DNA from: an uncultured Alphaproteobacteria bacterium | GTDB taxonomy: Bacteria > Pseudomonadota > Alphaproteobacteria > Methylaequorales > Methylaequoraceae | Reading direction: 5' to 3' | Assembly (NCBI GenBank): GCA_902522465.1 | Contig: CABYVV010000002.1 | Span: 65,764 to 129,763, forward strand | Length of the DNA stretch: 64,000 nucleotides | Part shown: in pieces, positions 1 through 64,000 of the stretch | Numbering within the stretch: the first letter of the stretch is position 1 | Layout of the letters: each line of letters opens with the position of its first letter | Program-made: the position numbers and the translations under genes | The notes under the pieces: model-generated | Told to the model about the DNA's origin: nothing | The model's database searches: none | Seen by the model: the letters and a program-made list of their open reading frames with translations, nothing else

Positions 1-173
1 CAGAACTTATTTCATTGTATTCTTCTTTTAAAGATTCACCAGAATTTTGTATAAATAAAGTAACTTTATGACCAAGTTTTACTAGAACATGAGCAATAGA
101 GCAATTAATTATAAAGTCATTAGAATTGGTAGAAAGTACTAGAAGTCTTTTTTTTTGTTTGGATTTGAGACAT
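1..173 (-). CDS. Hypothetical protein, N-terminal fragment that runs off the window; weak LmbE/PIG-L-like pattern
   Basis: ATG is the complement of 171-173. The translation MSQIQTKKKRLLVLSTNSNDFIINCSIAHVLVKLGHKVTLFIQNSGE resembles the LmbE/PIG-L N-terminus (xLVLSPHPDDxxxGCGG...GHxV), but the HPDD metal motif is replaced by TNSND. It is co-directional with the glycan island. Confidence 0.3.
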
Positions 174-209
174 TTATTATGATTGAATTTTTCTAGAAGT
201 TTAAAATAC

Positions 210-872
210 CTATTTAATGACATAACTTATATAACTTGAATAGGGTAAAGTCTTTATGATGTTTGGTTTATTAGTGAAAAATTCATCAATAGCTTTGTTT
301 GCACCAGGAAAGGCACCATAATCGTCCAAGATCACCACCCCGTTTTTTACTAAATGAGGATAAAGAATATCTAGGCAGAGTTTAGTAGGTTCATACGTAT
401 CTACATCAATATGTAATAAAGAGATTTTTAAATGTTTATTTTCTTTTATAAACTTTGGAAGTGTTTTTAAAATATTTCCTTTTATTAAATCTAAATTATC
501 ATCAACCCCTAATTTTTTATAAATTCTTAATAATTCCTCTTTTTCAATAGATTGATTGCCAGCTTCATTAGTAAAACTTTTCAAATACTTTTTATCATCG
601 GATAAACATTTTTTAGGGAATTTTCCAAAAGTATCAAATGCTATTATCTTTTTTGATGATGAGTGTCCATAAAGTGCTCTTAGTTTTACGAATTGAGACA
701 AAGAAGATCCTTTAAAAACTCCACATTCAATTATTTCACCTGGGATAGCTTTTATTTTATTAAATAACTCAAATCTGCTAATTAGCTTACCAATTCTTTC
801 TACAGGTGCAGAAAGCATGTACGCGTTTTCGTAATCAAAATTATTTTTTATATTAACTACTTTTTTTTTCAT
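210..872 (-). CDS. Class I SAM-dependent O-methyltransferase, TylF/MycF (macrocin-O-methyltransferase) family
   Basis: 220-aa ORF. It has the 'IIECGVFKGSS' glycine-rich SAM loop and the 'LHIDVDTYEPT' and 'VVILDDYG' motifs typical of TylF-type sugar methyltransferases. Its start overlaps the upstream NeuB-like gene by 4 nt. Confidence 0.75.
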   Translation of the reverse strand: MKKKVVNIKNNFDYENAYMLSAPVERIGKLISRFELFNKIKAIPGEIIECGVFKGSSLSQFVKLRALYGHSSSKKIIAFDTFGKFPKKCLSDDKKYLKSFTNEAGNQSIEKEELLRIYKKLGVDDNLDLIKGNILKTLPKFIKENKHLKISLLHIDVDTYEPTKLCLDILYPHLVKNGVVILDDYGAFPGANKAIDEFFTNKPNIIKTLPYSSYISYVIK

Positions 873-1732
873 TTTACTAGTCTTAATTTATCCCTTATTT
901 TTTTTTCTGAATCATAAACTTTCTTAATTCCATCGCCCAAAGATTTTTCCAAAACTCTGATATCTCTGACTAATTTTTTCAAGCCTGTAGGCTCAAGAGA
1001 TGCAGCTTGATCAGTACCCCACATTGATCTGTCCAAGGTAAAGTGTCTTTCAATAAAACAAGCACCTAAAACGCATGCAGCCAAGGTAGTTTGAATTCCA
1101 AGCTCATGTCCAGAATAACCAATGGGATGGTCAAACTCTTCAATGAATTTTGGGATTACATTCAGATTAAGTTCCTCAGATTTACAAGGATATGCACTAG
1201 TAGAATGTGCAATCAGCAACTTTGTATTACTTAAAATTTCTTCTGCTTTTTTTATTTCCTTCATAGTAGACATTCCAGTTGAGAGAATTATAGCTTCTTT
1301 TAATTTAGAGTGTTCTTTTAAAAGTATGTTATCAGTTAAAGAAGCAGATGCAATTTTGTAGGCAACAGGATTAAAATATTTTATAAACTTTAGTGAGTCT
1401 AAGTCCCAGCAAGAAGCAAACCAGTCTATTCCTTTTTTTTTACAATATTTATCAATGAATATATAATCATCACTAGATAACTCAATTTTTTCCCTATACT
1501 CCAAGTAAGAGATTCTTCCCCATGGGGTATCTCTTTCAATTGATTTTTGTTCTTCGGGAACGCAAATTTGAGGAGTTCTTTTTTGAAATTTGACCGCATT
1601 AGCACCTGCTAAATGGGCCTCATCGATAAGCTTTTGCACTAATTTCATATCACCATTATGATTAATGCCAATTTCAGCAATAACATATATTGGATTGGAT
1701 TTACCAATTTTATGTTTACCAATTTTAATCAT
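869..1732 (-). CDS. neuB: NeuB-family nonulosonic (sialic/legionaminic/pseudaminic/KDN-type) acid synthase, short form
   Basis: 287-aa ORF. The N-terminus 'IYVIAEIGINHNGDMKLVQKLIDEAHLAGANAVKFQKR' and the later 'KIASASLTD' and 'YSGHELG' are NeuB TIM-barrel signatures. The ORF ends about 60 aa before canonical NeuB/PseI/LegI, so the SAF/antifreeze-like domain appears absent. The exact sugar specificity is not determinable. Confidence 0.85.
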   Translation of the reverse strand: MIKIGKHKIGKSNPIYVIAEIGINHNGDMKLVQKLIDEAHLAGANAVKFQKRTPQICVPEEQKSIERDTPWGRISYLEYREKIELSSDDYIFIDKYCKKKGIDWFASCWDLDSLKFIKYFNPVAYKIASASLTDNILLKEHSKLKEAIILSTGMSTMKEIKKAEEILSNTKLLIAHSTSAYPCKSEELNLNVIPKFIEEFDHPIGYSGHELGIQTTLAACVLGACFIERHFTLDRSMWGTDQAASLEPTGLKKLVRDIRVLEKSLGDGIKKVYDSEKKIRDKLRLVK

Positions 1733-2900
1733 TTACATTAGATAATATGATATTAGTTAATTCTCTAATAGCTCCATTACCTCCATTTTTTTTCAAAACG
1801 TGATCGACATTTTCCTTAATTAAACTTTCTGCATCATTAGGGCAAAAACTTACACCAACTTTTTGAATGCAATCAATGTCATTGACATCATTTCCTATAA
1901 AAATAACATCTTCATAAATAAGATTATTATTTTTTAACCAGTCATCTAGTATTTCTATTTTTTTACCATTGGTTTGAATACATTCAATATTTAATTTTGT
2001 CGCCCTTTTTTGAACCACGCGATTTCGTTCACTTGAAAGAATTAACAATTTGATATTTAAATTTTCTTTTAATTGTTTTAGCCCCATTCCATCGCTTCGT
2101 GAACACAAAACTAATTCATTACCATCTGAATCTAAATAGACTTTATTATTAGTATGTACTCCATCAAAATCCATTATCAATGCTTTTGGTTGGTTTATAA
2201 TTATTTTATTTTTAATAATAATATTTTTTAAATAAATTTCTGCTATTTCTGCATCTTGATAATCATTAATGTCTAACACCTTCTTTTTGTCTATTAAGAA
2301 TGGTTCACACTTACCGCAAAAACGATACTTATCTTTCAAAAAACTTTTTGTCCTCATAATATAAATTGAACCAGCTTCTAAATATTCTAATGGTCTTTTT
2401 TGTCTCATCAATCTTTTCCTTTGATCATGATTGATTCCTACAAACTTTTTATTGTTTTTTTTCCAAATAAAACCATCAAAAGACGTACATGCAAAGGTTG
2501 AATCAAGCTTATTTTTATTCAAATATTTTATTCCTTTTTCTATATCACAAAACGATATTAAGGGAGATGTACATTGTAAAAAAACAATAATATCCGGATT
2601 AATATTTTTTTTTTTATAATATTTTAGTGTATGAAGAATTGCGCTTTCAGACGATGAGTAGTCACTACTAATTTGTTTTGGTCTTTCAACAATATCTACA
2701 CAAAACCTTTTTGCAAAATCTTTGATTTCATTATCATCTGTTGATACAACTATCTTATCTACTGATTTAACTTTTTTTGACTCCTCTAATGTCCATTGTA
2801 ATAAAGGTTGTTTATTTACAATGTAAAGATTTTTTTTTTTAATTGATTTTGATCCACCTCTAGCAGGAATTATAATAAAAATATTATTTTTTTTTCTCAA
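1725..2900 (-). CDS. neuA: Bifunctional CMP-nonulosonate cytidylyltransferase (NeuA-like, N-terminal) fused to a KdsC-like HAD sugar-phosphate phosphatase (C-terminal)
   Basis: 391-aa ORF. The N-terminus 'IIIPARGGSKSIKKKNL' is the CMP-NeuAc/KDO synthetase P-loop-like motif. The C-terminal ~160 aa, 'LIMDFDGVHTNNKVYLDSDGNELVLCSRSDGMGLKQL...GNDVNDIDCIQKVGVSFCPNDA', matches C0-type HAD phosphatases (KdsC / KDN-9-P phosphatase). Confidence 0.85.
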   Translation of the reverse strand: MRKKNNIFIIIPARGGSKSIKKKNLYIVNKQPLLQWTLEESKKVKSVDKIVVSTDDNEIKDFAKRFCVDIVERPKQISSDYSSSESAILHTLKYYKKKNINPDIIVFLQCTSPLISFCDIEKGIKYLNKNKLDSTFACTSFDGFIWKKNNKKFVGINHDQRKRLMRQKRPLEYLEAGSIYIMRTKSFLKDKYRFCGKCEPFLIDKKKVLDINDYQDAEIAEIYLKNIIIKNKIIINQPKALIMDFDGVHTNNKVYLDSDGNELVLCSRSDGMGLKQLKENLNIKLLILSSERNRVVQKRATKLNIECIQTNGKKIEILDDWLKNNNLIYEDVIFIGNDVNDIDCIQKVGVSFCPNDAESLIKENVDHVLKKNGGNGAIRELTNIILSNVND

Positions 2901-2961
2901 TATTATTTCTCTTCTTTTTATCTTTTATTTATTTCATAATAATAGATTTCTATTTAAACAA

Positions 2962-4281
2962 TTATTTTTTTTTAGAAAAAATATATTCTGAAACTGAATC
3001 TACTACATAATCAAGCATTTGATTATCTGAGCCAGGAAAAACGCCTAACCAAAAAGTATCAAATAGAATTTTTTCTGTATTTTCTAATTTCCCTGAAACT
3101 TTATAAGTTTGACCAATCATATAAGGTTGTTTTAAAATATTTCCTGCAAATAAAAGTCTTGAATGAATATTTTTTTGCTCTAGGTATTTAATTAATTCAT
3201 TTCTGTTAAAATATTTGCTATTTCTAATGGTCAATGGGAACCCAAACCATGAAGGTTCAGTATTAATTGTTTTTCTTGGTAAAATAAAAAATTCTTCTAG
3301 ATCTTTAAATCTTTTTTGCAAATAATTAAAATTGTAGTTCCTTTTTTCAATAAAATTATTAAGTTTTTTTAGCTGTCCTAAACCACATGCTGCTTGCATA
3401 TCTGTAATTTTAAGATTAAATCCTAAATTTGAATAAATATATTTATGATCATAACCTTCTGGAAGATTTCCAAGTTTCCAGCAAAATCTTCGTCCACATG
3501 AGTTGTCTTTACCTGGAGCACAAAAACAATCTCTACCCCAATCTCTAATTGATTCTGCAATTTTCTTTAATTTGATATTATTGGTAAAAACTGCGCCTCC
3601 TTCTCCCATTGTAATGTGGTGAGCTGGATAAAAACTTAAAGTACCAAAGTCTCCAAAAGTACCAACATATTGACCGTTAAATTTTGAACCGAGTGCGTCA
3701 CAAGAATCCTCAATTAGCCATAAATTATATTTTTTGCAAATTTTTACTATAGTCTCTAAATTAAACGGATTTCCGAGAGTATGAGCAAGCATTATGGCCT
3801 TAGTTTTTTTTGTTATTGCACTTTCTATTTTTTCTTCGTCAATATTGTAATTTCCCATTTTAACATCTACAAAAACTGGAACAGCCTTATATAAAAGTAT
3901 TGGATTAATTGTTGTTGGAAAACCTGCAGCGACAGTAATCACCTCATCTCCTGCTTTGATTGCTTTTGAACCAAGTTTAGGTGAAGTAAGACTAGCAAAA
4001 GCAATTAAATTTGCTGAAGATCCTGAATTCACAGTTAATAAATAATTTGTATTAAGAAATGCAGACAATTTCTTTTCAAACTCCAAGTTAAATCTTCCGG
4101 TAGTTAAATGACCATCCAAAGCTGCATTAACCATATTAACTGTTTCTTCATGATCTAAAACTTTTCCAGAAACTAGGACTTTATCAAATCCTGGAGTAAA
4201 AGATTTTTTTGCATATTTAATATTCGAATAATGAATTACTAAATCTGAAATTTTCTTTCTTATGTCATCTAAGTGTTCCAT
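2962..4281 (-). CDS. rfbH: CDP-4-keto-6-deoxy-D-glucose 3-dehydrase (E1; RfbH/DdhC/AscC type), PMP- and [2Fe-2S]-dependent
   Basis: 439-aa DegT/DnrJ/EryC1-fold protein. The PLP-lysine position reads 'SFYPAHHITMGEGG', a Lys-to-His change as in E1 and ColD. Cys194-X57-Cys252-X1-Cys254-X7-Cys262 exactly reproduces the E1 iron-sulfur motif. I counted the spacing by hand from the translation. Confidence 0.85.
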   Translation of the reverse strand: MEHLDDIRKKISDLVIHYSNIKYAKKSFTPGFDKVLVSGKVLDHEETVNMVNAALDGHLTTGRFNLEFEKKLSAFLNTNYLLTVNSGSSANLIAFASLTSPKLGSKAIKAGDEVITVAAGFPTTINPILLYKAVPVFVDVKMGNYNIDEEKIESAITKKTKAIMLAHTLGNPFNLETIVKICKKYNLWLIEDSCDALGSKFNGQYVGTFGDFGTLSFYPAHHITMGEGGAVFTNNIKLKKIAESIRDWGRDCFCAPGKDNSCGRRFCWKLGNLPEGYDHKYIYSNLGFNLKITDMQAACGLGQLKKLNNFIEKRNYNFNYLQKRFKDLEEFFILPRKTINTEPSWFGFPLTIRNSKYFNRNELIKYLEQKNIHSRLLFAGNILKQPYMIGQTYKVSGKLENTEKILFDTFWLGVFPGSDNQMLDYVVDSVSEYIFSKKK

Positions 4282-4284
4282 TAA

Positions 4285-5424
4285 CTAATCTAAATTAATT
4301 TGAAATGGAAAGTTTGGAATCTGGATGATATTAGTAAGACTATCAAATAAATCTACTCTAATCTTCTCTGAAAAGTTATTAGATACATAAATTTGTAGAT
4401 AATTAATACACATTGTTACTTTAAGAATAAGATCTTTTCTGTCCTTAATATCTTTGAGAAAATTTTCAGTTTTTAGTAATCTACATAAATTGTTTGTGAG
4501 AATGTTTATATGACTATTTATTTCATCTGCATCAGTGCTTGTATGAACGTAATGAGGTAAAGATTTAAAAGTTGTAAATATTAAATGATCCCATAAATAA
4601 TATGTTTGATATCTGAAAAAAGAAAGACTTAAGCTCTGTGGTTTGAGAATTTTTAGATTTATTAGATTCTCAATATCATCAATTACATGGAAATATCTCC
4701 ATATCATGTTTTCTTCCAACCATCTTTTCTGTGTTTCTTCTGTCTGAGATTCGTCTTGGGTTTCAACCAAACCAATATCATAGAACAATCCTTTTTTATC
4801 ATGAGAATGTTTTAGAATTGATGCTGAATGAGGGTATGCCGAAGTTATTGAATCTTCAACATTATTATATTGAGTTTTAACAGATTGAGCAAAATCATCA
4901 AAAACCTTTTTAAAAGTTTGACCTTTTAAAATAATACTCGAAATCCAACCTAACATTTCATGATATCCAAACCTATTACAAAGATTAAAGACTTTATCAA
5001 TATATACTTTGGAGGTATTTTTAGATCTTTTCTTTTCACAAATACAAATAAACTCTAGATCGTTTGTATAATTTTTTTTCAAACACTCAAAGATTTTTTG
5101 AAGTGAATTATCCTCTGATAATTTATCATCATCTCCCATAAACCAAACCCATTCAATATCTGGGGATATGATTTTATTAAGATAAAATATATTAGGTTTG
5201 ATGAACTGATTCTCAGGTTTATTATAAATTTTTAAATTACTTCTTTTTTGAGTCTCTTTTTCTAAAAATTCACTTGTTCCATCAGTAGAAGCAATATTTG
5301 AAATAAATAAGGACAATTCTAAATCTTTACAAAAAATTTGATTATCTATCGAATTCAATAAAACTTTTAGTCTTTCTAGTCTGTTATATGTAGGAATTGC
5401 AATTGCAAGTTTAATTTTATTCAT
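4285..5424 (-). CDS. Glycosyltransferase family 2-like protein with an uncharacterised C-terminal domain
   Basis: 379-aa ORF. The N-terminus 'LAIAIPTYNRLERLKVLLNSIDNQ ... ISNIASTDGTSEFL' follows the GT2 pattern (PTYN...DxxSTDxT). The last ~200 aa have no motif I recognise. Confidence 0.6.
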   Translation of the reverse strand: MNKIKLAIAIPTYNRLERLKVLLNSIDNQIFCKDLELSLFISNIASTDGTSEFLEKETQKRSNLKIYNKPENQFIKPNIFYLNKIISPDIEWVWFMGDDDKLSEDNSLQKIFECLKKNYTNDLEFICICEKKRSKNTSKVYIDKVFNLCNRFGYHEMLGWISSIILKGQTFKKVFDDFAQSVKTQYNNVEDSITSAYPHSASILKHSHDKKGLFYDIGLVETQDESQTEETQKRWLEENMIWRYFHVIDDIENLINLKILKPQSLSLSFFRYQTYYLWDHLIFTTFKSLPHYVHTSTDADEINSHINILTNNLCRLLKTENFLKDIKDRKDLILKVTMCINYLQIYVSNNFSEKIRVDLFDSLTNIIQIPNFPFQINLD

Positions 5425-5547
5425 TTTTTTCTTTGCTAAAATTTAATAACATAAATTTACAGCAAAAGTTATGCCACACTTGCCTAATTAGAATAATACA
5501 ATTTTCTTCAATCACTTAACACTGATCTCTAATAATTTAAAATAAGG

Positions 5548-7185
5548 TTAAAGTTTATCAGCTAAATTATTAATGATACTTTTCCATTCTCTTTCATTAT
5601 TTTGCCTTAAGAGTTCAACAGATTGATACCACTCTGTTTTTTTTTCTTTTAAGCCCCATCTCCAGTCAGGAACGTTTGAAATTAGAACTTTGGTTGGTGT
5701 GCCAATTGTACCTGAGATATGAGCTAAGGAAGTATCCACAGTTATTACCTCATCTAATCTAGAAACTATGATTGCAGTATCTATCCAGTTACTTATGAGC
5801 TTATCACATAATATGACATTTTTAAATTTTCTCAGCAAATCACGTTCCTTTTTAGAAATTTCTTTGTCTATAACTAAAAAAGTAATTTTCTTATTTTTAA
5901 AAATTCTACTAAAAAGTTCTAAATCAATAGATCTTGATTCATCAAATAGGTGTTTTTTATTACCCTTCCAGGACACACCAATAATTCTACCTTTTTGTTT
6001 AAACTTTCCTAATTTTTGAATGAGCTCTTCTTTATTTTTTTCTATTTTTTTAAAATTAAACTTAATAGGTGCAGGAGGTTTATCTATCAGATCAAGAATA
6101 AAAGGCAAATTGAGTACAATTGTTTTAAAATCAAAATTTTCTATTTCTTTATTATCAATTTTTTTTATAAATCTTATTTTTTCGCTACCTTCACAACATT
6201 TTAAAAGTGATACAATAGATTCTTTTGGTGCAATAGTTGTAATGGAATGACCCATTTCTTGCAGATAGGGTAAATATCTAAAGAAATTGATGACATCACC
6301 AAAACCTTGTTCCATGAAAACCAAAATTTTATATGATTTTTTTGTCTTAATATGTAACTTATTTAAGTCTTCTAAATCCTCAATTTCTTTTACGTAATTA
6401 TTATTTTCGATTTTTTTCGTATCAATGACATTGTATAAATTTATTCTTCTTGAAGAATTTAATTGATTATATAATTTATAACCCTCAAATCTTTTACCTA
6501 TTCTTAAATAAAAAATAGCTATATCAACCATAATTTCATTGTCATCTGAATAAAGTTTTAAGGCTTTTTTATATATTTCTTCTGCCTCTTCATATCTTGA
6601 TTCCTCTTGTAATAGTGATGCCAAAAGCATAAAATATCTTTTGTGTTTGGGGTTAATTTGTTGAGCAGTTGATAAACACAATTTAGTCATTTGAAGATTT
6701 CTTGTTAAAAAGTAACAAAAACCTAGATCCAACCAGTAAGAGCATTCATGTGGATTTTTCTTTACCGATTTTTCTAAGAAACTTAATGCTTTATATTTTT
6801 CTCCATTGAAAAGTAAATCTTTTCCAATTAGATTCAAAAAAAAAGGATCTTCGGGATGGTATTTAATAGCATTTTTAACAGCATCTGCCATTTTGAAATC
6901 GAACTTTAATTTTATTAGAATTTGAATATAAAGATGATGTGCTGAATGAAATCTTGGTTCATTCTTTATAATATATTCTAATCTTTTGACTGCGTCTATG
7001 ATGTTTCCCTTTGAAAAATCATAAGAGGCAATTGTAAGATTTCCAATATCAAATTTTTTTTTGTTTGTGTACTTATCATAAAAATAATCAAAGCCTTTTA
7101 ATTTTACTGAATTAAAATTTGATTTGTCTCTGATTGACTTTACAAAGTTAGTAATGATTTCAGAATGCGAATTTCTTAGTTCCAT
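5548..7185 (-). CDS. TPR-repeat protein with a C-terminal GT9-like (heptosyltransferase-fold, GT-B) glycosyltransferase domain
   Basis: 545-aa ORF. The N-terminal ~250 aa are TPR-like helical repeats. The C-terminus has 'FMEQGFGDVINFFRYLPYL' and 'VDTSLAHISGTIGTPTKVLISNVPDWRWG...EWYQSVELLRQ', typical of alphaproteobacterial TPR-GT9 proteins. Confidence 0.75.
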   Translation of the reverse strand: MELRNSHSEIITNFVKSIRDKSNFNSVKLKGFDYFYDKYTNKKKFDIGNLTIASYDFSKGNIIDAVKRLEYIIKNEPRFHSAHHLYIQILIKLKFDFKMADAVKNAIKYHPEDPFFLNLIGKDLLFNGEKYKALSFLEKSVKKNPHECSYWLDLGFCYFLTRNLQMTKLCLSTAQQINPKHKRYFMLLASLLQEESRYEEAEEIYKKALKLYSDDNEIMVDIAIFYLRIGKRFEGYKLYNQLNSSRRINLYNVIDTKKIENNNYVKEIEDLEDLNKLHIKTKKSYKILVFMEQGFGDVINFFRYLPYLQEMGHSITTIAPKESIVSLLKCCEGSEKIRFIKKIDNKEIENFDFKTIVLNLPFILDLIDKPPAPIKFNFKKIEKNKEELIQKLGKFKQKGRIIGVSWKGNKKHLFDESRSIDLELFSRIFKNKKITFLVIDKEISKKERDLLRKFKNVILCDKLISNWIDTAIIVSRLDEVITVDTSLAHISGTIGTPTKVLISNVPDWRWGLKEKKTEWYQSVELLRQNNEREWKSIINNLADKL

Positions 7186-7280
7186 CTTTTAATTATTTAT
7201 GATTTTATATTCAGTAAGACAAATACAAATTTTGTGCCAATAGAAAATAGAATTTATTTGATGAAAAATAATGATAAAGA

Positions 7281-8477
7281 TTAGAATTTTGTTTTTTCGT
7301 GAAATCCTTTTGAAGCTAACAAACATAAAAGTAGATAGTAGCTCCCCTGCCACCATTCTAACCAAAAAGAGAAATTAACCAAGGAAGCTCCCCAAAAGTA
7401 TGCATTTAAAAAAATAAGGAAAATGTGAAAATTTACAGAATTATTTATTTTGAAAATTCTAAAATTTATCAAAAATAGGAATAAAACAAATAAAGTTGTT
7501 CCAATTAAACCTGTCTCTAATAGAAGTTCAAAAAAGAAATTATGAGGATGGCTGGGAATAAAATTCATATCTCCAGTAAATTTAATTCCAATATCCTCTT
7601 GACTTCCTTCAATAAAATTTGATGAGTCTGGACCATATCCAAATAACGGTTTGTTCTTAAATTTATCAAATGTAAAACCCCAAATAATTTGCCGATGAGC
7701 ATCAACTATATTGAGTGGTATTTTATATTCAAAATTAGTCATATAATTTTTATCAAATCTATTTGGTAAATTACTTATAAAAATATTTGTAAGGAAAATT
7801 ACTATTGAAAATGAAATAAAAATTATCGAATTTTTGTAAAATGATGATTTTACATATTTTTTGAATAAAAAATAAATTATACAAAACATAGTCCCTACTA
7901 ACAAGCCAAGAAGGCTAGAAGCTGATCCAGTCATAAAAATGTTAGGAATTAGAAGAACAGAAGAAATTAAATTTAGTTTAGATTTAAAGAAGTATAAATT
8001 TAAAATTGTTATCAAAGAGATAATATTCATATAACCTTTAAACATAACTAGTTCATTTGAATTATAATTGACAATGTTATAGGTAAAGATAAGTACTGAG
8101 TTAAAAAGAATACTTAAAGATAGTGTTTTGAATAAAAGTTCTAAATTACTTTTATTTCGATGAAAAATCAAAAATGTCAAAAAAGAGAAAAAAAGAAATA
8201 TAATGAGATAAATTAAAACTGAAAAAGATCTATTTATTTCAATAGAATTAATTGAGGAAAATAAAAATGATATAAAAAAAAAACAAATTAGATAAACATC
8301 AAAGGTTTTTGTTTGCTTAATAACCTTCTTTAATTCTTTTATGATTAGACTTTTATTAGTTGCTAATAAAATTAAAATACCTAAGCCAACGGAAATACCA
8401 AATGCAATTTTATTTATGATCAAGAATGTAAAAGAAAATCCAATTAAAATTATTGAGTACCCTGAAAAATTTTTCAT
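7281..8477 (-). CDS. O-antigen ligase / polymerase-like (WaaL/Wzy_C family) polytopic membrane protein
   Basis: 398-aa highly hydrophobic ORF with about 10 predicted TM segments. The periplasmic-loop motif 'IPSHPHNFFFELLLETGLIG' matches the Wzy_C/O-antigen ligase signature (HxHNxxLexxxexG). Confidence 0.7.
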   Translation of the reverse strand: MKNFSGYSIILIGFSFTFLIINKIAFGISVGLGILILLATNKSLIIKELKKVIKQTKTFDVYLICFFFISFLFSSINSIEINRSFSVLIYLIIFLFFSFLTFLIFHRNKSNLELLFKTLSLSILFNSVLIFTYNIVNYNSNELVMFKGYMNIISLITILNLYFFKSKLNLISSVLLIPNIFMTGSASSLLGLLVGTMFCIIYFLFKKYVKSSFYKNSIIFISFSIVIFLTNIFISNLPNRFDKNYMTNFEYKIPLNIVDAHRQIIWGFTFDKFKNKPLFGYGPDSSNFIEGSQEDIGIKFTGDMNFIPSHPHNFFFELLLETGLIGTTLFVLFLFLINFRIFKINNSVNFHIFLIFLNAYFWGASLVNFSFWLEWWQGSYYLLLCLLASKGFHEKTKF

Positions 8478-8484
8478 TATGATA

Positions 8485-8736
8485 TTAAAAAATAATAATA
8501 ATTATTATCCATCCAATAAATATTGAAACCAATACGAAAACAAATACCTTAAATATTGAATTTAAACGAGTTAAAAGTTTTTCTTTACTGAATCTTGAAA
8601 AAAAAAAAACAATTAATTTTCTTAAATTATTTATTATTAATAGGACAAATGCTCCTATAAAAAAATAAAAAATTAATTTTAAAATATTGAAGTAGAAGCC
8701 AATCTCTTTTTGCCATTCAGCAATTATGTCCAGCAT
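8485..8736 (-). CDS. Small hypothetical membrane protein
   Basis: 83-aa ORF with two hydrophobic stretches. It sits directly upstream of the WaaL-like gene and is co-directional with it. I recognise no motif. Confidence 0.4.
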   Translation of the reverse strand: MLDIIAEWQKEIGFYFNILKLIFYFFIGAFVLLIINNLRKLIVFFFSRFSKEKLLTRLNSIFKVFVFVLVSIFIGWIIIIIIF

Positions 8737-8737
8737 G

Positions 8738-8878
8738 TCAGGAATTTATTGAGTTTTGCTCACAGGTTGAGCAAATCTGATAGTCAATTGATCTTTTTGG
8801 ATATATAGTATTTATTTCGTCTGAGTACACCCAGAAGACTGAGCCACATTTTTGGCACTCAATCCAGAGTTTCTCCAT
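8738..8878 (-). CDS. Unannotated small zinc-ribbon-like protein (46 aa)
   Basis: Hand translation of the minus strand gives MEKLWIECQKCGSVFWVYSDEINTIYPKRSIDYQICSTCEQNSINS, with two CxxC pairs (CQKC...CSTC). It fills the gap next to the 83-aa ORF. It is below the size cut-off of the ORF track. Confidence 0.4.
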   Translation of the reverse strand: MEKLWIECQKCGSVFWVYSDEINTIYPKRSIDYQICSTCEQNSINS

Positions 8879-9048
8879 AATAGAAATTATTAACTTGATT
8901 TAAGTTTATCAAGTACTTTTGCGAATATTCCTTGAAGTTCTTCTTTTTTAAGTTTTTTAGGATCAACTTTGATTTTTTTTGCCATTTTTATTTCCTTCCA
9001 AAGTAATATATATTATTCTTTGAAAAATAACCTGTCAATAAAGAAATA

Positions 9049-9462
9049 ATGCCACATATATTTGAAACTTTATCATTTGAGACCAAAAATAAGATTTTTA
9101 TTGACGTGACTAGTGAAATTGAAAAAGTAATAAAAAGTAAATCTGTAAAAAACGGAATTTTAATTTTGTCAATTCTTCATACAAGTTGTTCATTATTAAT
9201 TCAAGAGAACGCTGACAATTCCGTTCAAGAAGATATTAGAAACTTTTTAGAGGATATCGCACCGGAAAAAAATTACATACATAATTCTGAAGGACCTGAT
9301 GATATGCCAGCACATCTCAAAACACTCTTAACACAAACTCATCTAAGTTTAAGTGTGATGAATGGAAAACTTATACTCGGAACTTGGCAGGGAATTTTTT
9401 TGTTAGAACACAGAATTGCTAAAAGAACCAGGTATATTAATATCCATATTTTAGTTGATTAA
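9049..9462 (+). CDS. yjbQ: YjbQ/UPF0047 family protein (secondary thiamine-phosphate synthase-like)
   Basis: 137-aa ORF. 'ILSILHTSCSLLIQENADNSVQEDI', 'PDDMPAHLKTLLTQTHLSLSV' and 'GTWQGIFLLEHR' are the conserved YjbQ motifs. Confidence 0.85.
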   Translation: MPHIFETLSFETKNKIFIDVTSEIEKVIKSKSVKNGILILSILHTSCSLLIQENADNSVQEDIRNFLEDIAPEKNYIHNSEGPDDMPAHLKTLLTQTHLSLSVMNGKLILGTWQGIFLLEHRIAKRTRYINIHILVD

Positions 9463-9464
9463 TA

Positions 9465-10013
9465 ATGGTATTATTAAATTCTGACATATGTGATTTCAAT
9501 AAAGAAATAGTAGACTTTGAACTTAAGAATATTAACGGTGAAATTTATAATTCGAATAATTTACTTGGTGACAAAGGAACCTTAATAATGTTTATATGCA
9601 ACCATTGCCCCTACGTTAAGGCAATTATTGAAAAATTAGTTGAAACAACAATCGAACTGAAGAATTATGGAATTAATTCAGTGGCAATTATGCCAAATGA
9701 CGTTAAAAACTATCCAGAGGATAGTTTTGAAAATATGCAAAAATTTGCTGAATCAAATCATTTTAACTTTCCTTATCTAATTGATGATACTCAAGAGGTA
9801 ACAAAAAAATACGAGGCTGTATGTACTCCAGATTTTTTTGGTTTTAATCAAGATAAAAAATTACAATATCGAGGAAGAATATTTGAACTTAAAAATCTTA
9901 AAATTGTGAATTATAACAATGAACTTTTAGACGCAATGAAACTTGTTAGTAAATATAAGACAGGTCCAAAAAAACAATTCCCTAGTATTGGATGTAGTAT
10001 TAAATGGAAATAA
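9465..10013 (+). CDS. Thioredoxin-fold thiol-disulfide oxidoreductase (AhpC/TSA-redoxin-like, CxxC)
   Basis: 182-aa ORF with a 'FICNHCPYV' CxxC active site, plus 'VAIMPND' and 'CTPDFFGF...YRGR' motifs of the thioredoxin-like family. Confidence 0.75.
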   Translation: MVLLNSDICDFNKEIVDFELKNINGEIYNSNNLLGDKGTLIMFICNHCPYVKAIIEKLVETTIELKNYGINSVAIMPNDVKNYPEDSFENMQKFAESNHFNFPYLIDDTQEVTKKYEAVCTPDFFGFNQDKKLQYRGRIFELKNLKIVNYNNELLDAMKLVSKYKTGPKKQFPSIGCSIKWK

Positions 10014-10020
10014 GGTGAGC

Positions 10021-10692
10021 TTATAACTTTTTTATTATATCATAACTATTTTCTTCTACAAAATCAGGTGCCATATAAAATTGACTTAGAATTTTTTCAT
10101 ATCTACTAATAAATGCTGTATTTAAGCCAGCCAATTTAGCACCATTTATATCCCAGCCATGGACTGCAATCATTAAAGTCTCTTGTTTTTTTGTTTTCAT
10201 TATTTTACAGGCATGTGAGTAAACTTTTTTATGTGGTTTCCAAAGTTTGACCTCACTTATCGAGAAACAACGATCTACATATTTTTCTAAATTATTTTTT
10301 TTTAATAATTTTTGAGTATTTTCTTCTGACCCATTAGTTAGTGTAACTACTTTAATCTTTTTTTTTTTTAAAAGTTTTAAGGATTTTTTTATATCATTAT
10401 GAATTTTCAAATTTTCAAATCCTTTCATTATGTTTGTAATTATTTCTTCAGTTACGGGTTTTTTATTTTGCAACAAAATTTTTTTAAGTTCATTAATCCC
10501 TATCAAAGAAAAATCCATATACTGACCACTCAAAGAATAGGAGAATCCTTCTTTTAATACAGAGTTAAACCAAACATCAACCAGTCCTTTTTTCAATTTA
10601 TTTATCTGAAACAATCTTTCAATTTCACTTAACGAAAACATAGTTTGATTAACATCAAATATTACTAGTTTTATCTTCATAGAGTAAACCAT
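10021..10692 (-). CDS. HAD-superfamily hydrolase, type II (L-2-haloacid dehalogenase-like)
   Basis: 223-aa ORF. It has a single-Asp motif I 'VIFDVNQTMFS', 'LTNGS', 'WKPHKKVY' and 'VHGWDINGAKLAGL', as in HAD-II dehalogenases. The real start may be the Met at 10680 (MKIKLVIFD). Confidence 0.7.
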   Translation of the reverse strand: MVYSMKIKLVIFDVNQTMFSLSEIERLFQINKLKKGLVDVWFNSVLKEGFSYSLSGQYMDFSLIGINELKKILLQNKKPVTEEIITNIMKGFENLKIHNDIKKSLKLLKKKKIKVVTLTNGSEENTQKLLKKNNLEKYVDRCFSISEVKLWKPHKKVYSHACKIMKTKKQETLMIAVHGWDINGAKLAGLNTAFISRYEKILSQFYMAPDFVEENSYDIIKKL

Positions 10693-10860
10693 ATTTGGCT
10701 ACTTGCCTTTGAATATTATGAACGATCTATTAACCATTATCAATCAGCATTAAAATTGATTATTAAAAATCTTAATATATTTAAACATCGGAAACATCAG
10801 CAAAATATTTTTAACAGATAAAAATAATGACAAATTCGAGTTTTTCATTCACTTATTAAA

Positions 10861-10874
10861 ATTGTAATTACAAT
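10861..10874. promoter_or_regulatory. Perfect 14-bp palindrome ATTGTAATTACAAT, a candidate enhancer/UAS for the flgG sigma54 promoter
   Basis: The self-complementary 14-mer is centred about 146 bp upstream of the -24 GG at 11014. The half-site ATTGTAAT recurs at 11001-11008, immediately upstream of the promoter. Confidence 0.35.
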
Positions 10875-11012
10875 GAAATCTTAATTTTGAAAAGGAAGAT
10901 TTTTTTAATACAATATTTAGCAAAGGCTTGGATATAAAAAATATAATTAAAGAAAAAATAATTTAATATGTAAGAGTTCTATTTTTTAAGTCACAAATTT
11001 ATTGTAATTTAG

Positions 11013-11028
11013 TGGCATGAGGTTTGCA
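11013..11028 (+). promoter_or_regulatory. Sigma54 (-24/-12) promoter of the flgGHIJK(L) operon
   Basis: TGGCATgaggtTTGCA has exactly 10 nt between the GG and GC dinucleotides. It lies about 39 nt upstream of the flgG ATG, in the largest intergenic region of the window. Confidence 0.7.
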
Positions 11029-11066
11029 CATAAATTGCTAAACTTATATCTAGAAAGAGGATTACA

Positions 11067-11855
11067 ATGGCAATTAATGCGATGCATGTAGCAAAAACCG
11101 GTCTAAATGCCCAACAGGTTAGAATGCAAATTATCTCAAATAATTTAGCAAACGTGAACACTAATGGATTTAAAAGAGACAGAGCAAACTTTGAATCCCT
11201 ATTGTATCAGATCATAAGAAGCAGTGGTGCACAAACATCCGTTGATACAGAATTAACTTCGGGCTTTTCAGTCGGTACTGGTGTTAACATCGTGAATTCT
11301 AACAAGTTACATTCACAAGGAAGTATAGTTTCGACTGATAATTCTCTTGATTTAGCCATTGATGGAGGAGGGTTTTTTCAGGTGTTATTACCTGACGGTC
11401 AGGTAGTCTATACCAGAAACGGTGCTTTCTCTAGAAATAATGAAGGTATTTTAACAACAAATAGTGGTTTTATTATTCAGCCTGAAATTGCTATCCCTGC
11501 TGAGGCAACAAAAATAAATGTTTCTGCAGATGGAATAGTATCAGTTCAAATACCTGAACAGGTTGAGGCTCAGGAAGTTGGTCAGCTTCAATTAGCTGAT
11601 TTTCAAAATAGAACTGGGTTACAACCAATAGGAGAGAATTTCTATGTTGAAACAACATCAAGTGGTCCACCCGTTATTGAGAACCCATTTGCGGCAGGTT
11701 TTGGTAAAATCATTCAAGGCGCATTGGAAAGTTCTAATGTAAATGTTGTACAAGAATTAGTTGATATGATTGAAACTCAAAGAGCATATGAAGTAAATTC
11801 AAAAGCAATCACATCTGTTGATGAGATGTTGAGATTTGTAAGTAACAACCTGTAG
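11067..11855 (+). CDS. flgG: Flagellar basal-body distal rod protein FlgG
   Basis: 262 aa. The N-terminus 'AKTGLNAQQVRMQIISNNLANVNTNGFK' and the C-terminus 'SNVNVVQELVDMIETQRAYEVNSKAI' are rod-family signatures. It is followed by flgH and flgI. Confidence 0.95.
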   Translation: MAINAMHVAKTGLNAQQVRMQIISNNLANVNTNGFKRDRANFESLLYQIIRSSGAQTSVDTELTSGFSVGTGVNIVNSNKLHSQGSIVSTDNSLDLAIDGGGFFQVLLPDGQVVYTRNGAFSRNNEGILTTNSGFIIQPEIAIPAEATKINVSADGIVSVQIPEQVEAQEVGQLQLADFQNRTGLQPIGENFYVETTSSGPPVIENPFAAGFGKIIQGALESSNVNVVQELVDMIETQRAYEVNSKAITSVDEMLRFVSNNL

Positions 11856-11857
11856 GA

Positions 11858-12556
11858 ATGAAGATGAGATATTTTTTATTTATTACATTATTTTTTCTTC
11901 AGAGTTGTGCTTCTCACATGCAAGATAGAATTGGTGAGGAATTCCAGAGTATACAACCAGATTACTCTAACTTTGAAAATATAAATAACGCAACTGAAGG
12001 TGCGGTTTACGATGGTGACGGTGGTCTTTTTGCATCCGACAGGAGAGCAAACAGAGTTGGAGATATAATTACGGTAACTTTAGAAGAAACTGTTACAGCC
12101 GCTAACTCAGGATCTGAAACACTAGCTAAATCTGATGCATACACTTTTGATCTTCCAGAGGCATTATTTGGTCCTTCATCATTAATTGGAAAATTATTAT
12201 TTCCTGGAGGGGTTAAAGAAGGAAATCTTCAAGGTGGTACAACTCAAAACTTTACAGGTTCTGGAACTGCAGCTCAAGCTAATAGTATAACGGGTACAAT
12301 ATCAGTAACAATTGTAAGAGTTTATCCAAATGGAAATCTTGAAGTAAAAGGACAAAGAAGGCTTAAATTTAATAGTGGTACAGAATATATCAGACTTGCG
12401 GGCGTTATCAGACCAGATGATATTTCATCAACCAATACGGTTTCATCAAAGAAGGTTGCTGATGCTCAAATTTCTTATACTGGTACTGGTGATATGAATG
12501 ATAGTGTTACAAAGGGATGGTTAAGTAGATATTTTGCTTACGTCTCACCTTTTTAG
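11858..12556 (+). CDS. flgH: Flagellar L-ring lipoprotein FlgH
   Basis: 232 aa. It has a lipoprotein signal with the lipobox 'FLQSC'. '[15 protein letters not shown]', '[30 protein letters not shown]' and 'GWLSRYF' match FlgH. Confidence 0.95.
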
Positions 12557-12563
12557 GATAATT

Positions 12564-13682
12564 ATGAAAAAATTTTTAATGATATTTTGCATTACTTTTC
12601 TAACAAATCAATCAGTCTTTGCTGACAGGATAAAAGATATGGCTTCTTTTGCTGGAGTAAGATCAAATCAACTTGTTGGTTATGGCCTAGTGATTGGTTT
12701 GGCAAAAACTGGTGATGGAAGTGTGAACTTAACTAAACAAAGTATTGCAGCTATGATATCTCAATTTGGTGTGATTGCTAACACAGCAGACATTGATGCT
12801 ACGAACTCCGCAAATGTGATGGTAACGGCAAATCTTCCTCCATTTGCAAAACCAGGTCAAACAATTGACGTAACTGTTTCAACCATTGGAAAAGCAAAGT
12901 CTTTAAAAGGAGGTACTCTTTTGATGACAGCTCTGAAAGGGGCTGATGGAGAAGTTTACGCAATTGCTCAAGGCAATTTAGTTGTTGGAGGATTAGGCGT
13001 TGAGGGTGCTGATGGATCAACTACAATACAAGGAACCCCCACTGTGGGGAGAATTCCTGGTGGAGCAACTGTTGAGAAATTGGTAGAAAATACATTTTTG
13101 GAAAGAGATAATGTTGTGCTAAATTTACATCAAGCTGACTTTTCTCAAGCTAATAGAATTGCAAATACTATTAATGAAACATTTGGACCTGAAGTTGCAA
13201 TTCCAATGGACTCAACCTCAATAAAAGTTAGAACACCTAAAAACCCATCTCAGAAAGTTTCATTTATTGGTTTGCTTGAAAATATAAATTTTGAACCAGT
13301 TACTCCTAAAGCCAAGGTTGTTGTAAATTCAAGAACAGGAACTGTTGTGATAGGTGGCGATGTAAGAATTTCACCGGCAGCGGTTGCTCATGGAAGTTTG
13401 TCAGTAAAAATTCAAGAAGACACTAAGTTGTTATCTGAAGGTACAGGAACGGTGGTTGGAAGTTCTGCTACAGTCTCTGGAACAGCAGCAACAACAGCTG
13501 CAGATACTCAAATAGAAGTTGATGAGGCCCCAGCAAGAGCTTTTGTTTTTGATCCTGGAATAGAGTTGCAAACATTAGTAGATGCTTTAAACGAAACTGG
13601 AACAACAGCAACAGATATGGTCGCAATTCTTGAGGCACTCAGAGAAGCAGGTGCATTAAGAGCTGAACTAATAATAATTTAA
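12564..13682 (+). CDS. flgI: Flagellar P-ring protein FlgI
   Basis: I chose the start at MKKFLMIF (12564) rather than the ORF-track 12534, which would overlap flgH. Signal peptide ends '...SVFA'. The mature '[32 protein letters not shown]' and the C-terminus '[18 protein letters not shown]' are classic FlgI. Confidence 0.95.
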
Positions 13683-13697
13683 CTTATTGGATAAATT

Positions 13698-14003
13698 ATG
13701 GACAACAATCCAATCGCCAAAATCAGACCAATCAATAATTTTGAGCTTTCAACCTCTAAACTTGATAATTTAAATGAAAAATCCGAACTTTCACAGGTTG
13801 CCCAAGAATTTGAATCGTTATTTGTTTATCAAATGTTGAAAAGTGCAAGAAAAGCTAAATTAGCTGAAAGTTTGTTTTCAAATCAAGGTAGCGAAACTTA
13901 TGAGTCTTTATTAGACCAAGAATACTCAAAAACAATTGCCAAAAATCATAGTTTTGGAATTGCTGATGCATTAGTCAGGCAATTTGGAGGAAAAAGAAAA
14001 TAA
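13698..14003 (+). CDS. flgJ: Single-domain FlgJ (rod-binding/rod-capping domain only, no muramidase domain)
   Basis: 101 aa. 'QVAQEFESLFVYQMLKSARKA' and 'YESLLDQEYSKTIAK..GIADALVRQF' match the FlgJ N-terminal rod-binding domain. The ORF ends before any glucosaminidase domain. It sits between flgI and flgK. Confidence 0.85.
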   Translation: MDNNPIAKIRPINNFELSTSKLDNLNEKSELSQVAQEFESLFVYQMLKSARKAKLAESLFSNQGSETYESLLDQEYSKTIAKNHSFGIADALVRQFGGKRK

Positions 14004-17000
14004 ATGCCAAGTTTATTTGATATAGGAAAAAGTGGTCTTCAAGCCTACAGACAATCATTGGCTGTAACAGGTCAGAATATAGCAAACGTCAATACAGACG
14101 GTTATAAAAAAAGAGATGTCGCATTGGAGGAAGTCTCCGGAGCAGGAGGTGGAGTCACAGAGATTTCTGATCAAACTGGTTTGGGAGTAAGAGTTGAACA
14201 AATAAGAAGAGCATTTGATGAGTTTTTAATTGACAAGGCTAGACAAGCCTCTTCAAATTTTAAAAGTGCAGAGTCTTTTTCAGATGAATTAAGAGATTTA
14301 GAAAACTTGTTACTTCCCACAGATAATAATCTTAGTTCATCAATTGGTAATTTTTTTAATTCATTGCAGGATATAGCTGCTTATCCTGACGATCAAGCTG
14401 CAAGAATAGTTGCAATTGAAAAGGGAAAAGATTTGGCAGCTCAATTCAATATGTATTCTGATAGAATTGAAAACCTTAAAAGTCAAATTCTTGATAAAAC
14501 AAAAAATGCTGTCACATCTGTAAATTTAATTTCGACACAAATTTCAAATATTAATGCTAAAATTTTGGCATCAGGGGTTGCAACAGGTGGATCTAACGCT
14601 CTATTAGATCAGCGAGATCTTCTCCTTGATCAGATGGCAGAATTAACACAAATTACAGTTAGGTATGGCAGTAAAGGGCAAGCTGAAGTAAGATTAGGTA
14701 ATACTGGTTCTGGGCCTATAATAATTTCTGATGCCGATAATCCTACAAAAGGAAATGAAACTACAACTAACATAAATGTTTTGGAACAGGCCGGCAGATT
14801 ACAACCAGTTGTTGGTATAGGACAGGTTGCAACAAATCAAATAAAAGCTGGATTAATTAATGGTATGATCAATTCATACGCTCAAGCGGAGGATACAATG
14901 AAAGACATCGATTCTCTAGCTTCACTCTTATCACAAAAATTTAATGAAGTTAATCAGGCTGGTTTAGATCTCGATGGAAAAAATGGAAAACAAATGTTTA
15001 CTGTTTCAAGTCTCGAGGCTGTTGAGAACCCAACAAATAGATCTAGTGTTGGAGTTGCAGTTTTTGTTACTAATCCTTTGGAGATTAAAAATGCTGAATA
15101 TAAAGTTATCTATCATGAAAATGAAGATTTGTGGAAACTCACGTCAGATTTAGATTCAAATGTCACTTCAGGAAAACAAACAATTGATGGTCAGGGTTTT
15201 AAAATTTCTTTTTTCGGTGAGCCATTAGATGGTGATGAATTTTCAATTGTACCGAGTAGTGCCTCTAAAGGGATGGCTTTTTTACTTAATAGGCCCCAAG
15301 ATTTTGCAGCTGGCTCCAAAACTCTTATAAGTTCAAGTTCCTCTAACACAGGAAGCGCCTCACTTGAAGAGATCACACCATTAAAATTTGAGGACAAGAC
15401 CAATATTAAAAATATACAAAGTGTGTTTTCAAATGGTTTAAGTCCTGTCACATCTTCAAAATTTTCAACTGATGGTGGTGCAGCAATTATTCAAGCGGGA
15501 ACATCATTCGTCAATTTAAGTTCATATAAAGCTCAACCTGAAATACAATTTGGACTTTCATCATCTGATTTAACTTCAATAACATCTATAAATGTTACAA
15601 TGGCTGACTCAAGTTCTGTTAACGTTGACCTGACTGGTATTAAATCACTTGAGGAATTAGCTGATGTTTTAAATAGGAGTAGAGACGTTCAAGGAAATGC
15701 TCACAATTTTAGATCTATGGGTCTCTTTGCATCTGGTGGTGGATCAACTCTTACAATTGCAAGTAATGATAAGCAATTTTCTTCAGGAGCAATATCCGCG
15801 GCCTCAACAATTAATGCAAATGTTGTCAATCCGACTGTCACGGCAGCAAGTAAATTACAAATATTTACTAGAGAAGGAAGGCATATTGCTGGTGAGGTTT
15901 TATCGGATTCTGAAATTGCTGAGTTTATGACAGAAGAAAATGGATTCAATAGATTTGCAGAATACAGAGCAGATTATCTCAATGGTACCGGCACAGAAAA
16001 ATATAGGGGTATTGAGGTTTCTCGATCAACTACCGATGGGAATTTTGTTATAAGTTATGGAGCTAATGGTGCTGCAGCAAGTGCACAAAGACATGCTACT
16101 ACTGTTCCTGCTAGCCATGTATCTGCTGCATATACTTTAACAGTAAATTCAACATCAACGGCAAAGTCAAAAAATATCACAGTACCAATTGAATCCTCTG
16201 CTGGTTTTGTAGCAGGACTTATTAATAAAGAAGCCAAAACACTTGGTGTTGAGGCTTTAGCTTCCACAAAAGTAAAAATTTCAGCACCATCTTCTAACGG
16301 GACAGTTTCATTTAATATTTTAAGTAAACCAGGTGTAGGGAATGATGCAGACATAACAGCTTCAATTTTATCAACTGATTTAACAAATCTAGCAAATTCA
16401 ATAAACAATTTTTCGGGAAGAACAGGAGTAATAGCAAATTTATCTTCCGATAAAAAACATATTGTAATGGAAAATGCTGATGGAGATGACATACAAATCT
16501 CTTCGTTTTCCTCTCCTAACACTGTAGAAATGGAAGTACTAAAAAATGACTTTTCATCATTTAGTTCTCCAGTAACCGTAATATTAGATAATACAAATTT
16601 TAAAGCAGCAAGATTTAGTGGAGAATTAGAAATCTCTTCAGCATCTGCGATTAGCACTTCCAATGATGGTGGTTCAACCACTGTTACTGGAACTCAAAAC
16701 GCATTAAAAGATGGTTTTCTGAACATTACTTCTTCAAGTACTGGCGAGGTGAAAACTATTAAGCCAGTTGTTCTTGACGGTGATTTTTCAAATGGACATC
16801 CTGACGGATTAAGTGCATCTAGTTCAGTGTTGTCTTATGGTTTGAAGATTCCAGCTGATGGTAATGGGGCTGAATTTAGTGCAACTGTTGATGTTTCAGC
16901 TTTGGAAGTTTTAGAACCATCTCAAGTTGCAAAAAAAATTGCTGAAGGATTAAGAGCAAACAGCCCATCTGCTGAATTGATTGGTACAGCTGTTGAATCT

Positions 17001-19094
17001 TTACCAAAAGATGGAACAAGTTTTAAAGTGAATCATGATGGTCTTACGTACACTTTAACTATGGAAAATGGAGAGGTTGTTGTATCCGGAGGTGAGAAAG
17101 GTTTAGTTACGGCTTATTTTGAAAATCCAGATCCAATTACTGTAAATACAACTAGCTTGAGTGGGACTCAAACAATTACTTCAACTGAGCATAATCTTGA
17201 AACCGGTGATGCAATTAAATATAATGCAGCTGAGAAAGTCACAGTTGATACAACGGATTTCAGTTCTACTAATACCATTTCCGTTATTAACAGTTTTAGT
17301 GATAATGATCCAGTTGTTTACAAAAAAGGAGGTAATTTACCAATTTCAGGTTTGGTTGATGGTACTACTTATTTTGTTAAAAATAGAACTGCAAATAGTT
17401 TTCAATTATCAGCAACTTCAGGTGGAAGTGTAATAACTATTACAGGTGGTACAGGAGGGAGTGTATCAGATACTTTCGCGAGTCCTCGAAATGGACTAGT
17501 AGACGGACAAACATATTATGTTGTAAAAGTTGATGAACATAATTTTAAACTAGCAAACAATTATACTCTTGCAACGAATAGCACTCCATCAGTTATAACC
17601 ATAGGTTCTAGTAGTGTAGGGGGAAATGCTTCTGATACATTCGATCCTCAAAAAAATCTATATATTTCTGGAGGGAAAACTATTTCAGGATCACAATTTT
17701 CTTTCCCAGTTGACTCTGTAAACGATGAAAATGCAAAATTATTTGGAATGCAAAGTACAAACGTTAAAACCACAATAACTGGTTTGTCTGTAACAACTCC
17801 CGCAGCAAGTAACTCAACACATTTTCATATAAAAATTAAAGATAATACCAATCCAATTGGGGTGTTTGTAAAATCAAATTCTAAAACAATAAATACAACT
17901 GGTGTTGGTGGCTCTTCAACAACTTTAACTTCTACTGGTCATGGTTTTAAAACTGGTGACAAAATAACCTATACTGCAGGAGGAACTCAACTTAACGGTT
18001 TGACGAATGGAACCTCATATTTTGCAAAAGTAGTTGATGCAAATACATTTAGCTTAGCATCATCATTTGCTAATGCAACATCAGATTCTCCAACTCTTAT
18101 ATCATTTGGAGGTGGGAATGGTCATGCCGGAGATACTTTTGCAACAGTTTTTGCAACAGCACTTCTTAATGATAATGCATCAACTCCTGCTTCTGCAGTA
18201 GGAATCACTGCTGAAATTAATCAAGTAAGTGATACTAATGCTCAAATTTCCATTATCAAAGAGGCAGATAAAAAAGAAATTGTTATCGATAGAATTACTT
18301 ACAGTGACGCAGCAACTGCAGAATCTTATGGATTTAAAACTAGTCAATTAAATTTAAATGTTTTAAATGATGAAATAAGGATTAAATCTTTTACATCAGA
18401 TTTATCAGGCTCACATGCTGTTGATTTAGAAGTTCCTTCAAATAGTATAAAATCTCTAATTGGAAATAATTTATCCATTTCGAATATTCCATCTGAAGAT
18501 TTAATTGTTCTTATGACAGGAAATGGTTCAAGAAAAATTGCCTCTGATTATGGAGATGTTCTTCCTAACTTAACCGATGAAGAATTTAAAATTTCAATCG
18601 ATTCAGCAAACAATAGAAAAGTTGAAGTGCTAGATAACAATACAGGTCATAGCATTGCAACAAGATTGATCCCAGATGATGGTATAATTAATGTCGTAGA
18701 AAAATCACTGAGAATTAATGGTGATGCAAAAGTAAATGACTCGTTTACGATATTAAATAATAATGATGGTATTGGTGATAATAGAAATATTTTGAAAATG
18801 ATTGATCTTCAAACCTCAGATGTCAATGGCTTAAATTCTGGAAGTTTTCAGGATATCTTTAATAAAACAGCAACTGAAATAGGAGCTACGGTTAGAAGTA
18901 GTCAAATGGAAGCAGAGGATGCTAGAGCAAGTAAAGACGAAGCTATTGCATTAGAAGATGAGAAATCGGGTGTTTCCCTTGATGATGAAGCATCATCTTT
19001 AATACAGTTCCAACAAGCTTTTTCAGCTAATGCAAGAATAATTCAAACAGCAAGAGAACTTTTTGATTCGTTGATGAGAGTAGTTTCTAGATAA
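14004..19094 (+). CDS. flgK: Giant flagellar hook-associated protein 1 (FlgK), 1696 aa
   Basis: The N-terminus 'SLFDIGKSGLQAYRQSLAVTGQNIANVNTDGYKKR' and the C-terminus 'GVSLDDEASSLIQFQQAFSANARIIQTARELFDSLMRV' are canonical FlgK termini. The ~1400-aa middle contains several flagellin 'IN'-type motifs and a repeated module. It is a single uninterrupted ORF. Confidence 0.9.
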   Translation: MPSLFDIGKSGLQAYRQSLAVTGQNIANVNTDGYKKRDVALEEVSGAGGGVTEISDQTGLGVRVEQIRRAFDEFLIDKARQASSNFKSAESFSDELRDLENLLLPTDNNLSSSIGNFFNSLQDIAAYPDDQAARIVAIEKGKDLAAQFNMYSDRIENLKSQILDKTKNAVTSVNLISTQISNINAKILASGVATGGSNALLDQRDLLLDQMAELTQITVRYGSKGQAEVRLGNTGSGPIIISDADNPTKGNETTTNINVLEQAGRLQPVVGIGQVATNQIKAGLINGMINSYAQAEDTMKDIDSLASLLSQKFNEVNQAGLDLDGKNGKQMFTVSSLEAVENPTNRSSVGVAVFVTNPLEIKNAEYKVIYHENEDLWKLTSDLDSNVTSGKQTIDGQGFKISFFGEPLDGDEFSIVPSSASKGMAFLLNRPQDFAAGSKTLISSSSSNTGSASLEEITPLKFEDKTNIKNIQSVFSNGLSPVTSSKFSTDGGAAIIQAGTSFVNLSSYKAQPEIQFGLSSSDLTSITSINVTMADSSSVNVDLTGIKSLEELADVLNRSRDVQGNAHNFRSMGLFASGGGSTLTIASNDKQFSSGAISAASTINANVVNPTVTAASKLQIFTREGRHIAGEVLSDSEIAEFMTEENGFNRFAEYRADYLNGTGTEKYRGIEVSRSTTDGNFVISYGANGAAASAQRHATTVPASHVSAAYTLTVNSTSTAKSKNITVPIESSAGFVAGLINKEAKTLGVEALASTKVKISAPSSNGTVSFNILSKPGVGNDADITASILSTDLTNLANSINNFSGRTGVIANLSSDKKHIVMENADGDDIQISSFSSPNTVEMEVLKNDFSSFSSPVTVILDNTNFKAARFSGELEISSASAISTSNDGGSTTVTGTQNALKDGFLNITSSSTGEVKTIKPVVLDGDFSNGHPDGLSASSSVLSYGLKIPADGNGAEFSATVDVSALEVLEPSQVAKKIAEGLRANSPSAELIGTAVESLPKDGTSFKVNHDGLTYTLTMENGEVVVSGGEKGLVTAYFENPDPITVNTTSLSGTQTITSTEHNLETGDAIKYNAAEKVTVDTTDFSSTNTISVINSFSDNDPVVYKKGGNLPISGLVDGTTYFVKNRTANSFQLSATSGGSVITITGGTGGSVSDTFASPRNGLVDGQTYYVVKVDEHNFKLANNYTLATNSTPSVITIGSSSVGGNASDTFDPQKNLYISGGKTISGSQFSFPVDSVNDENAKLFGMQSTNVKTTITGLSVTTPAASNSTHFHIKIKDNTNPIGVFVKSNSKTINTTGVGGSSTTLTSTGHGFKTGDKITYTAGGTQLNGLTNGTSYFAKVVDANTFSLASSFANATSDSPTLISFGGGNGHAGDTFATVFATALLNDNASTPASAVGITAEINQVSDTNAQISIIKEADKKEIVIDRITYSDAATAESYGFKTSQLNLNVLNDEIRIKSFTSDLSGSHAVDLEVPSNSIKSLIGNNLSISNIPSEDLIVLMTGNGSRKIASDYGDVLPNLTDEEFKISIDSANNRKVEVLDNNTGHSIATRLIPDDGIINVVEKSLRINGDAKVNDSFTILNNNDGIGDNRNILKMIDLQTSDVNGLNSGSFQDIFNKTATEIGATVRSSQMEAEDARASKDEAIALEDEKSGVSLDDEASSLIQFQQAFSANARIIQTARELFDSLMRVVSR
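17184..18140 (+). repeat. Three copies of a ~55-70-aa protein repeat module inside the FlgK variable region
   Basis: Copies: (17184-17477) 'TEHNLETGDAIKY...ISGLVDGTTYFVKNRTANSFQLSATSGGSVITITGGTGGSVSDTF'. (17478-17642) 'RNGLVDGQTYYVVKVDEHNFKLANNYTLATNSTPSVITIGSSSVGGNASDTF'. (17931-18140) 'TGHGFKTGDKITY...LNGLTNGTSYFAKVVDANTFSLASSFANATSDSPTLISFGGGNGHAGDTF'. Confidence 0.7.
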
Positions 19095-19102
19095 TTAATA
19101 TT

Positions 19103-19118
19103 AGGCATGAAAATTGCT
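19103..19118 (+). promoter_or_regulatory. Sigma54-like motif immediately upstream of flgL (uncertain function)
   Basis: AGGCATgaaaaTTGCT has the correct 10-nt GG-GC spacing. However, the -12 GC is only about 13 nt from the flgL ATG and no SD is visible. It is therefore either a leaderless-type transcript or a coincidence. Confidence 0.35.
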
Positions 19119-19129
19119 AATTTAAACTT

Positions 19130-20410
19130 ATGAAAATAAGTAATAAACTTTTTAATGATCAGCAGCTTGGACAATTTTCCAAAAATATGGAAAAGATACA
19201 AAAAATTCAAGACAAAATTTCATCAGGTAAAAATATAATTTTTGCTTCAGACGACCCTGTAGGAGCGGTTCAGTTGTCCGGTATGAAGGATAATCTGAGT
19301 AGAGTTGGTCGTTTTATTGAGAATTCAAATATTGCATTAGATAGGCTACATTTAATGGATGCAACTATGGAAGCTGTTAATACAGTTTTCATTAGAGCAA
19401 AAGAATTAGCTGTCCAAGCATCCAATGATATCTATGGTGTTATGGATAGAGAGGCAATTGCTATAGAGTTTGATGAGATGAAAAGCGAATTGATGACTTT
19501 GGCCAACACTCAAGATTCTACGGGTACATTTATTTATGCTGGATTTAAGACAAAGACAAGTCCATTCAAAATGAATGCAAATGGTGCGGTTGAATATAAT
19601 GGTGATAGAGGTGTTTTAAATTTACAAGTTACTGAATCTAGATTAATTGAAACATCTATTGATGGAAGTACTGTTTTTCAGGATATCGTTACATCTGAGG
19701 GTGTTTCCACAGATTTATTTGCTGCGTTAGATAATATAAGCAGATCAATCCGAACAGCAGCTGGAGGGGTCGAAGAGGCAAGAGCTAATGGAATTGCAAA
19801 AATTTCTTTAACAAATGCAGATCCTGGTACATATTCTTTTAAAATAACATCTGGTGAAAAATCTTCAGATTTTTCATTGAACATTACAGGAGATGATCTT
19901 ACTGATGTTGCTGCTGCGATCAATGGTGCAAATTTAGATATTACTGCAACATTAGAGGATTCAAATAAAACACTTAAATTAGTAAATTCATTGGGTAAAG
20001 ATATAACCTTAGGTGAATTACAAATTCCTGGTATAAATAAAGCACAAGTTTCTCCAACATCCTTTTTCTCATTTAAGGCAGTTGATGCCGCGGGAAATAA
20101 TTTATCAAATGAACAAACTATTTATGATAAAGATCAAACAATTGCTAGTCGACTTGATGAAATTGTAACAATACAAAGTCACGTTTCAAATCAAAGAGCT
20201 AAAGTCGGTGCGCGAATGAATAGCGCTGAGAGAATTAGAGATATATTAGATGAAAGACAAATTCTAATTAATAAAGATGTAAGTGAGCTTCAAGATGCTG
20301 ACCTTGCAACGCTGGTAACTAATCTTCAATCACAACTTACCAGTCAGGAGGCTTCGCAGAAAGCATTTATTAATATCTCAAAGTTAAATTTGTTTGACTT
20401 CTTAGGATAG
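19130..20410 (+). CDS. flgL: Flagellar hook-associated protein 3 (FlgL)
   Basis: 426 aa. 'IQDKISSGKNIIFASDDPVGA', a central 'DLTDVAAAINGANLDITATLEDSNKTLKL' IN-type motif and the C-terminus 'DADLATLVTNLQSQLTSQEASQKAF' fit FlgL. It follows flgK. Confidence 0.9.
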   Translation: MKISNKLFNDQQLGQFSKNMEKIQKIQDKISSGKNIIFASDDPVGAVQLSGMKDNLSRVGRFIENSNIALDRLHLMDATMEAVNTVFIRAKELAVQASNDIYGVMDREAIAIEFDEMKSELMTLANTQDSTGTFIYAGFKTKTSPFKMNANGAVEYNGDRGVLNLQVTESRLIETSIDGSTVFQDIVTSEGVSTDLFAALDNISRSIRTAAGGVEEARANGIAKISLTNADPGTYSFKITSGEKSSDFSLNITGDDLTDVAAAINGANLDITATLEDSNKTLKLVNSLGKDITLGELQIPGINKAQVSPTSFFSFKAVDAAGNNLSNEQTIYDKDQTIASRLDEIVTIQSHVSNQRAKVGARMNSAERIRDILDERQILINKDVSELQDADLATLVTNLQSQLTSQEASQKAFINISKLNLFDFLG

Positions 20411-20959
20411 TCATAAAAAATCATCAATACTGGGTTCTTTTTTTACTATTTCACCTAATTCATGAAGGTCTTCTTCTTTGGCAATATCCCATCCAGCAGG
20501 AGCTCTTTCGAAGTGACCTGATCTTAGAGAAAAAGAATAAGCTTTAAAATTTTTTACTGATTTATTACTATTGTATTGACGTTCTTTATCCCCTTTAAGA
20601 GAATTCTTAAATATACCTTTAATTTTTCTTTCACTTCTTCCGTCAAACTTAAACTTCCAAAAAACGTAATTTATGGCTAACTCATGAGCCTCAAACATTG
20701 GATTTTTTCTTTCAGAAATAAATCTGAGAATTTCTTCACTTGGTGCAGCAATCTCTATCTCTTCAACGCTTTTGTAGTGATGAGATATTGCATCGGAATA
20801 ATTCTTTGATACCATCTCTAGTGATAGTTGTTTAACAAGGAAATCCTTTACTGTAAGGCCAATACAGATATCGTATATAAATTCTGGACAGAATAATTTT
20901 TCACTCATATCAAAATTACTTATGTAAAGGTAATTATACAATAAAACCCAATAATTCAA
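20411..20959 (-). CDS. Hypothetical protein (orphan) wedged between flgL and the flagellin genes
   Basis: 182-aa ORF that abuts flgL convergently with 0 nt spacing. An alternative start is MSEKLF at 20908. I recognise no motif. Its length makes it very unlikely to be random in this AT-rich (stop-codon-rich) DNA. Confidence 0.5.
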   Translation of the reverse strand: MNYWVLLYNYLYISNFDMSEKLFCPEFIYDICIGLTVKDFLVKQLSLEMVSKNYSDAISHHYKSVEEIEIAAPSEEILRFISERKNPMFEAHELAINYVFWKFKFDGRSERKIKGIFKNSLKGDKERQYNSNKSVKNFKAYSFSLRSGHFERAPAGWDIAKEEDLHELGEIVKKEPSIDDFL

Positions 20960-20985
20960 TTAAAAACTAAATAATTACAAAAAAA

Positions 20986-21012
20986 CTTAACAAATCTGAG
21001 TATGGTCGTTTC
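20986..21012 (+). promoter_or_regulatory. Sigma28(FliA)-like promoter candidate upstream of flagellin 1
   Basis: CTTAA-N14-GTCGTTTC lies 53 nt upstream of the ATG. It shares the GTCGTT -10 core with the sites at 26114 and 27334. The -35 is the weakest of the three. Confidence 0.35.
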
Positions 21013-21064
21013 TATTGTAGCTAATGATTTTTAAAGGTTAATGGAAAATAAAGGAGAATAAATA

Positions 21065-21820
21065 ATGCCATCACTTTCAACATATACAAATGGAGCCGTA
21101 AGTGCAGTTAACGCCTCCACTCAGGCTAGAAGATCTCTAACAGCGTCTATAGCACGCATATCAACAGGTATAAGAACATTACATGGAAATGACCCTGCAG
21201 GTCAATCAGTTGCAAGTAACTTAACTACACAGTCAAGAAGTGCAAATATGGCTGCAAGAAATGCAGAGGACGGAATTTCAACGCTTCAAGCTGCAGAAGC
21301 CGTTTTGTTAGAAATGGCAACTTTAAATACAAGATTAAGAGAATTAGCAGTACAAAAGTTAAATTCAGACTTTTTGTCTGCTGCTCAGGAAAATGCAATA
21401 ACAGCAGAAGAAAGTGCAATAGTTGATGCTGCTGAAAAAATAAGTGAATCAACACTCAACGATAGAGAATTATTATCACCATTTTTGCTTGCCGTTAATA
21501 ATCGCGGAACACTCTCACTAATGGGACCAGTTAAAAAACCAGTTCTACAAAGTGGGGTAAGTAACGTCGACACACAAATGGCGAACATATCCATGGCTTT
21601 GGGGCAAGTTGCTGCGGGAATAAATGCGTTAAAAGGGCATCAAAGTAATATGCATTCATTAACTGCCAACGCACGAGCTGCTGCTTCAAGAATTCAGGAT
21701 ACTGATTTTGCTAAAGAGTCTTCCACTTTAGCACAAAGTAGTATTCTAAACCAATCTGCCTTAGCAATGGTAGCGCAAGCTAACAATGCTATGGGTAATT
21801 TATTAACTTTACTACAATAA
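21065..21820 (+). CDS. Short divergent flagellin (class A, paralog 1)
   Basis: 251 aa. The N-domain 'IARISTGIRTLHGNDPAGQSVASNL...ARNAEDGISTLQAAEAVLLEMATLNTRLRELAVQ' and the C-domain 'RIQDTDFAKESSTLAQSSILNQSALAMVAQANNAMGNLLTLLQ' are flagellin D0/D1 helices. The canonical 'SSGxRIN' is replaced by 'STGIR'. A strong SD 'aaaggag' is present. Confidence 0.85.
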   Translation: MPSLSTYTNGAVSAVNASTQARRSLTASIARISTGIRTLHGNDPAGQSVASNLTTQSRSANMAARNAEDGISTLQAAEAVLLEMATLNTRLRELAVQKLNSDFLSAAQENAITAEESAIVDAAEKISESTLNDRELLSPFLLAVNNRGTLSLMGPVKKPVLQSGVSNVDTQMANISMALGQVAAGINALKGHQSNMHSLTANARAAASRIQDTDFAKESSTLAQSSILNQSALAMVAQANNAMGNLLTLLQ

Positions 21821-21838
21821 TATTAAGGAGAAAATAAT

Positions 21839-22597
21839 ATGACATCTGTAAGTAACGCTGCCGTTGGTGCTTTTCTAGCTGGAAACGCTGCGGCAAAAGC
21901 AAGACACGGCATGAACGAAGCAATTGCTCGATTGTCGACAGGTATAAGATCTATGTATGGCGGTGACGCGGCTGGTGCGTCTGTGGCTCATACTCTGAGA
22001 GCTGATGGACGAAGTGCAGCGATGAGTGCTCGTAACGTTGAGGATGGTATTTCATTCTTACAAGCGGGTGAGTCTGCACTACTGGAAATAGCTGCGCTTA
22101 ATACAAGATTAAGAGAACTTGCAGTTCAAAAACTTAACGCTGCATTTTTAGATGCCAACCAAGAAGCTGCAATCACTGCTGAAGAAAATGCAATTCTTGC
22201 AGCTGGTAATTTAATCGATGCTGCAACACTAAATGATACCGCTCTTTTATCAGCTGCGATAAATTTTACCAGAGATATGGATGGTGCAGTCACAGCATTT
22301 GGTTCAAACGCTGATTTAACCCTAGCATCTGGTATAACTGCAGTAGATAGAGAAATGGGTAAGATATCTAAAGCCCTAGGTTCTCAAGCTGCTGGTATTG
22401 CTGCTCTTAAAGGTCACCAAGGTACATTGTATGGATTAGCTGCAAACGCAGAAGCTGCTGCTGCACGTGTTCAGGATACTGATTTTGCAAGATCATCTGC
22501 AGATCTAGCAAAATTTTCTATCTTGAACCAATCAGCAATGGCTATGGTAGCACAGGCTAACCAAGCTAACGCTGCTGTTTTGGCGGTGCTAAATTAG
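21839..22597 (+). CDS. Short divergent flagellin (class A, paralog 2), Ala-rich and visibly more GC-rich
   Basis: 252 aa and collinear with paralog 1. Shared blocks include 'ARLSTGIR', 'ALNTRLRELAVQKLN', 'AITAEE', 'ALKGHQ', 'QDTDFA' and 'ILNQSAMAMVAQAN'. It lies 18 nt downstream of paralog 1 and has its own SD 'aaggag'. Confidence 0.85.
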   Translation: MTSVSNAAVGAFLAGNAAAKARHGMNEAIARLSTGIRSMYGGDAAGASVAHTLRADGRSAAMSARNVEDGISFLQAGESALLEIAALNTRLRELAVQKLNAAFLDANQEAAITAEENAILAAGNLIDAATLNDTALLSAAINFTRDMDGAVTAFGSNADLTLASGITAVDREMGKISKALGSQAAGIAALKGHQGTLYGLAANAEAAAARVQDTDFARSSADLAKFSILNQSAMAMVAQANQANAAVLAVLN

Positions 22598-22626
22598 ATA
22601 GATAAAATAATACTATCATAAAAGTA

Positions 22627-22663
22627 AAAAAGGAGACTAAATTGCTTAGTCTCCTTTTTTTTT
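22627..22663 (+). terminator. Rho-independent terminator after the tandem short flagellins
   Basis: The stem GGAGACTAA (22632-22640), loop attgc and stem TTAGTCTCC (22646-22654) are followed by a 9-nt T-run. An A-run precedes the hairpin. Confidence 0.8.
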
Positions 22664-22801
22664 CCCTATTTTTTTTTTTTACTTAATAAAAAAAAATCTT
22701 ATCAGCTTAAATGTCAAAAATATAACACTAAATATCGTATTTTTTTCTTTAAAATTCACAATATGAAGTATGTTTTGGATTTTTTTTCCAAATACATAAT
22801 T

Positions 22802-22817
22802 TGGCATTCTAATTGCA
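22802..22817 (+). promoter_or_regulatory. Sigma54 (-24/-12) promoter of the long flagellin / fliD / fliS unit
   Basis: TGGCATtctaaTTGCA has 10-nt GG-GC spacing. It lies 36 nt upstream of the ATG at 22853, with SD 'aaggag' in between. Apart from the 5-nt spacer it is the same as the flgG promoter motif (TGGCAT-N5-TTGCAcA). Confidence 0.7.
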
Positions 22818-22852
22818 CACAACCTATGTGAAAAATTTAAGGAGAAATATAA

Positions 22853-24412
22853 ATGGTTAGCGTAAGCACAGTAAATACTCACGCATCATTGAAGCACATT
22901 ATTAAGACTGAAAGAGAGATGCTCCAAGCAATGGAGAGAATCTCTTCAGGAAAAAGAATAAATAATGCAGGTGATGATGCAGCCGGTGCAGCAATAAGTG
23001 ATAGAATGTTGGCAACGGTGAGAGCTTTAGATATGTCAATTAGAAATGCATCTGATGTATTGTCTATGGCTCAGGTTGCAGAAAGTGCAATCAATGAACA
23101 CTCACAAGCTTTACAAAGAATTAGAGAATTATCAATACAAGCAGCAACTGATATTTTGAATGCTGAACAAAGAATTTATCTACAAACTGAAGCTAACCAA
23201 TTAATTCAAGAAATGGATAGAGTTGCAAGAGATACCACTTTTAATGAAATCGCTGTGCTAGATGGTACTTTTGCTGATAGACGTTTTCAAATCGGATCTC
23301 ATGAAAGAGAAAAAGCAGTTATCTCCGTTGCTAATATGAGAGTTGATAAAATTGGTGCATACCAAAGTTCAACAAGTATGGATGAAGCGGGAACAGCTGG
23401 AAACCTAGCATCAGAGGGTGTAGTAGGTGCCAATGCTTCTGTTACCAGTAGAGTAGTTGATGGAGATGATCTAACAATTACTGGATTAGTAGGACAAACA
23501 ACTATTGACGTAAAAGCTGGGCACTCAGCAAAAGATATTGTTGAGTTAGTTAATGCTAAATTTGATAATACAGGAGTAAGTGCAACTGCAACTACTACTG
23601 TTAAAATGCAGGTAAATAGTTCTGATGCTGCAACAGATCATGTAGTATCTTTTAATTTATACGGTAAAAATACAACTGCTCAGGCAATCTCTGCAACAAT
23701 TAGTGTTGCGGCAACAGTCGGAGCTTCAGATATGACAAACCTTCGTGATGCCATTAACGCCTACACAGCCACTACAGGAGTGAGAGCAACATTAAGCGCT
23801 GATAAATCAAACATTATATTAGTACAAGATGAAGGCGAAGATTTAATAATTGAAACAATTGATTTTGCAACTGTTACAAATGCTAATACTAAATTTACAT
23901 TTACAGCAATGTCTCAAGATCAAACAGATTCTGCAGCGACACAAATTACTACGGCTGTAGATACAAATCATAATAGTGGTAACACTGATTCAGTGAGATT
24001 TACTGGACAAATTACATTTCACTCTTCGCAAACATTTACAATTGCTGGTAATTCCGGTGGTGGTCTTTATGAAGCTGCACCGGGAACAGCTTCTTTAAAC
24101 CAAGTTGCTTCAATTGACATTAGAACTGTAGCAGGTGCTGTTGATGCTTTAAAAGTAATTGATAGAGCACTTGATAGGGTTCATATGGAACGCGCAAAGT
24201 TTGGTGCAATCATGAGTAGGATGAATGTTGTTATTGACAATTTAACAAATGTGTCAACAAACCAAAAGACTTCAAGATCAAGAATTACAGATGCAAACTT
24301 TGCAGCTGAATCAGCTAGACTTGCTAAATCTCAAATTCTACAACAATCTGGAATGAATATGATTTCTCAAGCATCAAGAACTATGCAAAATGTTTTAATT
24401 TTATTTAATTAA
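22853..24412 (+). CDS. fliC: Canonical long flagellin (class B)
   Basis: 519 aa. It has 'MERISSGKRINNAGDDAAGAAISDRM' and 'LQRIRELSIQAA', a Thr/Ser/Ala-rich central domain with IN-type motifs ('MTNLRDAINAYTATTGVRATLSADKSNIILV'), and the C-terminus 'RITDANFAAESARLAKSQILQQSGMNMISQA'. Confidence 0.92.
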   Translation: MVSVSTVNTHASLKHIIKTEREMLQAMERISSGKRINNAGDDAAGAAISDRMLATVRALDMSIRNASDVLSMAQVAESAINEHSQALQRIRELSIQAATDILNAEQRIYLQTEANQLIQEMDRVARDTTFNEIAVLDGTFADRRFQIGSHEREKAVISVANMRVDKIGAYQSSTSMDEAGTAGNLASEGVVGANASVTSRVVDGDDLTITGLVGQTTIDVKAGHSAKDIVELVNAKFDNTGVSATATTTVKMQVNSSDAATDHVVSFNLYGKNTTAQAISATISVAATVGASDMTNLRDAINAYTATTGVRATLSADKSNIILVQDEGEDLIIETIDFATVTNANTKFTFTAMSQDQTDSAATQITTAVDTNHNSGNTDSVRFTGQITFHSSQTFTIAGNSGGGLYEAAPGTASLNQVASIDIRTVAGAVDALKVIDRALDRVHMERAKFGAIMSRMNVVIDNLTNVSTNQKTSRSRITDANFAAESARLAKSQILQQSGMNMISQASRTMQNVLILFN

Positions 24413-24442
24413 ACTAGTGCTTTTTTAGGACGTTAAAATAGC

Positions 24443-26110
24443 ATGACCTCCGTAAACAACAGACCTGAAATTCTTACTAAGTTAGGTGTCGGATCAGGTC
24501 TTGATACCACCGCACTTATTGAAGCCTTAGTAAATGCTGAAACTGAAGGTGTTAAAGAAACACTAGACAATAAAGAAATTGAGTATAAGGCTCAGATTTC
24601 AGCCTTTTCTCAAATCAAAAATAATTTGAAGACTTTTAATGATAATTTAGAGATTATACAAAGTAATAACGCCCTAGGATATGCAGGATCAACTTCTGAC
24701 AAAACTATTGCAACTTTTACTGTAAATGGAAATCAAGCCTCCCAAGCAGTAAACTCTTCTTTAACTGTAACCTCTCTGGCAACTGCACATACGCTCACAG
24801 GACCGTCTTTGCCTTCGGCAAGTTCAACTGTTGGAGCAAGACAAATTAGTATTTCCTTTGGTACATGGTCTGCAGATCCAACTCAAGGAGGAGGGCAGAG
24901 TCATACCTCCAATGGAATGTCTACAATTACTGTAAATCCATCCTCTACTACTACGTTGATGCAATTAAGGGATATGATAAACAGTGCCGCTTCAGATTCA
25001 AATAGCGATGGTGAGCAAGATGTAACTGCGACAATTTTGTATGATGGTTCAAATTATATGTTATCACTTAAAAGTCAATTCGGAGCAGCTAATGAAATGA
25101 AAATTACCGACAATCATGCATCTTCACCTGTATATGCTTATGATACTTCTGATGGAGCGCAATTAACACAAAGAGTGGCAGGAACAAATGCCGCTTTTAC
25201 AGTTGATGGGATAAGTATGACAAGAACATCAAATAGTATTGATGATTTATTTGCAGGAATGACTTTAGATTTATTGGCAACATCGGATTCGGCTGTAACT
25301 ATTAAAAGTGAAGTTGATCTGGCTTCTGCGAGAAGTGCAATTACTGATTTTGTAACAACTTATAATGATGTAATGAAATCGTTACAAAGCTATAGAGAAT
25401 CTGATCCAACTGATGACGAGAGAAATGGCTTGCTTGCAGGTGATTCATTATTGAGAAGTATTATGAACGAAATGAGAAATAGTAGTGGAACAGCAATTAA
25501 TGGATATGAGGGTGGTCCTTACTATCTATCCAATATGGGTGTAAAGACCATGAGAGACGGAACTTTAAGTTTTGCAGATCCTGCTATGCTAGAAAGACAA
25601 TTTAAAAATAATGCAGAATCTTTGAGAAGTTTTTTTAAAGACCAGATTGTAAGTGATAATACTGATATAATTCCAAAAAGGTACAGCGTAGCAGACACTA
25701 AACCAGGTTCTTATGCAGTATCAGTTAGTTCAGGAACTGCTACAATTGGTGGCGTTTCAACAACTCAATCAGGTTCATTATATACTGTTGCATCAGGAGA
25801 TCCTAATGGAATAGCACTAGAGATCAATTCAAGTAATACGACAGGCACTGTTCATTATGGAAGAAGTTTTATAACTTTATTGCAAGACAAACTTGATACT
25901 TTCTTAAAATTTAATGGTTTAATTTCCAGTAAAGTGGACGGTGCTAACAAACGTTTATCTGCGTTAGCTGAAAAACAATCAAATCTTGAAGATAGAATTG
26001 CATCATTGTATAGTAGGTATGAAACACAATACTCTGCGATGGAAAGCACTATTGCAGGACTAAATGAAACTTCTAGTTTGCTTGAAAACGCTTTTAAAAG
26101 AAACGATTAA
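24443..26110 (+). CDS. fliD: Flagellar filament cap protein FliD
   Basis: 555 aa. 'LGVGSGLDTTALIEALVNAE', 'FTVDGISMTRTSNSIDDLFAGMTLDL' and the C-terminal coiled coil 'RIASLYSRYETQYSAMESTIAGLN' are FliD hallmarks. Confidence 0.92.
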   Translation: MTSVNNRPEILTKLGVGSGLDTTALIEALVNAETEGVKETLDNKEIEYKAQISAFSQIKNNLKTFNDNLEIIQSNNALGYAGSTSDKTIATFTVNGNQASQAVNSSLTVTSLATAHTLTGPSLPSASSTVGARQISISFGTWSADPTQGGGQSHTSNGMSTITVNPSSTTTLMQLRDMINSAASDSNSDGEQDVTATILYDGSNYMLSLKSQFGAANEMKITDNHASSPVYAYDTSDGAQLTQRVAGTNAAFTVDGISMTRTSNSIDDLFAGMTLDLLATSDSAVTIKSEVDLASARSAITDFVTTYNDVMKSLQSYRESDPTDDERNGLLAGDSLLRSIMNEMRNSSGTAINGYEGGPYYLSNMGVKTMRDGTLSFADPAMLERQFKNNAESLRSFFKDQIVSDNTDIIPKRYSVADTKPGSYAVSVSSGTATIGGVSTTQSGSLYTVASGDPNGIALEINSSNTTGTVHYGRSFITLLQDKLDTFLKFNGLISSKVDGANKRLSALAEKQSNLEDRIASLYSRYETQYSAMESTIAGLNETSSLLENAFKRND

Positions 26111-26113
26111 AAA

Positions 26114-26141
26114 CTAAATTATTCTAAAATTTTGTCGTTAT
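26114..26141 (+). promoter_or_regulatory. Sigma28(FliA)-like promoter candidate upstream of fliS paralog 1
   Basis: CTAAA-N15-GTCGTTAT lies 29 nt upstream of the ATG, with SD 'aggag' in between. Compare the enterobacterial TAAA-N15-GCCGATAA. Confidence 0.5.
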
Positions 26142-26170
26142 GCTCTATATAACTTTTTATAGGAGCAGTA

Positions 26171-26566
26171 ATGTCAAATGGAGAAAATACAGATAGCATC
26201 TTTTTAATTGATAACAAAGAAGCTACTGTTAATGCAATTAATAACATCAAGAATATAATAAAAATCACACTTGGTCAGATTGAACAGTTAAAATCAGATA
26301 AAGCTCATAGTGCCGAATTTACTAAATTGTGTGAAAATACAATTAAAAATTTATTCATGTTAATAGATACAATTGACAAGGAGAAAAACTCGTCATTATC
26401 GAAAGATCTTGACTATCTATACAAACATTGTCTTTTTTCTGTAATAAGAGTAAGAGATCATAAAGATTTTGATTTTCTCGACGGTTGTATCCAAATTTTA
26501 GGTGAAATAACTGAAGGTTGGGATAGAGTAGGTTCAGCTGTTGAGAAAGCCCCTGCTTTTGGTTAA
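26171..26566 (+). CDS. fliS: FliS-like flagellin export chaperone, paralog 1
   Basis: 131 aa. 'IKNLFMLIDTIDKEKNSSLSKDLDYLYKHCLFSVIRVRDHKDFDFLDGCIQILGEITEGWDRV' follows the FliS helix 3-4 pattern (L..LD.e.g.el..nL..LY.Y....L..a......l.e....l..l.eaW). It is positioned after fliD. Confidence 0.75.
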   Translation: MSNGENTDSIFLIDNKEATVNAINNIKNIIKITLGQIEQLKSDKAHSAEFTKLCENTIKNLFMLIDTIDKEKNSSLSKDLDYLYKHCLFSVIRVRDHKDFDFLDGCIQILGEITEGWDRVGSAVEKAPAFG

Positions 26567-26572
26567 CTTTTT

Positions 26573-27337
26573 ATGTCCCTAGCATTATACCCAGCTATTA
26601 AACTTGGAGATAACCAAGAAAAGATTAAAAGATCAATATCTAGGCTGACCACTGGATTAAATATTTTAGCGGGTGCAACATCTGGTGAATTTGCTGAAGG
26701 AATTTCTTTACATGCAGAGGGAAAATCAAATCAAAAAGTGATTTCAACTACAAATGTTGGCCTTGATTTGTTAAAGACGGCTGAATCAGCTCTTATAGAG
26801 TTGGCTGCACTTGCTACTCGTTTAAGAGAAATTGGTATAGCAGACACAGTCTCTTCAAATAGCGCATCAGATACCGCAGCGCTGAATGCAGAGGCTATCG
26901 CTGTAAGCGACAGTATTGATGATATTGTATCTACAGCAAAGTTTCATAATTTAGCGCTTTTATCAACTGGTGCGAGAACACTGGCTACAGTCAAAGACGG
27001 AGGTGGAAATACAACTACAATTAAAACTACAGCAGGTATAACAGCCACTAACATAACAGATGCAACCAACTCTAATACTACAGCAGACACTGCAATTGGT
27101 GAAATTGAAACATCATTAGGTCATGTTGCCGGTCATATAAATTCTTTGGGTGCATATCAGAACACAGCTAATGCATTAGCTTCGATTGAATTAGAGTCTG
27201 CAGCAAAATTAATGGATACTAATTTTGCGCTCGAAACAGCAAAATTAATGAAAAAAAACCTAATCCAAAAATATGCCACCTCAATGGTAGCAAAAGCCAA
27301 TGAAATTGAAGAAAATAAAAAATTATTAATTCTCTAA
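26573..27337 (+). CDS. Short, highly divergent flagellin-like protein (class C)
   Basis: 254 aa. 'ISRLTTGLNILAGATSGEFAEGISL', 'LLKTAESALIELAALATRLREIG', 'LGAYQNTANAL' and 'MDTNFALETAKLMKKNLIQKYATSMVAKAN' align with flagellin N and C helices. It starts 6 nt after fliS paralog 1. Confidence 0.7.
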   Translation: MSLALYPAIKLGDNQEKIKRSISRLTTGLNILAGATSGEFAEGISLHAEGKSNQKVISTTNVGLDLLKTAESALIELAALATRLREIGIADTVSSNSASDTAALNAEAIAVSDSIDDIVSTAKFHNLALLSTGARTLATVKDGGGNTTTIKTTAGITATNITDATNSNTTADTAIGEIETSLGHVAGHINSLGAYQNTANALASIELESAAKLMDTNFALETAKLMKKNLIQKYATSMVAKANEIEENKKLLIL

Positions 27338-27360
27338 ACTTTTATTTTTTAGGTCGTTTA
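27334..27360 (+). promoter_or_regulatory. Sigma28(FliA)-like promoter candidate upstream of fliS paralog 2
   Basis: CTAAA-N14-GTCGTTTA lies 16 nt upstream of the ATG at 27377, with SD 'aaggag' following. Confidence 0.45.
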
Positions 27361-27376
27361 CATTAATAAAGGAGTT

Positions 27377-27778
27377 ATGGAAATGAAAAATAAACAAACA
27401 GAACACAAAGAAAGTAAACAAAATCCAAACAATGTGCCAAGCGCACAAGAACAATATAATATAATTCTTAAACTTTATAAAGGTTTGCATGATAACCTTG
27501 AAGAATTGTATAAGAAATCTAAGGATAAAAATTCTTCAACAAAAACTAGTCAATTAGCCTATAAAGTTGACAGAATAGCATCAGGACTTCATCTCACCCT
27601 TAATTTTGAAGATGAAAAGACTGTAAAGATTAGTGAGAATTTCAGAGAATTATATAGACATGTAAGATTTGCTATGAAAATGATTTATGAAAAACAAGAG
27701 TATAAATTTTTGAATTCTGCGCGAGATGTTGCTAGGACTCTTTATCAATCCTGGGCAAAAATAAAACCAACTATTTAA
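27377..27778 (+). CDS. FliS-like flagellin export chaperone, paralog 2
   Basis: 133 aa. 'QEQYNIILKLYKGLHDNLEEL', 'IASGLHLTLNFEDEKTVKISENFRELYRHVRFAMKMIYEKQEYKFLNSARDVARTLYQSWAKI' shows the FliS four-helix pattern. It directly follows the class C flagellin. Confidence 0.7.
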   Translation: MEMKNKQTEHKESKQNPNNVPSAQEQYNIILKLYKGLHDNLEELYKKSKDKNSSTKTSQLAYKVDRIASGLHLTLNFEDEKTVKISENFRELYRHVRFAMKMIYEKQEYKFLNSARDVARTLYQSWAKIKPTI

Positions 27779-27817
27779 CATTTGTTATTTTTTCTTAATG
27801 CCATAGAATAAAATTTA

Positions 27818-29524
27818 ATGGTAGTAAGAATTGTTTCAGTGATTCTGACTGGACTAGTGGTAGGCTCATCAGTAGCAGTGCTAGTCCAAGTCTTTCTTTT
27901 TCTGGTAAACTATCTGTCAAATTTATTAAGGACAGACTACACGGAACTGCTTAATCAACATCACTTTAGTGTAAATGAATTAGTAATAAAAATAATCTTT
28001 TTCTTTTTAATTGTTCCATTTTTAGTTGGTCTTGTTGTTGGTATAATAAGAAATTTTAATAAGGGAAAAAGGTGGCACGGTCCGCCAGACGTCATTCTCT
28101 CAGTTCATAAAGATGATGAAGAGTTAAATGTTAAATCAGGTTTTTTGACATCTATTGCTTCTATTTTATCTATTTCATGTGGAAGCTCTGTGGGTCAATA
28201 TGGTCCCTTGGTGCACTTTGGAGGTACTATTGGTGCTGAGATAAAAAAATTGTTTTCCTATGCACCTGACTACAAAATTTTAGTTAGTTCAGGAGTTGCT
28301 GCAGCAATTTCTGCAGGTTTTGGTGCACCTCTAGCGGGATTAATTTATGCTCGAGAAGTAGTCCTCAGGCATCAATCTCTCGCAAGTTTTTCTCCAATTT
28401 TATTATCATCTATAATATCGTATTTTTTTACTGTTGAAGTCTTTAATTATGAACCCACTTTTGATATTCCATTAGTAACGGGAAACAGCCCAATAAACAT
28501 AATTTTCATAATAATTGGTGGGATCTTTGCAGGACTTATGGCGAGTCTTTATTCGTATCTTTTGACAAATAAAAATTTTAATTTTATGAATAACCTTGGT
28601 TCCAGACCCTATCTTACGCCTGCTTATGCCGGCCTGATTTGTGGAATCATAGCAATTAAGTTCCCAGAAGTAACAGGTATTGGTTCTGAAACAATTAACG
28701 ATTTATTAAATAATAGAGTTGAATTAACTTCAGCTATGATTTTCTTATTCTTAAAGTTATTTTTGACAACTGTTTGTATTCGAATGGGCTTAGTGGGTGG
28801 TATATTTGCTCCAGCTTTATTTTTAGGAGCTAGTTTGGGAGTAATTACAGCAGGTCTTGCATCAATTATTTCAACAGATATCAATCCTTTTTTACTGATT
28901 TTATCGTCTATGTCCGCGCTTGGAAGTTGTATTATTGGCGGACCAATAGCTAATGTTTTGATTATTTTCGAGCTAACATCAAATTACCAAGCTGCTTTGT
29001 CAGCAGGTATCTGTATAGTCGTTGCAACAATTGTTTCATCGCAACTGATAGGACAATCTACATTTGATCAACTTTTAAACAATAGAAATATAGATATAAC
29101 TGTAGGAAGAGACATATTATTTCTTCAAAGAAAAAAGATAAAAGATATTGTAGATAAAAACTTTCTCAGGCTAGGTGGTGAACTTTCAGTAAAAGAAGCG
29201 ATTGAAAAATTTAAAGAACTTGAATGTAGTGAGGGATATTATGTAGGACTTAATGATAAACTCTTGGGAAAGATTTCACTTCCCAAATTATTGTCTTGCA
29301 AATTAGATTCAAAAATAAGAGATGTGAAAAAAACAAAGTTCCTTAAAATAAATGATGAAGAAGATCTGTCAAATACAATTGAAAAATGTAAAGATTTTGT
29401 TGGAGAATCAATCCCTGTGGTAGACAATAAAGGAAAGATAGTAGGAATATTTAGTGAAAATGATCTTTTTGTTAGTTATTTAGAAGCTGAAGAATTTAGG
29501 GCTGACATTGAAACTAAATCGTGA
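27818..29524 (+). CDS. ClC-family anion channel/transporter homolog with a C-terminal CBS pair; non-canonical selectivity-filter residues
   Basis: 568 aa. 'GSSVGQYGPLVHFGGTIG' aligns to the GxEGP motif. 'GGIFAPALFLGA' is the GxFxP motif. 'ELTSNYQ' carries the conserved central Tyr. The C-terminal ~140 aa is CBS-like. The GSGIP position reads 'WHGPPDV'. Confidence 0.85.
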   Translation: MVVRIVSVILTGLVVGSSVAVLVQVFLFLVNYLSNLLRTDYTELLNQHHFSVNELVIKIIFFFLIVPFLVGLVVGIIRNFNKGKRWHGPPDVILSVHKDDEELNVKSGFLTSIASILSISCGSSVGQYGPLVHFGGTIGAEIKKLFSYAPDYKILVSSGVAAAISAGFGAPLAGLIYAREVVLRHQSLASFSPILLSSIISYFFTVEVFNYEPTFDIPLVTGNSPINIIFIIIGGIFAGLMASLYSYLLTNKNFNFMNNLGSRPYLTPAYAGLICGIIAIKFPEVTGIGSETINDLLNNRVELTSAMIFLFLKLFLTTVCIRMGLVGGIFAPALFLGASLGVITAGLASIISTDINPFLLILSSMSALGSCIIGGPIANVLIIFELTSNYQAALSAGICIVVATIVSSQLIGQSTFDQLLNNRNIDITVGRDILFLQRKKIKDIVDKNFLRLGGELSVKEAIEKFKELECSEGYYVGLNDKLLGKISLPKLLSCKLDSKIRDVKKTKFLKINDEEDLSNTIEKCKDFVGESIPVVDNKGKIVGIFSENDLFVSYLEAEEFRADIETKS

Positions 29525-29861
29525 AATCAATACTATTTCTCTGTTGTTTTGATGTGGTTTTTAGTGAAGATATCATCAAATATTTTGTAGCACTTTCACT
29601 ATGAAAATAAATAGGGCTAAAAAGTTCTCTAGCCTTAAAGAATGCCTCAGTGCTAATCCCAATGCTAGGTGCTAACTTTGGACTATATATTTTTCTTTTA
29701 AATAACTCTGAATTTTCCCTATCATAGGAACTCAGATTATGATTATCATCGACTTCTCTAATAATATTCCTATTTACGATCGGATGTGGCACACCTTTTG
29801 CTACATTATCTACAAACTGGTTGGAAACAGGATCCACGTAGTTATAATTAGGATTAATCAT
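29514..29861 (-). CDS. Hypothetical protein (orphan) in the flagellar locus
   Basis: 115-aa ORF that fills the whole ClC-to-fliS3 gap and overlaps the ClC stop by 11 nt. I recognise no motif. It carries a sigma54 promoter motif on its antisense strand, so its coding status is uncertain. Confidence 0.4.
   Translation of the reverse strand: MINPNYNYVDPVSNQFVDNVAKGVPHPIVNRNIIREVDDNHNLSSYDRENSELFKRKIYSPKLAPSIGISTEAFFKARELFSPIYFHSESATKYLMISSLKTTSKQQRNSIDFTI
29787..29802 (+). promoter_or_regulatory. Sigma54 (-24/-12) promoter of the fliS paralog 3 operon
   Basis: TGGCACaccttTTGCT is a full consensus match with 10-nt GG-GC spacing. It lies 76 nt upstream of the ATG at 29878. Confidence 0.65.
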
Positions 29862-29877
29862 TTTGAAATAATAACCT

Positions 29878-30264
29878 ATGAAATTAAGTCAAGCAAAGAA
29901 ATATTATAAAAAAAGTCAAAATGATGGATTAGATCATGTTAATCCATATGAAATTTTTAAGAAAATTAACTATGAATTACTTCGAGCTTTAAAAATAGTT
30001 TCGGAAAAAATTGAAGAAAAAAAAATTGATGAAGTTAGACAAAAAAACTTCACAAAAGCACTAACAATAATTTATACGCTTCAAACAAGCCTTGATTTTG
30101 ATAAGGAATTAAACCTTTCATCTGATTTATTCAGATTCTACGAATTTTGTAGAAAAAAACTAATAGAGGGTATAACAGGTATGAAAAGTAAAGAAATTAT
30201 TAAATCTGCCGTTAATTTAGATAAAATGTTTAATTTTAATTATATGACAAAGATGGAGTCTTAA
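29878..30264 (+). CDS. FliS-like flagellin export chaperone, paralog 3
   Basis: 128 aa. 'AKKYYKKSQNDGLDHVNPYEIFKKINYELLRAL' and 'FTKALTIIYTLQTSLDFDKELNLSSDLFRFYEFCRKKLIEG' closely follow the FliS consensus (a..Y....v...sP.eL...ly......l..a ... kA..Ii.eL..sLd.e.g.el...L..lY.y....L). Confidence 0.75.
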   Translation: MKLSQAKKYYKKSQNDGLDHVNPYEIFKKINYELLRALKIVSEKIEEKKIDEVRQKNFTKALTIIYTLQTSLDFDKELNLSSDLFRFYEFCRKKLIEGITGMKSKEIIKSAVNLDKMFNFNYMTKMES

Positions 30265-30597
30265 ATGTTATCCGATAAATTTATCCAAGATGATTTTACT
30301 GACAACGAAAACTTATCAAAGCAAATAACTCGGCTTGAAGAATTAAGTATTTCAATGACTAAATTGATTGAAAATGGAAACCCACATAAAATAAGTCATT
30401 TGGAGAAAATAAGACAAAAAATCCTCAAGGATATCATTAAAAATAAAAAACCAATAACGAAAAACCTTCAACCAAAAGTTTCAAATATAATAAATTTGAA
30501 TAATAATATGATTGAAGAAGTTAAAAAAGCTAAGACAAAAACCCTTGGAGAAATAAAAAAGAAAATAAGCTTTTACAAATCATATAGTAATTCCTAA
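30265..30597 (+). CDS. Hypothetical helical/coiled-coil protein, possibly a FliT-like chaperone
   Basis: 110-aa Lys/Glu-rich ORF, translationally coupled to fliS paralog 3 (taaATG). The FliT-like assignment rests on position only. No diagnostic motif is present. Confidence 0.4.
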   Translation: MLSDKFIQDDFTDNENLSKQITRLEELSISMTKLIENGNPHKISHLEKIRQKILKDIIKNKKPITKNLQPKVSNIINLNNNMIEEVKKAKTKTLGEIKKKISFYKSYSNS

Positions 30598-30649
30598 AAA
30601 TTTATATTCTTTTCCATTCAAATACATAAGACCTTATGTTTTGAAAATT

Positions 30650-30683
30650 GAGAGCAAAAAAAAGTTGCTTTCTTTTAATTTTT
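30650..30683 (+). terminator. Rho-independent terminator closing the flagellar locus
   Basis: The stem GAGAGCAA (30650-30657), loop aaaaaag and stem TTGCTTTC (30665-30672, one G-U pair) are followed by TTTTAATTTTT. Confidence 0.6.
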
Positions 30684-30860
30684 AAAAATAAATAAAGACT
30701 TATGATTAAATTCTTTAATTAAAAATTTTATTTGTTTAGTGAGGATAAAAGTATTTAATTTGAATAAAATATGAAAATTATTAAACAAAAAGAGAGTCGT
30801 AGTATTGAAATAAAAAAAATGCTAAGAGATTAGGAAGTCATTTCAAAACTTTTTGTAAAA

Positions 30861-31754
30861 ATGGATAGGTTTAGTTTAATATTTTTCATTTTTTTTTTTT
30901 TAATCTTAAGTTTTTCATTTCCTGATTTTTTTAAAGACCAAACATACTTCATACCTTATCTATTAGGTTTTGTAATGTTTGGAATGGGGACAACCCTAAA
31001 AATAGATGAGATTAAATTCATTCTTAAAAACCCCGAATGGGCTTTAATTACAACTTTTTTACAATTTTCTATAATGCCTACCCTGGCCTTATTAATTTGT
31101 CATTTTTTTGAATTTTCAAAAGAAATTACACTTGGCTTTATAATTTTAGGTGCTTGTCCTGGTGGTACAGCCTCAAATGTAATAGCATATATTTGTAAAG
31201 CAAATTTATCATTATCAATTTTCTGCACTTTTGCTTCAACTATATTGGCAGTTTTTTTTACACCTATGATTATTTACTTGTTTGCCGATGAAAATATTAA
31301 TATTGATATTTTTAGTTTAATAAAGTCGACTTTTTTTATAGTTTTCATACCAGTATTTGCAGGAGTAATTATTAAGCTAAGTCTTAAAAATAGAAAATTG
31401 AGTTTACTGAAATTTTTCCCTTTATTTTCTGAGATTATTATTGCTTTAATAATTGCAATTATATTCTCAATAAATTTCGATAATTTAAGTAATGTATCAT
31501 TATTAATTGTTATTGGTGTAATATTTCACAATTTATTTGGCCTTTTTATAGGTCTTATGACTGCAAACTTATTGAAGTTCCCAGAAGATGTAAAAAAAAC
31601 TGTTGCAATAGAGGTTGCGATGCAGAACTCTGGGTTGGGAATGACGTTAGCGCTAATTCACTTTACAAAAATAGTCGCACTTCCGTCTGCACTTTTCAGT
31701 CTGTGGCATAATATTTCTGCATCAATCCTTGTTTATTTCTGGAAAAAAAAATAA
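30861..31754 (+). CDS. Bile acid:Na+ symporter (BASS/SBF) family transporter
   Basis: 297-aa polytopic ORF. 'LGACPGGTASNVIAY' and 'VAIEVAMQNSGLGMTLA' are BASS family signatures. Confidence 0.85.
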   Translation: MDRFSLIFFIFFFLILSFSFPDFFKDQTYFIPYLLGFVMFGMGTTLKIDEIKFILKNPEWALITTFLQFSIMPTLALLICHFFEFSKEITLGFIILGACPGGTASNVIAYICKANLSLSIFCTFASTILAVFFTPMIIYLFADENINIDIFSLIKSTFFIVFIPVFAGVIIKLSLKNRKLSLLKFFPLFSEIIIALIIAIIFSINFDNLSNVSLLIVIGVIFHNLFGLFIGLMTANLLKFPEDVKKTVAIEVAMQNSGLGMTLALIHFTKIVALPSALFSLWHNISASILVYFWKKK

Positions 31755-31788
31755 ATTAATTAATAAATGTTTAAAAAAGGAATAACAA

Positions 31789-32019
31789 ATGAGAATTAGT
31801 GCAAAAAATCAAATTGAAGGAAGGGTTACATCAGTAATTCATGGATCGAGTTACTCCAGAGTATCGGTGGAGCAAACTGATGCTGATGGAAATCCTACAG
31901 GAAGTTTTATTCATGCTGCAGTACCAGTTGATATTGCTAAAGATATGGATTTAGGAAAAGGAAATCATGTGACATGTATTTTTCCTGCAGCAGCTGTAAT
32001 AATTGGAAAACACCAATAA
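31789..32019 (+). CDS. mop: Mop/TOBE-domain molybdate/tungstate-binding protein
   Basis: 76 aa. 'MRISAKNQIEGRVTSVIHG...V..A.V....AKDMDLGKGNHVTCIFPAAAVIIG' matches the single-TOBE Mop pattern (ISARNqL.G.V..i..G.v...V........i.a.it..s...L.L..G..v.a.iKas.V.l). Confidence 0.8.
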   Translation: MRISAKNQIEGRVTSVIHGSSYSRVSVEQTDADGNPTGSFIHAAVPVDIAKDMDLGKGNHVTCIFPAAAVIIGKHQ

Positions 32020-32025
32020 AAATAA

Positions 32026-32721
32026 GTGGGCATTTTTGCTGATTCATTTAAACTTATTCTGTCATTAGATACAGATTTATTTGAAATAATTTGGCTGTCT
32101 CTCAAAGTTTCAATGACAGCATTGGGTATCTCTTGTGCTCTGGGTCTTCCCATAGCTGGTATTTTTTCATCAACAAATTTTTATGGAAAAAAAACAATTT
32201 TAATGTTTTTTAATGCAATGATGGCATTACCACCTGTTTTTGTGGGCCTAATTCTATATATAATTTTTTCTCAAACTGGTCCCATGGGTTTCTTGAATAT
32301 TTTGTATACACCAACAATTATGGTTATTGCCCAAATAATAATTATTATTCCAATAATAATCTCAGTTAGTGTAGAAATTTTAGAACATATATTTCAAGAA
32401 TATAAAGACATTTTTGAGACATTCGAGGTTGACTTAATTCATAGAATTAAGACAACGGTTTATGATGCCAGAATTCCACTAATTACTTGTATTTTAACCG
32501 GATTAGGTCGAGCATTGTCAGAAGTAGGGGCTATAATTATTGTGGGTGGAAATATTATTCATCACACAAGGGTAATGACTACAACAATAGCACTAGAAAC
32601 TTCGAAAGGAAACCTGTCGATGGCTATGTCACTTGGAATTGTTTTAATTTTTATTTCTATTTCAATTAATTTTATGGTCATGATGATGAAAATTATAGCA
32701 AAAAAGTATTCTTATGATTGA
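32026..32721 (+). CDS. ABC transporter permease, tungstate/oxyanion TupB-like
   Basis: 231 aa with a GTG start. 'GLGRALSEVGAIIIVGGNIIHHTRVMTTTIALETSKGN' resembles the TupB-type permease signature (GRAisEVGa..mvGGNI...Tr.lTTaIaLEt.kG). Confidence 0.7.
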   Translation: MGIFADSFKLILSLDTDLFEIIWLSLKVSMTALGISCALGLPIAGIFSSTNFYGKKTILMFFNAMMALPPVFVGLILYIIFSQTGPMGFLNILYTPTIMVIAQIIIIIPIIISVSVEILEHIFQEYKDIFETFEVDLIHRIKTTVYDARIPLITCILTGLGRALSEVGAIIIVGGNIIHHTRVMTTTIALETSKGNLSMAMSLGIVLIFISISINFMVMMMKIIAKKYSYD

Positions 32722-33415
32722 TAATAGAACTAGGATGTTAATCAAAAATCTTAATTATAAAGTTAATCAAGAAACATTTTTTGAAAACCTATCAATAAAT
32801 TTTTTACCCCATGGAATAAGTGTAATTCTAGGTCCTAACGGTGCTGGAAAATCACTTATTACAAAAATTCTAAAAGGAATAATTAAACCAGAGGGGATAG
32901 AGGTTTCAGTGACAATAAATAATATGAAGCCAGAGATAGGGTATTTGTCACAAAATATAGTTTTTCTTAGAAGGAATGTTTTCAATAATCTCGCATATCC
33001 AATGCAAATCAGAGGATTATCAAAAAAGATAATTTCAGAAAGAGTAAATTTCTTATTAAATCATTTTGATTTTACAAAAAGTAAAGATATATCTGCTAGA
33101 AATTTGTCTAAAGGTAATAAACAATATTTGTCTTTTATAAGAGCATTAGTAAATGATCCCAAAGTACTTATTCTTGATGAACCAACATCAAATTTGGATA
33201 TGAACTATACAAAAAAAATAGAAACTTATCTTTTAACTAAAAAGAAGAATACTAAAATAATCATGGTAACACATGATCTATTTCAGGCAAAAAGATTAGC
33301 AGATGAAATTGTTTTTATGAACAATGGAAAGTTAGTTGAAATCTCAAAAACTAAATCTTTTTTAAAATCTTCCAATAAGCTTGTTAAAAAATTTTTAAAT
33401 GGAAGCTTGTTTTAA
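32714..33415 (+). CDS. ABC transporter ATP-binding protein (TupC-like partner)
   Basis: 233 aa. It has Walker A 'GPNGAGKS', the signature 'LSKGNKQ', Walker B 'VLILDEPTSNLD' and an H-loop 'VTHD'. Its start overlaps the permease by 8 nt. Confidence 0.85.
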   Translation: MIDNRTRMLIKNLNYKVNQETFFENLSINFLPHGISVILGPNGAGKSLITKILKGIIKPEGIEVSVTINNMKPEIGYLSQNIVFLRRNVFNNLAYPMQIRGLSKKIISERVNFLLNHFDFTKSKDISARNLSKGNKQYLSFIRALVNDPKVLILDEPTSNLDMNYTKKIETYLLTKKKNTKIIMVTHDLFQAKRLADEIVFMNNGKLVEISKTKSFLKSSNKLVKKFLNGSLF

Positions 33416-33418
33416 AAT

Positions 33419-33820
33419 TTAATTAACTTGAAAACTTTCAATAATTTGAAGAGTTAATCTTGTGAAGAAATAAGTGCAATTTAAGCTAATAATGAACATA
33501 ATAAAAATTCTAAAACTTTTATCCAATTGTTCTCCTATCCAATTTATAAACCTTGTTGACTGAGAAATTTTGATACAGACTTCGAAAATCATCAAAAAAG
33601 AAAACAGAAAATTTAAAATTTGAATCTGAATTACATCATAATTCTCTAGTATCAGAACAGACAAAAATATAAACGATATTGAAAACATAAGAAGAAACAA
33701 TAAACAATTTTTTTTATCTCTTAATATTTTTTGAATGAATCTTCCTTGCAATTCAAAAATTTCTGAAACTAATGCTAGAGCTAAAATAAGCAAAAAATGG
33801 AGAAATAATAAAATTGACAA
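33419..33820 (-). CDS. Hypothetical membrane protein
   Basis: 133-aa ORF with about 4 hydrophobic segments. I recognise no motif. Confidence 0.45.
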   Translation of the reverse strand: MSILLFLHFLLILALALVSEIFELQGRFIQKILRDKKNCLLFLLMFSISFIFLSVLILENYDVIQIQILNFLFSFLMIFEVCIKISQSTRFINWIGEQLDKSFRIFIMFIISLNCTYFFTRLTLQIIESFQVN

Positions 33821-33833
33821 AAATAAGGCTAAA

Positions 33834-34061
33834 TTATTTATTTTTTTTATCCTTATTTGAGAAACTTCTTGTAGATAACTGAAAAAGTAAGGCTACAAAT
33901 AAAATTGCAAATACATAAAAAATTATAAAACCCACAGAATTGTCTTGCATTGATTTATGAAGATCATCTTGAGAACATAAAATATCTTCTCTTATAGTTT
34001 TGAAGTCCTTATCACAAAACTTGAATGTGTTTTTGTTGTTTATTTTTGATTCTTCTTTCAA
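33834..34061 (-). CDS. Hypothetical small single-pass membrane protein
   Basis: 75-aa ORF with one C-terminal TM segment ('GFIIFYVFAILFVALLFQL') and a Lys-rich tail. Confidence 0.4.
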   Translation of the reverse strand: MKEESKINNKNTFKFCDKDFKTIREDILCSQDDLHKSMQDNSVGFIIFYVFAILFVALLFQLSTRSFSNKDKKNK

Positions 34062-34062
34062 T

Positions 34063-34272
34063 TTAAATTTCTATTTCTATTTCACCTTTAATAGTCTCGC
34101 TTAGTTCTAAATCTTTTGAGGATATTTTTGCTTCAACTATTATAGTTTTTGAATTGTGTATTTTTCCAGCTTTTACGCTTTCTCTCACGGCGTTTTCAAT
34201 GCTCCTTTGAGATGTTATACCTACGTTCTTAAGAAATTTTCTAACTGAAATATTTAGTTTATCTTCATTCAT
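34063..34272 (-). CDS. Small conserved-looking soluble protein of unknown function
   Basis: 69 aa. 'LNISVRKFLKNVGITSQRSIENAVRESVKAGK' resembles a small proteobacterial DUF family whose exact identifier I do not recall with certainty. It lies 1 nt from the next ORF. Confidence 0.5.
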   Translation of the reverse strand: MNEDKLNISVRKFLKNVGITSQRSIENAVRESVKAGKIHNSKTIIVEAKISSKDLELSETIKGEIEIEI

Positions 34273-34315
34273 ATAATTACAATAATTTTAAAAAAGAAAT
34301 TGTAAAGAATTAGAT

Positions 34316-35392
34316 CTATTTTTTTTTAAAACAAACCAAATGATCAACATTGATTGGTGTTTTTATGCCAAATTCTTCATTCTTTTCATGAAGATGTTGA
34401 TGATGTGAATCTACAAGAACGGGAATGTATTCTTTATTGGGAGTTTTAAGCGTGTAAATAAAATTTGTACCTCTAAATTTTCTATCAACAATCTTTAATT
34501 TTAAGTCGCTAGTATCGTCATGTTGTAAATCTTCAGGTTGAATGAGTAATTTAACTGAATTTCCGATACTAAATGGATTTAAATTTGAGCACCCAAACTT
34601 TCCATTAATTATTCCAAGATTTTTATGCTGAAGTTGCGTTTTTGATAATATACGTACATTAACAAGGGTTCCTCTTTTTAGAAAGTTTACTACATCAAGT
34701 GAATTTGGAAAGTGGTAGACATTGTATGGAGTATCAAATTGTTGTAAGATGTTGTTGATTATAATTCCGCATTTGTCTGCCAGATAAAAAGCTTCATTGG
34801 GGTCATGAGTTACAATGATAGCTGAAGTTTTTGTTTTTTTCAGAATGTCTTTAATTGTTTTTTGTAATTCTTCTTTTAGTATCTGATCTATATTAGAAAA
34901 TGGTTCATCTAGTAACAATAAGTCAGGTGCAGAAATTAGTGATCTCGCAAGTGAAACTCTCTGAGCTTCCCCAGAGCTTATTTCATGTGGAAATTTATTT
35001 TTAATTTGTCTTAATTTAAAAAGTTCTAGAAGTTGGTTAGGTGAATACAAAAATTTTCTTGTATTCTCTTTTTGTAAACCGATTTTTATATTTTCAATTA
35101 CATTCTTATGAGGAAATAAACAGTTATCTTGAAATGATAAAGCTATTTTTCTTTTTTCTGGGTTAATCGACAAGTTTGCAGAAGATAACAGTTTTCCATC
35201 AAGCCATATTTCTCCGCTTTTTAGTCGCTCTAGACCTGCAATTGTCCTTAAAATTGTAGTTTTTCCAACACCCGAGGGGCCAAGCAAACATGTGATTTCA
35301 CCTTTATTGGTTATGTTAAAATTTATTCCTTTAACATTGTGTTCCTTATTTGATGAAAATGTTGCATTTAGAACTTCAAAAAATCTTTTCAT
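34316..35392 (-). CDS. fbpC: Fe3+ ABC transporter ATP-binding protein (FbpC/SfuC type) with a C-terminal TOBE-like domain
   Basis: 358 aa. It has Walker A 'GPSGVGKTT', the signature 'ISSGEAQRVSLAR' and Walker B 'LLLLDEPFSNID'. It is the last gene of the binding protein-permease-ATPase operon. Confidence 0.85.
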   Translation of the reverse strand: MKRFFEVLNATFSSNKEHNVKGINFNITNKGEITCLLGPSGVGKTTILRTIAGLERLKSGEIWLDGKLLSSANLSINPEKRKIALSFQDNCLFPHKNVIENIKIGLQKENTRKFLYSPNQLLELFKLRQIKNKFPHEISSGEAQRVSLARSLISAPDLLLLDEPFSNIDQILKEELQKTIKDILKKTKTSAIIVTHDPNEAFYLADKCGIIINNILQQFDTPYNVYHFPNSLDVVNFLKRGTLVNVRILSKTQLQHKNLGIINGKFGCSNLNPFSIGNSVKLLIQPEDLQHDDTSDLKLKIVDRKFRGTNFIYTLKTPNKEYIPVLVDSHHQHLHEKNEEFGIKTPINVDHLVCFKKK

Positions 35393-35405
35393 AATTTTTT
35401 ATAGT

Positions 35406-37037
35406 TTATTTTTTGATCTCAAAAAAGTATTTATATGAGATTAATATCAATATACTGGACCAAAAAATTAAAAACATTGATGGAATTGATGCAGCTTCAA
35501 TTAAATCTTGAGATGCAAATTGGTAAGCCTTTGAAGAAAAGGTGTCAAAATTAAAGGGTCTCAATATCAATGTAATTGGAAGTTCCTTTAAAATTTCGAT
35601 AGCTATAAGAACAAAAATGAAAAAAACATTTTTTTTCAAGATTGGCCAATGAACTTTAGAAAACATCGTAAATTTATTGAAACCAATTAGATATGCAGAT
35701 TCATCAATAGAATAATTTATTTTTAGATAATTTGATTTGATGCTGTTAAAGGAAATTGAGTAAAATCTAAAGAAATATCCTATAATCAGACCTAAAAATG
35801 TTCCTATGAAAACAGATTTAAGGTTAATGTTAAAATAATTACTAATAATTGAAAAGAAACTGATAATTGAAACTGAAATTATAATTCCTGGAATTGCATA
35901 CCCTGAAATTGACAATGTTGATAAAAAACCGAGTAATTTGCTTTTTAGTACACGATTACCAAAATTGGCTGTAAAAGAAAAAAATATAATTAAAAGTGAA
36001 GTAAAAAAAATCAAAATAAAAGTGTTTAAGTTTAATTTAAGAAGATTGAGACTTTCAAAGTACTCAGGAAATTTATATGACCAAAATATCATTTGTGAAA
36101 ATGGAAAAATAAAGCTTATGAAAAAAAGTATGAAACAGAATAAAAAAGCAGCAAAAGCACTAGCTCCTGTTAACTTTTTTTTATAATTACTGCTATCATT
36201 TTTTAATTGGTGAAATTTGGAATTTTTTCTTGATATGTTTTCAATTACAAAAAAAAATAAAATGAAAATTAACAATATTAAAGATAGCAAATTAGATTTT
36301 TTTAAATCATCAAATACAAACCAAGTGTTATAAATTTCAGTTGTAAATGTAGAAACACCAAAATATGAAACTGTTCCAAAGTCTGCCAATGTTTCCATTG
36401 CCACAAGACTTATACCAACAAAAATCGCAGGTCTGGCACATGGGATTACGACATAAAATAGTTGCTTTAACGAACTAAAGCCTAAGCTCTTGCTTAAATC
36501 AAGTAGGTTGGCTGATTGATTTAAAAATGAAGTTTTCGATAATAAAAATAAATATCCGTATAATGTAAAGGATAAGGATAATATACAATAAGTTAAAGGT
36601 GACAAATCTGGTAAAAAAATATTGGCATCATGTAGTCCAAAGAAATTTGATAAAAGTGAATATCCTAATCCAAAGTTTTCCAAAAAAGCCGATAGAGAAT
36701 AACCAAAAATATATGGTGGAATTGCAAAAGACAAAATTAGAGCATATCCGAAAAAATTTGCCCCTGGAAAGTCAAAAAAAGTAACAAGATAGGCAGATAA
36801 TACACCAAAAATAAAGGTAAGAATAATAACCCAAAAAAGAATTATTAATGAGTTTTTTAAGAATTCAAAAAACCATTTAAATTCAGAAATTGCATATGTG
36901 TAATCTGTTGTCATTGAATTTATGATTATCGAACAGAGTGGTATTATCGTAAAAATACTAATAGACAACACAATTGCGTATAATGTTTTACTTGTATTCA
37001 AAAAATTATAGGAACTTTTCAATTTTTTTAGTTCCAT
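35406..37037 (-). CDS. fbpB: Fe3+ ABC transporter permease (FbpB/SfuB type, duplicated permease domains)
   Basis: 543-aa protein with about 12 TM segments and two tandem permease halves, a size typical of FbpB/SfuB. It overlaps the binding-protein gene by 10 nt. Confidence 0.85.
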   Translation of the reverse strand: MELKKLKSSYNFLNTSKTLYAIVLSISIFTIIPLCSIIINSMTTDYTYAISEFKWFFEFLKNSLIILFWVIILTFIFGVLSAYLVTFFDFPGANFFGYALILSFAIPPYIFGYSLSAFLENFGLGYSLLSNFFGLHDANIFLPDLSPLTYCILSLSFTLYGYLFLLSKTSFLNQSANLLDLSKSLGFSSLKQLFYVVIPCARPAIFVGISLVAMETLADFGTVSYFGVSTFTTEIYNTWFVFDDLKKSNLLSLILLIFILFFFVIENISRKNSKFHQLKNDSSNYKKKLTGASAFAAFLFCFILFFISFIFPFSQMIFWSYKFPEYFESLNLLKLNLNTFILIFFTSLLIIFFSFTANFGNRVLKSKLLGFLSTLSISGYAIPGIIISVSIISFFSIISNYFNINLKSVFIGTFLGLIIGYFFRFYSISFNSIKSNYLKINYSIDESAYLIGFNKFTMFSKVHWPILKKNVFFIFVLIAIEILKELPITLILRPFNFDTFSSKAYQFASQDLIEAASIPSMFLIFWSSILILISYKYFFEIKK

Positions 37038-38041
37038 TTGGCTTGGCGCATTAGTTCAAATGCCTTCTTTTGCCATTTTCCATAAGATAATACATTTGTT
37101 GTATTGTCTTGCTTGAAATTTGAACCCAATTTTTGAATTAACTCAGATGGTTGAACTGCGTCAATTATTGGGTATTCATAAGTATTGTTTACAATATGTT
37201 TTTGAGCTTTTGATGTGAGAAGAAATTCAATGAATTTTATTGCATTTTCTGTGTTCGGTGAATGTGTCAGAATGCCTACACCTGAAATGTTCATGTGGGT
37301 ACCTCGATTGTTTTGATTAGGAAAAAGCGGTTTTACTTTTTCACTGGCTTTCTTTTGTCCTTCACCTTTTTGTCCTGAAGCCATTAAAGCATAATAATAT
37401 GTATTAGCTATAGCAAATTTTGATTCACCTGCGGCAACAGATAGAATTTGTGCCCTATCATTTCCTGTTGGTTGGCGAGAGAAATTTTTAACGAGACCAT
37501 TTAGCCAATTTTTTGTAAAATTCAATCCTTTGTTTTCAATAATGGAAGAAACTAATGATTGATTATAGACGTTGTTAGATTGTCTTATTGCAATTGAATT
37601 TCTATATTGTGGATTGGATAGATCATCATAACTCAAATCCTTTATATCTTCATATTTTGTAAACTCTGGATTGAAAAAAATAATTCTTGCTCTTTTTGTA
37701 ATACCTACCCAATGAGAAGATCTAAATTGTTTTGGGACTTTTTTTTTAATAGATAAGGATCCAATTCTTTTAAATAATCCTTTTTCTTGTGCTGATACTA
37801 GTCTACCTGCGTCAGCTAAAAAGAAAACATCTCCTTCGCAGGATCTTCCTTCTTCAATAATTCTTTTTTCAAGAGGTTTGGATTTTCCTGAGATGACATT
37901 GACTTTGATTCCTGTTTGCTCTGAAAATTCATTATAAAGCTTAAGATCGGATTCGTAATGCCTTGTTGTAAACAAATTAACTTCATTGGCAGACAGGGTT
38001 TGTAGACTAAAAAATAATATAAAAATAGATAAAAAGCTCAT
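37028..38041 (-). CDS. fbpA: Periplasmic Fe3+-binding protein (FbpA/SfuA/IdiA family)
   Basis: 337 aa with the signal peptide 'MSFLSIFILFFSLQTLSA'. 'NLFTTRHYESDLKLY', 'DVFFLADAGRL' and 'ANTYYYA' fit the ferric-binding protein family. Confidence 0.85.
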   Translation of the reverse strand: MSFLSIFILFFSLQTLSANEVNLFTTRHYESDLKLYNEFSEQTGIKVNVISGKSKPLEKRIIEEGRSCEGDVFFLADAGRLVSAQEKGLFKRIGSLSIKKKVPKQFRSSHWVGITKRARIIFFNPEFTKYEDIKDLSYDDLSNPQYRNSIAIRQSNNVYNQSLVSSIIENKGLNFTKNWLNGLVKNFSRQPTGNDRAQILSVAAGESKFAIANTYYYALMASGQKGEGQKKASEKVKPLFPNQNNRGTHMNISGVGILTHSPNTENAIKFIEFLLTSKAQKHIVNNTYEYPIIDAVQPSELIQKLGSNFKQDNTTNVLSYGKWQKKAFELMRQAKWN

Positions 38042-38049
38042 GATTCAAT

Positions 38050-38068
38050 GATAATGATTATTATTATT
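38050..38068. promoter_or_regulatory. Fur-box-like site upstream of the Fe3+ ABC operon
   Basis: GATAATGATTATTATTATT matches 16 of 19 positions of the classical Fur box GATAATGATAATCATTATC (hand alignment). It lies 8 nt upstream of the fbpA start. AT-rich background raises the chance-match rate. Confidence 0.45.
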
Positions 38069-38109
38069 ATTGAATAACTTTTTGCTTATGTTTTGTCAAC
38101 AATGAAAGT

Positions 38110-38142
38110 TGCAGGGAGACTGTGCTCCCTGCATTTTTTTTT
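38110..38142. terminator. GC-rich hairpin with flanking A/T runs downstream of ibpA (bidirectional-type terminator)
   Basis: The stem TGCAGGGAG (38110-38118), loop actgtg and stem CTCCCTGCA (38125-38133) are followed by T9 on the plus strand. On the minus strand the hairpin directly follows the ibpA stop. Confidence 0.6.
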
Positions 38143-38143
38143 G

Positions 38144-38572
38144 TTATTTAATCGAAATGATTTTTGGCTTTTTGTGGTCAGGAATTATTTTTTCTAATTT
38201 GATTTTTAGCATTCCGTCCCTAAGTTCAGCCGTTTTGACTTGTATTTCGTCTGATAGAGTAAAACTTCTTTCAAAGGATCTTTGAGAGATTCCTTGATGA
38301 ATTAAATTTTTTGAATTTAGATCTGTATTATCTTTTACGACCGATCTAACAGTAAGCTTGCTATCTGCATGCTCAATCTCTATCTGACTTTTGTTAAAAC
38401 CAGCTAAAGCCATCTCAATTGTATAATGATAATCATCATTTTTTACAATATTGTATGGTGGGTAGCCGGTTGAGTTGAAATCCATTTCAAATAGTCGGTC
38501 AAAAAGGTCATCAAAGCCGACTGAAAATGGCATAAATTTAGTTTTATCAATTGTAGATAAGTTGTTTTGCAT
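38144..38572 (-). CDS. ibpA: Small heat-shock protein, Hsp20/IbpA family
   Basis: 142 aa. 'GYPPYNIVKNDDYHYTIEMALAGFNKSQIEIEHADSKLTV' and 'ISQRSFERSFTLSDEIQVKTAELRDGMLKIKLEK' form an alpha-crystallin domain closely following IbpA/IbpB. Confidence 0.92.
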   Translation of the reverse strand: MQNNLSTIDKTKFMPFSVGFDDLFDRLFEMDFNSTGYPPYNIVKNDDYHYTIEMALAGFNKSQIEIEHADSKLTVRSVVKDNTDLNSKNLIHQGISQRSFERSFTLSDEIQVKTAELRDGMLKIKLEKIIPDHKKPKIISIK

Positions 38573-38633
38573 TATTTATCTCCTTATAAAGCAAGATTAT
38601 TATTATTGTGTCCCTGTAAGGCAACACATGTAT

Positions 38634-38662
38634 AATATAGTGACATATTGACATAATGTCAA
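38634..38662 (-). promoter_or_regulatory. Sigma70-type promoter of ibpA (-35 TTGACA, 17-nt spacer, -10 TATATT)
   Basis: The minus strand reads TTGACA(38662-38657)-TTATGTCAATATGTCAC-TATATT(38639-38634). It lies about 60 nt upstream of the ATG. The -35 and spacer lie inside the 29-bp palindrome. Confidence 0.55.
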
Positions 38663-38669
38663 TATGTCA
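38641..38669. promoter_or_regulatory. 29-bp perfect palindrome built of four TGACAT hexamers (candidate operator)
   Basis: TGACAT-AT-TGACAT-A-ATGTCA-AT-ATGTCA has 14-nt arms, a 1-nt centre and no mismatches. It lies between the slt stop and ibpA and overlaps the ibpA -35 and spacer. Confidence 0.6.
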
Positions 38670-38697
38670 TACAAAATTTGCATATTTTATGCCAATT

Positions 38698-40635
38698 TTA
38701 GATGTATAAGTCTACATTATACTTTTTTTGATAAACTCTTAGATTTGATAATACTTTTTGAACATAAAATCTTGTTTCAGAAATTGGAATTGATTCAATC
38801 CAATTCTCGTAGCTAATCTCTTTTGTTCTTGGATCACCATATCTCTTAACCCAAATTTTAACTCTATTGGGACCTGCATTATAAGCAGCTAGTGCTAATG
38901 GTAATGATTTATTAAATCTTATAAGCATTTCATTAATATAAGTTGTTCCAAGAAGAATGTTGTATTGTGGATTTCTAGTTAACTTTTTCTTGTAATATCT
39001 AATTTTCAAATCCCTAGCAACTTTTTTGGCTGTAAATGGCATTAATTGCATTAGCCCTCTTGCACCTGCAGAACTGTATGCACTAATTGAAAAGTTGCTT
39101 TCTTGATGAATAATTGCATGAATAAGTGCTATGGTTGGTTTAGAGTTTTGATATTTTTTTGGAATTAATTCATTTATTTCTGGATAAGAATATTTTAAAG
39201 AGGGTTCATTAAGTTTTTTTGACAATTTACCTAGAATATTTTTATCTGAAAGTTTGTTAGCTAGATCTAGCGTGTAGAATTTTTCATTGTCAATAGATGA
39301 CATCTTAAAAATCTTTTCAAAAAAAGGATAACTCTTTTGAATTTTTTGCTTAGATTCAATAATTATATTAATAACTTCAATCAAATCACTGTACTTTTCA
39401 GGTTTTTTAAGATTATGAGATTTTTCGTCAATATCGAAAGAACCCATCTTTAGTGAAGCATTTTGCCCGTAGAATGAAAATTTATTTTTGGAGGATTCTT
39501 TTAACCACTTGTTAACGGTGGATTTATTAGATTTTTTTTTGATATGAACCAAAGCTAGCCAATAAGACGACTTAGCTCTAAAATTGTTATCTGAATTATT
39601 GAATACATTCTCAAAGTGTTTTATTGCATTGTCGTTTTTTTTTAAATGATGAAAAGCTACCCACCCGGCAAGCCATTCAGCCTCTAGGCCAGACTCAGTA
39701 TTTAATGGCAGATTATGTTTTTTTAGAATTTGATACGCTTGTAAAAAATCTTTTTTATTAAGAAGTCTTCTGATTATTATTCTCGAATTTATCCACCAAT
39801 TTCTTACATTTGTAATTTTTTCAGGAGGATTTAATAATAAATCTGATGCAGTATTGAGTTTAGCTTTTCTTCTCCATCTCATCCTCTCATATATTAATCC
39901 TGCATCATTTTTTAGATTTTGAGGTACATTTTTGATTAACTGAGATACGTTTCCTGTTCTTCTGCTCAAACCTAATCTAGCTTCTCCTAATTTTCTATAA
40001 TCTCCTTTAATTCTATTCAATGTCCTTCTTGCTGAAATATTCTTACCTTCGTAAATTAATCTTTCAAATCTTTTCCAGTTATCATTTTGATTCCAAAATT
40101 TACTGTATTTTCTTATAAAATATTTTTGTTGTTTATAAGTCAGGTCAGAATTAATCCAGATATCGACAATTCTTTTCTTTTTATTTATTGTAACTCCTGT
40201 ATCCATTAATGCCTCAAGAAAATCAATTTTACCTTTTGAAGTTTGCGGCGGATTAGAATTATACCAACTTAATACTTTAGAATTGTTAACCGAATCATTA
40301 ATAGACGATTCGATTTTTTTAATAATTTTGTTTGAATAAGGCCAATGTTTGTGATTCTTATAAAAATTTTCTAGGTAATCAAATGTGTGATTACTTCCAG
40401 GTCTAGTTATATCGAGCCATTTAATGTAGGAGGCCAAGTCCTTATTTTCATAATCTTCGGCTAAAGCAATAGCCATAGTCCAATTTTGTTTTTTTATTTG
40501 ATCGAAGACATCTTGATAAATAGCAATTTTTATTTCAGGTCTTGCCTCAGGTTTTGGAGAATCTAATGCAAATGAGAAATCTGAAATTAAAAGGATTAAA
40601 AAAAATATTTTGATTCTTTTAAACACTCTTATCAT
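38698..40635 (-). CDS. slt: Soluble lytic murein transglycosylase (Slt70 family)
   Basis: 645 aa with a signal peptide and a long superhelical N-terminal region. The C-terminal catalytic block 'ALIHAIIHQESNFSISAYSSAGARGLMQLMPFTA' and 'AAYNAGPNRV' is present. Confidence 0.9.
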   Translation of the reverse strand: MIRVFKRIKIFFLILLISDFSFALDSPKPEARPEIKIAIYQDVFDQIKKQNWTMAIALAEDYENKDLASYIKWLDITRPGSNHTFDYLENFYKNHKHWPYSNKIIKKIESSINDSVNNSKVLSWYNSNPPQTSKGKIDFLEALMDTGVTINKKKRIVDIWINSDLTYKQQKYFIRKYSKFWNQNDNWKRFERLIYEGKNISARRTLNRIKGDYRKLGEARLGLSRRTGNVSQLIKNVPQNLKNDAGLIYERMRWRRKAKLNTASDLLLNPPEKITNVRNWWINSRIIIRRLLNKKDFLQAYQILKKHNLPLNTESGLEAEWLAGWVAFHHLKKNDNAIKHFENVFNNSDNNFRAKSSYWLALVHIKKKSNKSTVNKWLKESSKNKFSFYGQNASLKMGSFDIDEKSHNLKKPEKYSDLIEVINIIIESKQKIQKSYPFFEKIFKMSSIDNEKFYTLDLANKLSDKNILGKLSKKLNEPSLKYSYPEINELIPKKYQNSKPTIALIHAIIHQESNFSISAYSSAGARGLMQLMPFTAKKVARDLKIRYYKKKLTRNPQYNILLGTTYINEMLIRFNKSLPLALAAYNAGPNRVKIWVKRYGDPRTKEISYENWIESIPISETRFYVQKVLSNLRVYQKKYNVDLYI

Positions 40636-40713
40636 AAAATCTTATTATTATTTCCTAGAAAATATTTAACAATAAGAATATTATAATTATTTTATTGTCT
40701 AAAATGGAGCAAA

Positions 40714-41598
40714 ATGATATTTAGTGGATCAATCCCAGCTGTAATAACGCCATTTACCCAAAATTTTGAAATTGATTTTGATAAGCTACAACAACACATA
40801 GACTTTTTAATTTCAGAAGGATCTCATGGTCTTGTTTCATGTGGTACGACTGGAGAATCTCCAACGCTTAGTCATGATGAACACAAGAAAGTAACAGAAT
40901 TTATAATAAAAAAAAGCGATGCACGTGTTCCTGTAATGGCAGGTTGTGGATCCAATTCTACAGAAGAAACGTTAGAGTTGGTGAAACATGCCAGGAAGGC
41001 AAAAGCTAGTGGTACACTTCTAGTAACACCTTATTACAACAAGCCTACAGAGGAAGGACTTTATAAACACTATAAAAAAATTGCTGATGAATGTAATAAT
41101 ATTCCAATTTACCTGTATGATATTCCTGGAAGATCAGTTGTAAAAATATCTAGAGATTTAATGAAGAAATTATCCAAGATTCCAAATATTGTTGGAGTTA
41201 AAGATGCAACCTCGGATTTGACTGCACCAATGGATGTGATAGTAAATTGTGGGAAAAATTTTCATCAGTTATCAGGTGAAGATGCAACATTTTTAGCATT
41301 TTTGATAAATGGCGGTGTAGGATGTATTTCTGTAACAGCCAATGTTGTTCCTAAACTTTGTGCAGAAATTTATAATTCTTGGGTCAGAGGTAATGTAAAA
41401 AAATCAATGAAACTAAATCAATTATTGTATCCTCTAAATAGAGCACTTTTTTTGGAATCAAGTCCTTGCCCAGTTAAATATGCTTTAAGTAAATTAAACA
41501 AGTGTGAAAACATATTAAGGCTACCTTTAACTTCTGTTAATAAAAATACAAAAAATGAGATTGACTTAGTTTTGAAAAAACTTCAATTAATTAAATAA
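40714..41598 (+). CDS. dapA: 4-hydroxy-tetrahydrodipicolinate synthase
   Basis: 294 aa. 'GSIPAVITPF', 'GLVSCGTTGESPTLSHDEH', 'LLVTPYYNKP' and 'YDIPGRS' are DapA motifs. Confidence 0.95.
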   Translation: MIFSGSIPAVITPFTQNFEIDFDKLQQHIDFLISEGSHGLVSCGTTGESPTLSHDEHKKVTEFIIKKSDARVPVMAGCGSNSTEETLELVKHARKAKASGTLLVTPYYNKPTEEGLYKHYKKIADECNNIPIYLYDIPGRSVVKISRDLMKKLSKIPNIVGVKDATSDLTAPMDVIVNCGKNFHQLSGEDATFLAFLINGGVGCISVTANVVPKLCAEIYNSWVRGNVKKSMKLNQLLYPLNRALFLESSPCPVKYALSKLNKCENILRLPLTSVNKNTKNEIDLVLKKLQLIK

Positions 41599-41601
41599 TA
41601 G

Positions 41602-42060
41602 GTGACTAGATCTAATCTTATAATTGCTCAAAATAAAAAAGCAAAATTCAATTATCAAATAATTGAGAAGATTGAAGCGGGGATAGTTCTTAAAGGTTCA
41701 GAGGTAAAGTCAATAAGAAGGGGGAAAGTTGCAATAGAAAATTCTTATGCAGTAGAAAAAAAAGGAGAGTTTTGGATTATGAACCTTTATGTTGATCTAA
41801 AAGAACACCAAAAAAATATAGATAATGTTGAGAACCTTAGGCCAAAAAAAATTTTACTAAATAAAAATGAGATTAACAAAGTTAATATTAAAATCAAACA
41901 AAGCGGATTTACAATGGTACCTATAGATCTTCATTATAATAAAAAAGGATTCATAAAAGTTTTGTTAGGAATTTCTAAAGGAAGAAAGAAAAGTGATTTA
42001 AGAGAGTATAAAAAACAACAAGATTGGAAAAGAGAAAAGGCAAGATTAGAAAAAAAATGA
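41602..42060 (+). CDS. smpB: SsrA-binding protein SmpB
   Basis: 152 aa with a GTG start. 'IAQNKKAKFNYQIIEKIEAGIVLKGSEVKSIR' and the basic C-terminal tail are canonical SmpB features. Confidence 0.95.
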   Translation: MTRSNLIIAQNKKAKFNYQIIEKIEAGIVLKGSEVKSIRRGKVAIENSYAVEKKGEFWIMNLYVDLKEHQKNIDNVENLRPKKILLNKNEINKVNIKIKQSGFTMVPIDLHYNKKGFIKVLLGISKGRKKSDLREYKKQQDWKREKARLEKK

Positions 42061-42557
42061 TATTGATAGCAATAGGCTCAAATTTATTTTCAAAAATTTA
42101 TGGTAATCCTTACCAAAATTGTATGAAAGCTGTAGAGTTTATAGAGAAAAAATTTAAAATTGAGAAAATTTCAAAATTTTATAAAACTGAACCTGTTCCA
42201 AAATCGAACCAGCCTTGGTATGTTAACGGAGTTGTTAGTATAGAAACTAAATACTCACCAAATGACATACTTAATATTTTAATGAATATTGAGAAAACTT
42301 TTTTAAGAGTTCGTAGCGTTAAGAATGAACCAAGAGTAATTGATTTAGATTTATTAACTTATAAAAGAGTAATTTTGAATGAACCTGATCTGATTATTCC
42401 ACATCCTCGAATGCATTTGAGAAAATTTGTGATACAGCCTGTTTGTGATATAGACGAATCTTGGATTCATCCAGTTTTAAATATAAGTGCACAAAAACTT
42501 TTAAAATCACTTGCATTACAACAAATTTTTAATATAAATGAAGATTGTCATGGCTAG
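42057..42557 (+). CDS. folK: 2-amino-4-hydroxy-6-hydroxymethyldihydropteridine diphosphokinase (HPPK)
   Basis: I chose the start at [10 protein letters not shown] (ATGA overlap with the smpB stop) rather than the ORF-track 42024. '[10 protein letters not shown]' and '[21 protein letters not shown]' are HPPK motifs. Confidence 0.9.
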
Positions 42558-43011
42558 AGTTACAACAGAAGATTGCACTACATCAATACCAAATAGATTT
42601 CAACTTGTTATATACGCATGTAATAGAGCCAGAGATTTAACTTCTGGATCGCAAGCAGGTGTTTCGATTGATAATGATAAAAATACAGTTATAGCACTAA
42701 GAGAAATTGCAGAAAAAAAAATAGATCTTATAAAAACTTGGGAATCGATTGTCAATGCTGCACAGAAATATCAACCAGTGGAAGAAACTGATATTGACGA
42801 GGATGAAACTGTGCCTATGAACGAAAATGCTTCACAAGTATCCTTTGATAATTTTGAAAAAGAAAACGCATCTGAAAAGAAAAGAAAAAAAATATACATG
42901 ACACAGAATGAAATTCAAAAATTAATATCTCAAAAAAAAAGCAATAATACAAAAGAAGAAGATGCAATAGATGGAGAAGAATCTTCTGAAGCAGAAGCAG
43001 TAGAAAAATAA
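42550..43011 (+). CDS. rpoZ: DNA-directed RNA polymerase subunit omega with an extended acidic/Lys-rich C-terminus
   Basis: The start is at MARVTTEDC. '[16 protein letters not shown]' and '[15 protein letters not shown]' are RpoZ motifs. It sits immediately upstream of spoT, as in many Proteobacteria. Confidence 0.92.
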
Positions 43012-43061
43012 AAAAATAAATTCGTATTTGAATATTTCTTATTTTATCATAAAATTTTCTT

Positions 43062-45200
43062 GTGTTAAGACAAGTAGAACTAATTGAAAAGGTAAAATCC
43101 TACGACCCAAATGTAGAAGAGGAACTTTTAAACAAAGCTTATGTTTTTTCCATGCGAGCACATGGCAGTCAAAAAAGAGCATCCGGAGATCCATTCTTTT
43201 CTCATCCTCTAGAGGTGGCTGGTATATTAGCTGACCATAAGTTTGATTCAAAAACTATTATAACTGCTCTTCTACATGATGTAGTTGAAGATACAACTTT
43301 TAATCTAAATGATATAAAATTAAACTTTGGTCTAGAAATAACAGCCTTAGTTGATGGTGTAACAAAACTATCTAATTTTGAAGGAAGATCAGCTAAATTT
43401 AACCAAGCCGAGAATTTCAGAAAATTATTACTTGCTACATCAAGGGATATTAGAGTTCTATTTGTAAAGTTAGCAGATAGACTTCATAATATGCGGACTT
43501 TAAATTTTATAAAAGATTTAGAAAAAAGAAGAAAAATATCATTTGAGACCCTGGAAATCTATTCGCCGTTAGCTGAACGACTTGGTATGGAAGAAATAAG
43601 AAAAGAATTAGATGATCTCAGTTTTAAAATTATTGAACCAGAACTTAGGGATTCTATAATTCAAAGGTTATCTTTACTGAGACAACAAGATGAAGATGTT
43701 TTAGATAAAATTATCAAAGATATTGAAGAATTTTTAAATAAACAAAATTTAAATTTCAAAGTTTTTGGACGACAAAAAACTCCTTATTCGATCTGGAAAA
43801 AAATGAAAGTCAAATCTGTGAATTTTTCGCAATTATCAGATATTATGGCTTTTACAATTTTAGTGGATGCTTCCAAAAAATGTTATGAAGTTTTGGGTTT
43901 GTTACATCAATTTTATTCTTATGTTCCAGGAAGATTTAAAGATTATATTTCAACACCAAAACCCAACGGTTATCAGTCCATACATACAACTCTTATTGGA
44001 CCATTGAATCAAAGAATTGAAATTCAAATTAGAACATTTGAAATGAATGAAAAAGCAGAATTTGGGATAGCAGCCCATTGGATATATAAAGATAAAGTTA
44101 ACCCAAAGGATGGAAAGCAATACAGATGGATGAGACAAATTCTAGATATTATTGATCAATCTCATGAACCAGAGGAATTTCTTGAACATACTAAAATGCA
44201 GATGCATGCAGATCAAGTTTTTGTTTTCACGCCAAAAGGTGATTTGGTGGCTTTGCCAAAAGGTGCAATGCCCCTAGATTTTGCTTTTTCAGTTCATTCA
44301 GATATTGGTTCTTCTTGTATTGGAGTAAAAATAAATAATTCAATGAAACCACTTAACACAAGGTTAAAGAATGGTGATCAAGTAGAAATTATCTGTGGTG
44401 ATGAAAATACTTTCACAACAAGATGGCTAGATTTAACAATTACAGGAAAAGCAAGAGCATGTATAAAAAGATTTTTACATATCAAAGAAGATGATGACTT
44501 TAAAAAACTAGGTAAAGAAATTTTGATTAACCAATTTAAAAATCAGAAAATTAGATACTCGGAGAGAAACATAAAGACAGTTATTGATAAACTTAATATT
44601 AAAAATATAGATGAGTTGTTTAAATCAATCGGCAGTGGAAAAATTACTTCAGAAAAAATAATTTCCTCTATGTTTCCTGAAAAAAAATTATTAAAGAAAA
44701 ATAACAAGATTATTCTTTTAAATCAAATAAGAGAAAAAAAAGAGAAAAATGAACAACCTTTAATCCTTAAAGGTTTGACTCCTGGTATGAGCATCCATTT
44801 CGCAAACTGTTGTAATCCTATACCTGGAGATGATGTGGTTGCATTTATTGTAAAAGGTAAAGGGCTGATAATACATCAAATTTCATGTGATGAGCTAAAG
44901 AACCAAAGATCTGATAAATCAAAGACAGTTAAAGTTTCTTGGGAAAATCTTCTCACTAAAAGAAATGAATTTGTTGGAAAGTTGAATGTTACTATTAAAA
45001 ATAAAATTGGCTCATTAGGCGTTTTATCTTCAATAATAGCAAAGTCTTTGAGTAACATAAGAAATCTGAAAATTACTGATAGAAATAGTGATTTCTTTAA
45101 AATTAATATTGATATCGATGTGAAAAATAAAAATCATTTAAGTAAGGTGATTGTATCTTTGAGGACGTCAGACTTTGTTGACAGTGTCTCAAGATTATAA
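43062..45200 (+). CDS. spoT: Bifunctional (p)ppGpp synthetase/hydrolase (RelA/SpoT homolog)
   Basis: 712 aa with a GTG start. It has the HD domain 'HPLEVAGILA...LLHDVVEDT', the synthetase block 'GRQKTPYSIWKKM...YQSIHTTL', a TGS region and a C-terminal ACT-like region. Confidence 0.95.
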   Translation: MLRQVELIEKVKSYDPNVEEELLNKAYVFSMRAHGSQKRASGDPFFSHPLEVAGILADHKFDSKTIITALLHDVVEDTTFNLNDIKLNFGLEITALVDGVTKLSNFEGRSAKFNQAENFRKLLLATSRDIRVLFVKLADRLHNMRTLNFIKDLEKRRKISFETLEIYSPLAERLGMEEIRKELDDLSFKIIEPELRDSIIQRLSLLRQQDEDVLDKIIKDIEEFLNKQNLNFKVFGRQKTPYSIWKKMKVKSVNFSQLSDIMAFTILVDASKKCYEVLGLLHQFYSYVPGRFKDYISTPKPNGYQSIHTTLIGPLNQRIEIQIRTFEMNEKAEFGIAAHWIYKDKVNPKDGKQYRWMRQILDIIDQSHEPEEFLEHTKMQMHADQVFVFTPKGDLVALPKGAMPLDFAFSVHSDIGSSCIGVKINNSMKPLNTRLKNGDQVEIICGDENTFTTRWLDLTITGKARACIKRFLHIKEDDDFKKLGKEILINQFKNQKIRYSERNIKTVIDKLNIKNIDELFKSIGSGKITSEKIISSMFPEKKLLKKNNKIILLNQIREKKEKNEQPLILKGLTPGMSIHFANCCNPIPGDDVVAFIVKGKGLIIHQISCDELKNQRSDKSKTVKVSWENLLTKRNEFVGKLNVTIKNKIGSLGVLSSIIAKSLSNIRNLKITDRNSDFFKINIDIDVKNKNHLSKVIVSLRTSDFVDSVSRL

Positions 45201-45212
45201 TTATTTAATAAT

Positions 45213-45677
45213 ATGAACCTGGCAAGCCTGTCTAGATTACTAAGACTTTTAAAAATGAAAATCTATAGAATAAGAGATTTTCCAGAATCTGTCGCAATTG
45301 GTTTAGCATGGGGAACTGCTGTTTCGTTTACACCACTCTTGGGTTTTCATTTGATAATTTGTTATCTGGGTACAGTCTTAATGCGTGGTAATTTGATAGC
45401 TGCGACAGTAGGTTCAGTTATTGGGAATCCATGGACTTTCCCCCTTTTTTTTTATTTTGCATATAAACTTGGTTTGATATTTATTTTTGCTCCATTGGAA
45501 GAATATGAATTTTCTATTAATTTCTTACTTTTAAATTTTAATAAACTATTTTTACCAACACTTTTAGGAAGTGCCCCTATTGCAATTATTGTATGGTTTA
45601 TTACTTATAAAACTAGTAAGTTTTATTTAGAAAAAAGATTTTATGAAAAAAGAAATACGACTAGGGGTAAACATTGA
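45213..45677 (+). CDS. DUF2062-family membrane protein
   Basis: 154 aa. 'PESVAIGLAWGTAVSFTPLLGFHLIICYLGTVLMRGNLIAATVGSVIGNPWTFP' matches the DUF2062 core. Confidence 0.75.
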   Translation: MNLASLSRLLRLLKMKIYRIRDFPESVAIGLAWGTAVSFTPLLGFHLIICYLGTVLMRGNLIAATVGSVIGNPWTFPLFFYFAYKLGLIFIFAPLEEYEFSINFLLLNFNKLFLPTLLGSAPIAIIVWFITYKTSKFYLEKRFYEKRNTTRGKH

Positions 45678-46377
45678 TCATGTTGCTACTTTAAGAAATG
45701 CAAGAAACGAAGATTTCCCGAATCTTTTAGAGGTAGTTAAATTACTCGAAAAAATTAATGTTGATTTAATAACCGTCCATTTAAGAGAAGATAGAAGACA
45801 CATCAAAGATGTTGATGTCGAAGTTATAAAAGAAAATAATATTTTACCTTTAAACTTAGAAATGGCAGCGACACAGGAAATGAAAAACATTTGCCTTAAA
45901 ACCAAACCATATTCTTGCTGTATTGTTCCAGAGAGGAGGGAGGAGTTAACCACAGAAGGAGGGTTAAATGTAAAAGATCAAAAAGTCTATTTGAGTGATT
46001 TTGTTCCTGAAATTCTGTCTGCTGGAATAAAATTATCTTTATTTGTTGATCCTGACCTCGACCAAATTGAGTCAGCAGCAAGTTTGGGTGTAAAAGTTGT
46101 AGAGATTCACACAGGAAAATATTCTAGATGTTTTGGAAAAAAAGATCACTTAAATGAATTAAAAAGAATTCAAGACGCTGCATTCTTATGCAAAAAATTA
46201 GGAATCGATTGTCATGCCGGTCATGGCTTAAATTTTGAAAATGTAAAAGAGATTTCTGAGATTGAAAATGTGATTGAGTTAAATGTAGGGCATTTTCTTA
46301 TTTCTCATTCAATTTTTAATGGCTTAGAACAAACCGTTAAAAATTTTATGAAAATAATAAATCATGCTAGTATTTAA
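45643..46377 (+). CDS. pdxJ: Pyridoxine 5-prime-phosphate synthase
   Basis: 244 aa. 'RLGVNIDHVATLRNAR', 'ITVHLREDRRHI', 'NLEMA' and 'HAGHGLN' are PdxJ motifs. It overlaps the DUF2062 gene by 35 nt. Confidence 0.95.
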   Translation: MKKEIRLGVNIDHVATLRNARNEDFPNLLEVVKLLEKINVDLITVHLREDRRHIKDVDVEVIKENNILPLNLEMAATQEMKNICLKTKPYSCCIVPERREELTTEGGLNVKDQKVYLSDFVPEILSAGIKLSLFVDPDLDQIESAASLGVKVVEIHTGKYSRCFGKKDHLNELKRIQDAAFLCKKLGIDCHAGHGLNFENVKEISEIENVIELNVGHFLISHSIFNGLEQTVKNFMKIINHASI

Positions 46378-46401
46378 GTTTTTTTGTAATAAAATTCAAA
46401 A

Positions 46402-47166
46402 ATGAAAAATACTTTTTTTAAAGAAAAAACTAAAGATAACAAGCTTAAGAAGAATATTATTTCTTTTACTTACGCAATTATTGCTGCCCTTCTAATAAGA
46501 AGTTTTTTATTTGAACCATTTAGTATTCCCTCCGGCTCAATGTATCCTAATTTAAAGGTTGGAGATTATTTATTTGTGTCTAAATATTCGTACGGATTTT
46601 CTAAACATTCACTTCCATTTAGTATACCCTTAATACCTGGAAGAATCTTTTCAAAAGAACCTAAAAGAGGAGAAATCGCAGTATTTAAAACCCCTGAAGA
46701 TAACAGAACTGATTATATAAAAAGAATAATTGGTCTTCCAGGAGATGAATTAGAATTAAAGAATAATTTAATCTATATTAATAATAACCCGATCAAAACA
46801 TTGAAAATAACAGAGGAGAAATATAAATCTTTTGAAGTTGACAAAATTAAAGAGACACTTCCTAATAATTATGCGTACGATGTTTATGAATTTAAATCAA
46901 CAATTTTAGGATTAAATACTAACAATTTTAAAAAAATTAAGATTCCAGAAAATAAATTTTTTGTACTTGGTGATAATAGAGATAATTCACAGGACAGTAG
47001 ATTTATAGGACTAATACCAAGAGATAATTTGGTTGGTCGAGCTGAGATAGTATTTGTATCTTTTGATGTGGAAATTGGAAGTTTTATCAAATTTTGGACT
47101 TGGTTTCCTGCATTAAGAAAAGATAGATTAATTGTGAGCCTTCTTCCTGAAAAAGAAAATGAGTAG
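46402..47166 (+). CDS. lepB: Signal peptidase I
   Basis: 254 aa. It has the catalytic Ser box 'IPSGSMYPNL', the Lys box 'YIKRIIGLPGD' and 'VLGDNRDNSQDSRF'. Confidence 0.95.
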   Translation: MKNTFFKEKTKDNKLKKNIISFTYAIIAALLIRSFLFEPFSIPSGSMYPNLKVGDYLFVSKYSYGFSKHSLPFSIPLIPGRIFSKEPKRGEIAVFKTPEDNRTDYIKRIIGLPGDELELKNNLIYINNNPIKTLKITEEKYKSFEVDKIKETLPNNYAYDVYEFKSTILGLNTNNFKKIKIPENKFFVLGDNRDNSQDSRFIGLIPRDNLVGRAEIVFVSFDVEIGSFIKFWTWFPALRKDRLIVSLLPEKENE

Positions 47167-47818
47167 TTTTTTTGAATTAACTCATAAAATTAATTATGAA
47201 TTTAAAGATCATAATCTTCTTGAAAAAGCTCTTACACACTCAAGTTATAGAAAAATAAATGAAAACTATGAAAAATTAGAGTTTCTTGGAGATAGAGTTC
47301 TAGGTCTTACAATTTCAAAAAAAATATATTTTACTTTTGATCAAGATTCCGAAGGGGATCTCGCTAAAAAATTAGCTTTACTAGTTTGTAAAAAAACATT
47401 AATAAAAATTGCAAATAAAATTAATCTAGATAAATTTTTAAGATTTTCAAAAGAGATAGGAGAAAAACCACTCGAATCAATCAAAGCAAACTCTATGGAA
47501 GCTTTAATTGGCGCAATTTTTTTAGACTCAGGATTTACTTCAACTGAAAAAATTGTTCTCGATTTATGGGAAGAAGAAATTGAAAAAATAGACCTATCTC
47601 AGCATGATCCTAAATCAAGGTTACAAGAGTGGTGTTTAAAAAGAAAAAAACTTCCAACTTATAAAATTATAAGTAAAAAAGGTCCAGATCATGAGCCAGA
47701 ATTTACAATAAGTGTGGCCTTTGACGGAGAACTCTTTGCAATTGGCAAGGGAAAAAATAAACAAGACGCAGAGATAAATGCTGCTAGTATTCTTTTAAAA
47801 AAAATTGAAAAATATTAA
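47159..47818 (+). CDS. rnc: Ribonuclease III
   Basis: 219 aa. It has the signature 'NYEKLEFLGDRVLGL', 'MEALIGAIFLDSG' and a C-terminal dsRBD 'DPKSRLQEWC...GKGKNKQDAE'. Confidence 0.95.
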   Translation: MSSFFELTHKINYEFKDHNLLEKALTHSSYRKINENYEKLEFLGDRVLGLTISKKIYFTFDQDSEGDLAKKLALLVCKKTLIKIANKINLDKFLRFSKEIGEKPLESIKANSMEALIGAIFLDSGFTSTEKIVLDLWEEEIEKIDLSQHDPKSRLQEWCLKRKKLPTYKIISKKGPDHEPEFTISVAFDGELFAIGKGKNKQDAEINAASILLKKIEKY

Positions 47819-48647
47819 AAAAAAATGCGGAGTTGTACTTTTTATCGGGCTTCCAAATGCTGGAAAATCGACATTATTGAACTCTATTATAAAAAAGAAA
47901 ATATCTATTGTTAGTTCAAAAGTTCAAACAACAAAAGACCAAATCTCAGGAATACTCACTAAAGGTGATACTCAAATTATTTTTACAGATACTCCAGGAA
48001 TTATTGAAAATAAAAGATTCTTTAATAAGCATTATTCAAGAATGGTTGTTAACAAAGAGTTTGAAATAGACTTAAATTGTTTAGTTATTGACTTAAAAAG
48101 AGATATTAACAAAAAAGAAATATCTATTTTTAGAGAGTTATTAAAAAGATTTAATAGAAATATTTTAGTTTTAAATAAAATTGATCTAGTTAAGAAAGAA
48201 AGACTATTTGAAATTTCCAACCTTCTTAACTCAAAATTTAACTTTATCGAAACCTTCATGATATCCGCAAAAAAGAAAAAGGGTATTGAATTTTTTATTA
48301 AAAAATTAATTAATAATATACCAAATAGAGAATGGATTTATAATGAGGGAATTCTTACGGACAAAGATATTAATTATCAAATTTCCGAAATAACAAGAGA
48401 GAAGGTTTTTAAATTACTTAATAAAGAAATACCTTACAGTGTCAATATTGTAACAGAGATTGAAAATAACAAACAAATTGCAACTGTAAAGCAGCAAATA
48501 TTAGTAAAAAAAAAATCTCAGAAATCAATAATAATTGGAAAAAATGGTGAAAAAATTAAAATGATAGGCACCAAATCAAGGATAGATATTGAAAAACTTT
48601 TAGAAAAAAAAATTTTTTTAGATTTGATTGTACAAACAAAAGATTAA
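47805..48647 (+). CDS. era: GTPase Era
   Basis: 280 aa. It has G1 'GLPNAGKSTLLN', G3 'DTPG', G4 'NKIDL' and a C-terminal KH domain 'IIIGKNGEKIKMIG'. Confidence 0.93.
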   Translation: MKNIKKKCGVVLFIGLPNAGKSTLLNSIIKKKISIVSSKVQTTKDQISGILTKGDTQIIFTDTPGIIENKRFFNKHYSRMVVNKEFEIDLNCLVIDLKRDINKKEISIFRELLKRFNRNILVLNKIDLVKKERLFEISNLLNSKFNFIETFMISAKKKKGIEFFIKKLINNIPNREWIYNEGILTDKDINYQISEITREKVFKLLNKEIPYSVNIVTEIENNKQIATVKQQILVKKKSQKSIIIGKNGEKIKMIGTKSRIDIEKLLEKKIFLDLIVQTKD

Positions 48648-48649
48648 TT

Positions 48650-49354
48650 ATGAAAATTATTGATGAAGGATTCTTTTTATATTCAAAAAAGTTTGGCGAA
48701 AAGTCAAAGATAATTTACATTTTTTCAAAAGAGAATGGTTTAATAAAAGGTTTAACAAGAGACTCACGAAGAAATAATATTAATTTTATAAATCTCGACA
48801 GAATTTTATTTACATGGAGTTCAAGAAATGTGAATGCTTTGGGATATTTAAAATGTGAACAGAAATATTCAAGATATTTAGATGATTATTTGTTTTCCAT
48901 TATTAAAGCTGCAGCATCAGAACTTTGTTTAAGATTTTTACCACAATGGGAAAAAAATTTAAATATTTTTAATGATTTAGAAAATTTGATTTCCCTAAAA
49001 AAAAAAAATAATTATTTTTTAATTGGCAAATATATAGATTGGGAAATTAACCTATTAAAAAATTTAGGATATAGATTAAATATTGATTACTGTTGTATAT
49101 CTGGAAAAAAAAATGAAACTTATTTTCTTTCACCTAAAACTGGTAATGCGGTAAGTTATGAAATAGGAAAAAAATATTCACATAAATTATTTAAAATACC
49201 ATTATGTATGAAAGAGGGTTTTAAAAAAGATAATTATAATGATTATATGGATGCAATGAAAATAAATCTTTTTTTTTTTCAAAAGATTTTGGAAAAGAAA
49301 AATTTTAATTTAATTTTTCGCAATCAAATCATAAAATTTTTTTACAATTTATGA
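48650..49354 (+). CDS. recO: DNA repair protein RecO
   Basis: 234 aa. Its position after rnc-era, an N-terminal OB-fold-like region ('GFFLYSKKFGEKSKIIYIFSKENGLIKG') and a Cys-containing zinc region ('DYCCISGKK') fit RecO. The sequence is divergent. Confidence 0.75.
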   Translation: MKIIDEGFFLYSKKFGEKSKIIYIFSKENGLIKGLTRDSRRNNINFINLDRILFTWSSRNVNALGYLKCEQKYSRYLDDYLFSIIKAAASELCLRFLPQWEKNLNIFNDLENLISLKKKNNYFLIGKYIDWEINLLKNLGYRLNIDYCCISGKKNETYFLSPKTGNAVSYEIGKKYSHKLFKIPLCMKEGFKKDNYNDYMDAMKINLFFFQKILEKKNFNLIFRNQIIKFFYNL

Positions 49355-50065
49355 GTTTATACTGATCCAGTTCTCATTTCTGTAATATTCAATATTATTA
49401 TATGATGATTTATAATTCATGTTTTTGGATTCCTTAACCCAATAACCTAAATAGAGGTAAGGGCTTTTCTTTTCTTTCATATTTTTAATGATCCTTAGGA
49501 TCAGATTTTTACCAAGACCTCTCTTACTAAGATTTGGATCAAAAAAACTATAAACGGCTGAATATCCGTCTTTCAGAATATCTAAAAGTATAGATCCATA
49601 TAGTTTATTTTCTGAGTCAACTAAATCATAAGTAATGGTTTTGTTGATAGATTTATGAAAAAAACCAATAAATTCGGCTTCCGTCATGGTTTTCATTGAA
49701 CCTTTAGAATGCCTTACCTTACAATATTGCTTGAATAGATCATATCTATTTTTGTTATAATTATTGTTAACAACCAGAGTTAAATCTTTATTTAATCTTA
49801 AATTCCTTTTATTGCTTTTTGTAAAAACAAATTCTTTTATATTTATTCTAGATGAAATACATGAGTTGCAGTCCCTACAGGAAGGAATATACATGTGATT
49901 ATAATTTCTTCTAAAGCCCTTTCTAGTGAGTTCTGAAACAATTTCACCAGACTCAGGATATGCTATACTTACGTAAACTCTTTTCTCAAGTTTTCCTTTA
50001 ATATAAGAGCAAGGAAACTCAATTGAGCTTTTTAAAAGTAGTTCATTTAATTTTACAGTACCCAT
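49349..50065 (-). CDS. bpt: Aspartate/glutamate leucyltransferase (Bpt; bacterial Ate1-type N-end-rule transferase)
   Basis: 238 aa. 'FPCSYIKGKLEKR', 'GFRRNYNHMYIPSCRDCNSCISSRI' and 'SAVYSFFDP...GLGKNLIL...YLYLGYWV' are ATE N/C domain motifs. Confidence 0.88.
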   Translation of the reverse strand: MGTVKLNELLLKSSIEFPCSYIKGKLEKRVYVSIAYPESGEIVSELTRKGFRRNYNHMYIPSCRDCNSCISSRINIKEFVFTKSNKRNLRLNKDLTLVVNNNYNKNRYDLFKQYCKVRHSKGSMKTMTEAEFIGFFHKSINKTITYDLVDSENKLYGSILLDILKDGYSAVYSFFDPNLSKRGLGKNLILRIIKNMKEKKSPYLYLGYWVKESKNMNYKSSYNNIEYYRNENWISINS

Positions 50066-51424
50066 TTAATTTATCATAATTATTTGTAGGTCGGCTACAT
50101 TAGTATTAGTTCCTTCAATTATTACAAGTGAATTAATTTTTTTCAATACCTCATATGAGTTATTATTATTCAATTCATTTTCAAGTTTGAAACATGTACT
50201 TTTATTTATAAAACTTAAGCTTTTATGATTTACAATTGCTCCTGCAGCATTAGTTGGACCATCCCTGCCATCTGTTCCCACTGAAAGGAGTGTGAATTCA
50301 AGTTTTGGTAAATATTTATTAGCATATTTAATAAAATGTAATGCAAACTCTTGGTTTCTTCCTCCTTTTCCATTTCCTTTAATTTTTACTGTACTTTCTC
50401 CACCTGAAATAAGAATCACTGGTTTTTTAAGTTTTTCTTTTTTAATATCATTTACAAATTTTCTTGCTAGATATATCACATCACCTTCAACATTTGTTTT
50501 CCAAATTTTTGAAAAAAGTTTCTTTGACTTACACATTTGGTTTACATTTTGTAAACAGAAACTATTACTTCCTACAAGTGTGTTTTCGACTTTATTAAAT
50601 AAATAACTATTTTTTTTTGGTGTTTCTAATTTATTATCATAGATCCCCCTGTTTATATGATTTATTACAGCTGGTGGAGTTTTATCCCAAATTTTATATT
50701 TTTGAAGAATTTTTTTTACATCCTTGAATGAAGTGTTGTCTGGGACTGTTGGTCCACTTGCAATTGAACTTAAATCATCGCCAATTACATCTGAAAGAAT
50801 GAAGGTATGTACTCTTGCTGGATAAGACATTTTCAAAAAATTGCCTCCTTTGATTTTTGATAAATGCTTTCGCACAGTATTGATCTCCTTTATATTTGCT
50901 CCACAAGCTAATAAGAATTTGTTTATCTGAATTTTTTCCTCAAGAGATATATCTGCTGACGGATATGGTAGAAGAGATGACCCTCCACCCGAGAGAAATA
51001 ATAAAATCAAAGAATCATCATCAAGAACGTTAAGTTTTTTTTCCAAATATTTTGCCGCAATTAATCCATTTTTATTTGGTACAGGATGCCCAGATTTGAA
51101 ACATTTGAATCCAGAAACTGTGCTGAAATTTTCCTGATTAACTACTATAATTCCTTCTAAAATATTTTTTTGTGATTTTTTTAAAATGGATAGTGCAGTC
51201 TTTCCCATGTCGACAGACGCTTTTCCGATACATATAGGCATAACATTTTTAAAACTTGAATATTCTTTTTTTTTGTTACCATTAAAAATAATTACTTTAT
51301 TTTTGGTAACTTTAAGAAACTTTTTTAAAAAATTTTTCGGTTGAACAGATGACACACCATGTTTGAATAATTCAAGTAATAATTTATTATGGTTATCAAA
51401 AACTCTATGTGAGTTTATAAGCAA
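50066..51424 (-). CDS. ttuD: Glycerate 2-kinase / hydroxypyruvate reductase-like protein (DUF4147 + MOFRL; TtuD family)
   Basis: 452 aa. 'PICIGKASVDM', 'LFLLSGGGSSLL', 'INTVRKHLSKIKGG', 'ISGGESTV', 'GKGGRNQEFAL' and 'GTDGRDGPTNAAGA' are TtuD/GckA signatures. Confidence 0.88.
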   Translation of the reverse strand: MLINSHRVFDNHNKLLLELFKHGVSSVQPKNFLKKFLKVTKNKVIIFNGNKKKEYSSFKNVMPICIGKASVDMGKTALSILKKSQKNILEGIIVVNQENFSTVSGFKCFKSGHPVPNKNGLIAAKYLEKKLNVLDDDSLILLFLSGGGSSLLPYPSADISLEEKIQINKFLLACGANIKEINTVRKHLSKIKGGNFLKMSYPARVHTFILSDVIGDDLSSIASGPTVPDNTSFKDVKKILQKYKIWDKTPPAVINHINRGIYDNKLETPKKNSYLFNKVENTLVGSNSFCLQNVNQMCKSKKLFSKIWKTNVEGDVIYLARKFVNDIKKEKLKKPVILISGGESTVKIKGNGKGGRNQEFALHFIKYANKYLPKLEFTLLSVGTDGRDGPTNAAGAIVNHKSLSFINKSTCFKLENELNNNNSYEVLKKINSLVIIEGTNTNVADLQIIMIN

Positions 51425-52399
51425 TTAAACCACTCTATCTCTAGGTTCTTTTCCATCAAAAAATGATGATATATTTGAGAACACTCTCATTCCCATTGCT
51501 TCTCTTGTTTCTTCAGTGGCACTTCCAAGATGGGGTAAAAGAAATACATTCTTTAATTCTAGCAATCTTGAATTTACTTTGGGTTCCTCTTCATAAACAT
51601 CGAGACCAGCTCCATTTATTAACTTCTTTTCTAATGCTGTGACTAAATCATCTTCAACAACGATATCACCTCTTGCAGTATTGATAAGATAACTAGTTTT
51701 TTTCATTTTCGAAATTTTCTCTAGATTGATTAAACCTTTCGTTTCTTTTGTTGAAGGACAATGCAAAGAAACAAAATCTGAATCCTTCAATAAATCATCA
51801 ATACTACTGCATGCTTGTGCGTTAAATTTTTCGGCTATTTCATAATTTTTAAAATATGGATCGTAATAAACGATTCTCATATTAAAACCAAAATGAGCTT
51901 TATGAGCAACAGCCTGTGCAATTCTTCCCATACCTATCAAACCTAAAACTTTATCAGTTATTTTTGTGCCCATCATGTGAGTTGGCCTCCATCCTGTCCA
52001 TTCTTTTTTTCTGACGTGAAACTCTCCCTCGGAGGCTCTTCTGCCTGCTCCTAGTATTAATAGCATTGCAATGTCTGCAGTACAGTCCGTTAAGACCTCG
52101 GGTGTGTTTGTTACAACAACGCCGTTTTTTTTTGCTGATTCTATATCAATGTTGTTAAATCCAACACCAAAGTTTCCGATAATTTTTGAACGTCTATTTT
52201 TAGAAGAAATAATCTCATCATTAATTGTATCGGTAACTGTAGGAAGCAAAGCATCATAGTTATCTATTGCTTCAATCAACTCGGCTTTAGATAAAGGATT
52301 GTCATTTTCATTTAATGTGACATCAAAAGTGTCCTTCAACTTATTTTCTACTGAACTAGGCCACTTCCTTGTCACTAATACTTTGAACTTTTGAGTCAT
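51425..52399 (-). CDS. D-2-hydroxyacid dehydrogenase (glyoxylate/hydroxypyruvate reductase)
   Basis: 324 aa. It has the NAD-binding 'LGLIGMGRIAQAVAHKA', 'LINTARGDIVVEDDL', 'GAGLDVYEEEP' and 'LLPHLGSAT'. It lies between the aminotransferase and glycerate kinase genes. Confidence 0.9.
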   Translation of the reverse strand: MTQKFKVLVTRKWPSSVENKLKDTFDVTLNENDNPLSKAELIEAIDNYDALLPTVTDTINDEIISSKNRRSKIIGNFGVGFNNIDIESAKKNGVVVTNTPEVLTDCTADIAMLLILGAGRRASEGEFHVRKKEWTGWRPTHMMGTKITDKVLGLIGMGRIAQAVAHKAHFGFNMRIVYYDPYFKNYEIAEKFNAQACSSIDDLLKDSDFVSLHCPSTKETKGLINLEKISKMKKTSYLINTARGDIVVEDDLVTALEKKLINGAGLDVYEEEPKVNSRLLELKNVFLLPHLGSATEETREAMGMRVFSNISSFFDGKEPRDRVV

Positions 52400-53582
52400 T
52401 TTCTAGGGCCTTTCTCCAATATTCAGAAGCAGCAGCAACACCACTTCCAGGTTTTACATTAATACCTGAATCAATCATTGCCATTTCAGCTCCATTAATA
52501 AAGGCTGAAGCTTGAAGTTCATTTAAATCACCTAGATGGCCTATTCTAAATACCTTTCCAGCAACTTCGGTTAGTCCAGCACCAAGTGAAAGATGATATT
52601 TATTAAAGGCGGTTGAAAGCACTTTTTTTGCATCTTTATCTTCAGGTACAACTATTGCTGATACTGTGTCTGAGTACCAATATGGATCTTTAGCACATAA
52701 TTTTAGTTCCCAGCCCTCTATAACTGCTTTTCTGACTCCTTCAGCAATTCTGTGATGTCTTTTGAAAACATTTTCTAGCCCTTCTTCAAAAATCATGTTA
52801 CAGGACTCTTGCAATGCTCTTAACATTGGAATTTGAGGCGTGTAAGGAAAATAACCATCTTTGTTTGTAGCAATTTGATCTTCCCATGAATAATAACATC
52901 TTTTTAGCTGAGCTTTTTTATGTGCTTCGAGAGCTTTTTGACTTACGCACATAATTGCCATACCAGAAGGTAACATGAAACCTTTTTGTGAGCCTGAAAT
53001 AGCACAATCAACACCCCACTCATCCATTCTAAAGTCAATGGAAGCTATGGAGCTTACGCCGTCAACAAATAGAAGCGCTGGATGATTAGCAGCGTCCATA
53101 GCCTTTCTTATATCTTCAACGTGAGAAGTTACACCAGTCGCAGTTTCGTTTTGTGTAACACAAACAACTTTGATTTTATGTTCAGTGTCATTTTTAAGAG
53201 TTTTTTCAACTTCTTCGGGAGGGGTACCTGTTCCCCATTCTCTTTCTACCATTTGAGTGTCTAAACCCAGTCTTTTGAACATATCGGCCCACAAATGACT
53301 AAACTGTCCATACCGATAAATTAAAACTTTTTCATCTGGGGACATTGTATTTATTATTGCAGACTCCCAAGCACCTGTCCCTGATCCTGGAAATAAAAAT
53401 ACTGTGCCAGATTCGGATTTAAAAACTTTTTTTACATCTTTGTACAAAGGTATTGTTAAATTTGGAATCTCTGGGTTTCTTTGATCCTCTGATGAAATGT
53501 GCATAGCATTTAATATTCTTTCAGGTATATTAGTTGGACCTGGAATTGCTATATGAAATCTACCTGGGTGCGTTCTTGACAT
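52356..53582 (-). CDS. sgaA: Serine--glyoxylate / alanine--glyoxylate aminotransferase (class V, AGXT family)
   Basis: 408 aa. 'GPTNIPERILNAM', 'FPGSGTGAWESA', the 'ISGSQKGFMLPSG' PLP-Lys motif and 'FRIGHLG' are present. The 3-prime end overlaps the downstream dehydrogenase start by 44 nt. Confidence 0.9.
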   Translation of the reverse strand: MSRTHPGRFHIAIPGPTNIPERILNAMHISSEDQRNPEIPNLTIPLYKDVKKVFKSESGTVFLFPGSGTGAWESAIINTMSPDEKVLIYRYGQFSHLWADMFKRLGLDTQMVEREWGTGTPPEEVEKTLKNDTEHKIKVVCVTQNETATGVTSHVEDIRKAMDAANHPALLFVDGVSSIASIDFRMDEWGVDCAISGSQKGFMLPSGMAIMCVSQKALEAHKKAQLKRCYYSWEDQIATNKDGYFPYTPQIPMLRALQESCNMIFEEGLENVFKRHHRIAEGVRKAVIEGWELKLCAKDPYWYSDTVSAIVVPEDKDAKKVLSTAFNKYHLSLGAGLTEVAGKVFRIGHLGDLNELQASAFINGAEMAMIDSGINVKPGSGVAAASEYWRKALENDSKVQSISDKEVA

Positions 53583-53654
53583 TATAACCTCCTAATTTGT
53601 ATGACATATCTTTTTTTAATCTTATAATTTTCAAAAATCAAGTTCATTATGATT

Positions 53655-54659
53655 TTATTGATTCAACCACTCCGCAACCTGATTTGAAAAGTATGAAAAA
53701 ATTATGTCTGCACCTGATCTCTTAATACAACTCAGGCTCTCCAAAACACAATCCTTTAAATTTATAAGATCATTATCAGCAGCATTTTTTATTAAATAGT
53801 ACTCACCGCTCACTTGAAAAGCTGCTATGGGGATTAAGCATCTCTCTCTTAAATCTCTGATAATGTCTAAATAATAACCGGCTGGTTTAACCATAATAAT
53901 ATCTGCTCCTTCAGAAATATCTTCCAAGGATTCTTTAATTGCTTCTCTTCTATTTCTGAAGTCAATTTGATATGAATGTTTTTTTGATTGTCCAAGGTTT
54001 TTTTTGCTTCCCAATATATCTCTAAAAGGAGAATAAAAATTAGAACAAAATTTTGAGCTGTAAGAAAGTATCAAAGTATTATGTAAACCTTTTGTTTCTA
54101 AATTTTCTCTTATGAGTTTTATTCTTCCATCCATCATGTCGCTAGGAGCTACTATGCTACAACCAGCTTCAGCAAAATTCATCGCCATTTTTGATAAAAC
54201 ATCAAGAGTAGAGTCATTTTTTATTTTTCCGTCTGAATCAATTATTCCATCATGGCCACTTAATGTATAGGAATCTAGTGCAATATCACAAATTGTAGTG
54301 ATACCTGGGAACTCTCTATTTATGGATTTTATTGCCCTACAAATAAGATTTTTCTTGTTAAAACTTTCTTCAGCCTTATCTGATTTTTTTTCATCTAAAA
54401 CTACTGGAAACAAAGCTATTGTTTTTACTCCATATTTTACTGAATATTCCAATTTCTTTAAAAGCTCAGTTATTGTATGACGCCTTAGACCAAGTGGTTT
54501 GGAAACTTGTGGATGATCCTTTTCTTCTCTAACAAAATATGGCATCACAAGATCACTGGCTTTAAGGTCGGTTTCAGAAACCATATCTCTTATATTATCT
54601 CTTGTTCGCAATCTTCTTCCTCTGTGATAAGGAAAGCCTCTGCTGATAAAATTTTTCAT
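53655..54659 (-). CDS. hemB: Porphobilinogen synthase (ALA dehydratase), Asp-rich (zinc-independent type) metal site
   Basis: 334 aa. 'RRLR...IRDMVSET', 'DIALDSYTLSGHDGI' (Asp in place of the Cys-rich zinc site), 'VAPSDMMDGR', 'YSSKFCSNFYSPFRD' and 'IMVKPA' are HemB motifs. Confidence 0.95.
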   Translation of the reverse strand: MKNFISRGFPYHRGRRLRTRDNIRDMVSETDLKASDLVMPYFVREEKDHPQVSKPLGLRRHTITELLKKLEYSVKYGVKTIALFPVVLDEKKSDKAEESFNKKNLICRAIKSINREFPGITTICDIALDSYTLSGHDGIIDSDGKIKNDSTLDVLSKMAMNFAEAGCSIVAPSDMMDGRIKLIRENLETKGLHNTLILSYSSKFCSNFYSPFRDILGSKKNLGQSKKHSYQIDFRNRREAIKESLEDISEGADIIMVKPAGYYLDIIRDLRERCLIPIAAFQVSGEYYLIKNAADNDLINLKDCVLESLSCIKRSGADIIFSYFSNQVAEWLNQ

Positions 54660-55937
54660 TTAGATTTTATTAAGTGCTTGCTCCAAATCTGCAATAATAT
54701 CATCAATATGCTCAATACCAATAGAAAGTCTTACATAACCAGGTGTAACCCCAGAAGAAATTTTTTCGTCGTCAGATAATTGAGAATGAGTTGTGGATGC
54801 AGGATGTATTGCTAATGATCTTGCATCTCCAATGTTAGCGACGTGGTATAGAAGCTTTAAATTGTCAATAAACTTTTTTCCAGCATTTTCACCATCTTTT
54901 AACTCAAATCCCAGTAAGGCACCTGAACCTCCAGACATGTAATTGTCACATCTATCTTTATGAACTCCTGACATTAATGAAGGATATATAACTTTTTGAA
55001 TTTTATTATGAGAGGTTAGATATTCTGCAACTTTCTCAGCATTTTCACAATGTCTTTGCATCCTTAATGGTAACGTTTCAAGACCTTGAATAAAAGTGAA
55101 AGCATTGAAGGGGCTCATGGATGAACCATAGTCTCTGAGAAGAATCACTCTGGCTCTCAATATATAAGCAATCGGACCAAGAGGTTTAGCTGCTTGAGAC
55201 CAGACTGCTCCGTGATAACTTGGATCTGGGGAATTAAGCATTGGGAATCTATCTCCAGCTGATTCCCAATCAAAATTTCCTCCATCAACAATCAGACCAC
55301 CAATAGATAATCCATGCCCTCCAATATATTTGGTTGTGGAATAAACAACAATATTAGCCCCATGAGAAATTGGTTTGCAAATATAGGGTGCAGCTGTGTT
55401 ATCCATTATCAAAGGTACCTGATGTTTTTTCCCTATCTTAGAAACTTCATTGATTGGGAAAACATTTAATTTTGGATTAGGAAGAGTTTCTGCGTAGATA
55501 CATCTTGTTTTTTTATCAATTGCATTTTCAAATTGTTCAGGTTTTGTTGGATCTACAAATCTGCATTCTATTCCCATCTCTTTTAAGGTATTAGAAAAAA
55601 GATTCCATGTTCCGCCGTATAAATCTGTTGAACTTATAAAATTATCTCCAGAGTGACATATATTTTGTATCGAAAAAGCTGAAGCAGCCTGTCCTGAACT
55701 AACTGCCATTGCCGCTACTCCTCCGTCTAATTTTGCCATTCTTTCTTCAAGAACTGCGCATGTTGGATTCATAATTCTTGTATAAATATTACCAAGTTCC
55801 TGAAGAGAAAATAATTTTGATGCATGATCTGTATTATTAAATTGATATGATGTAGTTTGATAGATAGGTACAGCTACTGATGTTGTTGTTTCATCTCTTC
55901 TGTGTCCGGCATGTAATACAATAGTTTCTTCTTTCAT
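54660..55937 (-). CDS. metY: O-acetylhomoserine sulfhydrylase (aminocarboxypropyltransferase)
   Basis: 425 aa. 'TSVAVPIYQTTSYQF', 'YTRIMNPT', the 'STTKYIGGHG' PLP-Lys motif and 'LSIGIEHIDDIIADLEQAL' are MetY/Cys-Met PLP family motifs. Confidence 0.93.
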   Translation of the reverse strand: MKEETIVLHAGHRRDETTTSVAVPIYQTTSYQFNNTDHASKLFSLQELGNIYTRIMNPTCAVLEERMAKLDGGVAAMAVSSGQAASAFSIQNICHSGDNFISSTDLYGGTWNLFSNTLKEMGIECRFVDPTKPEQFENAIDKKTRCIYAETLPNPKLNVFPINEVSKIGKKHQVPLIMDNTAAPYICKPISHGANIVVYSTTKYIGGHGLSIGGLIVDGGNFDWESAGDRFPMLNSPDPSYHGAVWSQAAKPLGPIAYILRARVILLRDYGSSMSPFNAFTFIQGLETLPLRMQRHCENAEKVAEYLTSHNKIQKVIYPSLMSGVHKDRCDNYMSGGSGALLGFELKDGENAGKKFIDNLKLLYHVANIGDARSLAIHPASTTHSQLSDDEKISSGVTPGYVRLSIGIEHIDDIIADLEQALNKI

Positions 55938-55975
55938 AGATCTTCTCTGATTTGTTTAATATAATATAGTAAACT

Positions 55976-57139
55976 GTGAAGAAAATAATATCAAAAAAAA
56001 AAATACATTCTAGAAAGTTTGAAAATTTTGATCATAGTCTCTCGAACCAACGAGATAACCATGGATTTATTAAATATAAAGGAAAAAAACTTTTCAATCT
56101 AGCTAGTAATGATTATTTAGGGTTATCTACAGATAAACAAGTAGCAAATGAATCAATTAAATGGCTAAATAAATATGGATCTAGTCTTTCATCATCTAGG
56201 CTGGTCACTGGAAATTTAGACAAAATCGGTGAAATTGAAAGATTGTTAAGTAATTTTACTAATCATGAAAAAACAATTATTGTTGGGAATGGTTTTTTAC
56301 TCAATTCAACTTTAATTCCTACATTGACTGGAAACTCACTTGGAAAAAGAAGTAAATTCTATATTTTTTCTGATAAATTAAACCATGCTAGTATTAATTA
56401 TGGTTGTTTATTTTCACGACAAAAATGTTTCAGGTATGAACACCTTGATTTAAATCATTTAGAATTTCTTTTAAAAAAAGTTCCTATTAATTCTCCTAAA
56501 ATAATAATATCTGAAACTTTATTTAGTATGGATGGCGATTTTGTGAATATAAATGGAATTAGAATGATAGCAAAAAAATATAATTGTATTCTCTATTTAG
56601 ATGAAGCGCATGCTTTGGGAGTTTATGGGAAAGTTGGTTTTGGTGTGGCAACTGATAACAAGAAAATTGAAAATGAAATTGTAATTGGAACATTTAGCAA
56701 AGCATTTGGAAGCTATGGTTCATTTGTTTCGTGTTCGAAAAAAATATACAAAGATATTATTAATAACTGTAGTGGTCTAATTTATTCTACAGCACTACCT
56801 CCATCGGTCCTTGGGTCAATATATGCTAGTGTTAAAAAAGTTCCAAAAAAAACAGATACAAGAAAAAGAATAAAAAAAAATTATAACTTAGTTTTAGAAT
56901 ATTTGAAGAAACTTTCATTCAACACAGGTGGATCGAATTCACATATTATTCCAATTATTTTTGAAAGCGATAATAAATTAAAAAAATTCAGCAATCTTTT
57001 CTTTGATAAAGGGTTTTATGTAAAAGAGATTAGATATCCGACTGTTCCTAAAAACAAAGAAAGAATAAGACTTTCAATTACGGCCAATATGAAAAAAAAT
57101 ATTCTTACCAATTTCCTAAGAACGATTAAGGAGTTTTAA
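55976..57139 (+). CDS. bioF: 8-amino-7-oxononanoate synthase
   Basis: 387 aa with a GTG start. 'NLASNDYLGLS', 'DKLNHASI', 'LYLDEAHALGVYG', 'GTFSKAFGSYG' and 'YPTVPKNKERIRLSI' are BioF motifs. Confidence 0.92.
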   Translation: MKKIISKKKIHSRKFENFDHSLSNQRDNHGFIKYKGKKLFNLASNDYLGLSTDKQVANESIKWLNKYGSSLSSSRLVTGNLDKIGEIERLLSNFTNHEKTIIVGNGFLLNSTLIPTLTGNSLGKRSKFYIFSDKLNHASINYGCLFSRQKCFRYEHLDLNHLEFLLKKVPINSPKIIISETLFSMDGDFVNINGIRMIAKKYNCILYLDEAHALGVYGKVGFGVATDNKKIENEIVIGTFSKAFGSYGSFVSCSKKIYKDIINNCSGLIYSTALPPSVLGSIYASVKKVPKKTDTRKRIKKNYNLVLEYLKKLSFNTGGSNSHIIPIIFESDNKLKKFSNLFFDKGFYVKEIRYPTVPKNKERIRLSITANMKKNILTNFLRTIKEF

Positions 57140-57144
57140 ATAAA

Positions 57145-57807
57145 ATGAAACTCGATTTTTATTTTGTTCACGGTTGGGGTTTTGATCAGTCGTTTTGGGA
57201 CCCTGTATGTAATAAAATTAAAGAAAGTGGAATGTCAGGAATTACAGAAACAATTGACCTAGGATTTTTTTCAAACAAAGTTGTAAATTTTGAATTTAAA
57301 GAAATTAATAAAAAAAGTATATTTATTGTGCATTCCTATGGCTTGAATTGGTTTTTAAAAAATAACATAAAATGTAACGCTGTTATAAATTTTTTCGGTG
57401 TACCAAGTTTTTTAAGATTTCAGCAAGATCCTCGTGTAGTAAAAAAAATAATGGATGGAATGGCACAAAAACTTACAACAAATCCGGCTATAGTGCTGAA
57501 AGACTTTTATAGGAAATGCAATATAAAATATGAAGTAAATAAAAAAATTCACGTTAAGAATTGTTTGATGTCATTAAAACAATTAAAAAACGAAGATCTT
57601 ACAAATAATTTTAATAATTTGAAATGTAAAGTATTTTCAATTTTTTCGTTTGGTGATAATGTTTTAAAGTTAAACAAAGAAAATTTGGATTCGATAAAAA
57701 ATAAGAATCATAATATTAGTTTTGTAGAAAATCTAGAACACGGATTTCCCAAAAACAATCCAGAATTGTGTTGTAAGATGATCAAAAAAATTCTAATGAG
57801 ACTTTAG
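57145..57807 (+). CDS. Alpha/beta-hydrolase, putative pimeloyl-[ACP] methyl ester esterase (BioH-like by position)
   Basis: 220 aa. 'YFVHGWGFDQSFW' resembles the BioH N-terminus. The nucleophile elbow reads 'VHSYG' instead of GxSxG. It sits between bioF and bioC. Confidence 0.6.
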   Translation: MKLDFYFVHGWGFDQSFWDPVCNKIKESGMSGITETIDLGFFSNKVVNFEFKEINKKSIFIVHSYGLNWFLKNNIKCNAVINFFGVPSFLRFQQDPRVVKKIMDGMAQKLTTNPAIVLKDFYRKCNIKYEVNKKIHVKNCLMSLKQLKNEDLTNNFNNLKCKVFSIFSFGDNVLKLNKENLDSIKNKNHNISFVENLEHGFPKNNPELCCKMIKKILMRL

Positions 57808-57808
57808 T

Positions 57809-58558
57809 ATGAGTGTTTTTAAGCAAAAAGTTGAATACTCCTTTGATAGAGGTAGTGTGAATTATGATTCTTACTCAAAACTTCAAAAAGATGTTTTAAA
57901 AGAGCTACTACACTTTTTTTCTCAGGAATTTAAAGATAACAAAATAGAAAAATCTTTACTTGAGTTAGGGTCTGGTACGGGAGAGAGTTTTAAGATGATA
58001 TCAAAGAAACTATCTTTAAAAAAAATTCACTTAATTGATATTTCAAAAAAAATGATTGATAAATCAAGAATTAAAATTCTAGACAAACGAGTGGGTTTTT
58101 ATCATAAAGACTTTGACACATTACAAAATTTTGGTGACTTTGATTTAATCTTTTCTAATATGTCAATACATTGGTCAAATGATTTATCAAAACTTTTAAA
58201 AAGAATCCTTAATACAATAAAAAAAAACTCTCATTTGATAGTTTCTTTTCCAAATTCTAAAAGTTTCAATGATATTGAAGAGTCTCAAAAAAAATATATA
58301 AATCATTTTCCTGAAATAGGGGATTTAATAAAAATATTTGATAACGACAAATTTTTTTTTAAGCTTAAAGAAAAAGTTCATAAACAAAGCTTCCGAAACT
58401 TTTTTCACTTTTTAAAAAACTTAAAACTGACAGGTGCAAATGTTAGTAATAATAAGATTTCGAACTCTAGAGGTATTTTTGAAATAAGAGATTATAAAAA
58501 GACAATAAATACTTCTTTTAATATTAGTTATCTATTTTTAAAAAAAATAAGAGATTAA
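57809..58558 (+). CDS. bioC: Malonyl-[ACP] O-methyltransferase
   Basis: 249 aa. 'FDRGSVNYDSYSKLQ', the SAM motif 'LLELGSGTGE' and 'DLIFSNMSIHW' fit BioC. It lies within the bio operon. Confidence 0.85.
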   Translation: MSVFKQKVEYSFDRGSVNYDSYSKLQKDVLKELLHFFSQEFKDNKIEKSLLELGSGTGESFKMISKKLSLKKIHLIDISKKMIDKSRIKILDKRVGFYHKDFDTLQNFGDFDLIFSNMSIHWSNDLSKLLKRILNTIKKNSHLIVSFPNSKSFNDIEESQKKYINHFPEIGDLIKIFDNDKFFFKLKEKVHKQSFRNFFHFLKNLKLTGANVSNNKISNSRGIFEIRDYKKTINTSFNISYLFLKKIRD

Positions 58559-58560
58559 TT

Positions 58561-59196
58561 ATGGGGGGGTTTTTTATATCAGGAACAGATACAAATGTTG
58601 GGAAAACAATTGTTGCATCAATTATTGTAAATAAATTAGATGCAATCTATTACAAACCAATACAATGTGGAGTAGACAGAAAAGGTTGCAAAGATTCTGA
58701 TATTATAAAAAAAAATTGTAAACAACATACTGTTTGGAACGAAACATATTTTTTTAAAAATCCCTTAAGCCCAAATATTGCTGCAATTAAAGAAGGAAAA
58801 GAGGTTAAAATGAATAAATTCAAAAAAATAGGAGATAAAAATATAAAAAAACAAATTATAATTGAGGGTGCTGGAGGGTTAAATGTTCCAATAAATGATA
58901 AAAAACTAGTAGTTGATTTGGTGAATTTTTTTAACTTACCACTCATTTTGGTTTGTAGAACAGGACTTGGAACTATAAATCACACTTTGCTGTCGATTGG
59001 CTTATTGAAGAGTAAAAAAGTTAAACTTCATGGATTGATTTTTGTTGGAAAGAGAATTAAAGAAACTCAGGAGACTATTATAGATTTTGGCAAAAAAATT
59101 TATGGAAAAGAAATAAATATCTTAGGAAGAATTCCTAAAAAAAAAATAATTAATAAAAATGTTATCAATGAAATGAAAAAATATATAAATTTATGA
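58561..59196 (+). CDS. bioD: Dethiobiotin synthetase
   Basis: 211 aa. It has the P-loop 'FISGTDTNVGKT', 'YKPIQCG' and 'IIEGAGGLNVPI'. Confidence 0.92.
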   Translation: MGGFFISGTDTNVGKTIVASIIVNKLDAIYYKPIQCGVDRKGCKDSDIIKKNCKQHTVWNETYFFKNPLSPNIAAIKEGKEVKMNKFKKIGDKNIKKQIIIEGAGGLNVPINDKKLVVDLVNFFNLPLILVCRTGLGTINHTLLSIGLLKSKKVKLHGLIFVGKRIKETQETIIDFGKKIYGKEINILGRIPKKKIINKNVINEMKKYINL

Positions 59197-60491
59197 ATAA
59201 TGAAATTTTAAAAAAAGATAAATCATACCTTTGGCATCCTTTCACTCAATCAAAAACTTCTTATGATCCAATTGTAATTGAATCTGCAAAAGGAGAAAAA
59301 CTTTTTGATTCCAAAGGAAATGAATACATAGACTTGATTTCCTCATGGTGGATAAATACACATGGTCATTGTAGAGATGAGATGATTAATAGTGTATCTA
59401 ATCAATCTAAGAAACTTGAACAGGTTCTCTTCGCAGGTTTTACTCATAAACCTGCAGTTGATTTAGCACAAAAACTAGTTCACATTACTCCTAAAAATTT
59501 GAAGAGAGTGTTTTATTCTGATAATGGTTCAACTTCAGTAGAAATCGCAATGAAAGTAGCAGTTCAATACTGGTTTAACAAAGGAAAAAAAAAAACTAAA
59601 TTCGTTGCACTCAAGGGTGGTTATCATGGTGATACATTTGGTGCAATGTCAGTTGGAAGAACATCAGGATTTTATGAACCTTTTAATGACATGCTAAATG
59701 AATGCTTTTTTTTCTCTTTTCCTGAAATTTGGAAAGGAAATAATGAACTACAGAAAAATGAATTGAAAGCATTTGACGAAGTAAGAAAAATTATTAAAGA
59801 AGAAAAAGATCAAATTGCAGCAGTAATTTTAGAACCACTAGTTCAAGGAGCCGTTGGAATGAAAATTTGTAGAAAAGAATTTTTATCAGAAATTGTAAGA
59901 ATGTTTAAAGAATCAGGAATAATTGTAATTTTTGACGAAGTAATGACTGGTTTTGGAAGAACTGGTAAAATGTTTGCCTCAAACTTTATAAAAGAGCAGC
60001 CTGATATTATGTGTTTGGCAAAATCACTAACTGGTGGTTTTATTCCCTTAGCTGCAACAGTTTTTAGTGAACAAATTCATAGAGAATTTGTTGCAATGGA
60101 TTTTAAAAAAACTTTCCTTCATGGACATACTTTTTCAGCGAATCCAGTAGCTTGTTCTGCTGCATTAACATCTCTAAAATTATTTGATGAAGATAAAACT
60201 TTTAAGAAAATCAAGTTGATAAATAAAATCCATTTAGAATGTCTAAATGAGTTATCCAGAAATTCAAATATTTCAAAAGTTAGAATACTTGGAACCATTG
60301 CAGCATTCGATTACCAAAAGGTTTCCAATGTTTATGGATCATCAGAGAGTTTATTACTAAGACAAAAGTTCTTGGATAATGGTTTGTTGCTAAGACCAAT
60401 TGGGAATACAATTTATTTGATGCCACCATACTGCATACAAGAAAAAGTTTTAAAACAATCATATGAAAAATTAATAGAAATTTTGCAGTAA
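59193..60491 (+). CDS. bioA: Adenosylmethionine-8-amino-7-oxononanoate aminotransferase
   Basis: 432 aa. 'LWHPFTQ', 'DLISSWWINTHGH', 'FYSDNGSTSVEIAMK', 'IFDEVMTGFGRTGKMFA' and 'CLAKSLTGG' are BioA motifs. Confidence 0.95.
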   Translation: MNNEILKKDKSYLWHPFTQSKTSYDPIVIESAKGEKLFDSKGNEYIDLISSWWINTHGHCRDEMINSVSNQSKKLEQVLFAGFTHKPAVDLAQKLVHITPKNLKRVFYSDNGSTSVEIAMKVAVQYWFNKGKKKTKFVALKGGYHGDTFGAMSVGRTSGFYEPFNDMLNECFFFSFPEIWKGNNELQKNELKAFDEVRKIIKEEKDQIAAVILEPLVQGAVGMKICRKEFLSEIVRMFKESGIIVIFDEVMTGFGRTGKMFASNFIKEQPDIMCLAKSLTGGFIPLAATVFSEQIHREFVAMDFKKTFLHGHTFSANPVACSAALTSLKLFDEDKTFKKIKLINKIHLECLNELSRNSNISKVRILGTIAAFDYQKVSNVYGSSESLLLRQKFLDNGLLLRPIGNTIYLMPPYCIQEKVLKQSYEKLIEILQ

Positions 60492-60516
60492 TTATTTTTT
60501 CGTTTAAACTTGAATC

Positions 60517-61941
60517 ATGTTTGAAAACTTAGATTATAAAATTGAGACTTTCTTGAAGCCCATCTCTGATTTAATTACTAATGTAGTATTCGGGAGTTTC
60601 ACAATACTTGGAAACCAGATTCCGTTTATTGTATTATGGTTAGTTTTTGCAAGTCTTTATTTTTCTTTCTATTTTAATTTTGTAAATATATTTTACTTCA
60701 AAAGAGCACTAAAAGTTGCTTTTGGTAAATATGACAACCCTAATCATCCTGGAGAGATAACTCATTTTCAGTCTTTTACTGCTGCGATGTCAGGTACAAT
60801 TGGCCTTGGCAATATTGCCGGTGTGGCAGTGGCAATTTCTATAGGAGGGCCAGGAGCTATGCTTTGGATGATCATAACAGCTTTTTTTGGAATGACATTA
60901 AAATTTGTAGAAGTAAGTTTAGGACATAAATACAGAGTTATTCATGAAGATGGAACTGTTTCTGGAGGGGCAATAAGGTATCTTTCAGATGGTCTTGGAC
61001 AACTTGGATATGTGAAAATTGGAAAATTATTAGCAGTTTTTTTTGCTATTTGTTGTATAGGTGGATCATTTGGTGGAGGCAATATGTTCCAAGCAAATCA
61101 GGCATTTCAGCAAATTGTAGAGGCAACTGGTTCACAAAACAGTCCATTTTATAATAAAGGTTGGCTTGGAGGTTTAATTTTTGCTGTAATTGTTGGTGCT
61201 ATAATTATTGGCGGAATAAAGTCTATAGGAAAAGTGACAGAAAAATTAGTTCCATTGATGGCTTTTGTTTATATTATATCCTGCCTGTATATTATACTTT
61301 CCAATTTTTCTTTACTTCCAGAAACTTTTGGTAAGATTTTCATCAATGCCTTTAGTATAGATGCATCTGTCGGGGGATTGATTGGATCTTTAATTGCTGG
61401 TGTAAAAAGAGCTGTTTTTTCTAATGAGTCTGGAATTGGATCGGCACCGATTGCGTATGCTGCTGCAAAAAGTGACAATCACCTTAATACCGGTTTTATG
61501 TCTTTATTATCTCCTGTAGTTGATACTATTATAGTTTGTTCAATGACAGCTTTAGTAATTGTAATAACTGGTGTTTATGAAAATGATTCAGGTATTCAAG
61601 GTGTTGAATTGACTTCTAGAGCATTTCAGTCTGTTTTAAGTTGGTTCCCCACAATTCTAGCATTAGCAATAACTTTGTTTGCAATTTCCACACTTATTAC
61701 ATGGTCCTATTATGGTTTGCGATGTTGGACATACTTGTTTGGAATTGGAAAAATTAGCAAATATTCTTTTAAGTTAATTTTTCTAAGTTTTACAGTAATT
61801 GGCGCATCAATGAATCTTGAGAGTGTTATCAATTTTTCAGATTCAATGATCTTTGCCATGTCAGTTCCAAATATTATAGGATTGTATTTTTTATCTTCTG
61901 AACTGAAGAAAGATATAACTAAACTAGAGGGTAAATATTAA
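60517..61941 (+). CDS. Alanine/glycine:cation symporter (AGCS family)
   Basis: 474-aa polytopic ORF. 'GEITHFQSFTAAMSGTIGLGNIAGVAVAISIGGPGAMLWM' and 'RAVFSNESGIGSAPIAYAAAK' are AGCS signatures. Confidence 0.92.
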   Translation: MFENLDYKIETFLKPISDLITNVVFGSFTILGNQIPFIVLWLVFASLYFSFYFNFVNIFYFKRALKVAFGKYDNPNHPGEITHFQSFTAAMSGTIGLGNIAGVAVAISIGGPGAMLWMIITAFFGMTLKFVEVSLGHKYRVIHEDGTVSGGAIRYLSDGLGQLGYVKIGKLLAVFFAICCIGGSFGGGNMFQANQAFQQIVEATGSQNSPFYNKGWLGGLIFAVIVGAIIIGGIKSIGKVTEKLVPLMAFVYIISCLYIILSNFSLLPETFGKIFINAFSIDASVGGLIGSLIAGVKRAVFSNESGIGSAPIAYAAAKSDNHLNTGFMSLLSPVVDTIIVCSMTALVIVITGVYENDSGIQGVELTSRAFQSVLSWFPTILALAITLFAISTLITWSYYGLRCWTYLFGIGKISKYSFKLIFLSFTVIGASMNLESVINFSDSMIFAMSVPNIIGLYFLSSELKKDITKLEGKY

Positions 61942-61942
61942 A

Positions 61943-62377
61943 ATGGAAAAAATAGTTATTGCAAGCGACCATGCAGGCTTTGAATTAAAGAAAATATTTA
62001 TCGATAATTCAGAAATCAAATCAAGATTTTTAGATTTAGGTCCATTTTCGTCAGAATCAGTTGATTATCCTGATTATGCTAAAAAACTATCACTATTGAT
62101 TCAAACCAGTGAATATAAAAAAGGTGTTTTAATTTGTGGTTCAGGAATTGGTATGTCAATGGTTGCTAATAGATTTGATAATGTTAGAGCTGCGTTGTGT
62201 ATGAATCAAGAAATGGCAAGGTTGTCTAGGCAACACAACAATGCAAATATTTTAGTTTTAGGTTCAAGGTTGATTTCTGCAGCAGAAGCTATTAAATGTT
62301 TAATAGTCTTTCTTGATACTAATTATGAAGGTGGACGTCATCAGGCTAGACTTGATAAATTTAATTTAGTAGGATAA
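61943..62377 (+). CDS. rpiB: Ribose-5-phosphate isomerase B
   Basis: 144 aa. '[13 protein letters not shown]', '[17 protein letters not shown]', '[17 protein letters not shown]' and '[12 protein letters not shown]' are RpiB/LacAB motifs. Confidence 0.93.
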
Positions 62378-62396
62378 TAATTTAAACGGAGACAAC

Positions 62397-63680
62397 ATGA
62401 CAGCACAAGTTTTTTTTGAGAGTAGTCTAACGCAGACAGACCCAGCAGTACTAGATGCCATTAAAAATGAGTATCACAGACAAAATGATCAGATTGAATT
62501 AATTGCATCAGAGAATATAGTTTCTAAAGCAGTTTTAGAAGCTCAAGGTACAATCCTAACTAACAAATACGCTGAAGGCTATTCAGGTAAGAGGTATTAT
62601 GGTGGTTGTGAGCATGTTGACGTTGTTGAAGATATATGTATTGAAAGGATTAAAAAGCTTTTTAACGCTGGATATGCTAATGTACAGGTTCACTCAGGGT
62701 CTCAGGCCAATCAAGCAGTTTTTCTTGCATTACTTAAACCTGGCGACACAATTATGGGTATGTCTCTCGCAGCAGGTGGTCACCTAACCCACGGGGCACC
62801 TCCTAACGAATCTGGTAAATGGTTTAACGCAATACAGTACGGAGTAAAAAAAGATACTGCACTTATCGATTATGAAGAGGTAGAAAGCTTAGCTCTTGAA
62901 CATAAACCCAAACTTTTAATTGCTGGAGGATCATCTTATCCTCGAATTATTGACTTCAAAAAATTTAAGGACATTGCCGATAAAGTTGGAGCATTATTTC
63001 TTGTCGATATGGCTCATTTTGCAGGACTTGTGGCTACTGGACTTTATCCAAATCCGTTAGAGTTTGCAGACGTTGTTACTTCTACAACCCATAAAACATT
63101 AAGAGGGCCAAGAGGTGGTATTATTTTGACAAATGATGAAGGTCATGCAAAAAAAATTAATTCTGCAGTTTTTCCAGGACTACAAGGAGGTCCTCTAATG
63201 CATGTTATATGTGCTAAGGCTGTGGCATTTGGGGAAGCACTTCAACCAGACTTTAAAAAATACATTGAATCAGTTGTATCAAACTCTAAAACTTTATCAG
63301 ATGTAATGCTTGAAAGAGGTTTAGAAGTTGTTTCAGGCGGAACCGATACTCATTTAGTTCTTGTGGATTTAAGACCTAAGAATCTTACTGGTAAAGCAGC
63401 AGAGAAATCTCTAGAAAATGCTGGTATTACATGTAACAAGAACGGTGTGCCTTTTGACCCTCAAAGTCCATTTGTAACTTCTGGAATTAGGTTGGGTACT
63501 CCTGCAGGAACAAGCAGGGGATTTGGAACAGAGGAATTTAAAATCGTAGGTAATTTGATTGGTGACGTTTTAGACGGTCTATCCTTAAATCCGGATGACA
63601 ACTCAAAAGTTGAAAAGGAAGTAAAATCAAAAGTAAAATCTTTATGTGGAAAATTTCCTATTTATAGTACTGCTATATAA
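62397..63680 (+). CDS. glyA: Serine hydroxymethyltransferase
   Basis: 427 aa. '[39 protein letters not shown]' and '[16 protein letters not shown]' are canonical GlyA motifs. Confidence 0.97.
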
Positions 63681-63734
63681 TAGACAATTAAATACGACTA
63701 AAAAAGATGCTTGATTTTTGTAAGGAAGCTATGT

Positions 63735-64000
63735 ATGAGATGCCCATTTTGCGGTCATGACGAAACACAAGTCAAAGATTCAAGACCATCTGAAGACAAC
63801 AGTTCAATAAGAAGAAGAAGACAATGCCCCGCGTGTGCTGCTAGATTCACTACTTTTGAAAGAGTTCAGTTAAGAGAGTTAATGGTAATTAAGAAAGATG
63901 ACTCAAGAACAGTATTTGATAGAGAAAAACTTGTCAGATCTATTCACATATCATGTAGAAAAAGGCCAGTAAATGCAGATCAAATTGAGCTAGTAGCAAA
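63735..64000 (+). CDS. nrdR: Transcriptional repressor NrdR (N-terminal part; runs off the window)
   Basis: Hand translation gives [66 protein letters not shown]. This is the NrdR zinc ribbon plus the start of the ATP-cone. Confidence 0.9.

Follow-up and report, generated by a model that had tools for sequence, protein, structure and literature searches.

The window, the whole stretch of 64,000 nucleotides analyzed here, carries flagellar genes in the order flgG-H-I-J-K-L, with flgK positioned between flgJ and flgL (Table 1). Scans of the window for Rfam families and tRNAs came back empty. The flgK frame is free of internal stops across its 1696 codons; simple arithmetic, with ~35% GC and stop codons at a frequency of ~0.07, puts the chance of such an open frame at ~1e-54. 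With 260.5 bits the product passes the threshold of the NCBIfam FlgK equivalog TIGR02492 (flgK_ends), which is set at 170.75, and the HMM and Pfam scan proposed in the preliminary description recovered Flg_bb_rod (PF00460, residues 6-35) at the N-terminus, FlgK_D1 (PF22638, residues 97-332, E 1.3e-44) and Flg_bbr_C (PF06429, residues 1653-1692) at the C-terminus. All three peptides quoted in that description were located in the translation: GLQAYRQSL...KKR at residues 11-37, TDLTNLANSINN...DDIQI at residues 791-832 and SSLIQFQQAFSANARIIQTA at residues 1664-1683. The flgG-H-I-J-K-L order is kept in 11 related loci, including those of Rhodobacter, Tabrizicola, PS1 and SAR116, and the FlgJ of the window matches FlgJ models in their N-terminal part only. 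Based on TIGR02492 and the Pfam domains, on termini that are collinear with solved FlgKs and on the conserved flgGHIJKL operon, the 1696-aa product is a genuine FlgK, the hook-filament junction protein of the flagellum, roughly threefold larger than in enterobacteria and encoded by a single uninterrupted ORF, as had been proposed.

Table 1. Coordinates in the window of flgK, its parts and the neighboring flagellar genes.
Feature	Coordinates	Strand	Basis or remark
flgG	11067-11855	+	Pfam; upstream in the flgK operon (11067..14003)
flgH	11858-12556	+	Pfam; upstream in the flgK operon
flgI	12534-13682	+	Pfam; upstream in the flgK operon
flgJ	13698-14003	+	Pfam; single-domain, rod-binding-only
flgK	14004..19094	+	One ORF including stop codon; 1696 aa; ATG start
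FlgK N-terminal core (residues 1-454; D0-N, D1, D2)	14004..15365	+	Alignment, Pfam
~1100-aa insertion (residues 455-1557)	15366..18674	+	Gap between two aligned core stretches
Insert segment A (residues 455-718), beta-rich	15366..16157	+	Aligns to R. sphaeroides FlgK1
Flagellin-outer-domain-like domain (residues ~719-850; homology to ~892), two IN-type motifs	16158..16553	+	
Insert segment B (residues 851-1040), beta domains common to R. sphaeroides FlgK1	16554..17123	+	BLASTP
Two 71-aa beta-barrel modules, one nested in the other	17163..17612	+	Self-comparison, module HMM
Third 71-aa module (residues 1304-1373)	17913..18122	+	Module HMM, E 7e-31
Insert segment C (residues 1374-1557), conserved family-wide	18123..18674	+	BLAST
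FlgK C-terminal core (residues 1558-1696; D1-C, D0-C)	18675..19091	+	Alignment, Pfam Flg_bbr_C
flgL, 426 aa	19130..20410	+	TIGR02550, 231.8 bits vs cut-off 127.2
519-aa flagellin	22853..24412	+	Pfam Flagellin_N, Flagellin_C, Flagellin_IN (E 1.5e-11)

The N-terminal core is collinear with Salmonella FlgK 1-417 and Burkholderia FlgK 58-464, and the C-terminal core aligns to Salmonella 445-552 and Burkholderia 539-669; in the alignment to the Salmonella FlgK structure 9go6, the matched stretches are residues 1-418 and 1585-1693. Relative to the solved FlgKs the insertion thus measures ~1100 aa (455-1557) and not the ~1400 aa first estimated. Segment A holds two invariant motifs, QIFTREGRH (residues 619-627) and YRADYLNG (residues 654-661), and segment C holds a third, TGHSIATR (residues 1547-1554). 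BLAST segments beginning at residue 1394 or 1431 and running to residue 1694 are common to all length variants of the protein. The D2 domain of FlgK is exposed in the native junction (PMC12221982), and in the FlgK of Burkholderia pseudomallei an additional domain, D3, continues D2 (PMC5691160). By its position in these alignments, the insert of the window protein lies in the outward-facing D2/D3 region, at the place of the Burkholderia D3.

The preliminary description had named an oversized FlgK in Rhodobacter (Cereibacter) sphaeroides, and correctly so: that protein has 1363 aa, and its central region of 860 aa has been correlated with the "bulky HAP" visible in electron micrographs (PMC7277832). 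In BLASTP against R. sphaeroides FlgK1 (ABA79249.1), residues 3-1040 of the window protein align to 2-1008 at 29% identity over 1068 columns (E 1e-95), and residues 1487-1691 align to 1157-1360 (E 3e-19). The inserts of the two proteins are homologous by this comparison, so the window protein is not independent of the R. sphaeroides case. Judged from the alignments, it is the orthologue of the bulky-HAP FlgK1 of the R. sphaeroides Fla1 flagellum.

Nor is the size of the protein rare. In a search with the core only, a length of 1000 aa or more is reached by 104 of the 150 best cluster representatives, the longest having 2341 aa. A total of 78 species genomes, retrieved by insert motif patterns that included the QIFTREGRH/YRADYLNG-type and TGHSIATR motifs, carry the same insert; they belong to the window's own low-GC marine clade, PS1, SAR116 and the Rhodobacteraceae. 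The motif patterns also recover the FlgKs of Rhodobacter, Tabrizicola, Gemmobacter and Paragemmobacter (1354-1370 aa). Within the window's own clade (GC ~0.25-0.36, with related genomes of ~1.5 Mb), more than 20 independent genomes, from single cells and metagenomes, carry a full-length orthologous ORF of 1689-1794 aa, and the same architecture at exactly 1696 aa occurs in at least 8 independent genomes. The nearest genomes bear the labels "uncultured Alphaproteobacteria AG-...", "Rickettsiales bacterium MED..." and "Pelagibacteraceae TMED13". AEGEAN-169/HIMB59 was considered as the host and dropped, as the paper on that clade makes no mention of flagella. As sequence comparison has it, an oversized FlgK of 1100-2341 aa is the rule in one widespread flagellar lineage. 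A giant FlgK is the norm both in the immediate relatives and across the FlgK lineage, a finding that the preliminary description, which had presented the protein as an outlier, had itself said would lower the novelty. The 1696-aa FlgK is accordingly a typical though elaborate representative of a large oversized-FlgK family, one that has been studied before in R. sphaeroides. It had further been described as a large investment for an economical genome, which is true of the DNA only, 5.1 kb being ~0.3% of genomes of ~1.5 Mb; as protein, with 11 FlgK per flagellum (PMC12221982), the cost is trivial beside thousands of flagellins.

A structure prediction, also proposed earlier, was run with AlphaFold2 on residues 400-1599 (1200 residues) and gave a pLDDT of 86.4 and a pTM of 0.79, the latter for a monomer fragment with a fairly shallow alignment of 73 sequences. 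In the model the insert forms confidently predicted, beta-rich domains, and the two scores argue for packed domains and not a floppy string. The best Foldseek matches of the insert in the PDB are D2/D3 domains of flagellins, led by P. aeruginosa FliC (E 1.6e-7, target TM-score 0.67) and including H. pylori and C. jejuni flagellins; the place of this match inside the insert was deduced, as the output carries no query coordinates. Neither Pfam on fragments nor Foldseek detected enzyme, lectin or carbohydrate-binding-module families or folds in the insert. Weak Pfam matches on the fragments (TACO1, WxLIP_PGBD, HIN, Aconitase_2_N and others, E 0.01-0.2) were set aside as noise. The dN/dS ratio (omega) lies between 0.03 and 0.11 in every segment of flgK, with values of 0.03-0.08 for the insert, and among the closest orthologues the identity of the insert is 83-93%, as compared to 91-92% for the core. 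Purifying selection on the insert is as strong as on the core.

One part of the insert has a counterpart in the same gene cluster. Residues 719-892 match residues 212-405 of the 519-aa flagellin both by phmmer (36.6 bits, E 4e-13) and by BLASTP (29% identity, E 3e-14), and on this similarity they are homologous to the outer domain of that flagellin. The middle domain of FlgL (residues 205-317) shows a weak similarity to FlgK 738-855 (phmmer, 13 bits). The preliminary description had noted several flagellin IN-type motifs in the insert. The segment it quoted does lie in domain 719-892, homologous to the Flagellin_IN-bearing domain of the 519-aa flagellin, but the plural is overstated at the Pfam level: searched with the fragment 720-860, Flagellin_IN (PF07196) matches residues 782-825 with 21.3 bits (E 3e-4), just below its gathering threshold of 22.7 bits, and a second, weak match covers residues 711-758 (E 1.4). 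With the whole protein as query, Flagellin_IN gave no Pfam match at E up to 1. A sequence search of the PDB with the fragment 661-860 returned chance matches only, so that the link to flagellin domains rests on the predicted fold and on the neighboring flagellin.

The portion of the insert between residues 1041 and 1400 contains three copies of a 71-aa beta-barrel module. The outer of the two nested copies is split into residues 1054-1087 and 1150-1203, and the inner copy occupies residues 1087-1151. Self-BLASTP of FlgK found no internal repeats; the repeats were revealed by a diagonal-score scan, with scores of 47-65 as compared to a shuffle maximum of 37-45, and by an iterated HMM. The module consensus is HGF-x-GD-x-V-x-Y ... 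GL-x-x-G-x-x-Y ... F-x-L ... GG-x-G. The number of copies per FlgK varies from 0 to 5 between lineages (module HMM), and the giant FlgKs of R. sphaeroides and of the PS1 isolate IMCC14465 (1439 aa) as well as the forms of 2125 aa and 2341 aa have none. The module matches the profiles of PHROGs 2885, 38233 and 9370 at E 2.7e-11 to 4e-4: phrog_2885, annotated as baseplate wedge subunit, matches residues 1270-1369 (E 2.7e-11) and 1162-1217 (E 3e-7) over only ~100 of its 4179 profile positions, and phrog_38233, a tail fibre, matches the third module (E 2.5e-9). In BFVD the best Foldseek matches are cyanophage "baseplate wedge initiator" proteins (E 6e-12), the viral TM-scores being very low (0.05-0.12). 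Since none of 50,697 phage genomes was matched by residues 1041-1400 in tblastn, the phage link rests on the PHROG profiles and the low-TM Foldseek matches, and it amounts to one shared domain and not to membership of the PHROG 2885 phage family. Foldseek of residues 1035-1400 against the PDB gave nothing significant. The third module also shows a Pfam match to E1_FCCH (PF16190) of 14.3 bits (E 0.04), which does not reach the gathering threshold of 29.5, and its region gives Foldseek matches to the ubiquitin E1 enzymes Uba1 and UBA6 (E 0.04-0.2) that we read as the FCCH domain, the output carrying no target coordinates. This likeness goes, at best, no further than the fold of a small beta-barrel.

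In the Salmonella junction, 11 FlgK and 11 FlgL are present and the FlgK subunits form an 11-subunit ring located between the hook and FlgL (PMC12221982). The best explanation of the window protein, and one that we hold to be probable though far from settled, is a FlgK of the bulky-HAP type whose 11 accreted inserts form a structural collar at the junction. The D0/D1/D2 core would build the 11-subunit ring, and the chain of beta-rich domains of ~1100 aa would stand at the outward tip of D2, at the D3 site of B. pseudomallei. Together the 11 inserts would most likely make a thick, fairly rigid collar round the junction. Such a collar may have grown by domain accretion, the accreted parts including the three 71-aa modules and the domain that has a counterpart in the outer domain of the 519-aa flagellin (and a weak one in FlgL). 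In R. sphaeroides, deletions of 100 aa leave flagella of normal appearance and swimming that is poor or absent (PMC7277832). By analogy, the collar of the window organism may have a mechanical role, which is transferred here from one distant relative, R. sphaeroides, at 29% identity. A collar of this kind would be functionally important, to judge from the strong purifying selection that preserves a junction gene of 5 kb in very small marine genomes.

Other explanations of the long ORF have to be weighed against the collar. It might be spurious, the product of a chimeric assembly or an overlooked frameshift, or a gene in decay, and the same 90% cluster does hold short fragments of 313-1124 aa on long contigs that are possibly frameshifted copies or sequencing errors. 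This reading is effectively refuted by the full-length orthologues described above, at exactly 1696 aa or at 1689-1794 aa, and by the low omega in every segment; the confidently predicted fold and the collinearity with the characterized 1363-aa R. sphaeroides protein also stand against it. A role in adhesion, or in sheath or glycan anchoring, had been raised from the start. In its most developed form, which we consider unlikely, the outer domains would be ligand-binding or adhesive, with the phage-type modules binding a surface glycan or a particle and the junction serving as an attachment or sensing device. Baseplate and tail-fibre parts of phages often contact host surfaces, and the PHROG and cyanophage matches of the module and its variable copy number are consistent with such a role. 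However, 11 copies at the cell-proximal end of the filament are poorly placed for adhesion, and the modules are under strong purifying and not diversifying selection. Giant relatives without the module exist, the phage genomes yielded no sequence-level match and the viral TM-scores are very low; with no enzyme, lectin or carbohydrate-binding-module fold detected by Pfam or Foldseek, the original suggestion is not supported.

Directly upstream, on the opposite strand, lies a nonulosonic-acid glycosylation island encoding NeuB, a CMP-sugar cytidylyltransferase, a DegT aminotransferase, a GT2 glycosyltransferase, a TPR protein and a TylF methyltransferase, which resembles the flagellin glycosylation islands of the Campylobacter and Caulobacter systems. 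Serine and threonine make up 24% of the insert as compared to 16% of the core. Both features would also fit a display of glycans and were counted against the collar reading. Perhaps, then, the main task of the insert is to serve as a scaffold to which nonulosonic-acid glycans are O-linked, with a coat continuous with the glycosylated flagellin that serves stability or protection, but we regard this as improbable. (The protection meant is from phages, grazers or proteases.) Any glycosylation of this FlgK would be putative, and a glycosylated FlgK is not known from any relative. The island may instead serve the flagellins or the cell envelope, given that a Wzy_C O-antigen-ligase-like gene is among its members; extracellular domains of beta-rich type are commonly rich in Ser/Thr, and a glycan carrier needs no 1100 tightly conserved, well-folded residues. 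The collar itself, in abundant marine Alphaproteobacteria such as the low-GC clade, SAR116 and PS1, could conceivably be more than mechanical, its 11 FlgK acting as a glycan-bearing or glycan-binding device, a shield or decoy or a particle-contact sensor. We give this an outside chance; if true, it would add a new function to the hook-filament junction. The shield or decoy in question would be aimed at flagellotropic phages. The idea of such a device builds on the lineage-specific accretion of phage-type modules, a nested copy among them, and on the adjoining glycosylation island. The preliminary description had also suggested that FlgK matches several flagellin classes. An enlarged FlgK would then be an adaptor letting one junction nucleate both minimal flagellins of 251-254 aa and the 519-aa form, in keeping with a cluster that has four flagellin-like genes of two size classes and three FliS paralogues, and with an IN-type outer domain common to FlgK, FlgL and the 519-aa flagellin. 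In the solved junction, however, FlgL forms a layer between FlgK and the filament (PMC12221982), so FlgL and not FlgK would be the flagellin adaptor. Templating, moreover, is done by the D0/D1 cores and not by the outer domains. The Fla1 flagellum of R. sphaeroides, which has a giant FlgK, reportedly has a single flagellin. An adaptor function of FlgK is thus very improbable.

With the structural collar as the preferred reading, the result reveals no new kind of system. It gives the long-standing "bulky HAP" observation in R. sphaeroides a broad comparative framework, in which an apparent oddity becomes a family with a conserved insert scaffold that is extended by different modules in each lineage. 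The QIFTREGRH, YRADYLNG and TGHSIATR motifs and the module boundaries are ready targets for mutagenesis and cryo-EM.

The closest known system is FlgK1 (HAP1) of the Fla1 flagellum of R. sphaeroides, which has the same core, the same insertion site, a homologous central region and the same flgG-H-I-J-K-L context, with slightly altered insert motifs (QIITRDGRHIAG, TGHSIGSR). The window protein is 333 aa longer and comes from a low-GC marine bacterium, whereas R. sphaeroides is a phototroph with 69% GC. Residues ~1041-1486 of the window protein correspond to only ~148 residues in R. sphaeroides FlgK1, which lacks the three 71-aa phage-type modules, and the role of this window-specific region without a counterpart there falls outside that precedent. 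The FlgK of B. pseudomallei (4ut1, 673 aa) has its extra outward D3 after D2 at the same chain position, the insert of the window protein being flanked by the residues that align to 4ut1 positions 464 and 539; ~75 residues (464-539) separate the aligned blocks in Burkholderia, as compared to ~1100 residues and many domains in the window. With phage baseplate and tail-fibre proteins only the small 71-aa module is common, the rest of those proteins being absent from FlgK. Flagellin outer domains (D2/D3, the giant flagellins and PF07196) follow the same principle, in which the axial core is conserved and the surface domains vary. In the window, by contrast, these domains sit on the junction protein, in 11 copies, and not on the filament, and the domains of the FlgK insert are highly conserved and not hypervariable.

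The giant flgK gene is a single open reading frame of 1,696 codons, with its ATG immediately 3' of the flgJ stop codon and with a stop of its own; at ~35% GC, so long an ORF would arise by chance with a probability of ~1e-54 (arithmetic from base composition). The protein carries FlgK domains at both termini (see table) and scores 260.5 bits against TIGR02492, the NCBIfam FlgK equivalog (cut-off 170.75). ORF, Pfam and TIGR02492 together confirm the preliminary description of an uninterrupted FlgK with canonical termini, and the three peptides quoted there were located at residues 11–37, 1664–1683 and 791–832. The annotation is correct and the protein genuine. Upstream lie flgG, flgH, flgI and flgJ (rod-binding domain only), and downstream flgL (TIGR02550, 231.8 bits), followed by two ~250-aa flagellins, a 519-aa flagellin, fliD, three fliS paralogues and a fourth flagellin-like gene. 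The flgG-H-I-J-K-L order is kept in 11 of the 11 loci examined. A 208-aa antisense ORF and two shorter ones (82 and 86 aa) inside flgK are probably a by-product of Ser/Thr/Gly/Ala-rich codon usage on the sense strand.

Features of the giant FlgK and its gene neighbourhood (nt, window position; aa, FlgK residue)
Feature	Position	Strand	Remarks
flgK	nt 14004–19094	+	1,696 aa
Antisense ORF in flgK	nt 16055–16681	-	208 aa
Flg_bb_rod	aa 6–35		Pfam
FlgK_D1	aa 97–332		Pfam, E 1e-44
Flg_bbr_C	aa 1653–1692		Pfam
Outer module copy	aa 1054–1087 + 1150–1203	+	split
Inner module copy	aa 1087–1151	+	complete, nested in outer copy
Nested insertion	nt 17163–17612	+	clean; 71-aa module inside copy of same module
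Third module copy	aa 1304–1373	+	
Glycosylation island	nt 210–8477	-	TylF-like methyltransferase, NeuB, CMP-sugar cytidylyltransferase fused to HAD domain, DegT aminotransferase, GT2 glycosyltransferase, Wzy_C O-antigen-ligase-like protein, 545-aa TPR protein (no catalytic domain recognised)
ORF immediately 3' of flgL	nt 20411–20959	-	182 aa
Filament gene set	nt 21065–30597		three minimal flagellin-like genes without outer domain (251, 252, 254 aa); fliD; 519-aa flagellin with Flagellin_IN motifs
FliS paralogues	nt 26171–26566, 27377–27778, 29878–30264		
CLC-type chloride channel	nt 27818–29524	+	568 aa, CBS domain

Two blocks of the protein align with solved FlgKs (phmmer against PDB sequences), residues 1–418 and 1585–1693 with that of Salmonella (9go6) and residues 55–454 and 1558–1691 with that of Burkholderia pseudomallei (4ut1). 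The extra length is thus a single insertion of ~1,100 residues (455–1557), not the ~1,400 initially estimated. At the same position the B. pseudomallei protein has D3, a small additional domain that continues D2 (PMC5691160). The native Salmonella junction consists of 11 FlgK and 11 FlgL subunits, with the channel lined by D0, the D1 helices buried and FlgK D2 exposed on the outside (PMC12221982); an insert at the D2/D3 position must therefore project outward.

Homologue searches returned 539 matches spread over many independent assemblies, in some cases on contigs as long as 1.48 Mb, and including proteins of 1,696 aa (81–89% identity), ~1,790 aa (67–70%), 1,685–1,703 aa (~60–64%) and 1,411–2,030 aa (~40%). 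When codons were compared with those of orthologues in ten genomes, where dS is saturated and the ratios are upper-bound-like estimates, dN/dS was 0.03–0.08 in every flgK segment for the three closest orthologues. To these the insert segments are 83–93% identical and the core 91–92%, an equal degree of conservation. The independent orthologues and the purifying dN/dS throughout refute an artefactual ORF and exclude a decaying gene. Several members of the 90% protein cluster are 313–1,124-aa fragments on 234–468-kb contigs, which may be long-read assembly frameshift errors or true pseudogenes. An 87%-identical flgK lies on a contig deposited as 'Flavobacteriales bacterium SP47' (PBAP01000021.1), most likely mis-binned.

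Scanning the insert-only alignment against one genome per species recovered 78 loci via two invariant insert motifs, [IL][QH]IFTREGR and T[GNL]HSIATR. FlgK is 1,689–1,794 aa long in the low-GC clade to which the window belongs (single-cell genomes under the names 'uncultured Alphaproteobacteria AG-...', 'Rickettsiales bacterium MED...' and 'Pelagibacteraceae TMED13'), 1,412–1,440 aa in PS1, Parvibaculales and Rhodobiaceae, isolate IMCC14465 included, 1,542–1,620 aa in SAR116, 1,354–1,370 aa in Rhodobacter, Tabrizicola, Gemmobacter and Paragemmobacter, and up to 2,056 aa in one Rhodobacteraceae MAG. In an unbiased length test with only the core (residues 1–454) as query against 1.84 billion cluster representatives, 104 of the best 150 matches were at least 1,000 aa long (median 1,374, maximum 2,341) and only 14 had the canonical length of 520–699 aa. 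Giant FlgKs are thus the rule in this lineage, an outcome that, as the preliminary description had itself foreseen, lowers the novelty but leaves the annotation unchanged.

An AlphaFold2 model of residues 400–1599, run with 72 homologues (pLDDT 86.4, pTM 0.79), is nearly all beta with few short helices, and the high pTM over 1,200 residues suggests that the insert consists of packed domains, not beads on a string. Its first Foldseek matches in the PDB are flagellin outer domains: P. aeruginosa FliC D2/D3 (8erm; E 1.6e-7, target TM-score 0.67), H. pylori FlaA and FlaB, and C. jejuni flagellin, with FliD D2-D3 weaker. Residues 719–892 are homologous to the outer domain (212–405) of the neighbouring 519-aa flagellin (phmmer 36.6 bits, E 4e-13; BLASTP 29% identity, E 3e-14), and weak similarity links the IN-type region to the central part of FlgL (phmmer, 13 bits). 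Pfam gave no Flagellin_IN match with the whole 1,696-aa protein as query; fragment 720–860 scored 21.3 bits at 782–825 (cut-off 22.7, E 3e-4), and a weaker second motif lies at 711–758. Of the several IN motifs originally proposed, the one cited as an example coincides with the 782–825 match, below the cut-off, and one other, weak, was found. Enzyme or lectin signatures are absent from the insert.

Residues ~1041–1486, a region without a full R. sphaeroides counterpart, contain a repeated 71-aa module. Among phage protein families it hits PHROG 2885, 'baseplate wedge subunit' (E 2.7e-11 and 3e-7), as well as tail-fibre PHROGs (E 2.5e-9 and 4e-4); the top of a BFVD fold search, cyanophage 'baseplate wedge initiator' proteins (E 6e-12, TM-scores very low), agrees with the PHROG 2885 match. 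No match to the module region was found by tblastn against phage genomes. A separate model of residues 1035–1400 (pLDDT 83.4) had no significant Foldseek match in the PDB, only recurrent weak ones to ubiquitin E1, which we interpret as the FCCH beta-barrel, consistent with a weak Pfam E1_FCCH match. Within the clade, module copy number follows protein length; the ~1,790-aa forms have an additional copy at 852–919, and the relatives P0078 (2,029 aa) and P0084 (1,989 aa) have five each. There are 0 copies in R. sphaeroides FlgK1 (the FlgK of its Fla1 flagellum), in IMCC14465 and in the giant relatives P0158 (2,125 aa) and P0193 (2,341 aa), where other modules must serve. The relative P0098 (1,783 aa) also lacks the module; judged by eye, it has ~3 tandem copies of a different ~90-aa repeat ('...TLPAATY...ALQ.AINADS...'). 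Expansion of the common scaffold has therefore drawn on different modules in different lineages, so that the family combines a conserved scaffold with lineage-by-lineage domain accretion.

The glycosylation island that directly precedes the flagellar cluster is of the nonulosonic-acid kind (sialic, pseudaminic or legionaminic-type) and suggests glycosylated flagellar proteins; its TPR protein possibly resembles the FlmG flagellin glycosyltransferase. The filament gene set is unusual, and its three separate FliS paralogues may provide one chaperone per flagellin class; the chloride channel gene lies within the flagellar cluster, between two of them. The 182-aa ORF, which had no Pfam or NCBIfam match, is kept beside flgL in close relatives (44–93% identity), occurs at other places in the PS1 and SAR116 flagellar loci (32–34%), and might encode a flagellar chaperone or regulator that has escaped recognition, e.g. 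a FlgN-like one. GC fraction is 0.32–0.37 in the flagellar cluster (12000–28000) versus 0.25–0.29 in surrounding DNA, with comparable peaks at 52–56 kb and 62–64 kb over conserved metabolic genes; amino-acid composition or constraint may account for the higher GC better than horizontal transfer does.

A role of the phage-type modules in adhesion or ligand binding is possible, but the position at the junction, the number of copies, purifying selection and the absence of binding folds speak against it. From its composition, the insert could possibly be a glycan scaffold, as Ser and Thr make up 24% of it versus 16% of the core, and the island lies just upstream. A role as adaptor for several flagellin classes is unlikely: FlgL sits between FlgK and flagellin in the solved junction. 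On our analysis a structural reading has the strongest support: around the hook-filament junction the eleven inserts would build an enlarged collar, like that observed in R. sphaeroides. This would make the junction stiffer or tune it, and torque would reach the filament without distortion. The analysis establishes the FlgK identity, the outward site of the insert, its homology to FlgK1, strong constraint, a folded architecture of several domains and the lack of enzyme or lectin signatures; collar geometry, inter-subunit contacts and this mechanical role we infer for the window organism. Speculatively, the IN-type outer domain common to FlgK, FlgL and the 519-aa flagellin might give each protofilament a continuous outer layer. 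The argument from a 'large investment' carries little weight: in DNA the gene takes ~0.3% of relatives' ~1.5-Mb genomes and, in protein, 11 subunits per flagellum are negligible against thousands of flagellins.

We found neither the phage-baseplate-type modules, nested copy included, nor the breadth of the giant family described in the papers searched, and these are its modest novelty; the R. sphaeroides-type 'bulky HAP' FlgK was known and is now seen to be widespread in marine Alphaproteobacteria. R. sphaeroides FlgK (ABA79249.1), found among the core-search representatives, has 1,363 aa, in line with the ~1,360 given at the outset. In collinear BLASTP blocks, window residues 3–1040 align with its residues 2–1008 (29% identity, 1,068 columns, E 1e-95) and 1487–1691 with 1157–1360 (E 3e-19), whereas window residues ~1041–1486 face only ~148 residues. 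Most of the insert thus has its homologue in the '860-residue non-conserved central region' of FlgK1, which is reported to hold three or more IN motifs as well as internal repeats and correlates with the bulky HAP, the enlarged junction region, in electron microscopy of R. sphaeroides (PMC7277832). Deletions of 100 aa in this region slowed or abolished swimming and left flagella normal-looking (PMC7277832). The window FlgK and R. sphaeroides FlgK1 are the same kind of protein.

Follow-up and report, generated by a model that had tools for sequence, protein, structure and literature searches.

The window, a stretch of 64,000 nucleotides from an uncultured marine bacterium, carries a flagellar gene cluster in which flgJ (rod-binding), flgK and flgL follow one another; flgG, flgH and flgI also lie upstream of flgK, and the genes downstream of it comprise flgL, the flagellins and fliD. 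Judging from its domain matches and gene order, the 1696-aa product of flgK is a genuine FlgK of about three times the usual size. TIGR02492 (flgK_ends) matches both ends of the protein (260.5 bits; cutoff 170.75), and the Pfam domains Flg_bb_rod (PF00460, aa 6-35), FlgK_D1 (PF22638, aa 97-332, 1.3e-44) and Flg_bbr_C (PF06429, aa 1653-1692) are all present. The hook protein FlgE of the same genome is oversized as well (1305 aa). The conserved core of FlgK is split in two by an insert, in which three copies of a module of ~75 residues (M1, M2 and M3) are found. The features along the gene are the following:

14004..19094, + strand: flgK, giant hook-associated protein 1 of 1696 aa, cysteine-free (TIGR02492, Pfam, gene order)
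14004..15041, + strand: N-terminal conserved core of FlgK (D0/D1 half), aa 1-346 (Pfam and TIGR matches)
16521..16526, + strand: empty site at aa 840/841 (SPNT/VEME), with clean boundaries (orthologue alignment)
17169..17237, + strand: N-terminal piece of M1, aa 1056-1078, QTITSTEHNLETGDAIKYNAAEK, HMM positions 2-24 (hmmsearch; AF2 pLDDT 84-93, two short strands)
17238..17279, + strand: linker leading to M2, aa 1079-1092 (flanked by HMM hits 1 and 2)
17280..17477, + strand: M2, complete module probably nested in M1, aa 1093-1158, HMM positions 6-75 (hmmsearch)
17478..17642, + strand: C-terminal piece of M1, aa 1159-1213, with the HMM match starting at aa 1160, HMM positions 24-75 (hmmsearch)
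17643..17915, + strand: conserved inter-module segment, aa 1214-1304 (mean identity to orthologues 0.67)
17916..18140, + strand: M3, complete stand-alone module, aa 1305-1379, HMM positions 1-75, 98.5 bits (hmmsearch)
18684..19091, + strand: C-terminal conserved core of FlgK (D1/D0 half), aa ~1561-1696 (Flg_bbr_C 1653-1692; second TIGR02492 stretch)

The three repeat copies of the original prediction are real. Pairwise local alignments between them score 95-103, as opposed to 27-33 +/- 5-6 for shuffled controls (z = 12-15), and an HMM of the module, derived from 1420 instances, matches FlgK with E = 1e-18 to 2e-30. The shuffle statistics rule out chance or low complexity as the cause of the repeat. 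The unit had been described as 55-70 aa long and as starting at nt 17184, coordinates that translate to FlgK aa 1061-1213 and 1310-1379; it has to be corrected to ~75 aa with a start at nt 17169. The D-T-F signature occurs at aa 1156, 1211 and 1377 and the GLx(D/N)Gxx(Y)(F/Y) motif at aa 1116, 1164 and 1332. Two further motifs had been ascribed to each copy and hold in part: N-x-F-x-L-(A/S) is strict in two copies (NSFQLS and NTFSLA), the third reading HNFKLA, while H-x-F-x-TGD is clean only in M3 (HGFKTGD), with HNLETGD in M1 and a degenerate NSFSDND in M2. Identity between the copies is only 35-41% (M2 versus M1 and M3, 35-37%), and searches for direct and tandem repeats at the DNA level yielded nothing meaningful. 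The absence of a DNA-level repeat indicates that the copies are old, and it rules out a recent local duplication or an assembly artefact.

The arrangement had been read as two adjacent copies followed by a third, but the HMM coordinates and the joining of the pieces point to a split M1 that encloses a complete M2, plus M3. M2 is very probably inserted in the beta2-beta3 loop of M1, such that the chain would leave M1, build M2 and return to finish M1. The pieces of M1 are complementary on the HMM (aa 1056-1078 cover positions 2-24 and aa 1160-1213 positions 24-75) with a complete hit between them, and joining the halves in silico results in a single, gap-free, full-length match of 91.5 bits, compared with 68.7 bits for M2. 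Phage proteins align contiguously across the M1 join in tblastn searches, and the AF2 model shows an order of strands in the split M1 that mirrors M3, with pLDDT >84-90 for all pieces. M2 represents a short subtype in which a small helix is absent, a subtype different from that of M1. The pattern of N-terminal piece, full module and C-terminal piece is common to all FlgK orthologues, FlgE in sister genera contains a matching nest that is two deep, and patterns of this kind also occur in unrelated proteins. A linear reading of the translation, in which D-T-F closes each stretch, would give three independent copies from local duplication lying side by side, the first of them long (aa 1061-1158) and the second truncated at its N-terminus (aa 1159-1213). 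This layout is highly improbable, since a barrel cut short by its two initial strands would not fold, two H/N-x-F...Y starts fall within the 'long' copy, and the exactly complementary pieces join into one full domain. Local duplication fits poorly with the divergence of the copies and the lack of a DNA repeat, as each copy is nearer to modules of other proteins than to its siblings: M1 and M3 to modules of FlgE and flagellin, and M2 to those of phages.

As had been suspected, the module falls outside the standard flagellar domains; it reaches the threshold of no family in Pfam and NCBIfam, and the latter has no family for the region. The proposed likeness to repeats of phage tail fibres and adhesins holds for the phage side. 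PHROG profiles of tail families match the FlgK repeat (phrog_2885, 8.2e-15; phrog_38233, 2.6e-11; phrog_7765, 7.7e-5), and the PHROG families taken to represent the phage tail-fibre/baseplate barrel module (2885, 38233, 9370, 7765 and 4711) also match other module-bearing proteins. The predicted structures in BFVD include 40 matches at E <= 1e-3 (best 7.5e-9), namely cyanophage proteins of the baseplate wedge initiator, short tail fibre and fiber kinds. Single modules used as tblastn queries retrieve annotated tail proteins from cultured phages of Synechococcus, Prochlorococcus, Pelagibacter, Sinorhizobium and Leptospira, whereas the whole 319-aa region finds no match among GenBank phages. The marine phage tail-fibre and baseplate-wedge proteins contain the same ~75-aa module by sequence and predicted structure, with 40-54% identity to the FlgK copies; examples are Synechococcus S-SM2 gp7, Bellamy gp111 ('baseplate wedge initiator'), Pelagibacter EXVC032P ('tail tubular protein B') and the Prochlorococcus P-HM1/P-HM2 tail fibre ('YapH protein'), as well as PHROGs 2885, 38233 and 9370. 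Our searches returned no solved structure or tested function for the phage modules. The modules of phages are mostly arranged as long tandem arrays within virion proteins, whereas FlgK harbours three copies, one of them probably nested, in a flagellar axial protein.

The module is present in 1466 protein clusters (50% identity) with up to 27 copies per protein, and these clusters include giant flagellins and giant bacterial surface proteins. Five metagenomic giant flagellins (P0091, P0092, P0111, P0113 and P0114) have 7-12 copies each. The nearest relatives of M2 are the modules of the phage-like proteins P0090, P0094, P0110 and P0123 (49-54% identity), the first of which is encoded on a 36.7-kb contig that bears a phage adaptor gene. 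The FlgK copies are homologous, and they represent a building block that recurs commonly in the tail-fibre and baseplate proteins of marine phages, in giant flagellins and in giant bacterial surface proteins. Part of the FlgK insert is built from a domain family that is unnamed in curated libraries and abundant in ocean phage tails, and a definition of this family would allow many phage tail fibres, giant flagellins and adhesins to be annotated better.

The module is predicted to fold into a cysteine-free beta-barrel with distant likeness to ubiquitin E1's FCCH domain and to the barrel of phage endosialidases. A Foldseek search of the PDB with the three-module model was uninformative because of the multi-domain query, and a single-module model was therefore made; its 50 top matches all consist of either an E1 enzyme or the FCCH domain on its own (probability up to 0.99), and the similarity is weak (E = 0.02-0.16, TM 0.37-0.51). 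The FCCH domain, a small closed beta-barrel, is the best solved match (PF16190; PDB 2V31 and 3CMM; TM 0.45-0.51) and has the motif H-G-F-x-x-G-D-x-V...F in common with the FlgK module. It differs in that the E1_FCCH scores of only 18.3 bits (region) and 15.3 bits (M3) lie below the gathering cutoff of 29.5, and in that the E1 context is absent. A phmmer search of the region against PDB sequences found chance-level matches only, plus E1 at an E-value of 1.2. The endosialidase beta-barrel (PF12195; phi92 4HIZ, K1F) resembles the FlgK module in motif and size, and likewise occurs as an insertion within another domain. When 28 diverse modules were combined into a profile, the PDB yielded nothing significant, with 4HIZ at E = 0.26; the profile aligns to the phi92 barrel (residues 202-252) through the HG(L/F)xxGDxV...F motif. 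The corresponding Pfam family End_beta_barrel (gathering cutoff 35 bits) has no hit to the FlgK copies and weak, sub-threshold matches to five of the 28 modules (best E = 0.0024).

Giant FlgK proteins with modules are encoded by 21 of 25 sampled genomes, all from one family of small-genome marine Alphaproteobacteria, and the module arrangement is stable across ten genera. This marine lineage, which is widespread and has very small genomes, devotes 5 kb to FlgK. As regards copy number, for which a comparison had been suggested, orthologues of 1774-1805 aa carry a fourth complete module, as a ~92-aa cassette, at the site that is empty in the FlgK of the window (aa 840/841), and they produce five HMM hits instead of four. 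The cassette is patchily distributed on the FlgK tree. Sister genera possess a doubly nested module set in a giant hook protein FlgE, which is absent as one block from the FlgE of the window's genome. From these sequence comparisons the modules appear to be gained and lost as complete cassettes, and not to stem from recent local duplication. Such gain and loss in FlgK and FlgE provides natural variants for comparison. Among FlgK orthologues the modules equal the core in conservation, and the invariant residues coincide with the family-wide, fold-defining motif positions. M3 (aa 1300-1390 modelled by AF2 at pLDDT 82) is the best-conserved part of the insert, with 0.78 identity to orthologues. 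Residues 1220-1266 of the inter-module segment (model residues 181-227) are modelled at low confidence (AF2 pLDDT <50).

What might the modules do? FlgK is exported unfolded via the flagellar channel. The location of the copies between the two core halves makes their surface exposure, as originally assumed, a fair supposition. Our favoured but tentative reading, held at slightly less than even confidence, is that the modules are self-folding, insertable scaffold units that extend the exposed part of FlgK outward. Any extra domain in FlgK would have to exit and re-enter the core at one point, and a barrel that hosts another barrel in its loop would allow the exposed part to grow outward stepwise; nesting would be a concrete way to add domains to a polymer whose chain leaves and re-enters the core at one point. 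In the junction between hook and filament, 11 FlgK subunits make up the first layer (PMC12221982); with three barrels each they would produce a broad collar of 33 there, in proportion to the hook protein FlgE, which is just as oversized. In support of the scaffold, the invariant residues are those of the family-wide motif, conservation of the modules is on a par with the core, FCCH-type barrels face outward as decoration on siphovirus tail tubes (PMC13576161), and FlgK diverges along with its hook (PMC5691160). A scaffold role is the default reading as no extra conserved surface patch was found, in a set of orthologues that are only 60-92% identical and give little power to detect one. The explanation as a whole, with homologous barrel copies, nesting, scaffold units and cassettes, is the best one available and somewhat more likely than not.

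Alternatively, the modules could be ligand-binding domains of a lectin or adhesin type, by which the base of the filament sticks to glycans, particles or other cells. The K1F endosialidase barrel contains a polysialic-acid binding site (PMC12632334), of which the FlgK modules show no evident counterpart, the sub-threshold End_beta_barrel matches and the alignment to the phi92 barrel point in its direction, and the module turns up often in receptor-binding proteins of phages and in giant surface proteins whose N-termini are adhesin-like. We nevertheless consider a binding role unlikely: homology with the endosialidase barrel falls short of significance; the conserved residues of the FlgK modules map to the fold core and outline no distinct site; 11 subunits per flagellum next to the cell surface are poorly placed for an adhesin; and the long arrays in phage fibres are typical of shaft or spacer elements. 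It is more doubtful still that the modules act as decoys or shields against phages that bind flagella, or as a docking site recognised by the phages' own copies, even though M2 is close to phage-like modules and Pelagibacter, Synechococcus and Prochlorococcus phages have the module in their tail proteins. A decoy had been one of the roles proposed at the outset; a fast-evolving one is not favoured by copies that are under ordinary purifying selection like the core, with conservation concentrated in the fold-defining motif; neither this nor an arrangement stable in ten genera is expected of an arms-race surface, and no phage is known for the lineage. A bolder conjecture, to which we attach little probability, holds that the barrel is an exchangeable, insertable unit of extracellular filaments that moves between phage tails and flagella, and that Russian-doll nesting is a general route of outward growth of flagellar axial proteins. 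The shared module might then mediate like-to-like contacts, either in the docking of module-bearing marine phages on flagella that display it or in the locking of adjacent FlgK and FlgE subunits into a reinforcing collar.

Flagellin outer domains are under active study with regard to thickness, stability, adhesion, and immune or phage recognition, work in which FlgK and the hook seldom figure. Literature searches uncovered no description of a giant FlgK, nor of FCCH-type domains in flagella. The nested barrels in FlgK represent a further form of flagellar outer-domain expansion. Giant flagellins (PMC6248924), as well as those in a survey of outer domains (PMC11532411), are like FlgK axial proteins enlarged by a surface insert, and the two share the insertion between D1 halves, the repeats and the out-and-back path of the chain. 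Unlike the 'DE region' of the published giant flagellins, which matches flagellins only (Thomson et al. 2018; PMC6248924), the FlgK module also matches phage proteins. The own flagellins of the window's genome are without the barrel module. The FlgK of Campylobacter jejuni (PDB 5XBJ) is also a genuine FlgK with extra outer domains, and it diverged together with an enlarged hook (PMC5691160). It measures ~600 aa and is free of such a barrel repeat. Another enlarged FlgK with extra outer domains is that of Rhodobacter sphaeroides (~1360 aa). Flagellin is present in thousands of copies per flagellum, FlgK in 11.

The giant FlgK is encoded by a single uninterrupted ORF and belongs to a flagellar gene cluster with flgG, flgH, flgI and a flgJ restricted to the rod-binding domain upstream, while the listed downstream genes are flgL, a pair of 251/252-aa flagellins, a 519-aa flagellin, fliD and a 254-aa flagellin:

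13698-14003, flgJ homologue, 101 aa, rod-binding domain present and muramidase domain absent
14004-19094, + strand, flgK, 1696 aa, containing all module copies
20411-20959, - strand, unassigned 182-aa ORF between flgL and the flagellins, no Pfam match
21065-21820 and 21839-22597, two minimal flagellin genes, 251/252 aa, core domains only
22853-24412, larger flagellin gene, 519 aa, Flagellin_IN motifs
26573-27337, fourth flagellin gene, minimal, 254 aa, core domains only

The ends of FlgK are canonical, with Pfam matches to Flg_bb_rod (aa 6-35), FlgK_D1 (97-332) and Flg_bbr_C (1653-1692) and a TIGR02492 'flgK_ends' score of 260.5 bits (cutoff 170.75). An insert of about 1200 residues separates both halves of this conserved core, and the entire protein lacks cysteine.

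The repeat anticipated by the original prediction is real. D-T-F occurs at aa 1156, 1211 and 1377 and GLxxGxxY(F/Y) at aa 1116, 1164 and 1332; local alignments of copy against copy score 95-103 compared with 27-33 (SD 5-6) for shuffled sequences (z = 12-15). A 75-position module HMM, iterated from the third copy across the gathered proteins (1420 instances), matches FlgK four times (E = 3e-5 to 2e-30). No repeat was found in flgK at the DNA level, and the copies are therefore old rather than an assembly artefact. The matches are as follows:

aa 1056-1078, N-terminal piece of M1, HMM positions 2-24
aa 1093-1158, complete M2, HMM positions 6-75
aa 1160-1213, C-terminal piece of M1, HMM positions 24-75
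aa 1305-1379, complete M3, HMM positions 1-75

Two adjacent copies followed by a third had been proposed, an arrangement that does not hold: the first and third matches are exactly complementary halves of M1 on either side of a complete M2, and judged from these HMM pieces the layout is nested, M2 inside M1, and not tandem. When aa 1055-1077 and 1160-1213 are joined in silico, they yield one gap-free full-length HMM match of 91.5 bits (M2 68.7 bits, M3 107.1 bits). In tblastn searches the joined M1 gives contiguous alignments across the join (query position 23|24) to annotated tail proteins of cultured phages, namely S-SM2 gp7 (3e-6), Bellamy gp111 (1e-5), the 'tail tubular protein B' of Pelagibacter phage EXVC032P (3e-5) and the P-HM1 tail fibre. 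Residues 1040-1400 were modelled with AlphaFold2 from an alignment of 37 orthologues (mean pLDDT 82), and blocks over all three modules, the isolated 23-residue M1 N-piece included, reach pLDDT values of about 84-95; the order of strands and short helix in the split M1 matches that in M3, and the two M1 halves probably contact each other. The split point is the loop following the second strand (…Y-x-a-g-g | t-x-i-x-G-L…). All FlgK orthologues have this pattern of N-piece, full module and C-piece, which also recurs in unrelated module-bearing proteins, in one case spanning four complete modules. Between M1 and M3, aa 1220-1266 (window 17661-17801) show about 0.67 identity among orthologues and a pLDDT below 50, and the strands flanking M3 (aa 1285-1296 and 1377-1388) may be part of a further domain that hosts it.

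As the original prediction held, this is not a standard flagellar domain, since no Pfam or NCBIfam family scores above threshold, and the suspected resemblance to phage tail fibres was correct. The repeat region matches the PHROG families 'baseplate wedge subunit' (phrog_2885, 8.2e-15) and 'tail fiber protein' (phrog_38233, 2.6e-11), and Foldseek finds 40 predicted viral structures at E <= 1e-3, the best of which are cyanophage 'baseplate wedge initiator', 'short tail fibre' and 'fiber' proteins. In Pfam the window's copies give a signal for E1_FCCH alone, and its 15-18 bits fall short of the 29.5-bit cutoff. Compared with solved structures, a model of one module (aa 1300-1390, pLDDT 82) retrieves only ubiquitin E1 enzymes and an isolated FCCH domain, with modest scores (E = 0.02-0.16, TM = 0.37-0.51). 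A profile of 28 modules aligns with the phi92 endosialidase barrel (4hiz 202-252, E = 0.26), sharing the motif HG(L/F)xxGDxV…F, and five of these 28 diverse modules give sub-threshold matches to End_beta_barrel (Pfam). From these sub-threshold Pfam, Foldseek and profile results, the module is an unnamed family with the FCCH and endosialidase barrels as probable remote relatives. A six-stranded Greek-key barrel of the FCCH type is reported to decorate siphovirus tail tubes, facing outward (PMC13576161).

An exhaustive HMMER search over 1.84 billion representatives recovered 1466 module-bearing proteins at E <= 1e-3, of which 250 pass E <= 1e-10, with up to 27 copies per protein and lengths of up to 6585 aa. 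Of eight top matches scanned, three are giant flagellins and the others match PHROG families for virion structure or tail fibres; eight module copies are present in each of two 1850-aa flagellins, and further module-bearing proteins have N-termini of the giant secreted surface protein type. M1, M2 and M3 share 35-41% identity and are not recent duplicates of one another. M2, which lacks the small helix, is 49-54% identical to modules in the phage-like proteins P0090, P0094, P0110 and P0123, the first of which is encoded on a 36.7-kb contig together with a phage adaptor gene. The FlgE module of sister genera shares 45-58% identity with M1, M3 and the fourth module of longer orthologues, and these three also lie close to giant-flagellin modules. 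Two places in NHDW01000007.1, a contig of a marine gammaproteobacterial MAG labelled 'Methylococcaceae bacterium TMED69' (L032, L033), encode modules with 51-55% identity to those of the window.

The FlgK of Rhodobacter sphaeroides has about 1360 residues. Giant flagellins have already been described (PMC6248924), flagellin outer domains surveyed (PMC11532411) and a Campylobacter FlgK structure published (PMC5691160); literature searches returned neither a report of a giant FlgK that carries these modules nor one of the module family in flagella. Outer-domain expansion of flagellar proteins is a known theme, of which the module-bearing giant FlgK is a new form.

Export of axial proteins takes place in the unfolded state, with folding at the tip, and the proximal layer of the junction consists of eleven FlgK subunits (PMC12221982). 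Surface inserts require an out-and-back path (PMC6248924), and divergence of FlgK accompanies its hook (PMC5691160). We tentatively favour a scaffold role, in which the barrels fold on their own, contain no disulfides and serve as insertable units that lengthen FlgK outward; each would host the next in a single loop, and together they would form a wide junction collar, matched to the oversized hook. It seems rather unlikely that they are lectin or adhesin domains, an idea that draws on the distant resemblance to the endosialidase barrel, which binds polysialic acid (PMC12632334); no extra conserved patch marking a binding site was seen among FlgK orthologues, a comparison of low detection power. 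Nearly every residue that is invariant in the orthologues falls on a motif position shared by the whole module family (H, F, TGD, Y, GL, G, Y, F, L, A, G and D-x-F). Against the 37 orthologues, mean identity is 0.78 in M3 and 0.60 in M2, while the two M1 pieces have 0.80 and 0.70 and the conserved FlgK ends 0.71-0.75. Such ordinary purifying conservation speaks against a phage decoy or docking site, a very improbable role whose sole ground is that the module is common to phages.

Module-bearing FlgK was found in 21 of 25 sampled genomes of the family, across ten genera, and was not found in any of the 16 genomes sampled from the other families of the class; public records label these organisms as uncultured marine Alphaproteobacteria (single-cell genomes AG-…) or 'Rickettsiales bacterium'. 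Within the window's genome (1.33 Mb, 87% complete) the module is confined to FlgK, and all four flagellins of the window lack it despite the giant FlgK and FlgE. A fourth complete module, a cassette of about 92 aa with clean boundaries, is present in the orthologues of 1774-1805 aa, and the corresponding empty site in the window (16521-16526, aa 840|841) reads SPNT|VEME. The cassette is patchy across the FlgK tree, which implies repeated gain or loss; because the window's clade is nested in a group that has it, the tree suggests a loss there. The FlgE proteins of sister genera (1539-1547 aa, Pfam FlgE domains; L007:3075-7694 and L008:3049-7692) contain a complete module with two C-terminal pieces after it, and one N-terminal start upstream by HMM and a second by eye, and this sequence pattern indicates nesting two deep. 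The genome's own FlgE, outside the window (G000 contig C9:21508-25410, L009/L010), is still giant at 1305 aa and lacks aa 731-980 of the sister protein, exactly the nested-module residues, as one clean block. Pieces 92% and 82% identical to the window's FlgK occur in PBAP01000021.1 (L018, 'Flavobacteriales bacterium' MAG) and CAJWHT010000127.1 (L031, 'Desulfobacteraceae bacterium' MAG), respectively; the labels of these two public records probably result from misbinning.

Follow-up and report, generated by a model that had tools for sequence, protein, structure and literature searches.

FliS binds flagellin at its C-terminal D0 segment. In well-studied multi-flagellin bacteria one FliS suffices, and Vibrio, Campylobacter, and Helicobacter, in which one flagellin is sigma54-dependent and the others are sigma28-dependent, have a single FliS each. 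Two copies of fliS have been annotated in Clostridioides difficile (fliS1/fliS2; PMC10889297), in Pseudomonas aeruginosa clone C (FliS/FliS2; PMC12221181), and, together with 14–15 flagellins, in Magnetococcus MO-1/MC-1 (PMC7175107), according to the excerpts of these papers available to us. Tyr10 in FliS's N-terminal helix is described as strictly conserved and as indispensable for FlhA docking (PMC5932034). GlfM of Shewanella and Pseudomonas is a FliS/FliT-like adaptor of Maf flagellin glycosyltransferases (bioRxiv 10.1101/2023.12.03.569772), and the available excerpt on Caulobacter crescentus describes five structural flagellins, one regulatory flagellin, and the glycosyltransferase FlmG (PMC7591256).

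The cluster analyzed here comes from a marine alphaproteobacterium that is uncultured and whose genome is small (~1.3–1.6 Mb). Positions 21065–30597 of the window, by which we mean the whole 64,000-nucleotide stretch that was analyzed, encode four flagellins (FlaA1, FlaA2, FlaB, and FlaC), FliD, and three FliS-family proteins. We put at roughly 45% the probability that this is a multi-flagellin filament module in which FliS has split into three functionally distinct paralogs, each with its own predicted partners.

Cluster layout and flagellin classes

21065–21820, plus strand: flaA1, short class A flagellin, 251 aa (Pfam Flagellin_N 53.8, Flagellin_C 40.6 bits)
21839–22597, plus strand: flaA2, short class A flagellin, 252 aa (Flagellin_N 48.3, Flagellin_C 32.0 bits)
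22626–22660, no strand assigned: terminator-like hairpin of 16 bp, flanked on either side by T/A runs, closing the flaA1–flaA2 unit (terminator scan and reading of the sequence)
22853–24412, plus strand: flaB, canonical class B flagellin, 519 aa, variable in its middle domain (Flagellin_N 114.5, Flagellin_C 69.2, Flagellin_IN 44.7 bits)
24443–26110, plus strand: fliD, filament cap (FliD_N 56.6, FliD_C 143.6 bits)
26171–26566, plus strand: fliS1, FliS-family paralog, 131 aa (Pfam FliS 30.1 bits)
26573–27337, plus strand: flaC, divergent class C flagellin, 254 aa (Flagellin_N 47.1 bits; subthreshold Flagellin_C of 17.0 bits)
27377–27778, plus strand: fliS2, FliS-family paralog, 133 aa (Pfam FliS 35.8 bits)
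27818–29524, plus strand: CLC-type chloride channel with a CBS domain (Voltage_CLC 238.8 bits)
29514–29861, minus strand: conserved 115-aa ORF, divergent from fliS3 (kept in all loci, 38–88% identity)
29878–30264, plus strand: fliS3, most canonical FliS paralog, 128 aa (Pfam FliS 44.9 bits; conserved Tyr10)
30265–30597, plus strand: 110-aa helical protein, putatively FliT-like, its start codon directly after the fliS3 stop (fold match and C-terminal Tyr motif)
30650–30672, plus strand: terminator-like hairpin 3' of the fliS3/FliT-like unit (terminator scan)

Every ORF that an earlier note on this DNA had placed in the region is present at its coordinates. The layout is kept in ~90 related loci of marine alphaproteobacteria, and the co-occurrence of the paralogs in relatives, which that note had proposed to check, is borne out by a whole arrangement that is intact in 10 species-level genomes and ~80 metagenome contigs, with FlaC identity down to 39%; the cluster genes are therefore not chance ORFs. 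The CLC-type channel gene sits between fliS2 and fliS3 in every locus. The 115-aa ORF has no Pfam match.

Both terminal flagellin domains exceed the Pfam gathering thresholds (Flagellin_N, PF00669, 26.6 bits; Flagellin_C, PF00700, 23 bits) in FlaA1, FlaA2, and FlaB. In FlaC only the N-terminal domain does, and the earlier assignment of all four proteins to the flagellin family thus holds except for the C-terminal domain of FlaC (17.0 vs. 23 bits); a distant representative of the FlaC class (P0165) has a precomputed PF00700 match. FlaA1 and FlaA2, encoded with an 18-nt gap, are 55% identical, FlaA and FlaC are 28–37% identical, with 28–32% over their full length, and FlaB can be aligned to the other flagellins over short stretches only, so the three sequence classes previously proposed are real; the motifs quoted for them (STGIR, SSGKRIN, and three C-terminal strings) are all found in the translations. 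FlaA and FlaC are mutually the closest flagellins, that is, sister paralogs. The FlaC class has its own C-terminus (..YAxxMVAxxN..E..KLxLL in the class alignment), and flaB is the most conserved gene of the cluster (87–97% identity in loci L001–L010).

Three FliS paralogs and a putatively FliT-like neighbor

The ORFs starting at 26171, 27377, and 29878 had been read as FliS, and profile searches agree: all three exceed the PF02561 gathering threshold of 26.7 bits in the window and in distant orthologs, although the match of FliS1 covers residues 47–120 only. Scores for FliS1, FliS2, and FliS3 are 46.2, 42.4, and 53.7 bits in L014 and 41.0, 27.0, and 52.2 bits in L016, FliS2 and FliS3 of L012 score 48.1 and 51.4 bits, and the threshold is also passed in lineages with only 28–45% identity. 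Against the NCBIfam equivalog model TIGR00208 the window proteins score 14.4, 19.3, and 22.9 bits, below its cut-off of 53.75 bits, and none can therefore be named as the equivalog of a characterized FliS. An AF2 model of FliS1 (pLDDT 73.8; helices at 8–11, 20–42, 48–68, 78–97, and 103–130) consists of an N-terminal cap helix and a four-helix bundle, and every one of its best 10 fold matches in the PDB is a FliS or FliC/FliS-fusion structure (probability 0.99–1.0, TM ≤0.76, weak E-values of 0.06–0.2).

Profile comparison with hhalign points to FliS1 and FliS2 as sister paralogs (99.2%, E = 1e-19; FliS1–FliS3 E = 7e-7, FliS2–FliS3 E = 5e-9), and both are hardly alignable to FliS3 in the window. 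The FliS2 family has 37 matches among 1.84 billion representative proteins; FliS1 and FliS2 are fast-evolving and confined to this lineage. The FliS1–FliS2 sisterhood mirrors the mutual closeness of FlaA and FlaC.

The paralogs differ at the FlhA-docking position. FliS3 has Tyr at column 10 in 24/24 non-redundant sequences. Of 40 FliS1 sequences, 2 have a Tyr anywhere in aligned columns 1–20, and Phe is found at column 12 in 68%. FliS2 of the window's clade lacks the Tyr; since about half of the FliS2 lineages (18/41) carry one at some point within columns 1–20, a docking loss does not characterize the family as a whole. Judged from these alignments, only FliS3 keeps the canonical FlhA-docking Tyr10, and the three proteins are therefore not equivalent export chaperones; FliS1 and FliS2 may not be classical gate-docking chaperones.

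The gene of the 110-aa protein abuts or overlaps fliS3 in all loci. The protein has no Pfam or PDB sequence match, a PDB profile search did not return FliT, and the FliT model PF05400 gives no match in the window and one among nine orthologs (E = 0.14). Its single-sequence AF2 model (pLDDT 74.5) has three long helices, with a FliT–FliI fusion (5kp0_A) as the best PDB fold match (probability 1.0, TMq 0.63, weak E of 0.19) and 5krw_A matching too, and its C-terminus carries an (F/C)xx(S/A)Y motif, with Tyr in the last 10 residues of 31/32 distinct tails. On the modeled fold, the protein coupled to fliS3 is putatively FliT-like.

Promoter motifs, gene linkage, and proposed chaperone pairing

20988–21011, plus strand: sigma28-like motif (TAAC-N13-GGTCGTTT) upstream of flaA1 (pattern scan; conserved GTCGTT element)
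22802–22817, plus strand: sigma54 promoter-like motif TGGCATTCTAATTGCA upstream of flaB (one mismatch to TGGCAC-N5-TTGCW)
26115–26140, plus strand: sigma28-like motif (CTAAAT-N14-GTCGTTA) upstream of fliS1 (kept in 11/11 orthologous regions and L014)
27335–27359, plus strand: sigma28-like motif (CTAAAC-N13-GGTCGTTT) upstream of fliS2 (kept in 11/11 close orthologs and in L012 and L014)
29787–29802, plus strand: sigma54 promoter-like motif TGGCACACCTTTTGCT upstream of fliS3, a perfect consensus (the sole zero-mismatch match in 64 kb)

The cluster falls into five transcription-unit-like blocks: a conserved sigma54 motif precedes flaB–fliD and fliS3 with the FliT-like gene, and a conserved sigma28-like motif precedes flaA1–flaA2, fliS1(–flaC), and fliS2. 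Upstream of flaA1 the GTCGTT element is kept in orthologous intergenic regions, including those of lineages ~50% divergent at the protein level, and upstream of flaB TGGCAY-N5-TTGCA is kept in all orthologous regions. A sigma54 motif where a promoter had been suggested for fliS3 and its coupled small helical protein is present and is kept in distant lineages; because the 115-aa ORF is encoded across it, its conservation is partly coding-driven. The assignment of the sigma28-like motifs to a FliA-type sigma factor is tentative: the canonical FliA consensus is not enriched in a motif scan, and the window contains no fliA gene. The promoter-like motif that the earlier note had assigned to flaC–fliS2 does not precede flaC: the motifs stand before fliS1 and before fliS2, the latter overlapping the flaC stop codon.

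fliS2 lies directly 3' of flaC in 78/78 assessable loci, and the two are never separated. fliS1 is directly upstream of flaC in ~57/79 loci, and this junction is broken in three ways: by a rearrangement on the HSP20 side, by insertion of a 1.6–1.7 kb TPR gene, and by a 7-kb sugar-gene island. With either insertion fliS1 still adjoins fliD on its 3' side, and in the HSP20-rearranged lineage flaC has its own sigma28-like motif. Residual distance covariation with the C-terminal 50 residues of FlaC (r = 0.50 for FliS2, −0.20 for FliS1, and −0.28 for FliS3) is weak and unspecific, as the N-terminus of FlaB gives r = 0.45 with FliS2 as well.

The earlier pairing of the class B flagellin, fliD, and fliS1 followed position only and is not supported by the grouping by promoter type, which places fliS1 with flaA1 and fliS2, and flaB with fliS3. 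Given the invariant adjacency of fliS2 and flaC, specialized chaperones are plausible. Linkage, the sister paralogs, promoter types, the FliT-like partner, and Tyr10 together make one chaperone per flagellin class plausible with a changed pairing, FliS3–FlaB, FliS2–FlaC, and FliS1–FlaA. We hypothesize that FlaB and FliD would have the co-regulated FliS3 and FliT-like protein as their conventional chaperones for gate targeting, that FliS2 would be the dedicated partner of FlaC and bind its unusual C-terminal helix, and that FliS1 would serve FlaA1 and FlaA2 as the remaining late short flagellins, the origin of FliS1 and FliS2 coinciding with the FlaA/FlaC split. Without the canonical Tyr10, FliS1 and FliS2 could hold flagellins in the cytoplasm or dock to the gate non-canonically. 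The suggested FliS1–FlaA pairing draws on parallel duplication and a common promoter type only, and a FliS1–FlaC pair fits equally because flaC is co-transcribed with fliS1 in the window (6-nt gap from stop to start). Adjacency and co-regulation are functional linkage, not physical specificity. It is possible but doubtful that the cluster embodies an undescribed division of labor in which FliS3, with FliT, docks at the gate and the Tyr10-less sister pair FliS1/FliS2 would partner the late short flagellins class by class in the cytoplasm, with FliS2 locked to FlaC. If so, holding of flagellins by their chaperones would set the order of incorporation or regulate filament composition.

Timing and dosage could also account for several paralogs: any FliS would bind any flagellin, and the sole role of the copies would be to provide chaperone in a sigma54 and a sigma28-like temporal class and in proportion to flagellin output. 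The conservation of two promoter types fits this, several flagellins share a single FliS in Helicobacter, Campylobacter, and Vibrio, and the available excerpts report fliS duplication also in single-flagellin species (C. difficile and P. aeruginosa clone C), so that duplication need not track flagellin classes. We consider it unlikely, however, given that the paralogs are extremely divergent and differ in the gate-docking Tyr, that a second, separate fliS unit of the sigma28-like type would be redundant in so small a genome, and that the invariant flaC–fliS2 linkage would be left unexplained. That same inseparability would suit a regulatory pair, in which a specialized, perhaps non-polymerizing secreted FlaC, through its export or sequestration by FliS2, reports assembly status, on the model of the regulatory flagellin paralog that accompanies the five structural flagellins in the available excerpt on Caulobacter (PMC7591256). 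The subthreshold Flagellin_C domain and charged, class-specific C-terminal tail of FlaC point the same way, as does the missing docking Tyr of the window FliS2; but both terminal regions of D0/D1 type are retained in FlaC, which equals FliD in conservation (52% vs. 51% identity in L014), and Pfam scans find no FlbT- or FlaF-like gene in the window, which makes this quite unlikely.

FliS1 and/or FliS2 might instead be GlfM-like adaptors that bridge flagellin and a glycosyltransferase and have no part in export. At 210–8477 the window contains genes for nonulosonic acid and for a 545-aa TPR protein, with sigma54-like motifs, and in other lineages the very gap between fliS1 and flaC is occupied by a related TPR gene or by the 7-kb sugar island. 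GlfM has HHpred similarity to FliS/FliT and promotes binding of Maf-2 to flagellin (bioRxiv 10.1101/2023.12.03.569772). We nevertheless regard this role as very unlikely, since no Maf (MAF_flag10) gene appears among the window ORFs scanned or the Pfam annotations of the related loci, and FliS1 and FliS2 are full-size (123–142 aa; GlfM, 89 aa) and above the FliS threshold. The TPR domain of FlmG reportedly binds flagellin directly, with no adaptor; the FlmG-type glycosyltransferase of Caulobacter is itself modular in the excerpt available (PMC7591256). Finally, functionless decaying duplicates or chance ORFs, a negligible prospect to which the low window Pfam scores (30–45 bits, all below the TIGR00208 cut-off) might lend color, are ruled out by conservation: the frames are intact in 40 FliS1, 41 FliS2, and 24 FliS3 non-redundant sequences down to ~28% identity, their C-terminal halves are strongly conserved, and both a promoter motif and a ribosome-binding site are conserved at each fliS gene.

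Comparison with described systems

As in the canonical fliD–fliS–fliT operon of the Salmonella, Pseudomonas, and Vibrio type, a fliS gene (fliS1) lies directly 3' of fliD, and fliS3, with its Tyr10, is coupled to a putatively FliT-like gene behind a sigma54 motif, the C-terminal hydrophobic-x3-Tyr of the encoded protein resembling the FlhA-docking Leu102/Tyr106 of FliT. Unlike in that operon, this pair is 3.7 kb from fliD, behind the chloride-channel gene, the fliD-adjacent fliS is divergent, Tyr-less, and under its own promoter motif, and the remaining fliS copy is linked to a divergent flagellin. The two tiers of Vibrio, Campylobacter, and Helicobacter are matched by a sigma54 motif for flaB and sigma28-like motifs for flaA1 and, via fliS1, flaC; here, however, each regulatory tier comes with one or more FliS paralogs of its own.

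Like C. crescentus in the available excerpt (PMC7591256), this alphaproteobacterium has short flagellins (~250–275 aa) in several classes, one of them specialized, and a TPR-type candidate flagellin glycosyltransferase with nonulosonic-acid genes; unlike there, FlaF/FlbT homologs were not found in the window and the specialized flagellin is paired with a FliS-family protein. What the cluster shares with GlfM, which binds flagellin for a non-export purpose, is a FliS-like protein that is small and helical and has its gene in a flagellin/glycosylation locus, but GlfM is detected by HHpred only and works with Maf, whereas FliS1 and FliS2 pass the Pfam FliS threshold and no Maf was found among the ORFs scanned.

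C. difficile, P. aeruginosa clone C, and Magnetococcus likewise have more than one FliS-family gene in one flagellar cluster, so the statement in the earlier note that the arrangement is not a described one needs qualifying: two annotated copies were already on record, and it is the three-copy layout that differs. In the available excerpts those copies are two and adjacent, and the second is given no function; here there are three, in separate units under different promoter types, of which one is invariantly linked to a flagellin class and one keeps Tyr10. What is new here is the flaC–fliS2 linkage, the sister paralogs (FliS1–FliS2 and FlaA–FlaC), the conserved promoter motifs, the putatively FliT-like partner, and Tyr10 in FliS3 only.

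Organization of the flagellin and FliS genes

An ORF and Pfam scan of the window places the flagellar cluster on the forward strand in the order flgG-flgH-flgI-flgJ, flgK, flgL, followed by the flagellin and FliS genes.

Features of the flagellin and FliS region (window positions)
14004-19094, + strand, flgK, 1696 aa
20411-20959, - strand, conserved ORF of 165-182 aa between flgL and flaA1, without a Pfam match
21065-21820, + strand, flaA1, short class A flagellin
21839-22597, + strand, flaA2, short class A flagellin
22853-24412, + strand, flaB, canonical class B flagellin
24443-26110, + strand, fliD
26171-26566, + strand, fliS1
26573-27337, + strand, flaC, divergent class C flagellin, starting 6 nt past fliS1
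27377-27778, + strand, fliS2
27818-29524, + strand, CLC chloride channel with a CBS domain, between fliS2 and fliS3
29514-29861, - strand, conserved 115-aa ORF, without a Pfam match
29878-30264, + strand, fliS3
30265-30597, + strand, FliT-like 110-aa ORF

The earlier note's description of this cluster proved right in every checkable detail, including its assignment of three ORFs to the FliS family: FliS1, FliS2, and FliS3 score 30.1, 35.8, and 44.9 bits, all passing the Pfam gathering threshold of 26.7, and none reaches the TIGR00208 equivalog cut-off. All four flagellins pass the Pfam Flagellin_N threshold, and FlaC is the sole member under that of Flagellin_C (17.0 vs. 23 bits). Identity is 55% between FlaA1 and FlaA2 and 28–32% over the full length between FlaA and FlaC, and FlaB can be aligned to the other flagellins over short stretches only, mainly in the terminal regions. 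Class A genes number three, not two, in the relative L010 (5827-8170; MAG CM1_5m.P40), which also carries many apparent frameshifts across the cluster that are probably assembly errors. An unrelated metagenome contig (L018, 864-4734) contains three tandem units of a 276-aa flagellin and a 136-aa ORF without a Pfam match, followed by NeuB, possibly another flagellin-plus-small-partner arrangement.

Two promoter-like motifs recur in the cluster, and both persist in close and distant lineages where the intergenic DNA around them has diverged. The sigma54 promoter-like motif TGGCAY-N5-TTGCW precedes flaB (22802) and, as a zero-mismatch copy inside the 115-aa ORF, fliS3 (29787), as well as flgG and two glycosylation genes. 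The sigma28-like motif CTAAA-N13-15-GTCGTTW occurs upstream of flaA1, fliS1, and fliS2, with four of its five occurrences in the 64 kb falling in the flagellar cluster. From its resemblance to TAAA-N15-GCCGATAA we infer that it may be a FliA-type promoter; the canonical FliA consensus TAAAG-N14-GCCGATAA shows no enrichment in the window (24 matches vs. 19.5 expected), no fliA gene was found in the window, and sigma70-type matches in the promoter and terminator scan are fewer than the shuffled expectation. Terminator-like hairpins lie 3' of flaA2 and of the 110-aa gene, and flaC has no promoter-like motif of its own in the window. A copy of the sigma28-like motif inside the flgL coding sequence (19291-19314, + strand; TAATCTGAGTAGAGTTGGTCGTTT), close to that of flaA1 (TAACAAATCTGAGTATGGTCGTTT), may be a chance occurrence or an internal promoter.

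G+C content is 32–37% over the flagellar genes (12001-28000) and about 25–30% in the flanks of the window; the higher value may stem from Ala/Gly/Thr-rich proteins or from a foreign origin. A typical FlgK has about 550 residues, and the flgK product here is a giant hook-associated protein (1780–1789 aa in relatives) with a long Ser/Thr/Gly-rich insert in which the motif TST(E/G)H..(E/K)TGD.I.Y appears twice, at residues ~1068 and ~1318. The CLC channel gene lies between fliS2 and fliS3 at every locus examined, rearranged ones included, and the terminator scan detected no terminator-like hairpin between it and fliS2. The 115-aa ORF, divergently oriented to fliS3, shares 11 nt with the 3' end of the CLC gene, and 16 nt separate its start codon from that of fliS3; lineages differ in its N-terminal half and have a conserved C-terminal half in common (..LAPS..EAFLKAR..P.Y.H.EAATKY.MIS). 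The ORF at 20411-20959 is kept in all loci reaching that far (46% identity in the distant lineage L014), and neither of these two ORFs has a Pfam match, divergent orthologs included.

Conservation and linkage across relatives

Scanning a single genome for each species identified ten relatives. They are single-cell genomes and MAGs, all from uncultured marine Alphaproteobacteria, and one record bears the label Flavobacteriales. The gene order of the window, with its three fliS genes, is the same in all ten. The cluster proteins are found on contigs of 1.34–1.58 Mb, and the data suggest that genomes of the clade are small, about 1.3–1.6 Mb. Looking up FlaC relatives and scanning metagenomes added further lineages, whose ORFs were classed with HMMs based on divergent members; lineages with as little as 39% FlaC identity keep the order fliD-fliS1-flaC-fliS2-CLC-orf(-)-fliS3-110 aa. 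In a distant lineage with FlaB, FliD, and FlaC identities to the window of 64%, 51%, and 52%, the three FliS positions have 28%, 30%, and 41% identity. These FliS proteins are intact and score 42–54 bits with Pfam FliS, and the fliS genes are therefore real, constrained, and fast-evolving; conservation rules out a reading of the ORFs as pseudogenes or chance ORFs.

The linkage tally, which counts loci rather than independent lineages and includes a few contigs fetched twice, shows fliS2 directly 3' of flaC in 78/78 loci with a readable downstream side, fliS1 immediately 5' of flaC in ~57/79 loci, and fliD followed by fliS1 in every locus showing fliS1 and its upstream side. Eight loci have a 1.6–1.7 kb TPR-protein gene inserted between fliS1 and flaC, and at least one locus, probably three, has a 7-kb island there (TPR/GT9-like, GT2, PseB-like dehydratase, formyltransferase, FdtA-like, UDP-GlcNAc 2-epimerase, and DegT aminotransferase genes). 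In eight others, rearrangement has brought an hsp20 gene beside flaC, which there carries a sigma28-like motif of its own, and no fliS1 is visible; the fliS1 of this lineage (L011, L012, and L017) was not located among the best 120 of 264 FliS1 matches, all at least 52% identical. The cluster thus has three conserved units: fliD-fliS1, flaC-fliS2, and fliS3 plus the 110-aa gene. The window's own hsp20 gene (38144-38572), the one that lies directly beside flaC in rearranged lineages, is preceded by a sigma54-like motif with two mismatches (TGGCATAAAATATGCA; 38679-38694, - strand).

L001 is the nearest relative in all other genes of the cluster (FlaB 97%, FlaC 92%, and FliS2 88%). In the fliS3/FliT-like/115-aa ORF block (29514-30597), however, identity is 70/56/66% with L001 and 90/74/87% with L007, another close genome. 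The history of the block thus differs from that of the other cluster genes, and the pattern suggests that it may have recombined; the L001 sequence has ambiguous bases within it.

Kinship, folds, and docking tyrosines of the FliS paralogs

Single FliS sequences gave weak or no FliS matches in PDB searches (E 0.003, none, and 0.06 for the three paralogs), and an exact-sequence look-up of the window's FliS2 matched no contig. Paralog profiles were drawn from 98 loci, those from the ten close genomes being too shallow (Neff ~1.5). The FliS1 and FliS2 profiles match each other at 99.2% probability (E 1e-19, 107 columns); FliS3 matches FliS1 at E 7e-7 and FliS2 at E 5e-9. An exhaustive HMMER search of 1.84 billion representative proteins with the FliS2 profile returned only 37 hits (E <= 1e-3), and among hits of at least 100 residues, to which classification was applied, every one matching a family HMM was best classed as FliS2 or FliS1, with one 1019-aa repetitive protein matching none. 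FliS1 and FliS2 therefore form a branch of the FliS family confined to this lineage, and their sister relationship parallels that of FlaA and FlaC.

In the AF2 model of FliS1 (pLDDT 73.8), a short N-terminal helix precedes four long ones. FliS or FliC/FliS-fusion entries make up all of the model's ten best PDB matches, at the weak E-values to be expected of small bundles. Neither Pfam nor PDB sequence searches found a match for the 110-aa protein; its single-sequence model (pLDDT 74.5) has 5kp0_A as best fold match and also matches 5krw_A, both verified as FliT fusion constructs, and its C-terminus contains a conserved (F/C)xx(S/A)Y motif. FliS Tyr10 and FliT Tyr106 enter the same FlhA cleft, the docking tyrosine is called absolutely conserved in FliS and FliT alike, and ternary complexes with FlhA need FliS Tyr10, FliT Leu102, and FliT Tyr106 (PMC5932034). 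In non-redundant sets (<90% identity), tyrosine occupies column 10 in 24/24 FliS3 sequences and is present at the N-terminus of 2/40 FliS1 sequences; the FliS2 N-terminus is hypervariable, lacking tyrosine in the window's clade and containing one within the first 20 columns in 18/41 sequences. Because the docking tyrosine is missing, these alignments suggest that FliS1 and FliS2 may be holdases or regulators, or may dock non-canonically.

Proposed chaperone-flagellin pairing and comparison with known systems

The textbook view is that all flagellins are handled by a single FliS. The data favor three FliS paralogs with distinct functions and a functional link that ties FliS2 specifically to FlaC. 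In the model that we propose as the most economical, FliS3, together with the FliT-like protein, would serve the co-regulated FlaB (and FliD), FliS2 would serve FlaC, and FliS1 would serve FlaA1/FlaA2; this departs from the position-based pairing of FliS1 with FlaB in the earlier note. Distance covariation (partial Mantel) is suggestive but unspecific, with r = 0.50 for FliS2 against the C-terminal 50 residues of FlaC and r = 0.45 against the FlaB N-terminus. The three genes may instead be unspecific timing or dosage paralogs, or FlaC-FliS2 may be a regulatory pair. One or both of FliS1 and FliS2 may also be GlfM-like glycosylation adaptors, a reading favored by nonulosonic-acid genes and TPR glycosyltransferase candidates in and around the cluster and weakened because no Maf gene was found.

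A probable flagellin glycosylation set (210-8477, - strand) encodes a TylF-like methyltransferase, NeuB, a CMP-sugar transferase/HAD protein, a DegT aminotransferase, a GT2 protein, a 545-aa TPR protein that may be FlmG-like, and a Wzy_C protein, with sigma54-like motifs at 7224-7239 and 5461-5476. In other lineages a related TPR gene, alone (L072, 948-2570) or with the 7-kb sugar island (L073, 777-7870), sits precisely between fliS1 and flaC.

Redundancy is unlikely to be kept in a genome of ~1.3–1.6 Mb, yet three deeply diverged FliS paralogs persist across many species, differing in promoter types and export-gate motifs and with one flagellin pairing invariant. As a compact natural system, the cluster offers 12 pairings of chaperone and flagellin, three of chaperone and FlhA, and a single FliT-like protein. 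Every one of these can be expressed heterologously, and the system could test chaperone specificity, rather than transcription alone, as the flagellin sorter.

The earlier note considered the arrangement undescribed. Multiple FliS as such are not new because duplicated fliS genes are already recorded in C. difficile (PMC10889297), P. aeruginosa clone C (PMC12221181), and Magnetococcus (PMC7175107). A limited literature search found no case of three fliS copies, of separate promoter classes for fliS copies, of an invariant flagellin-FliS pair, or of differential Tyr10 retention among copies. The system described here could likewise help to explain why C. difficile, P. aeruginosa, and Magnetococcus carry a second fliS gene.
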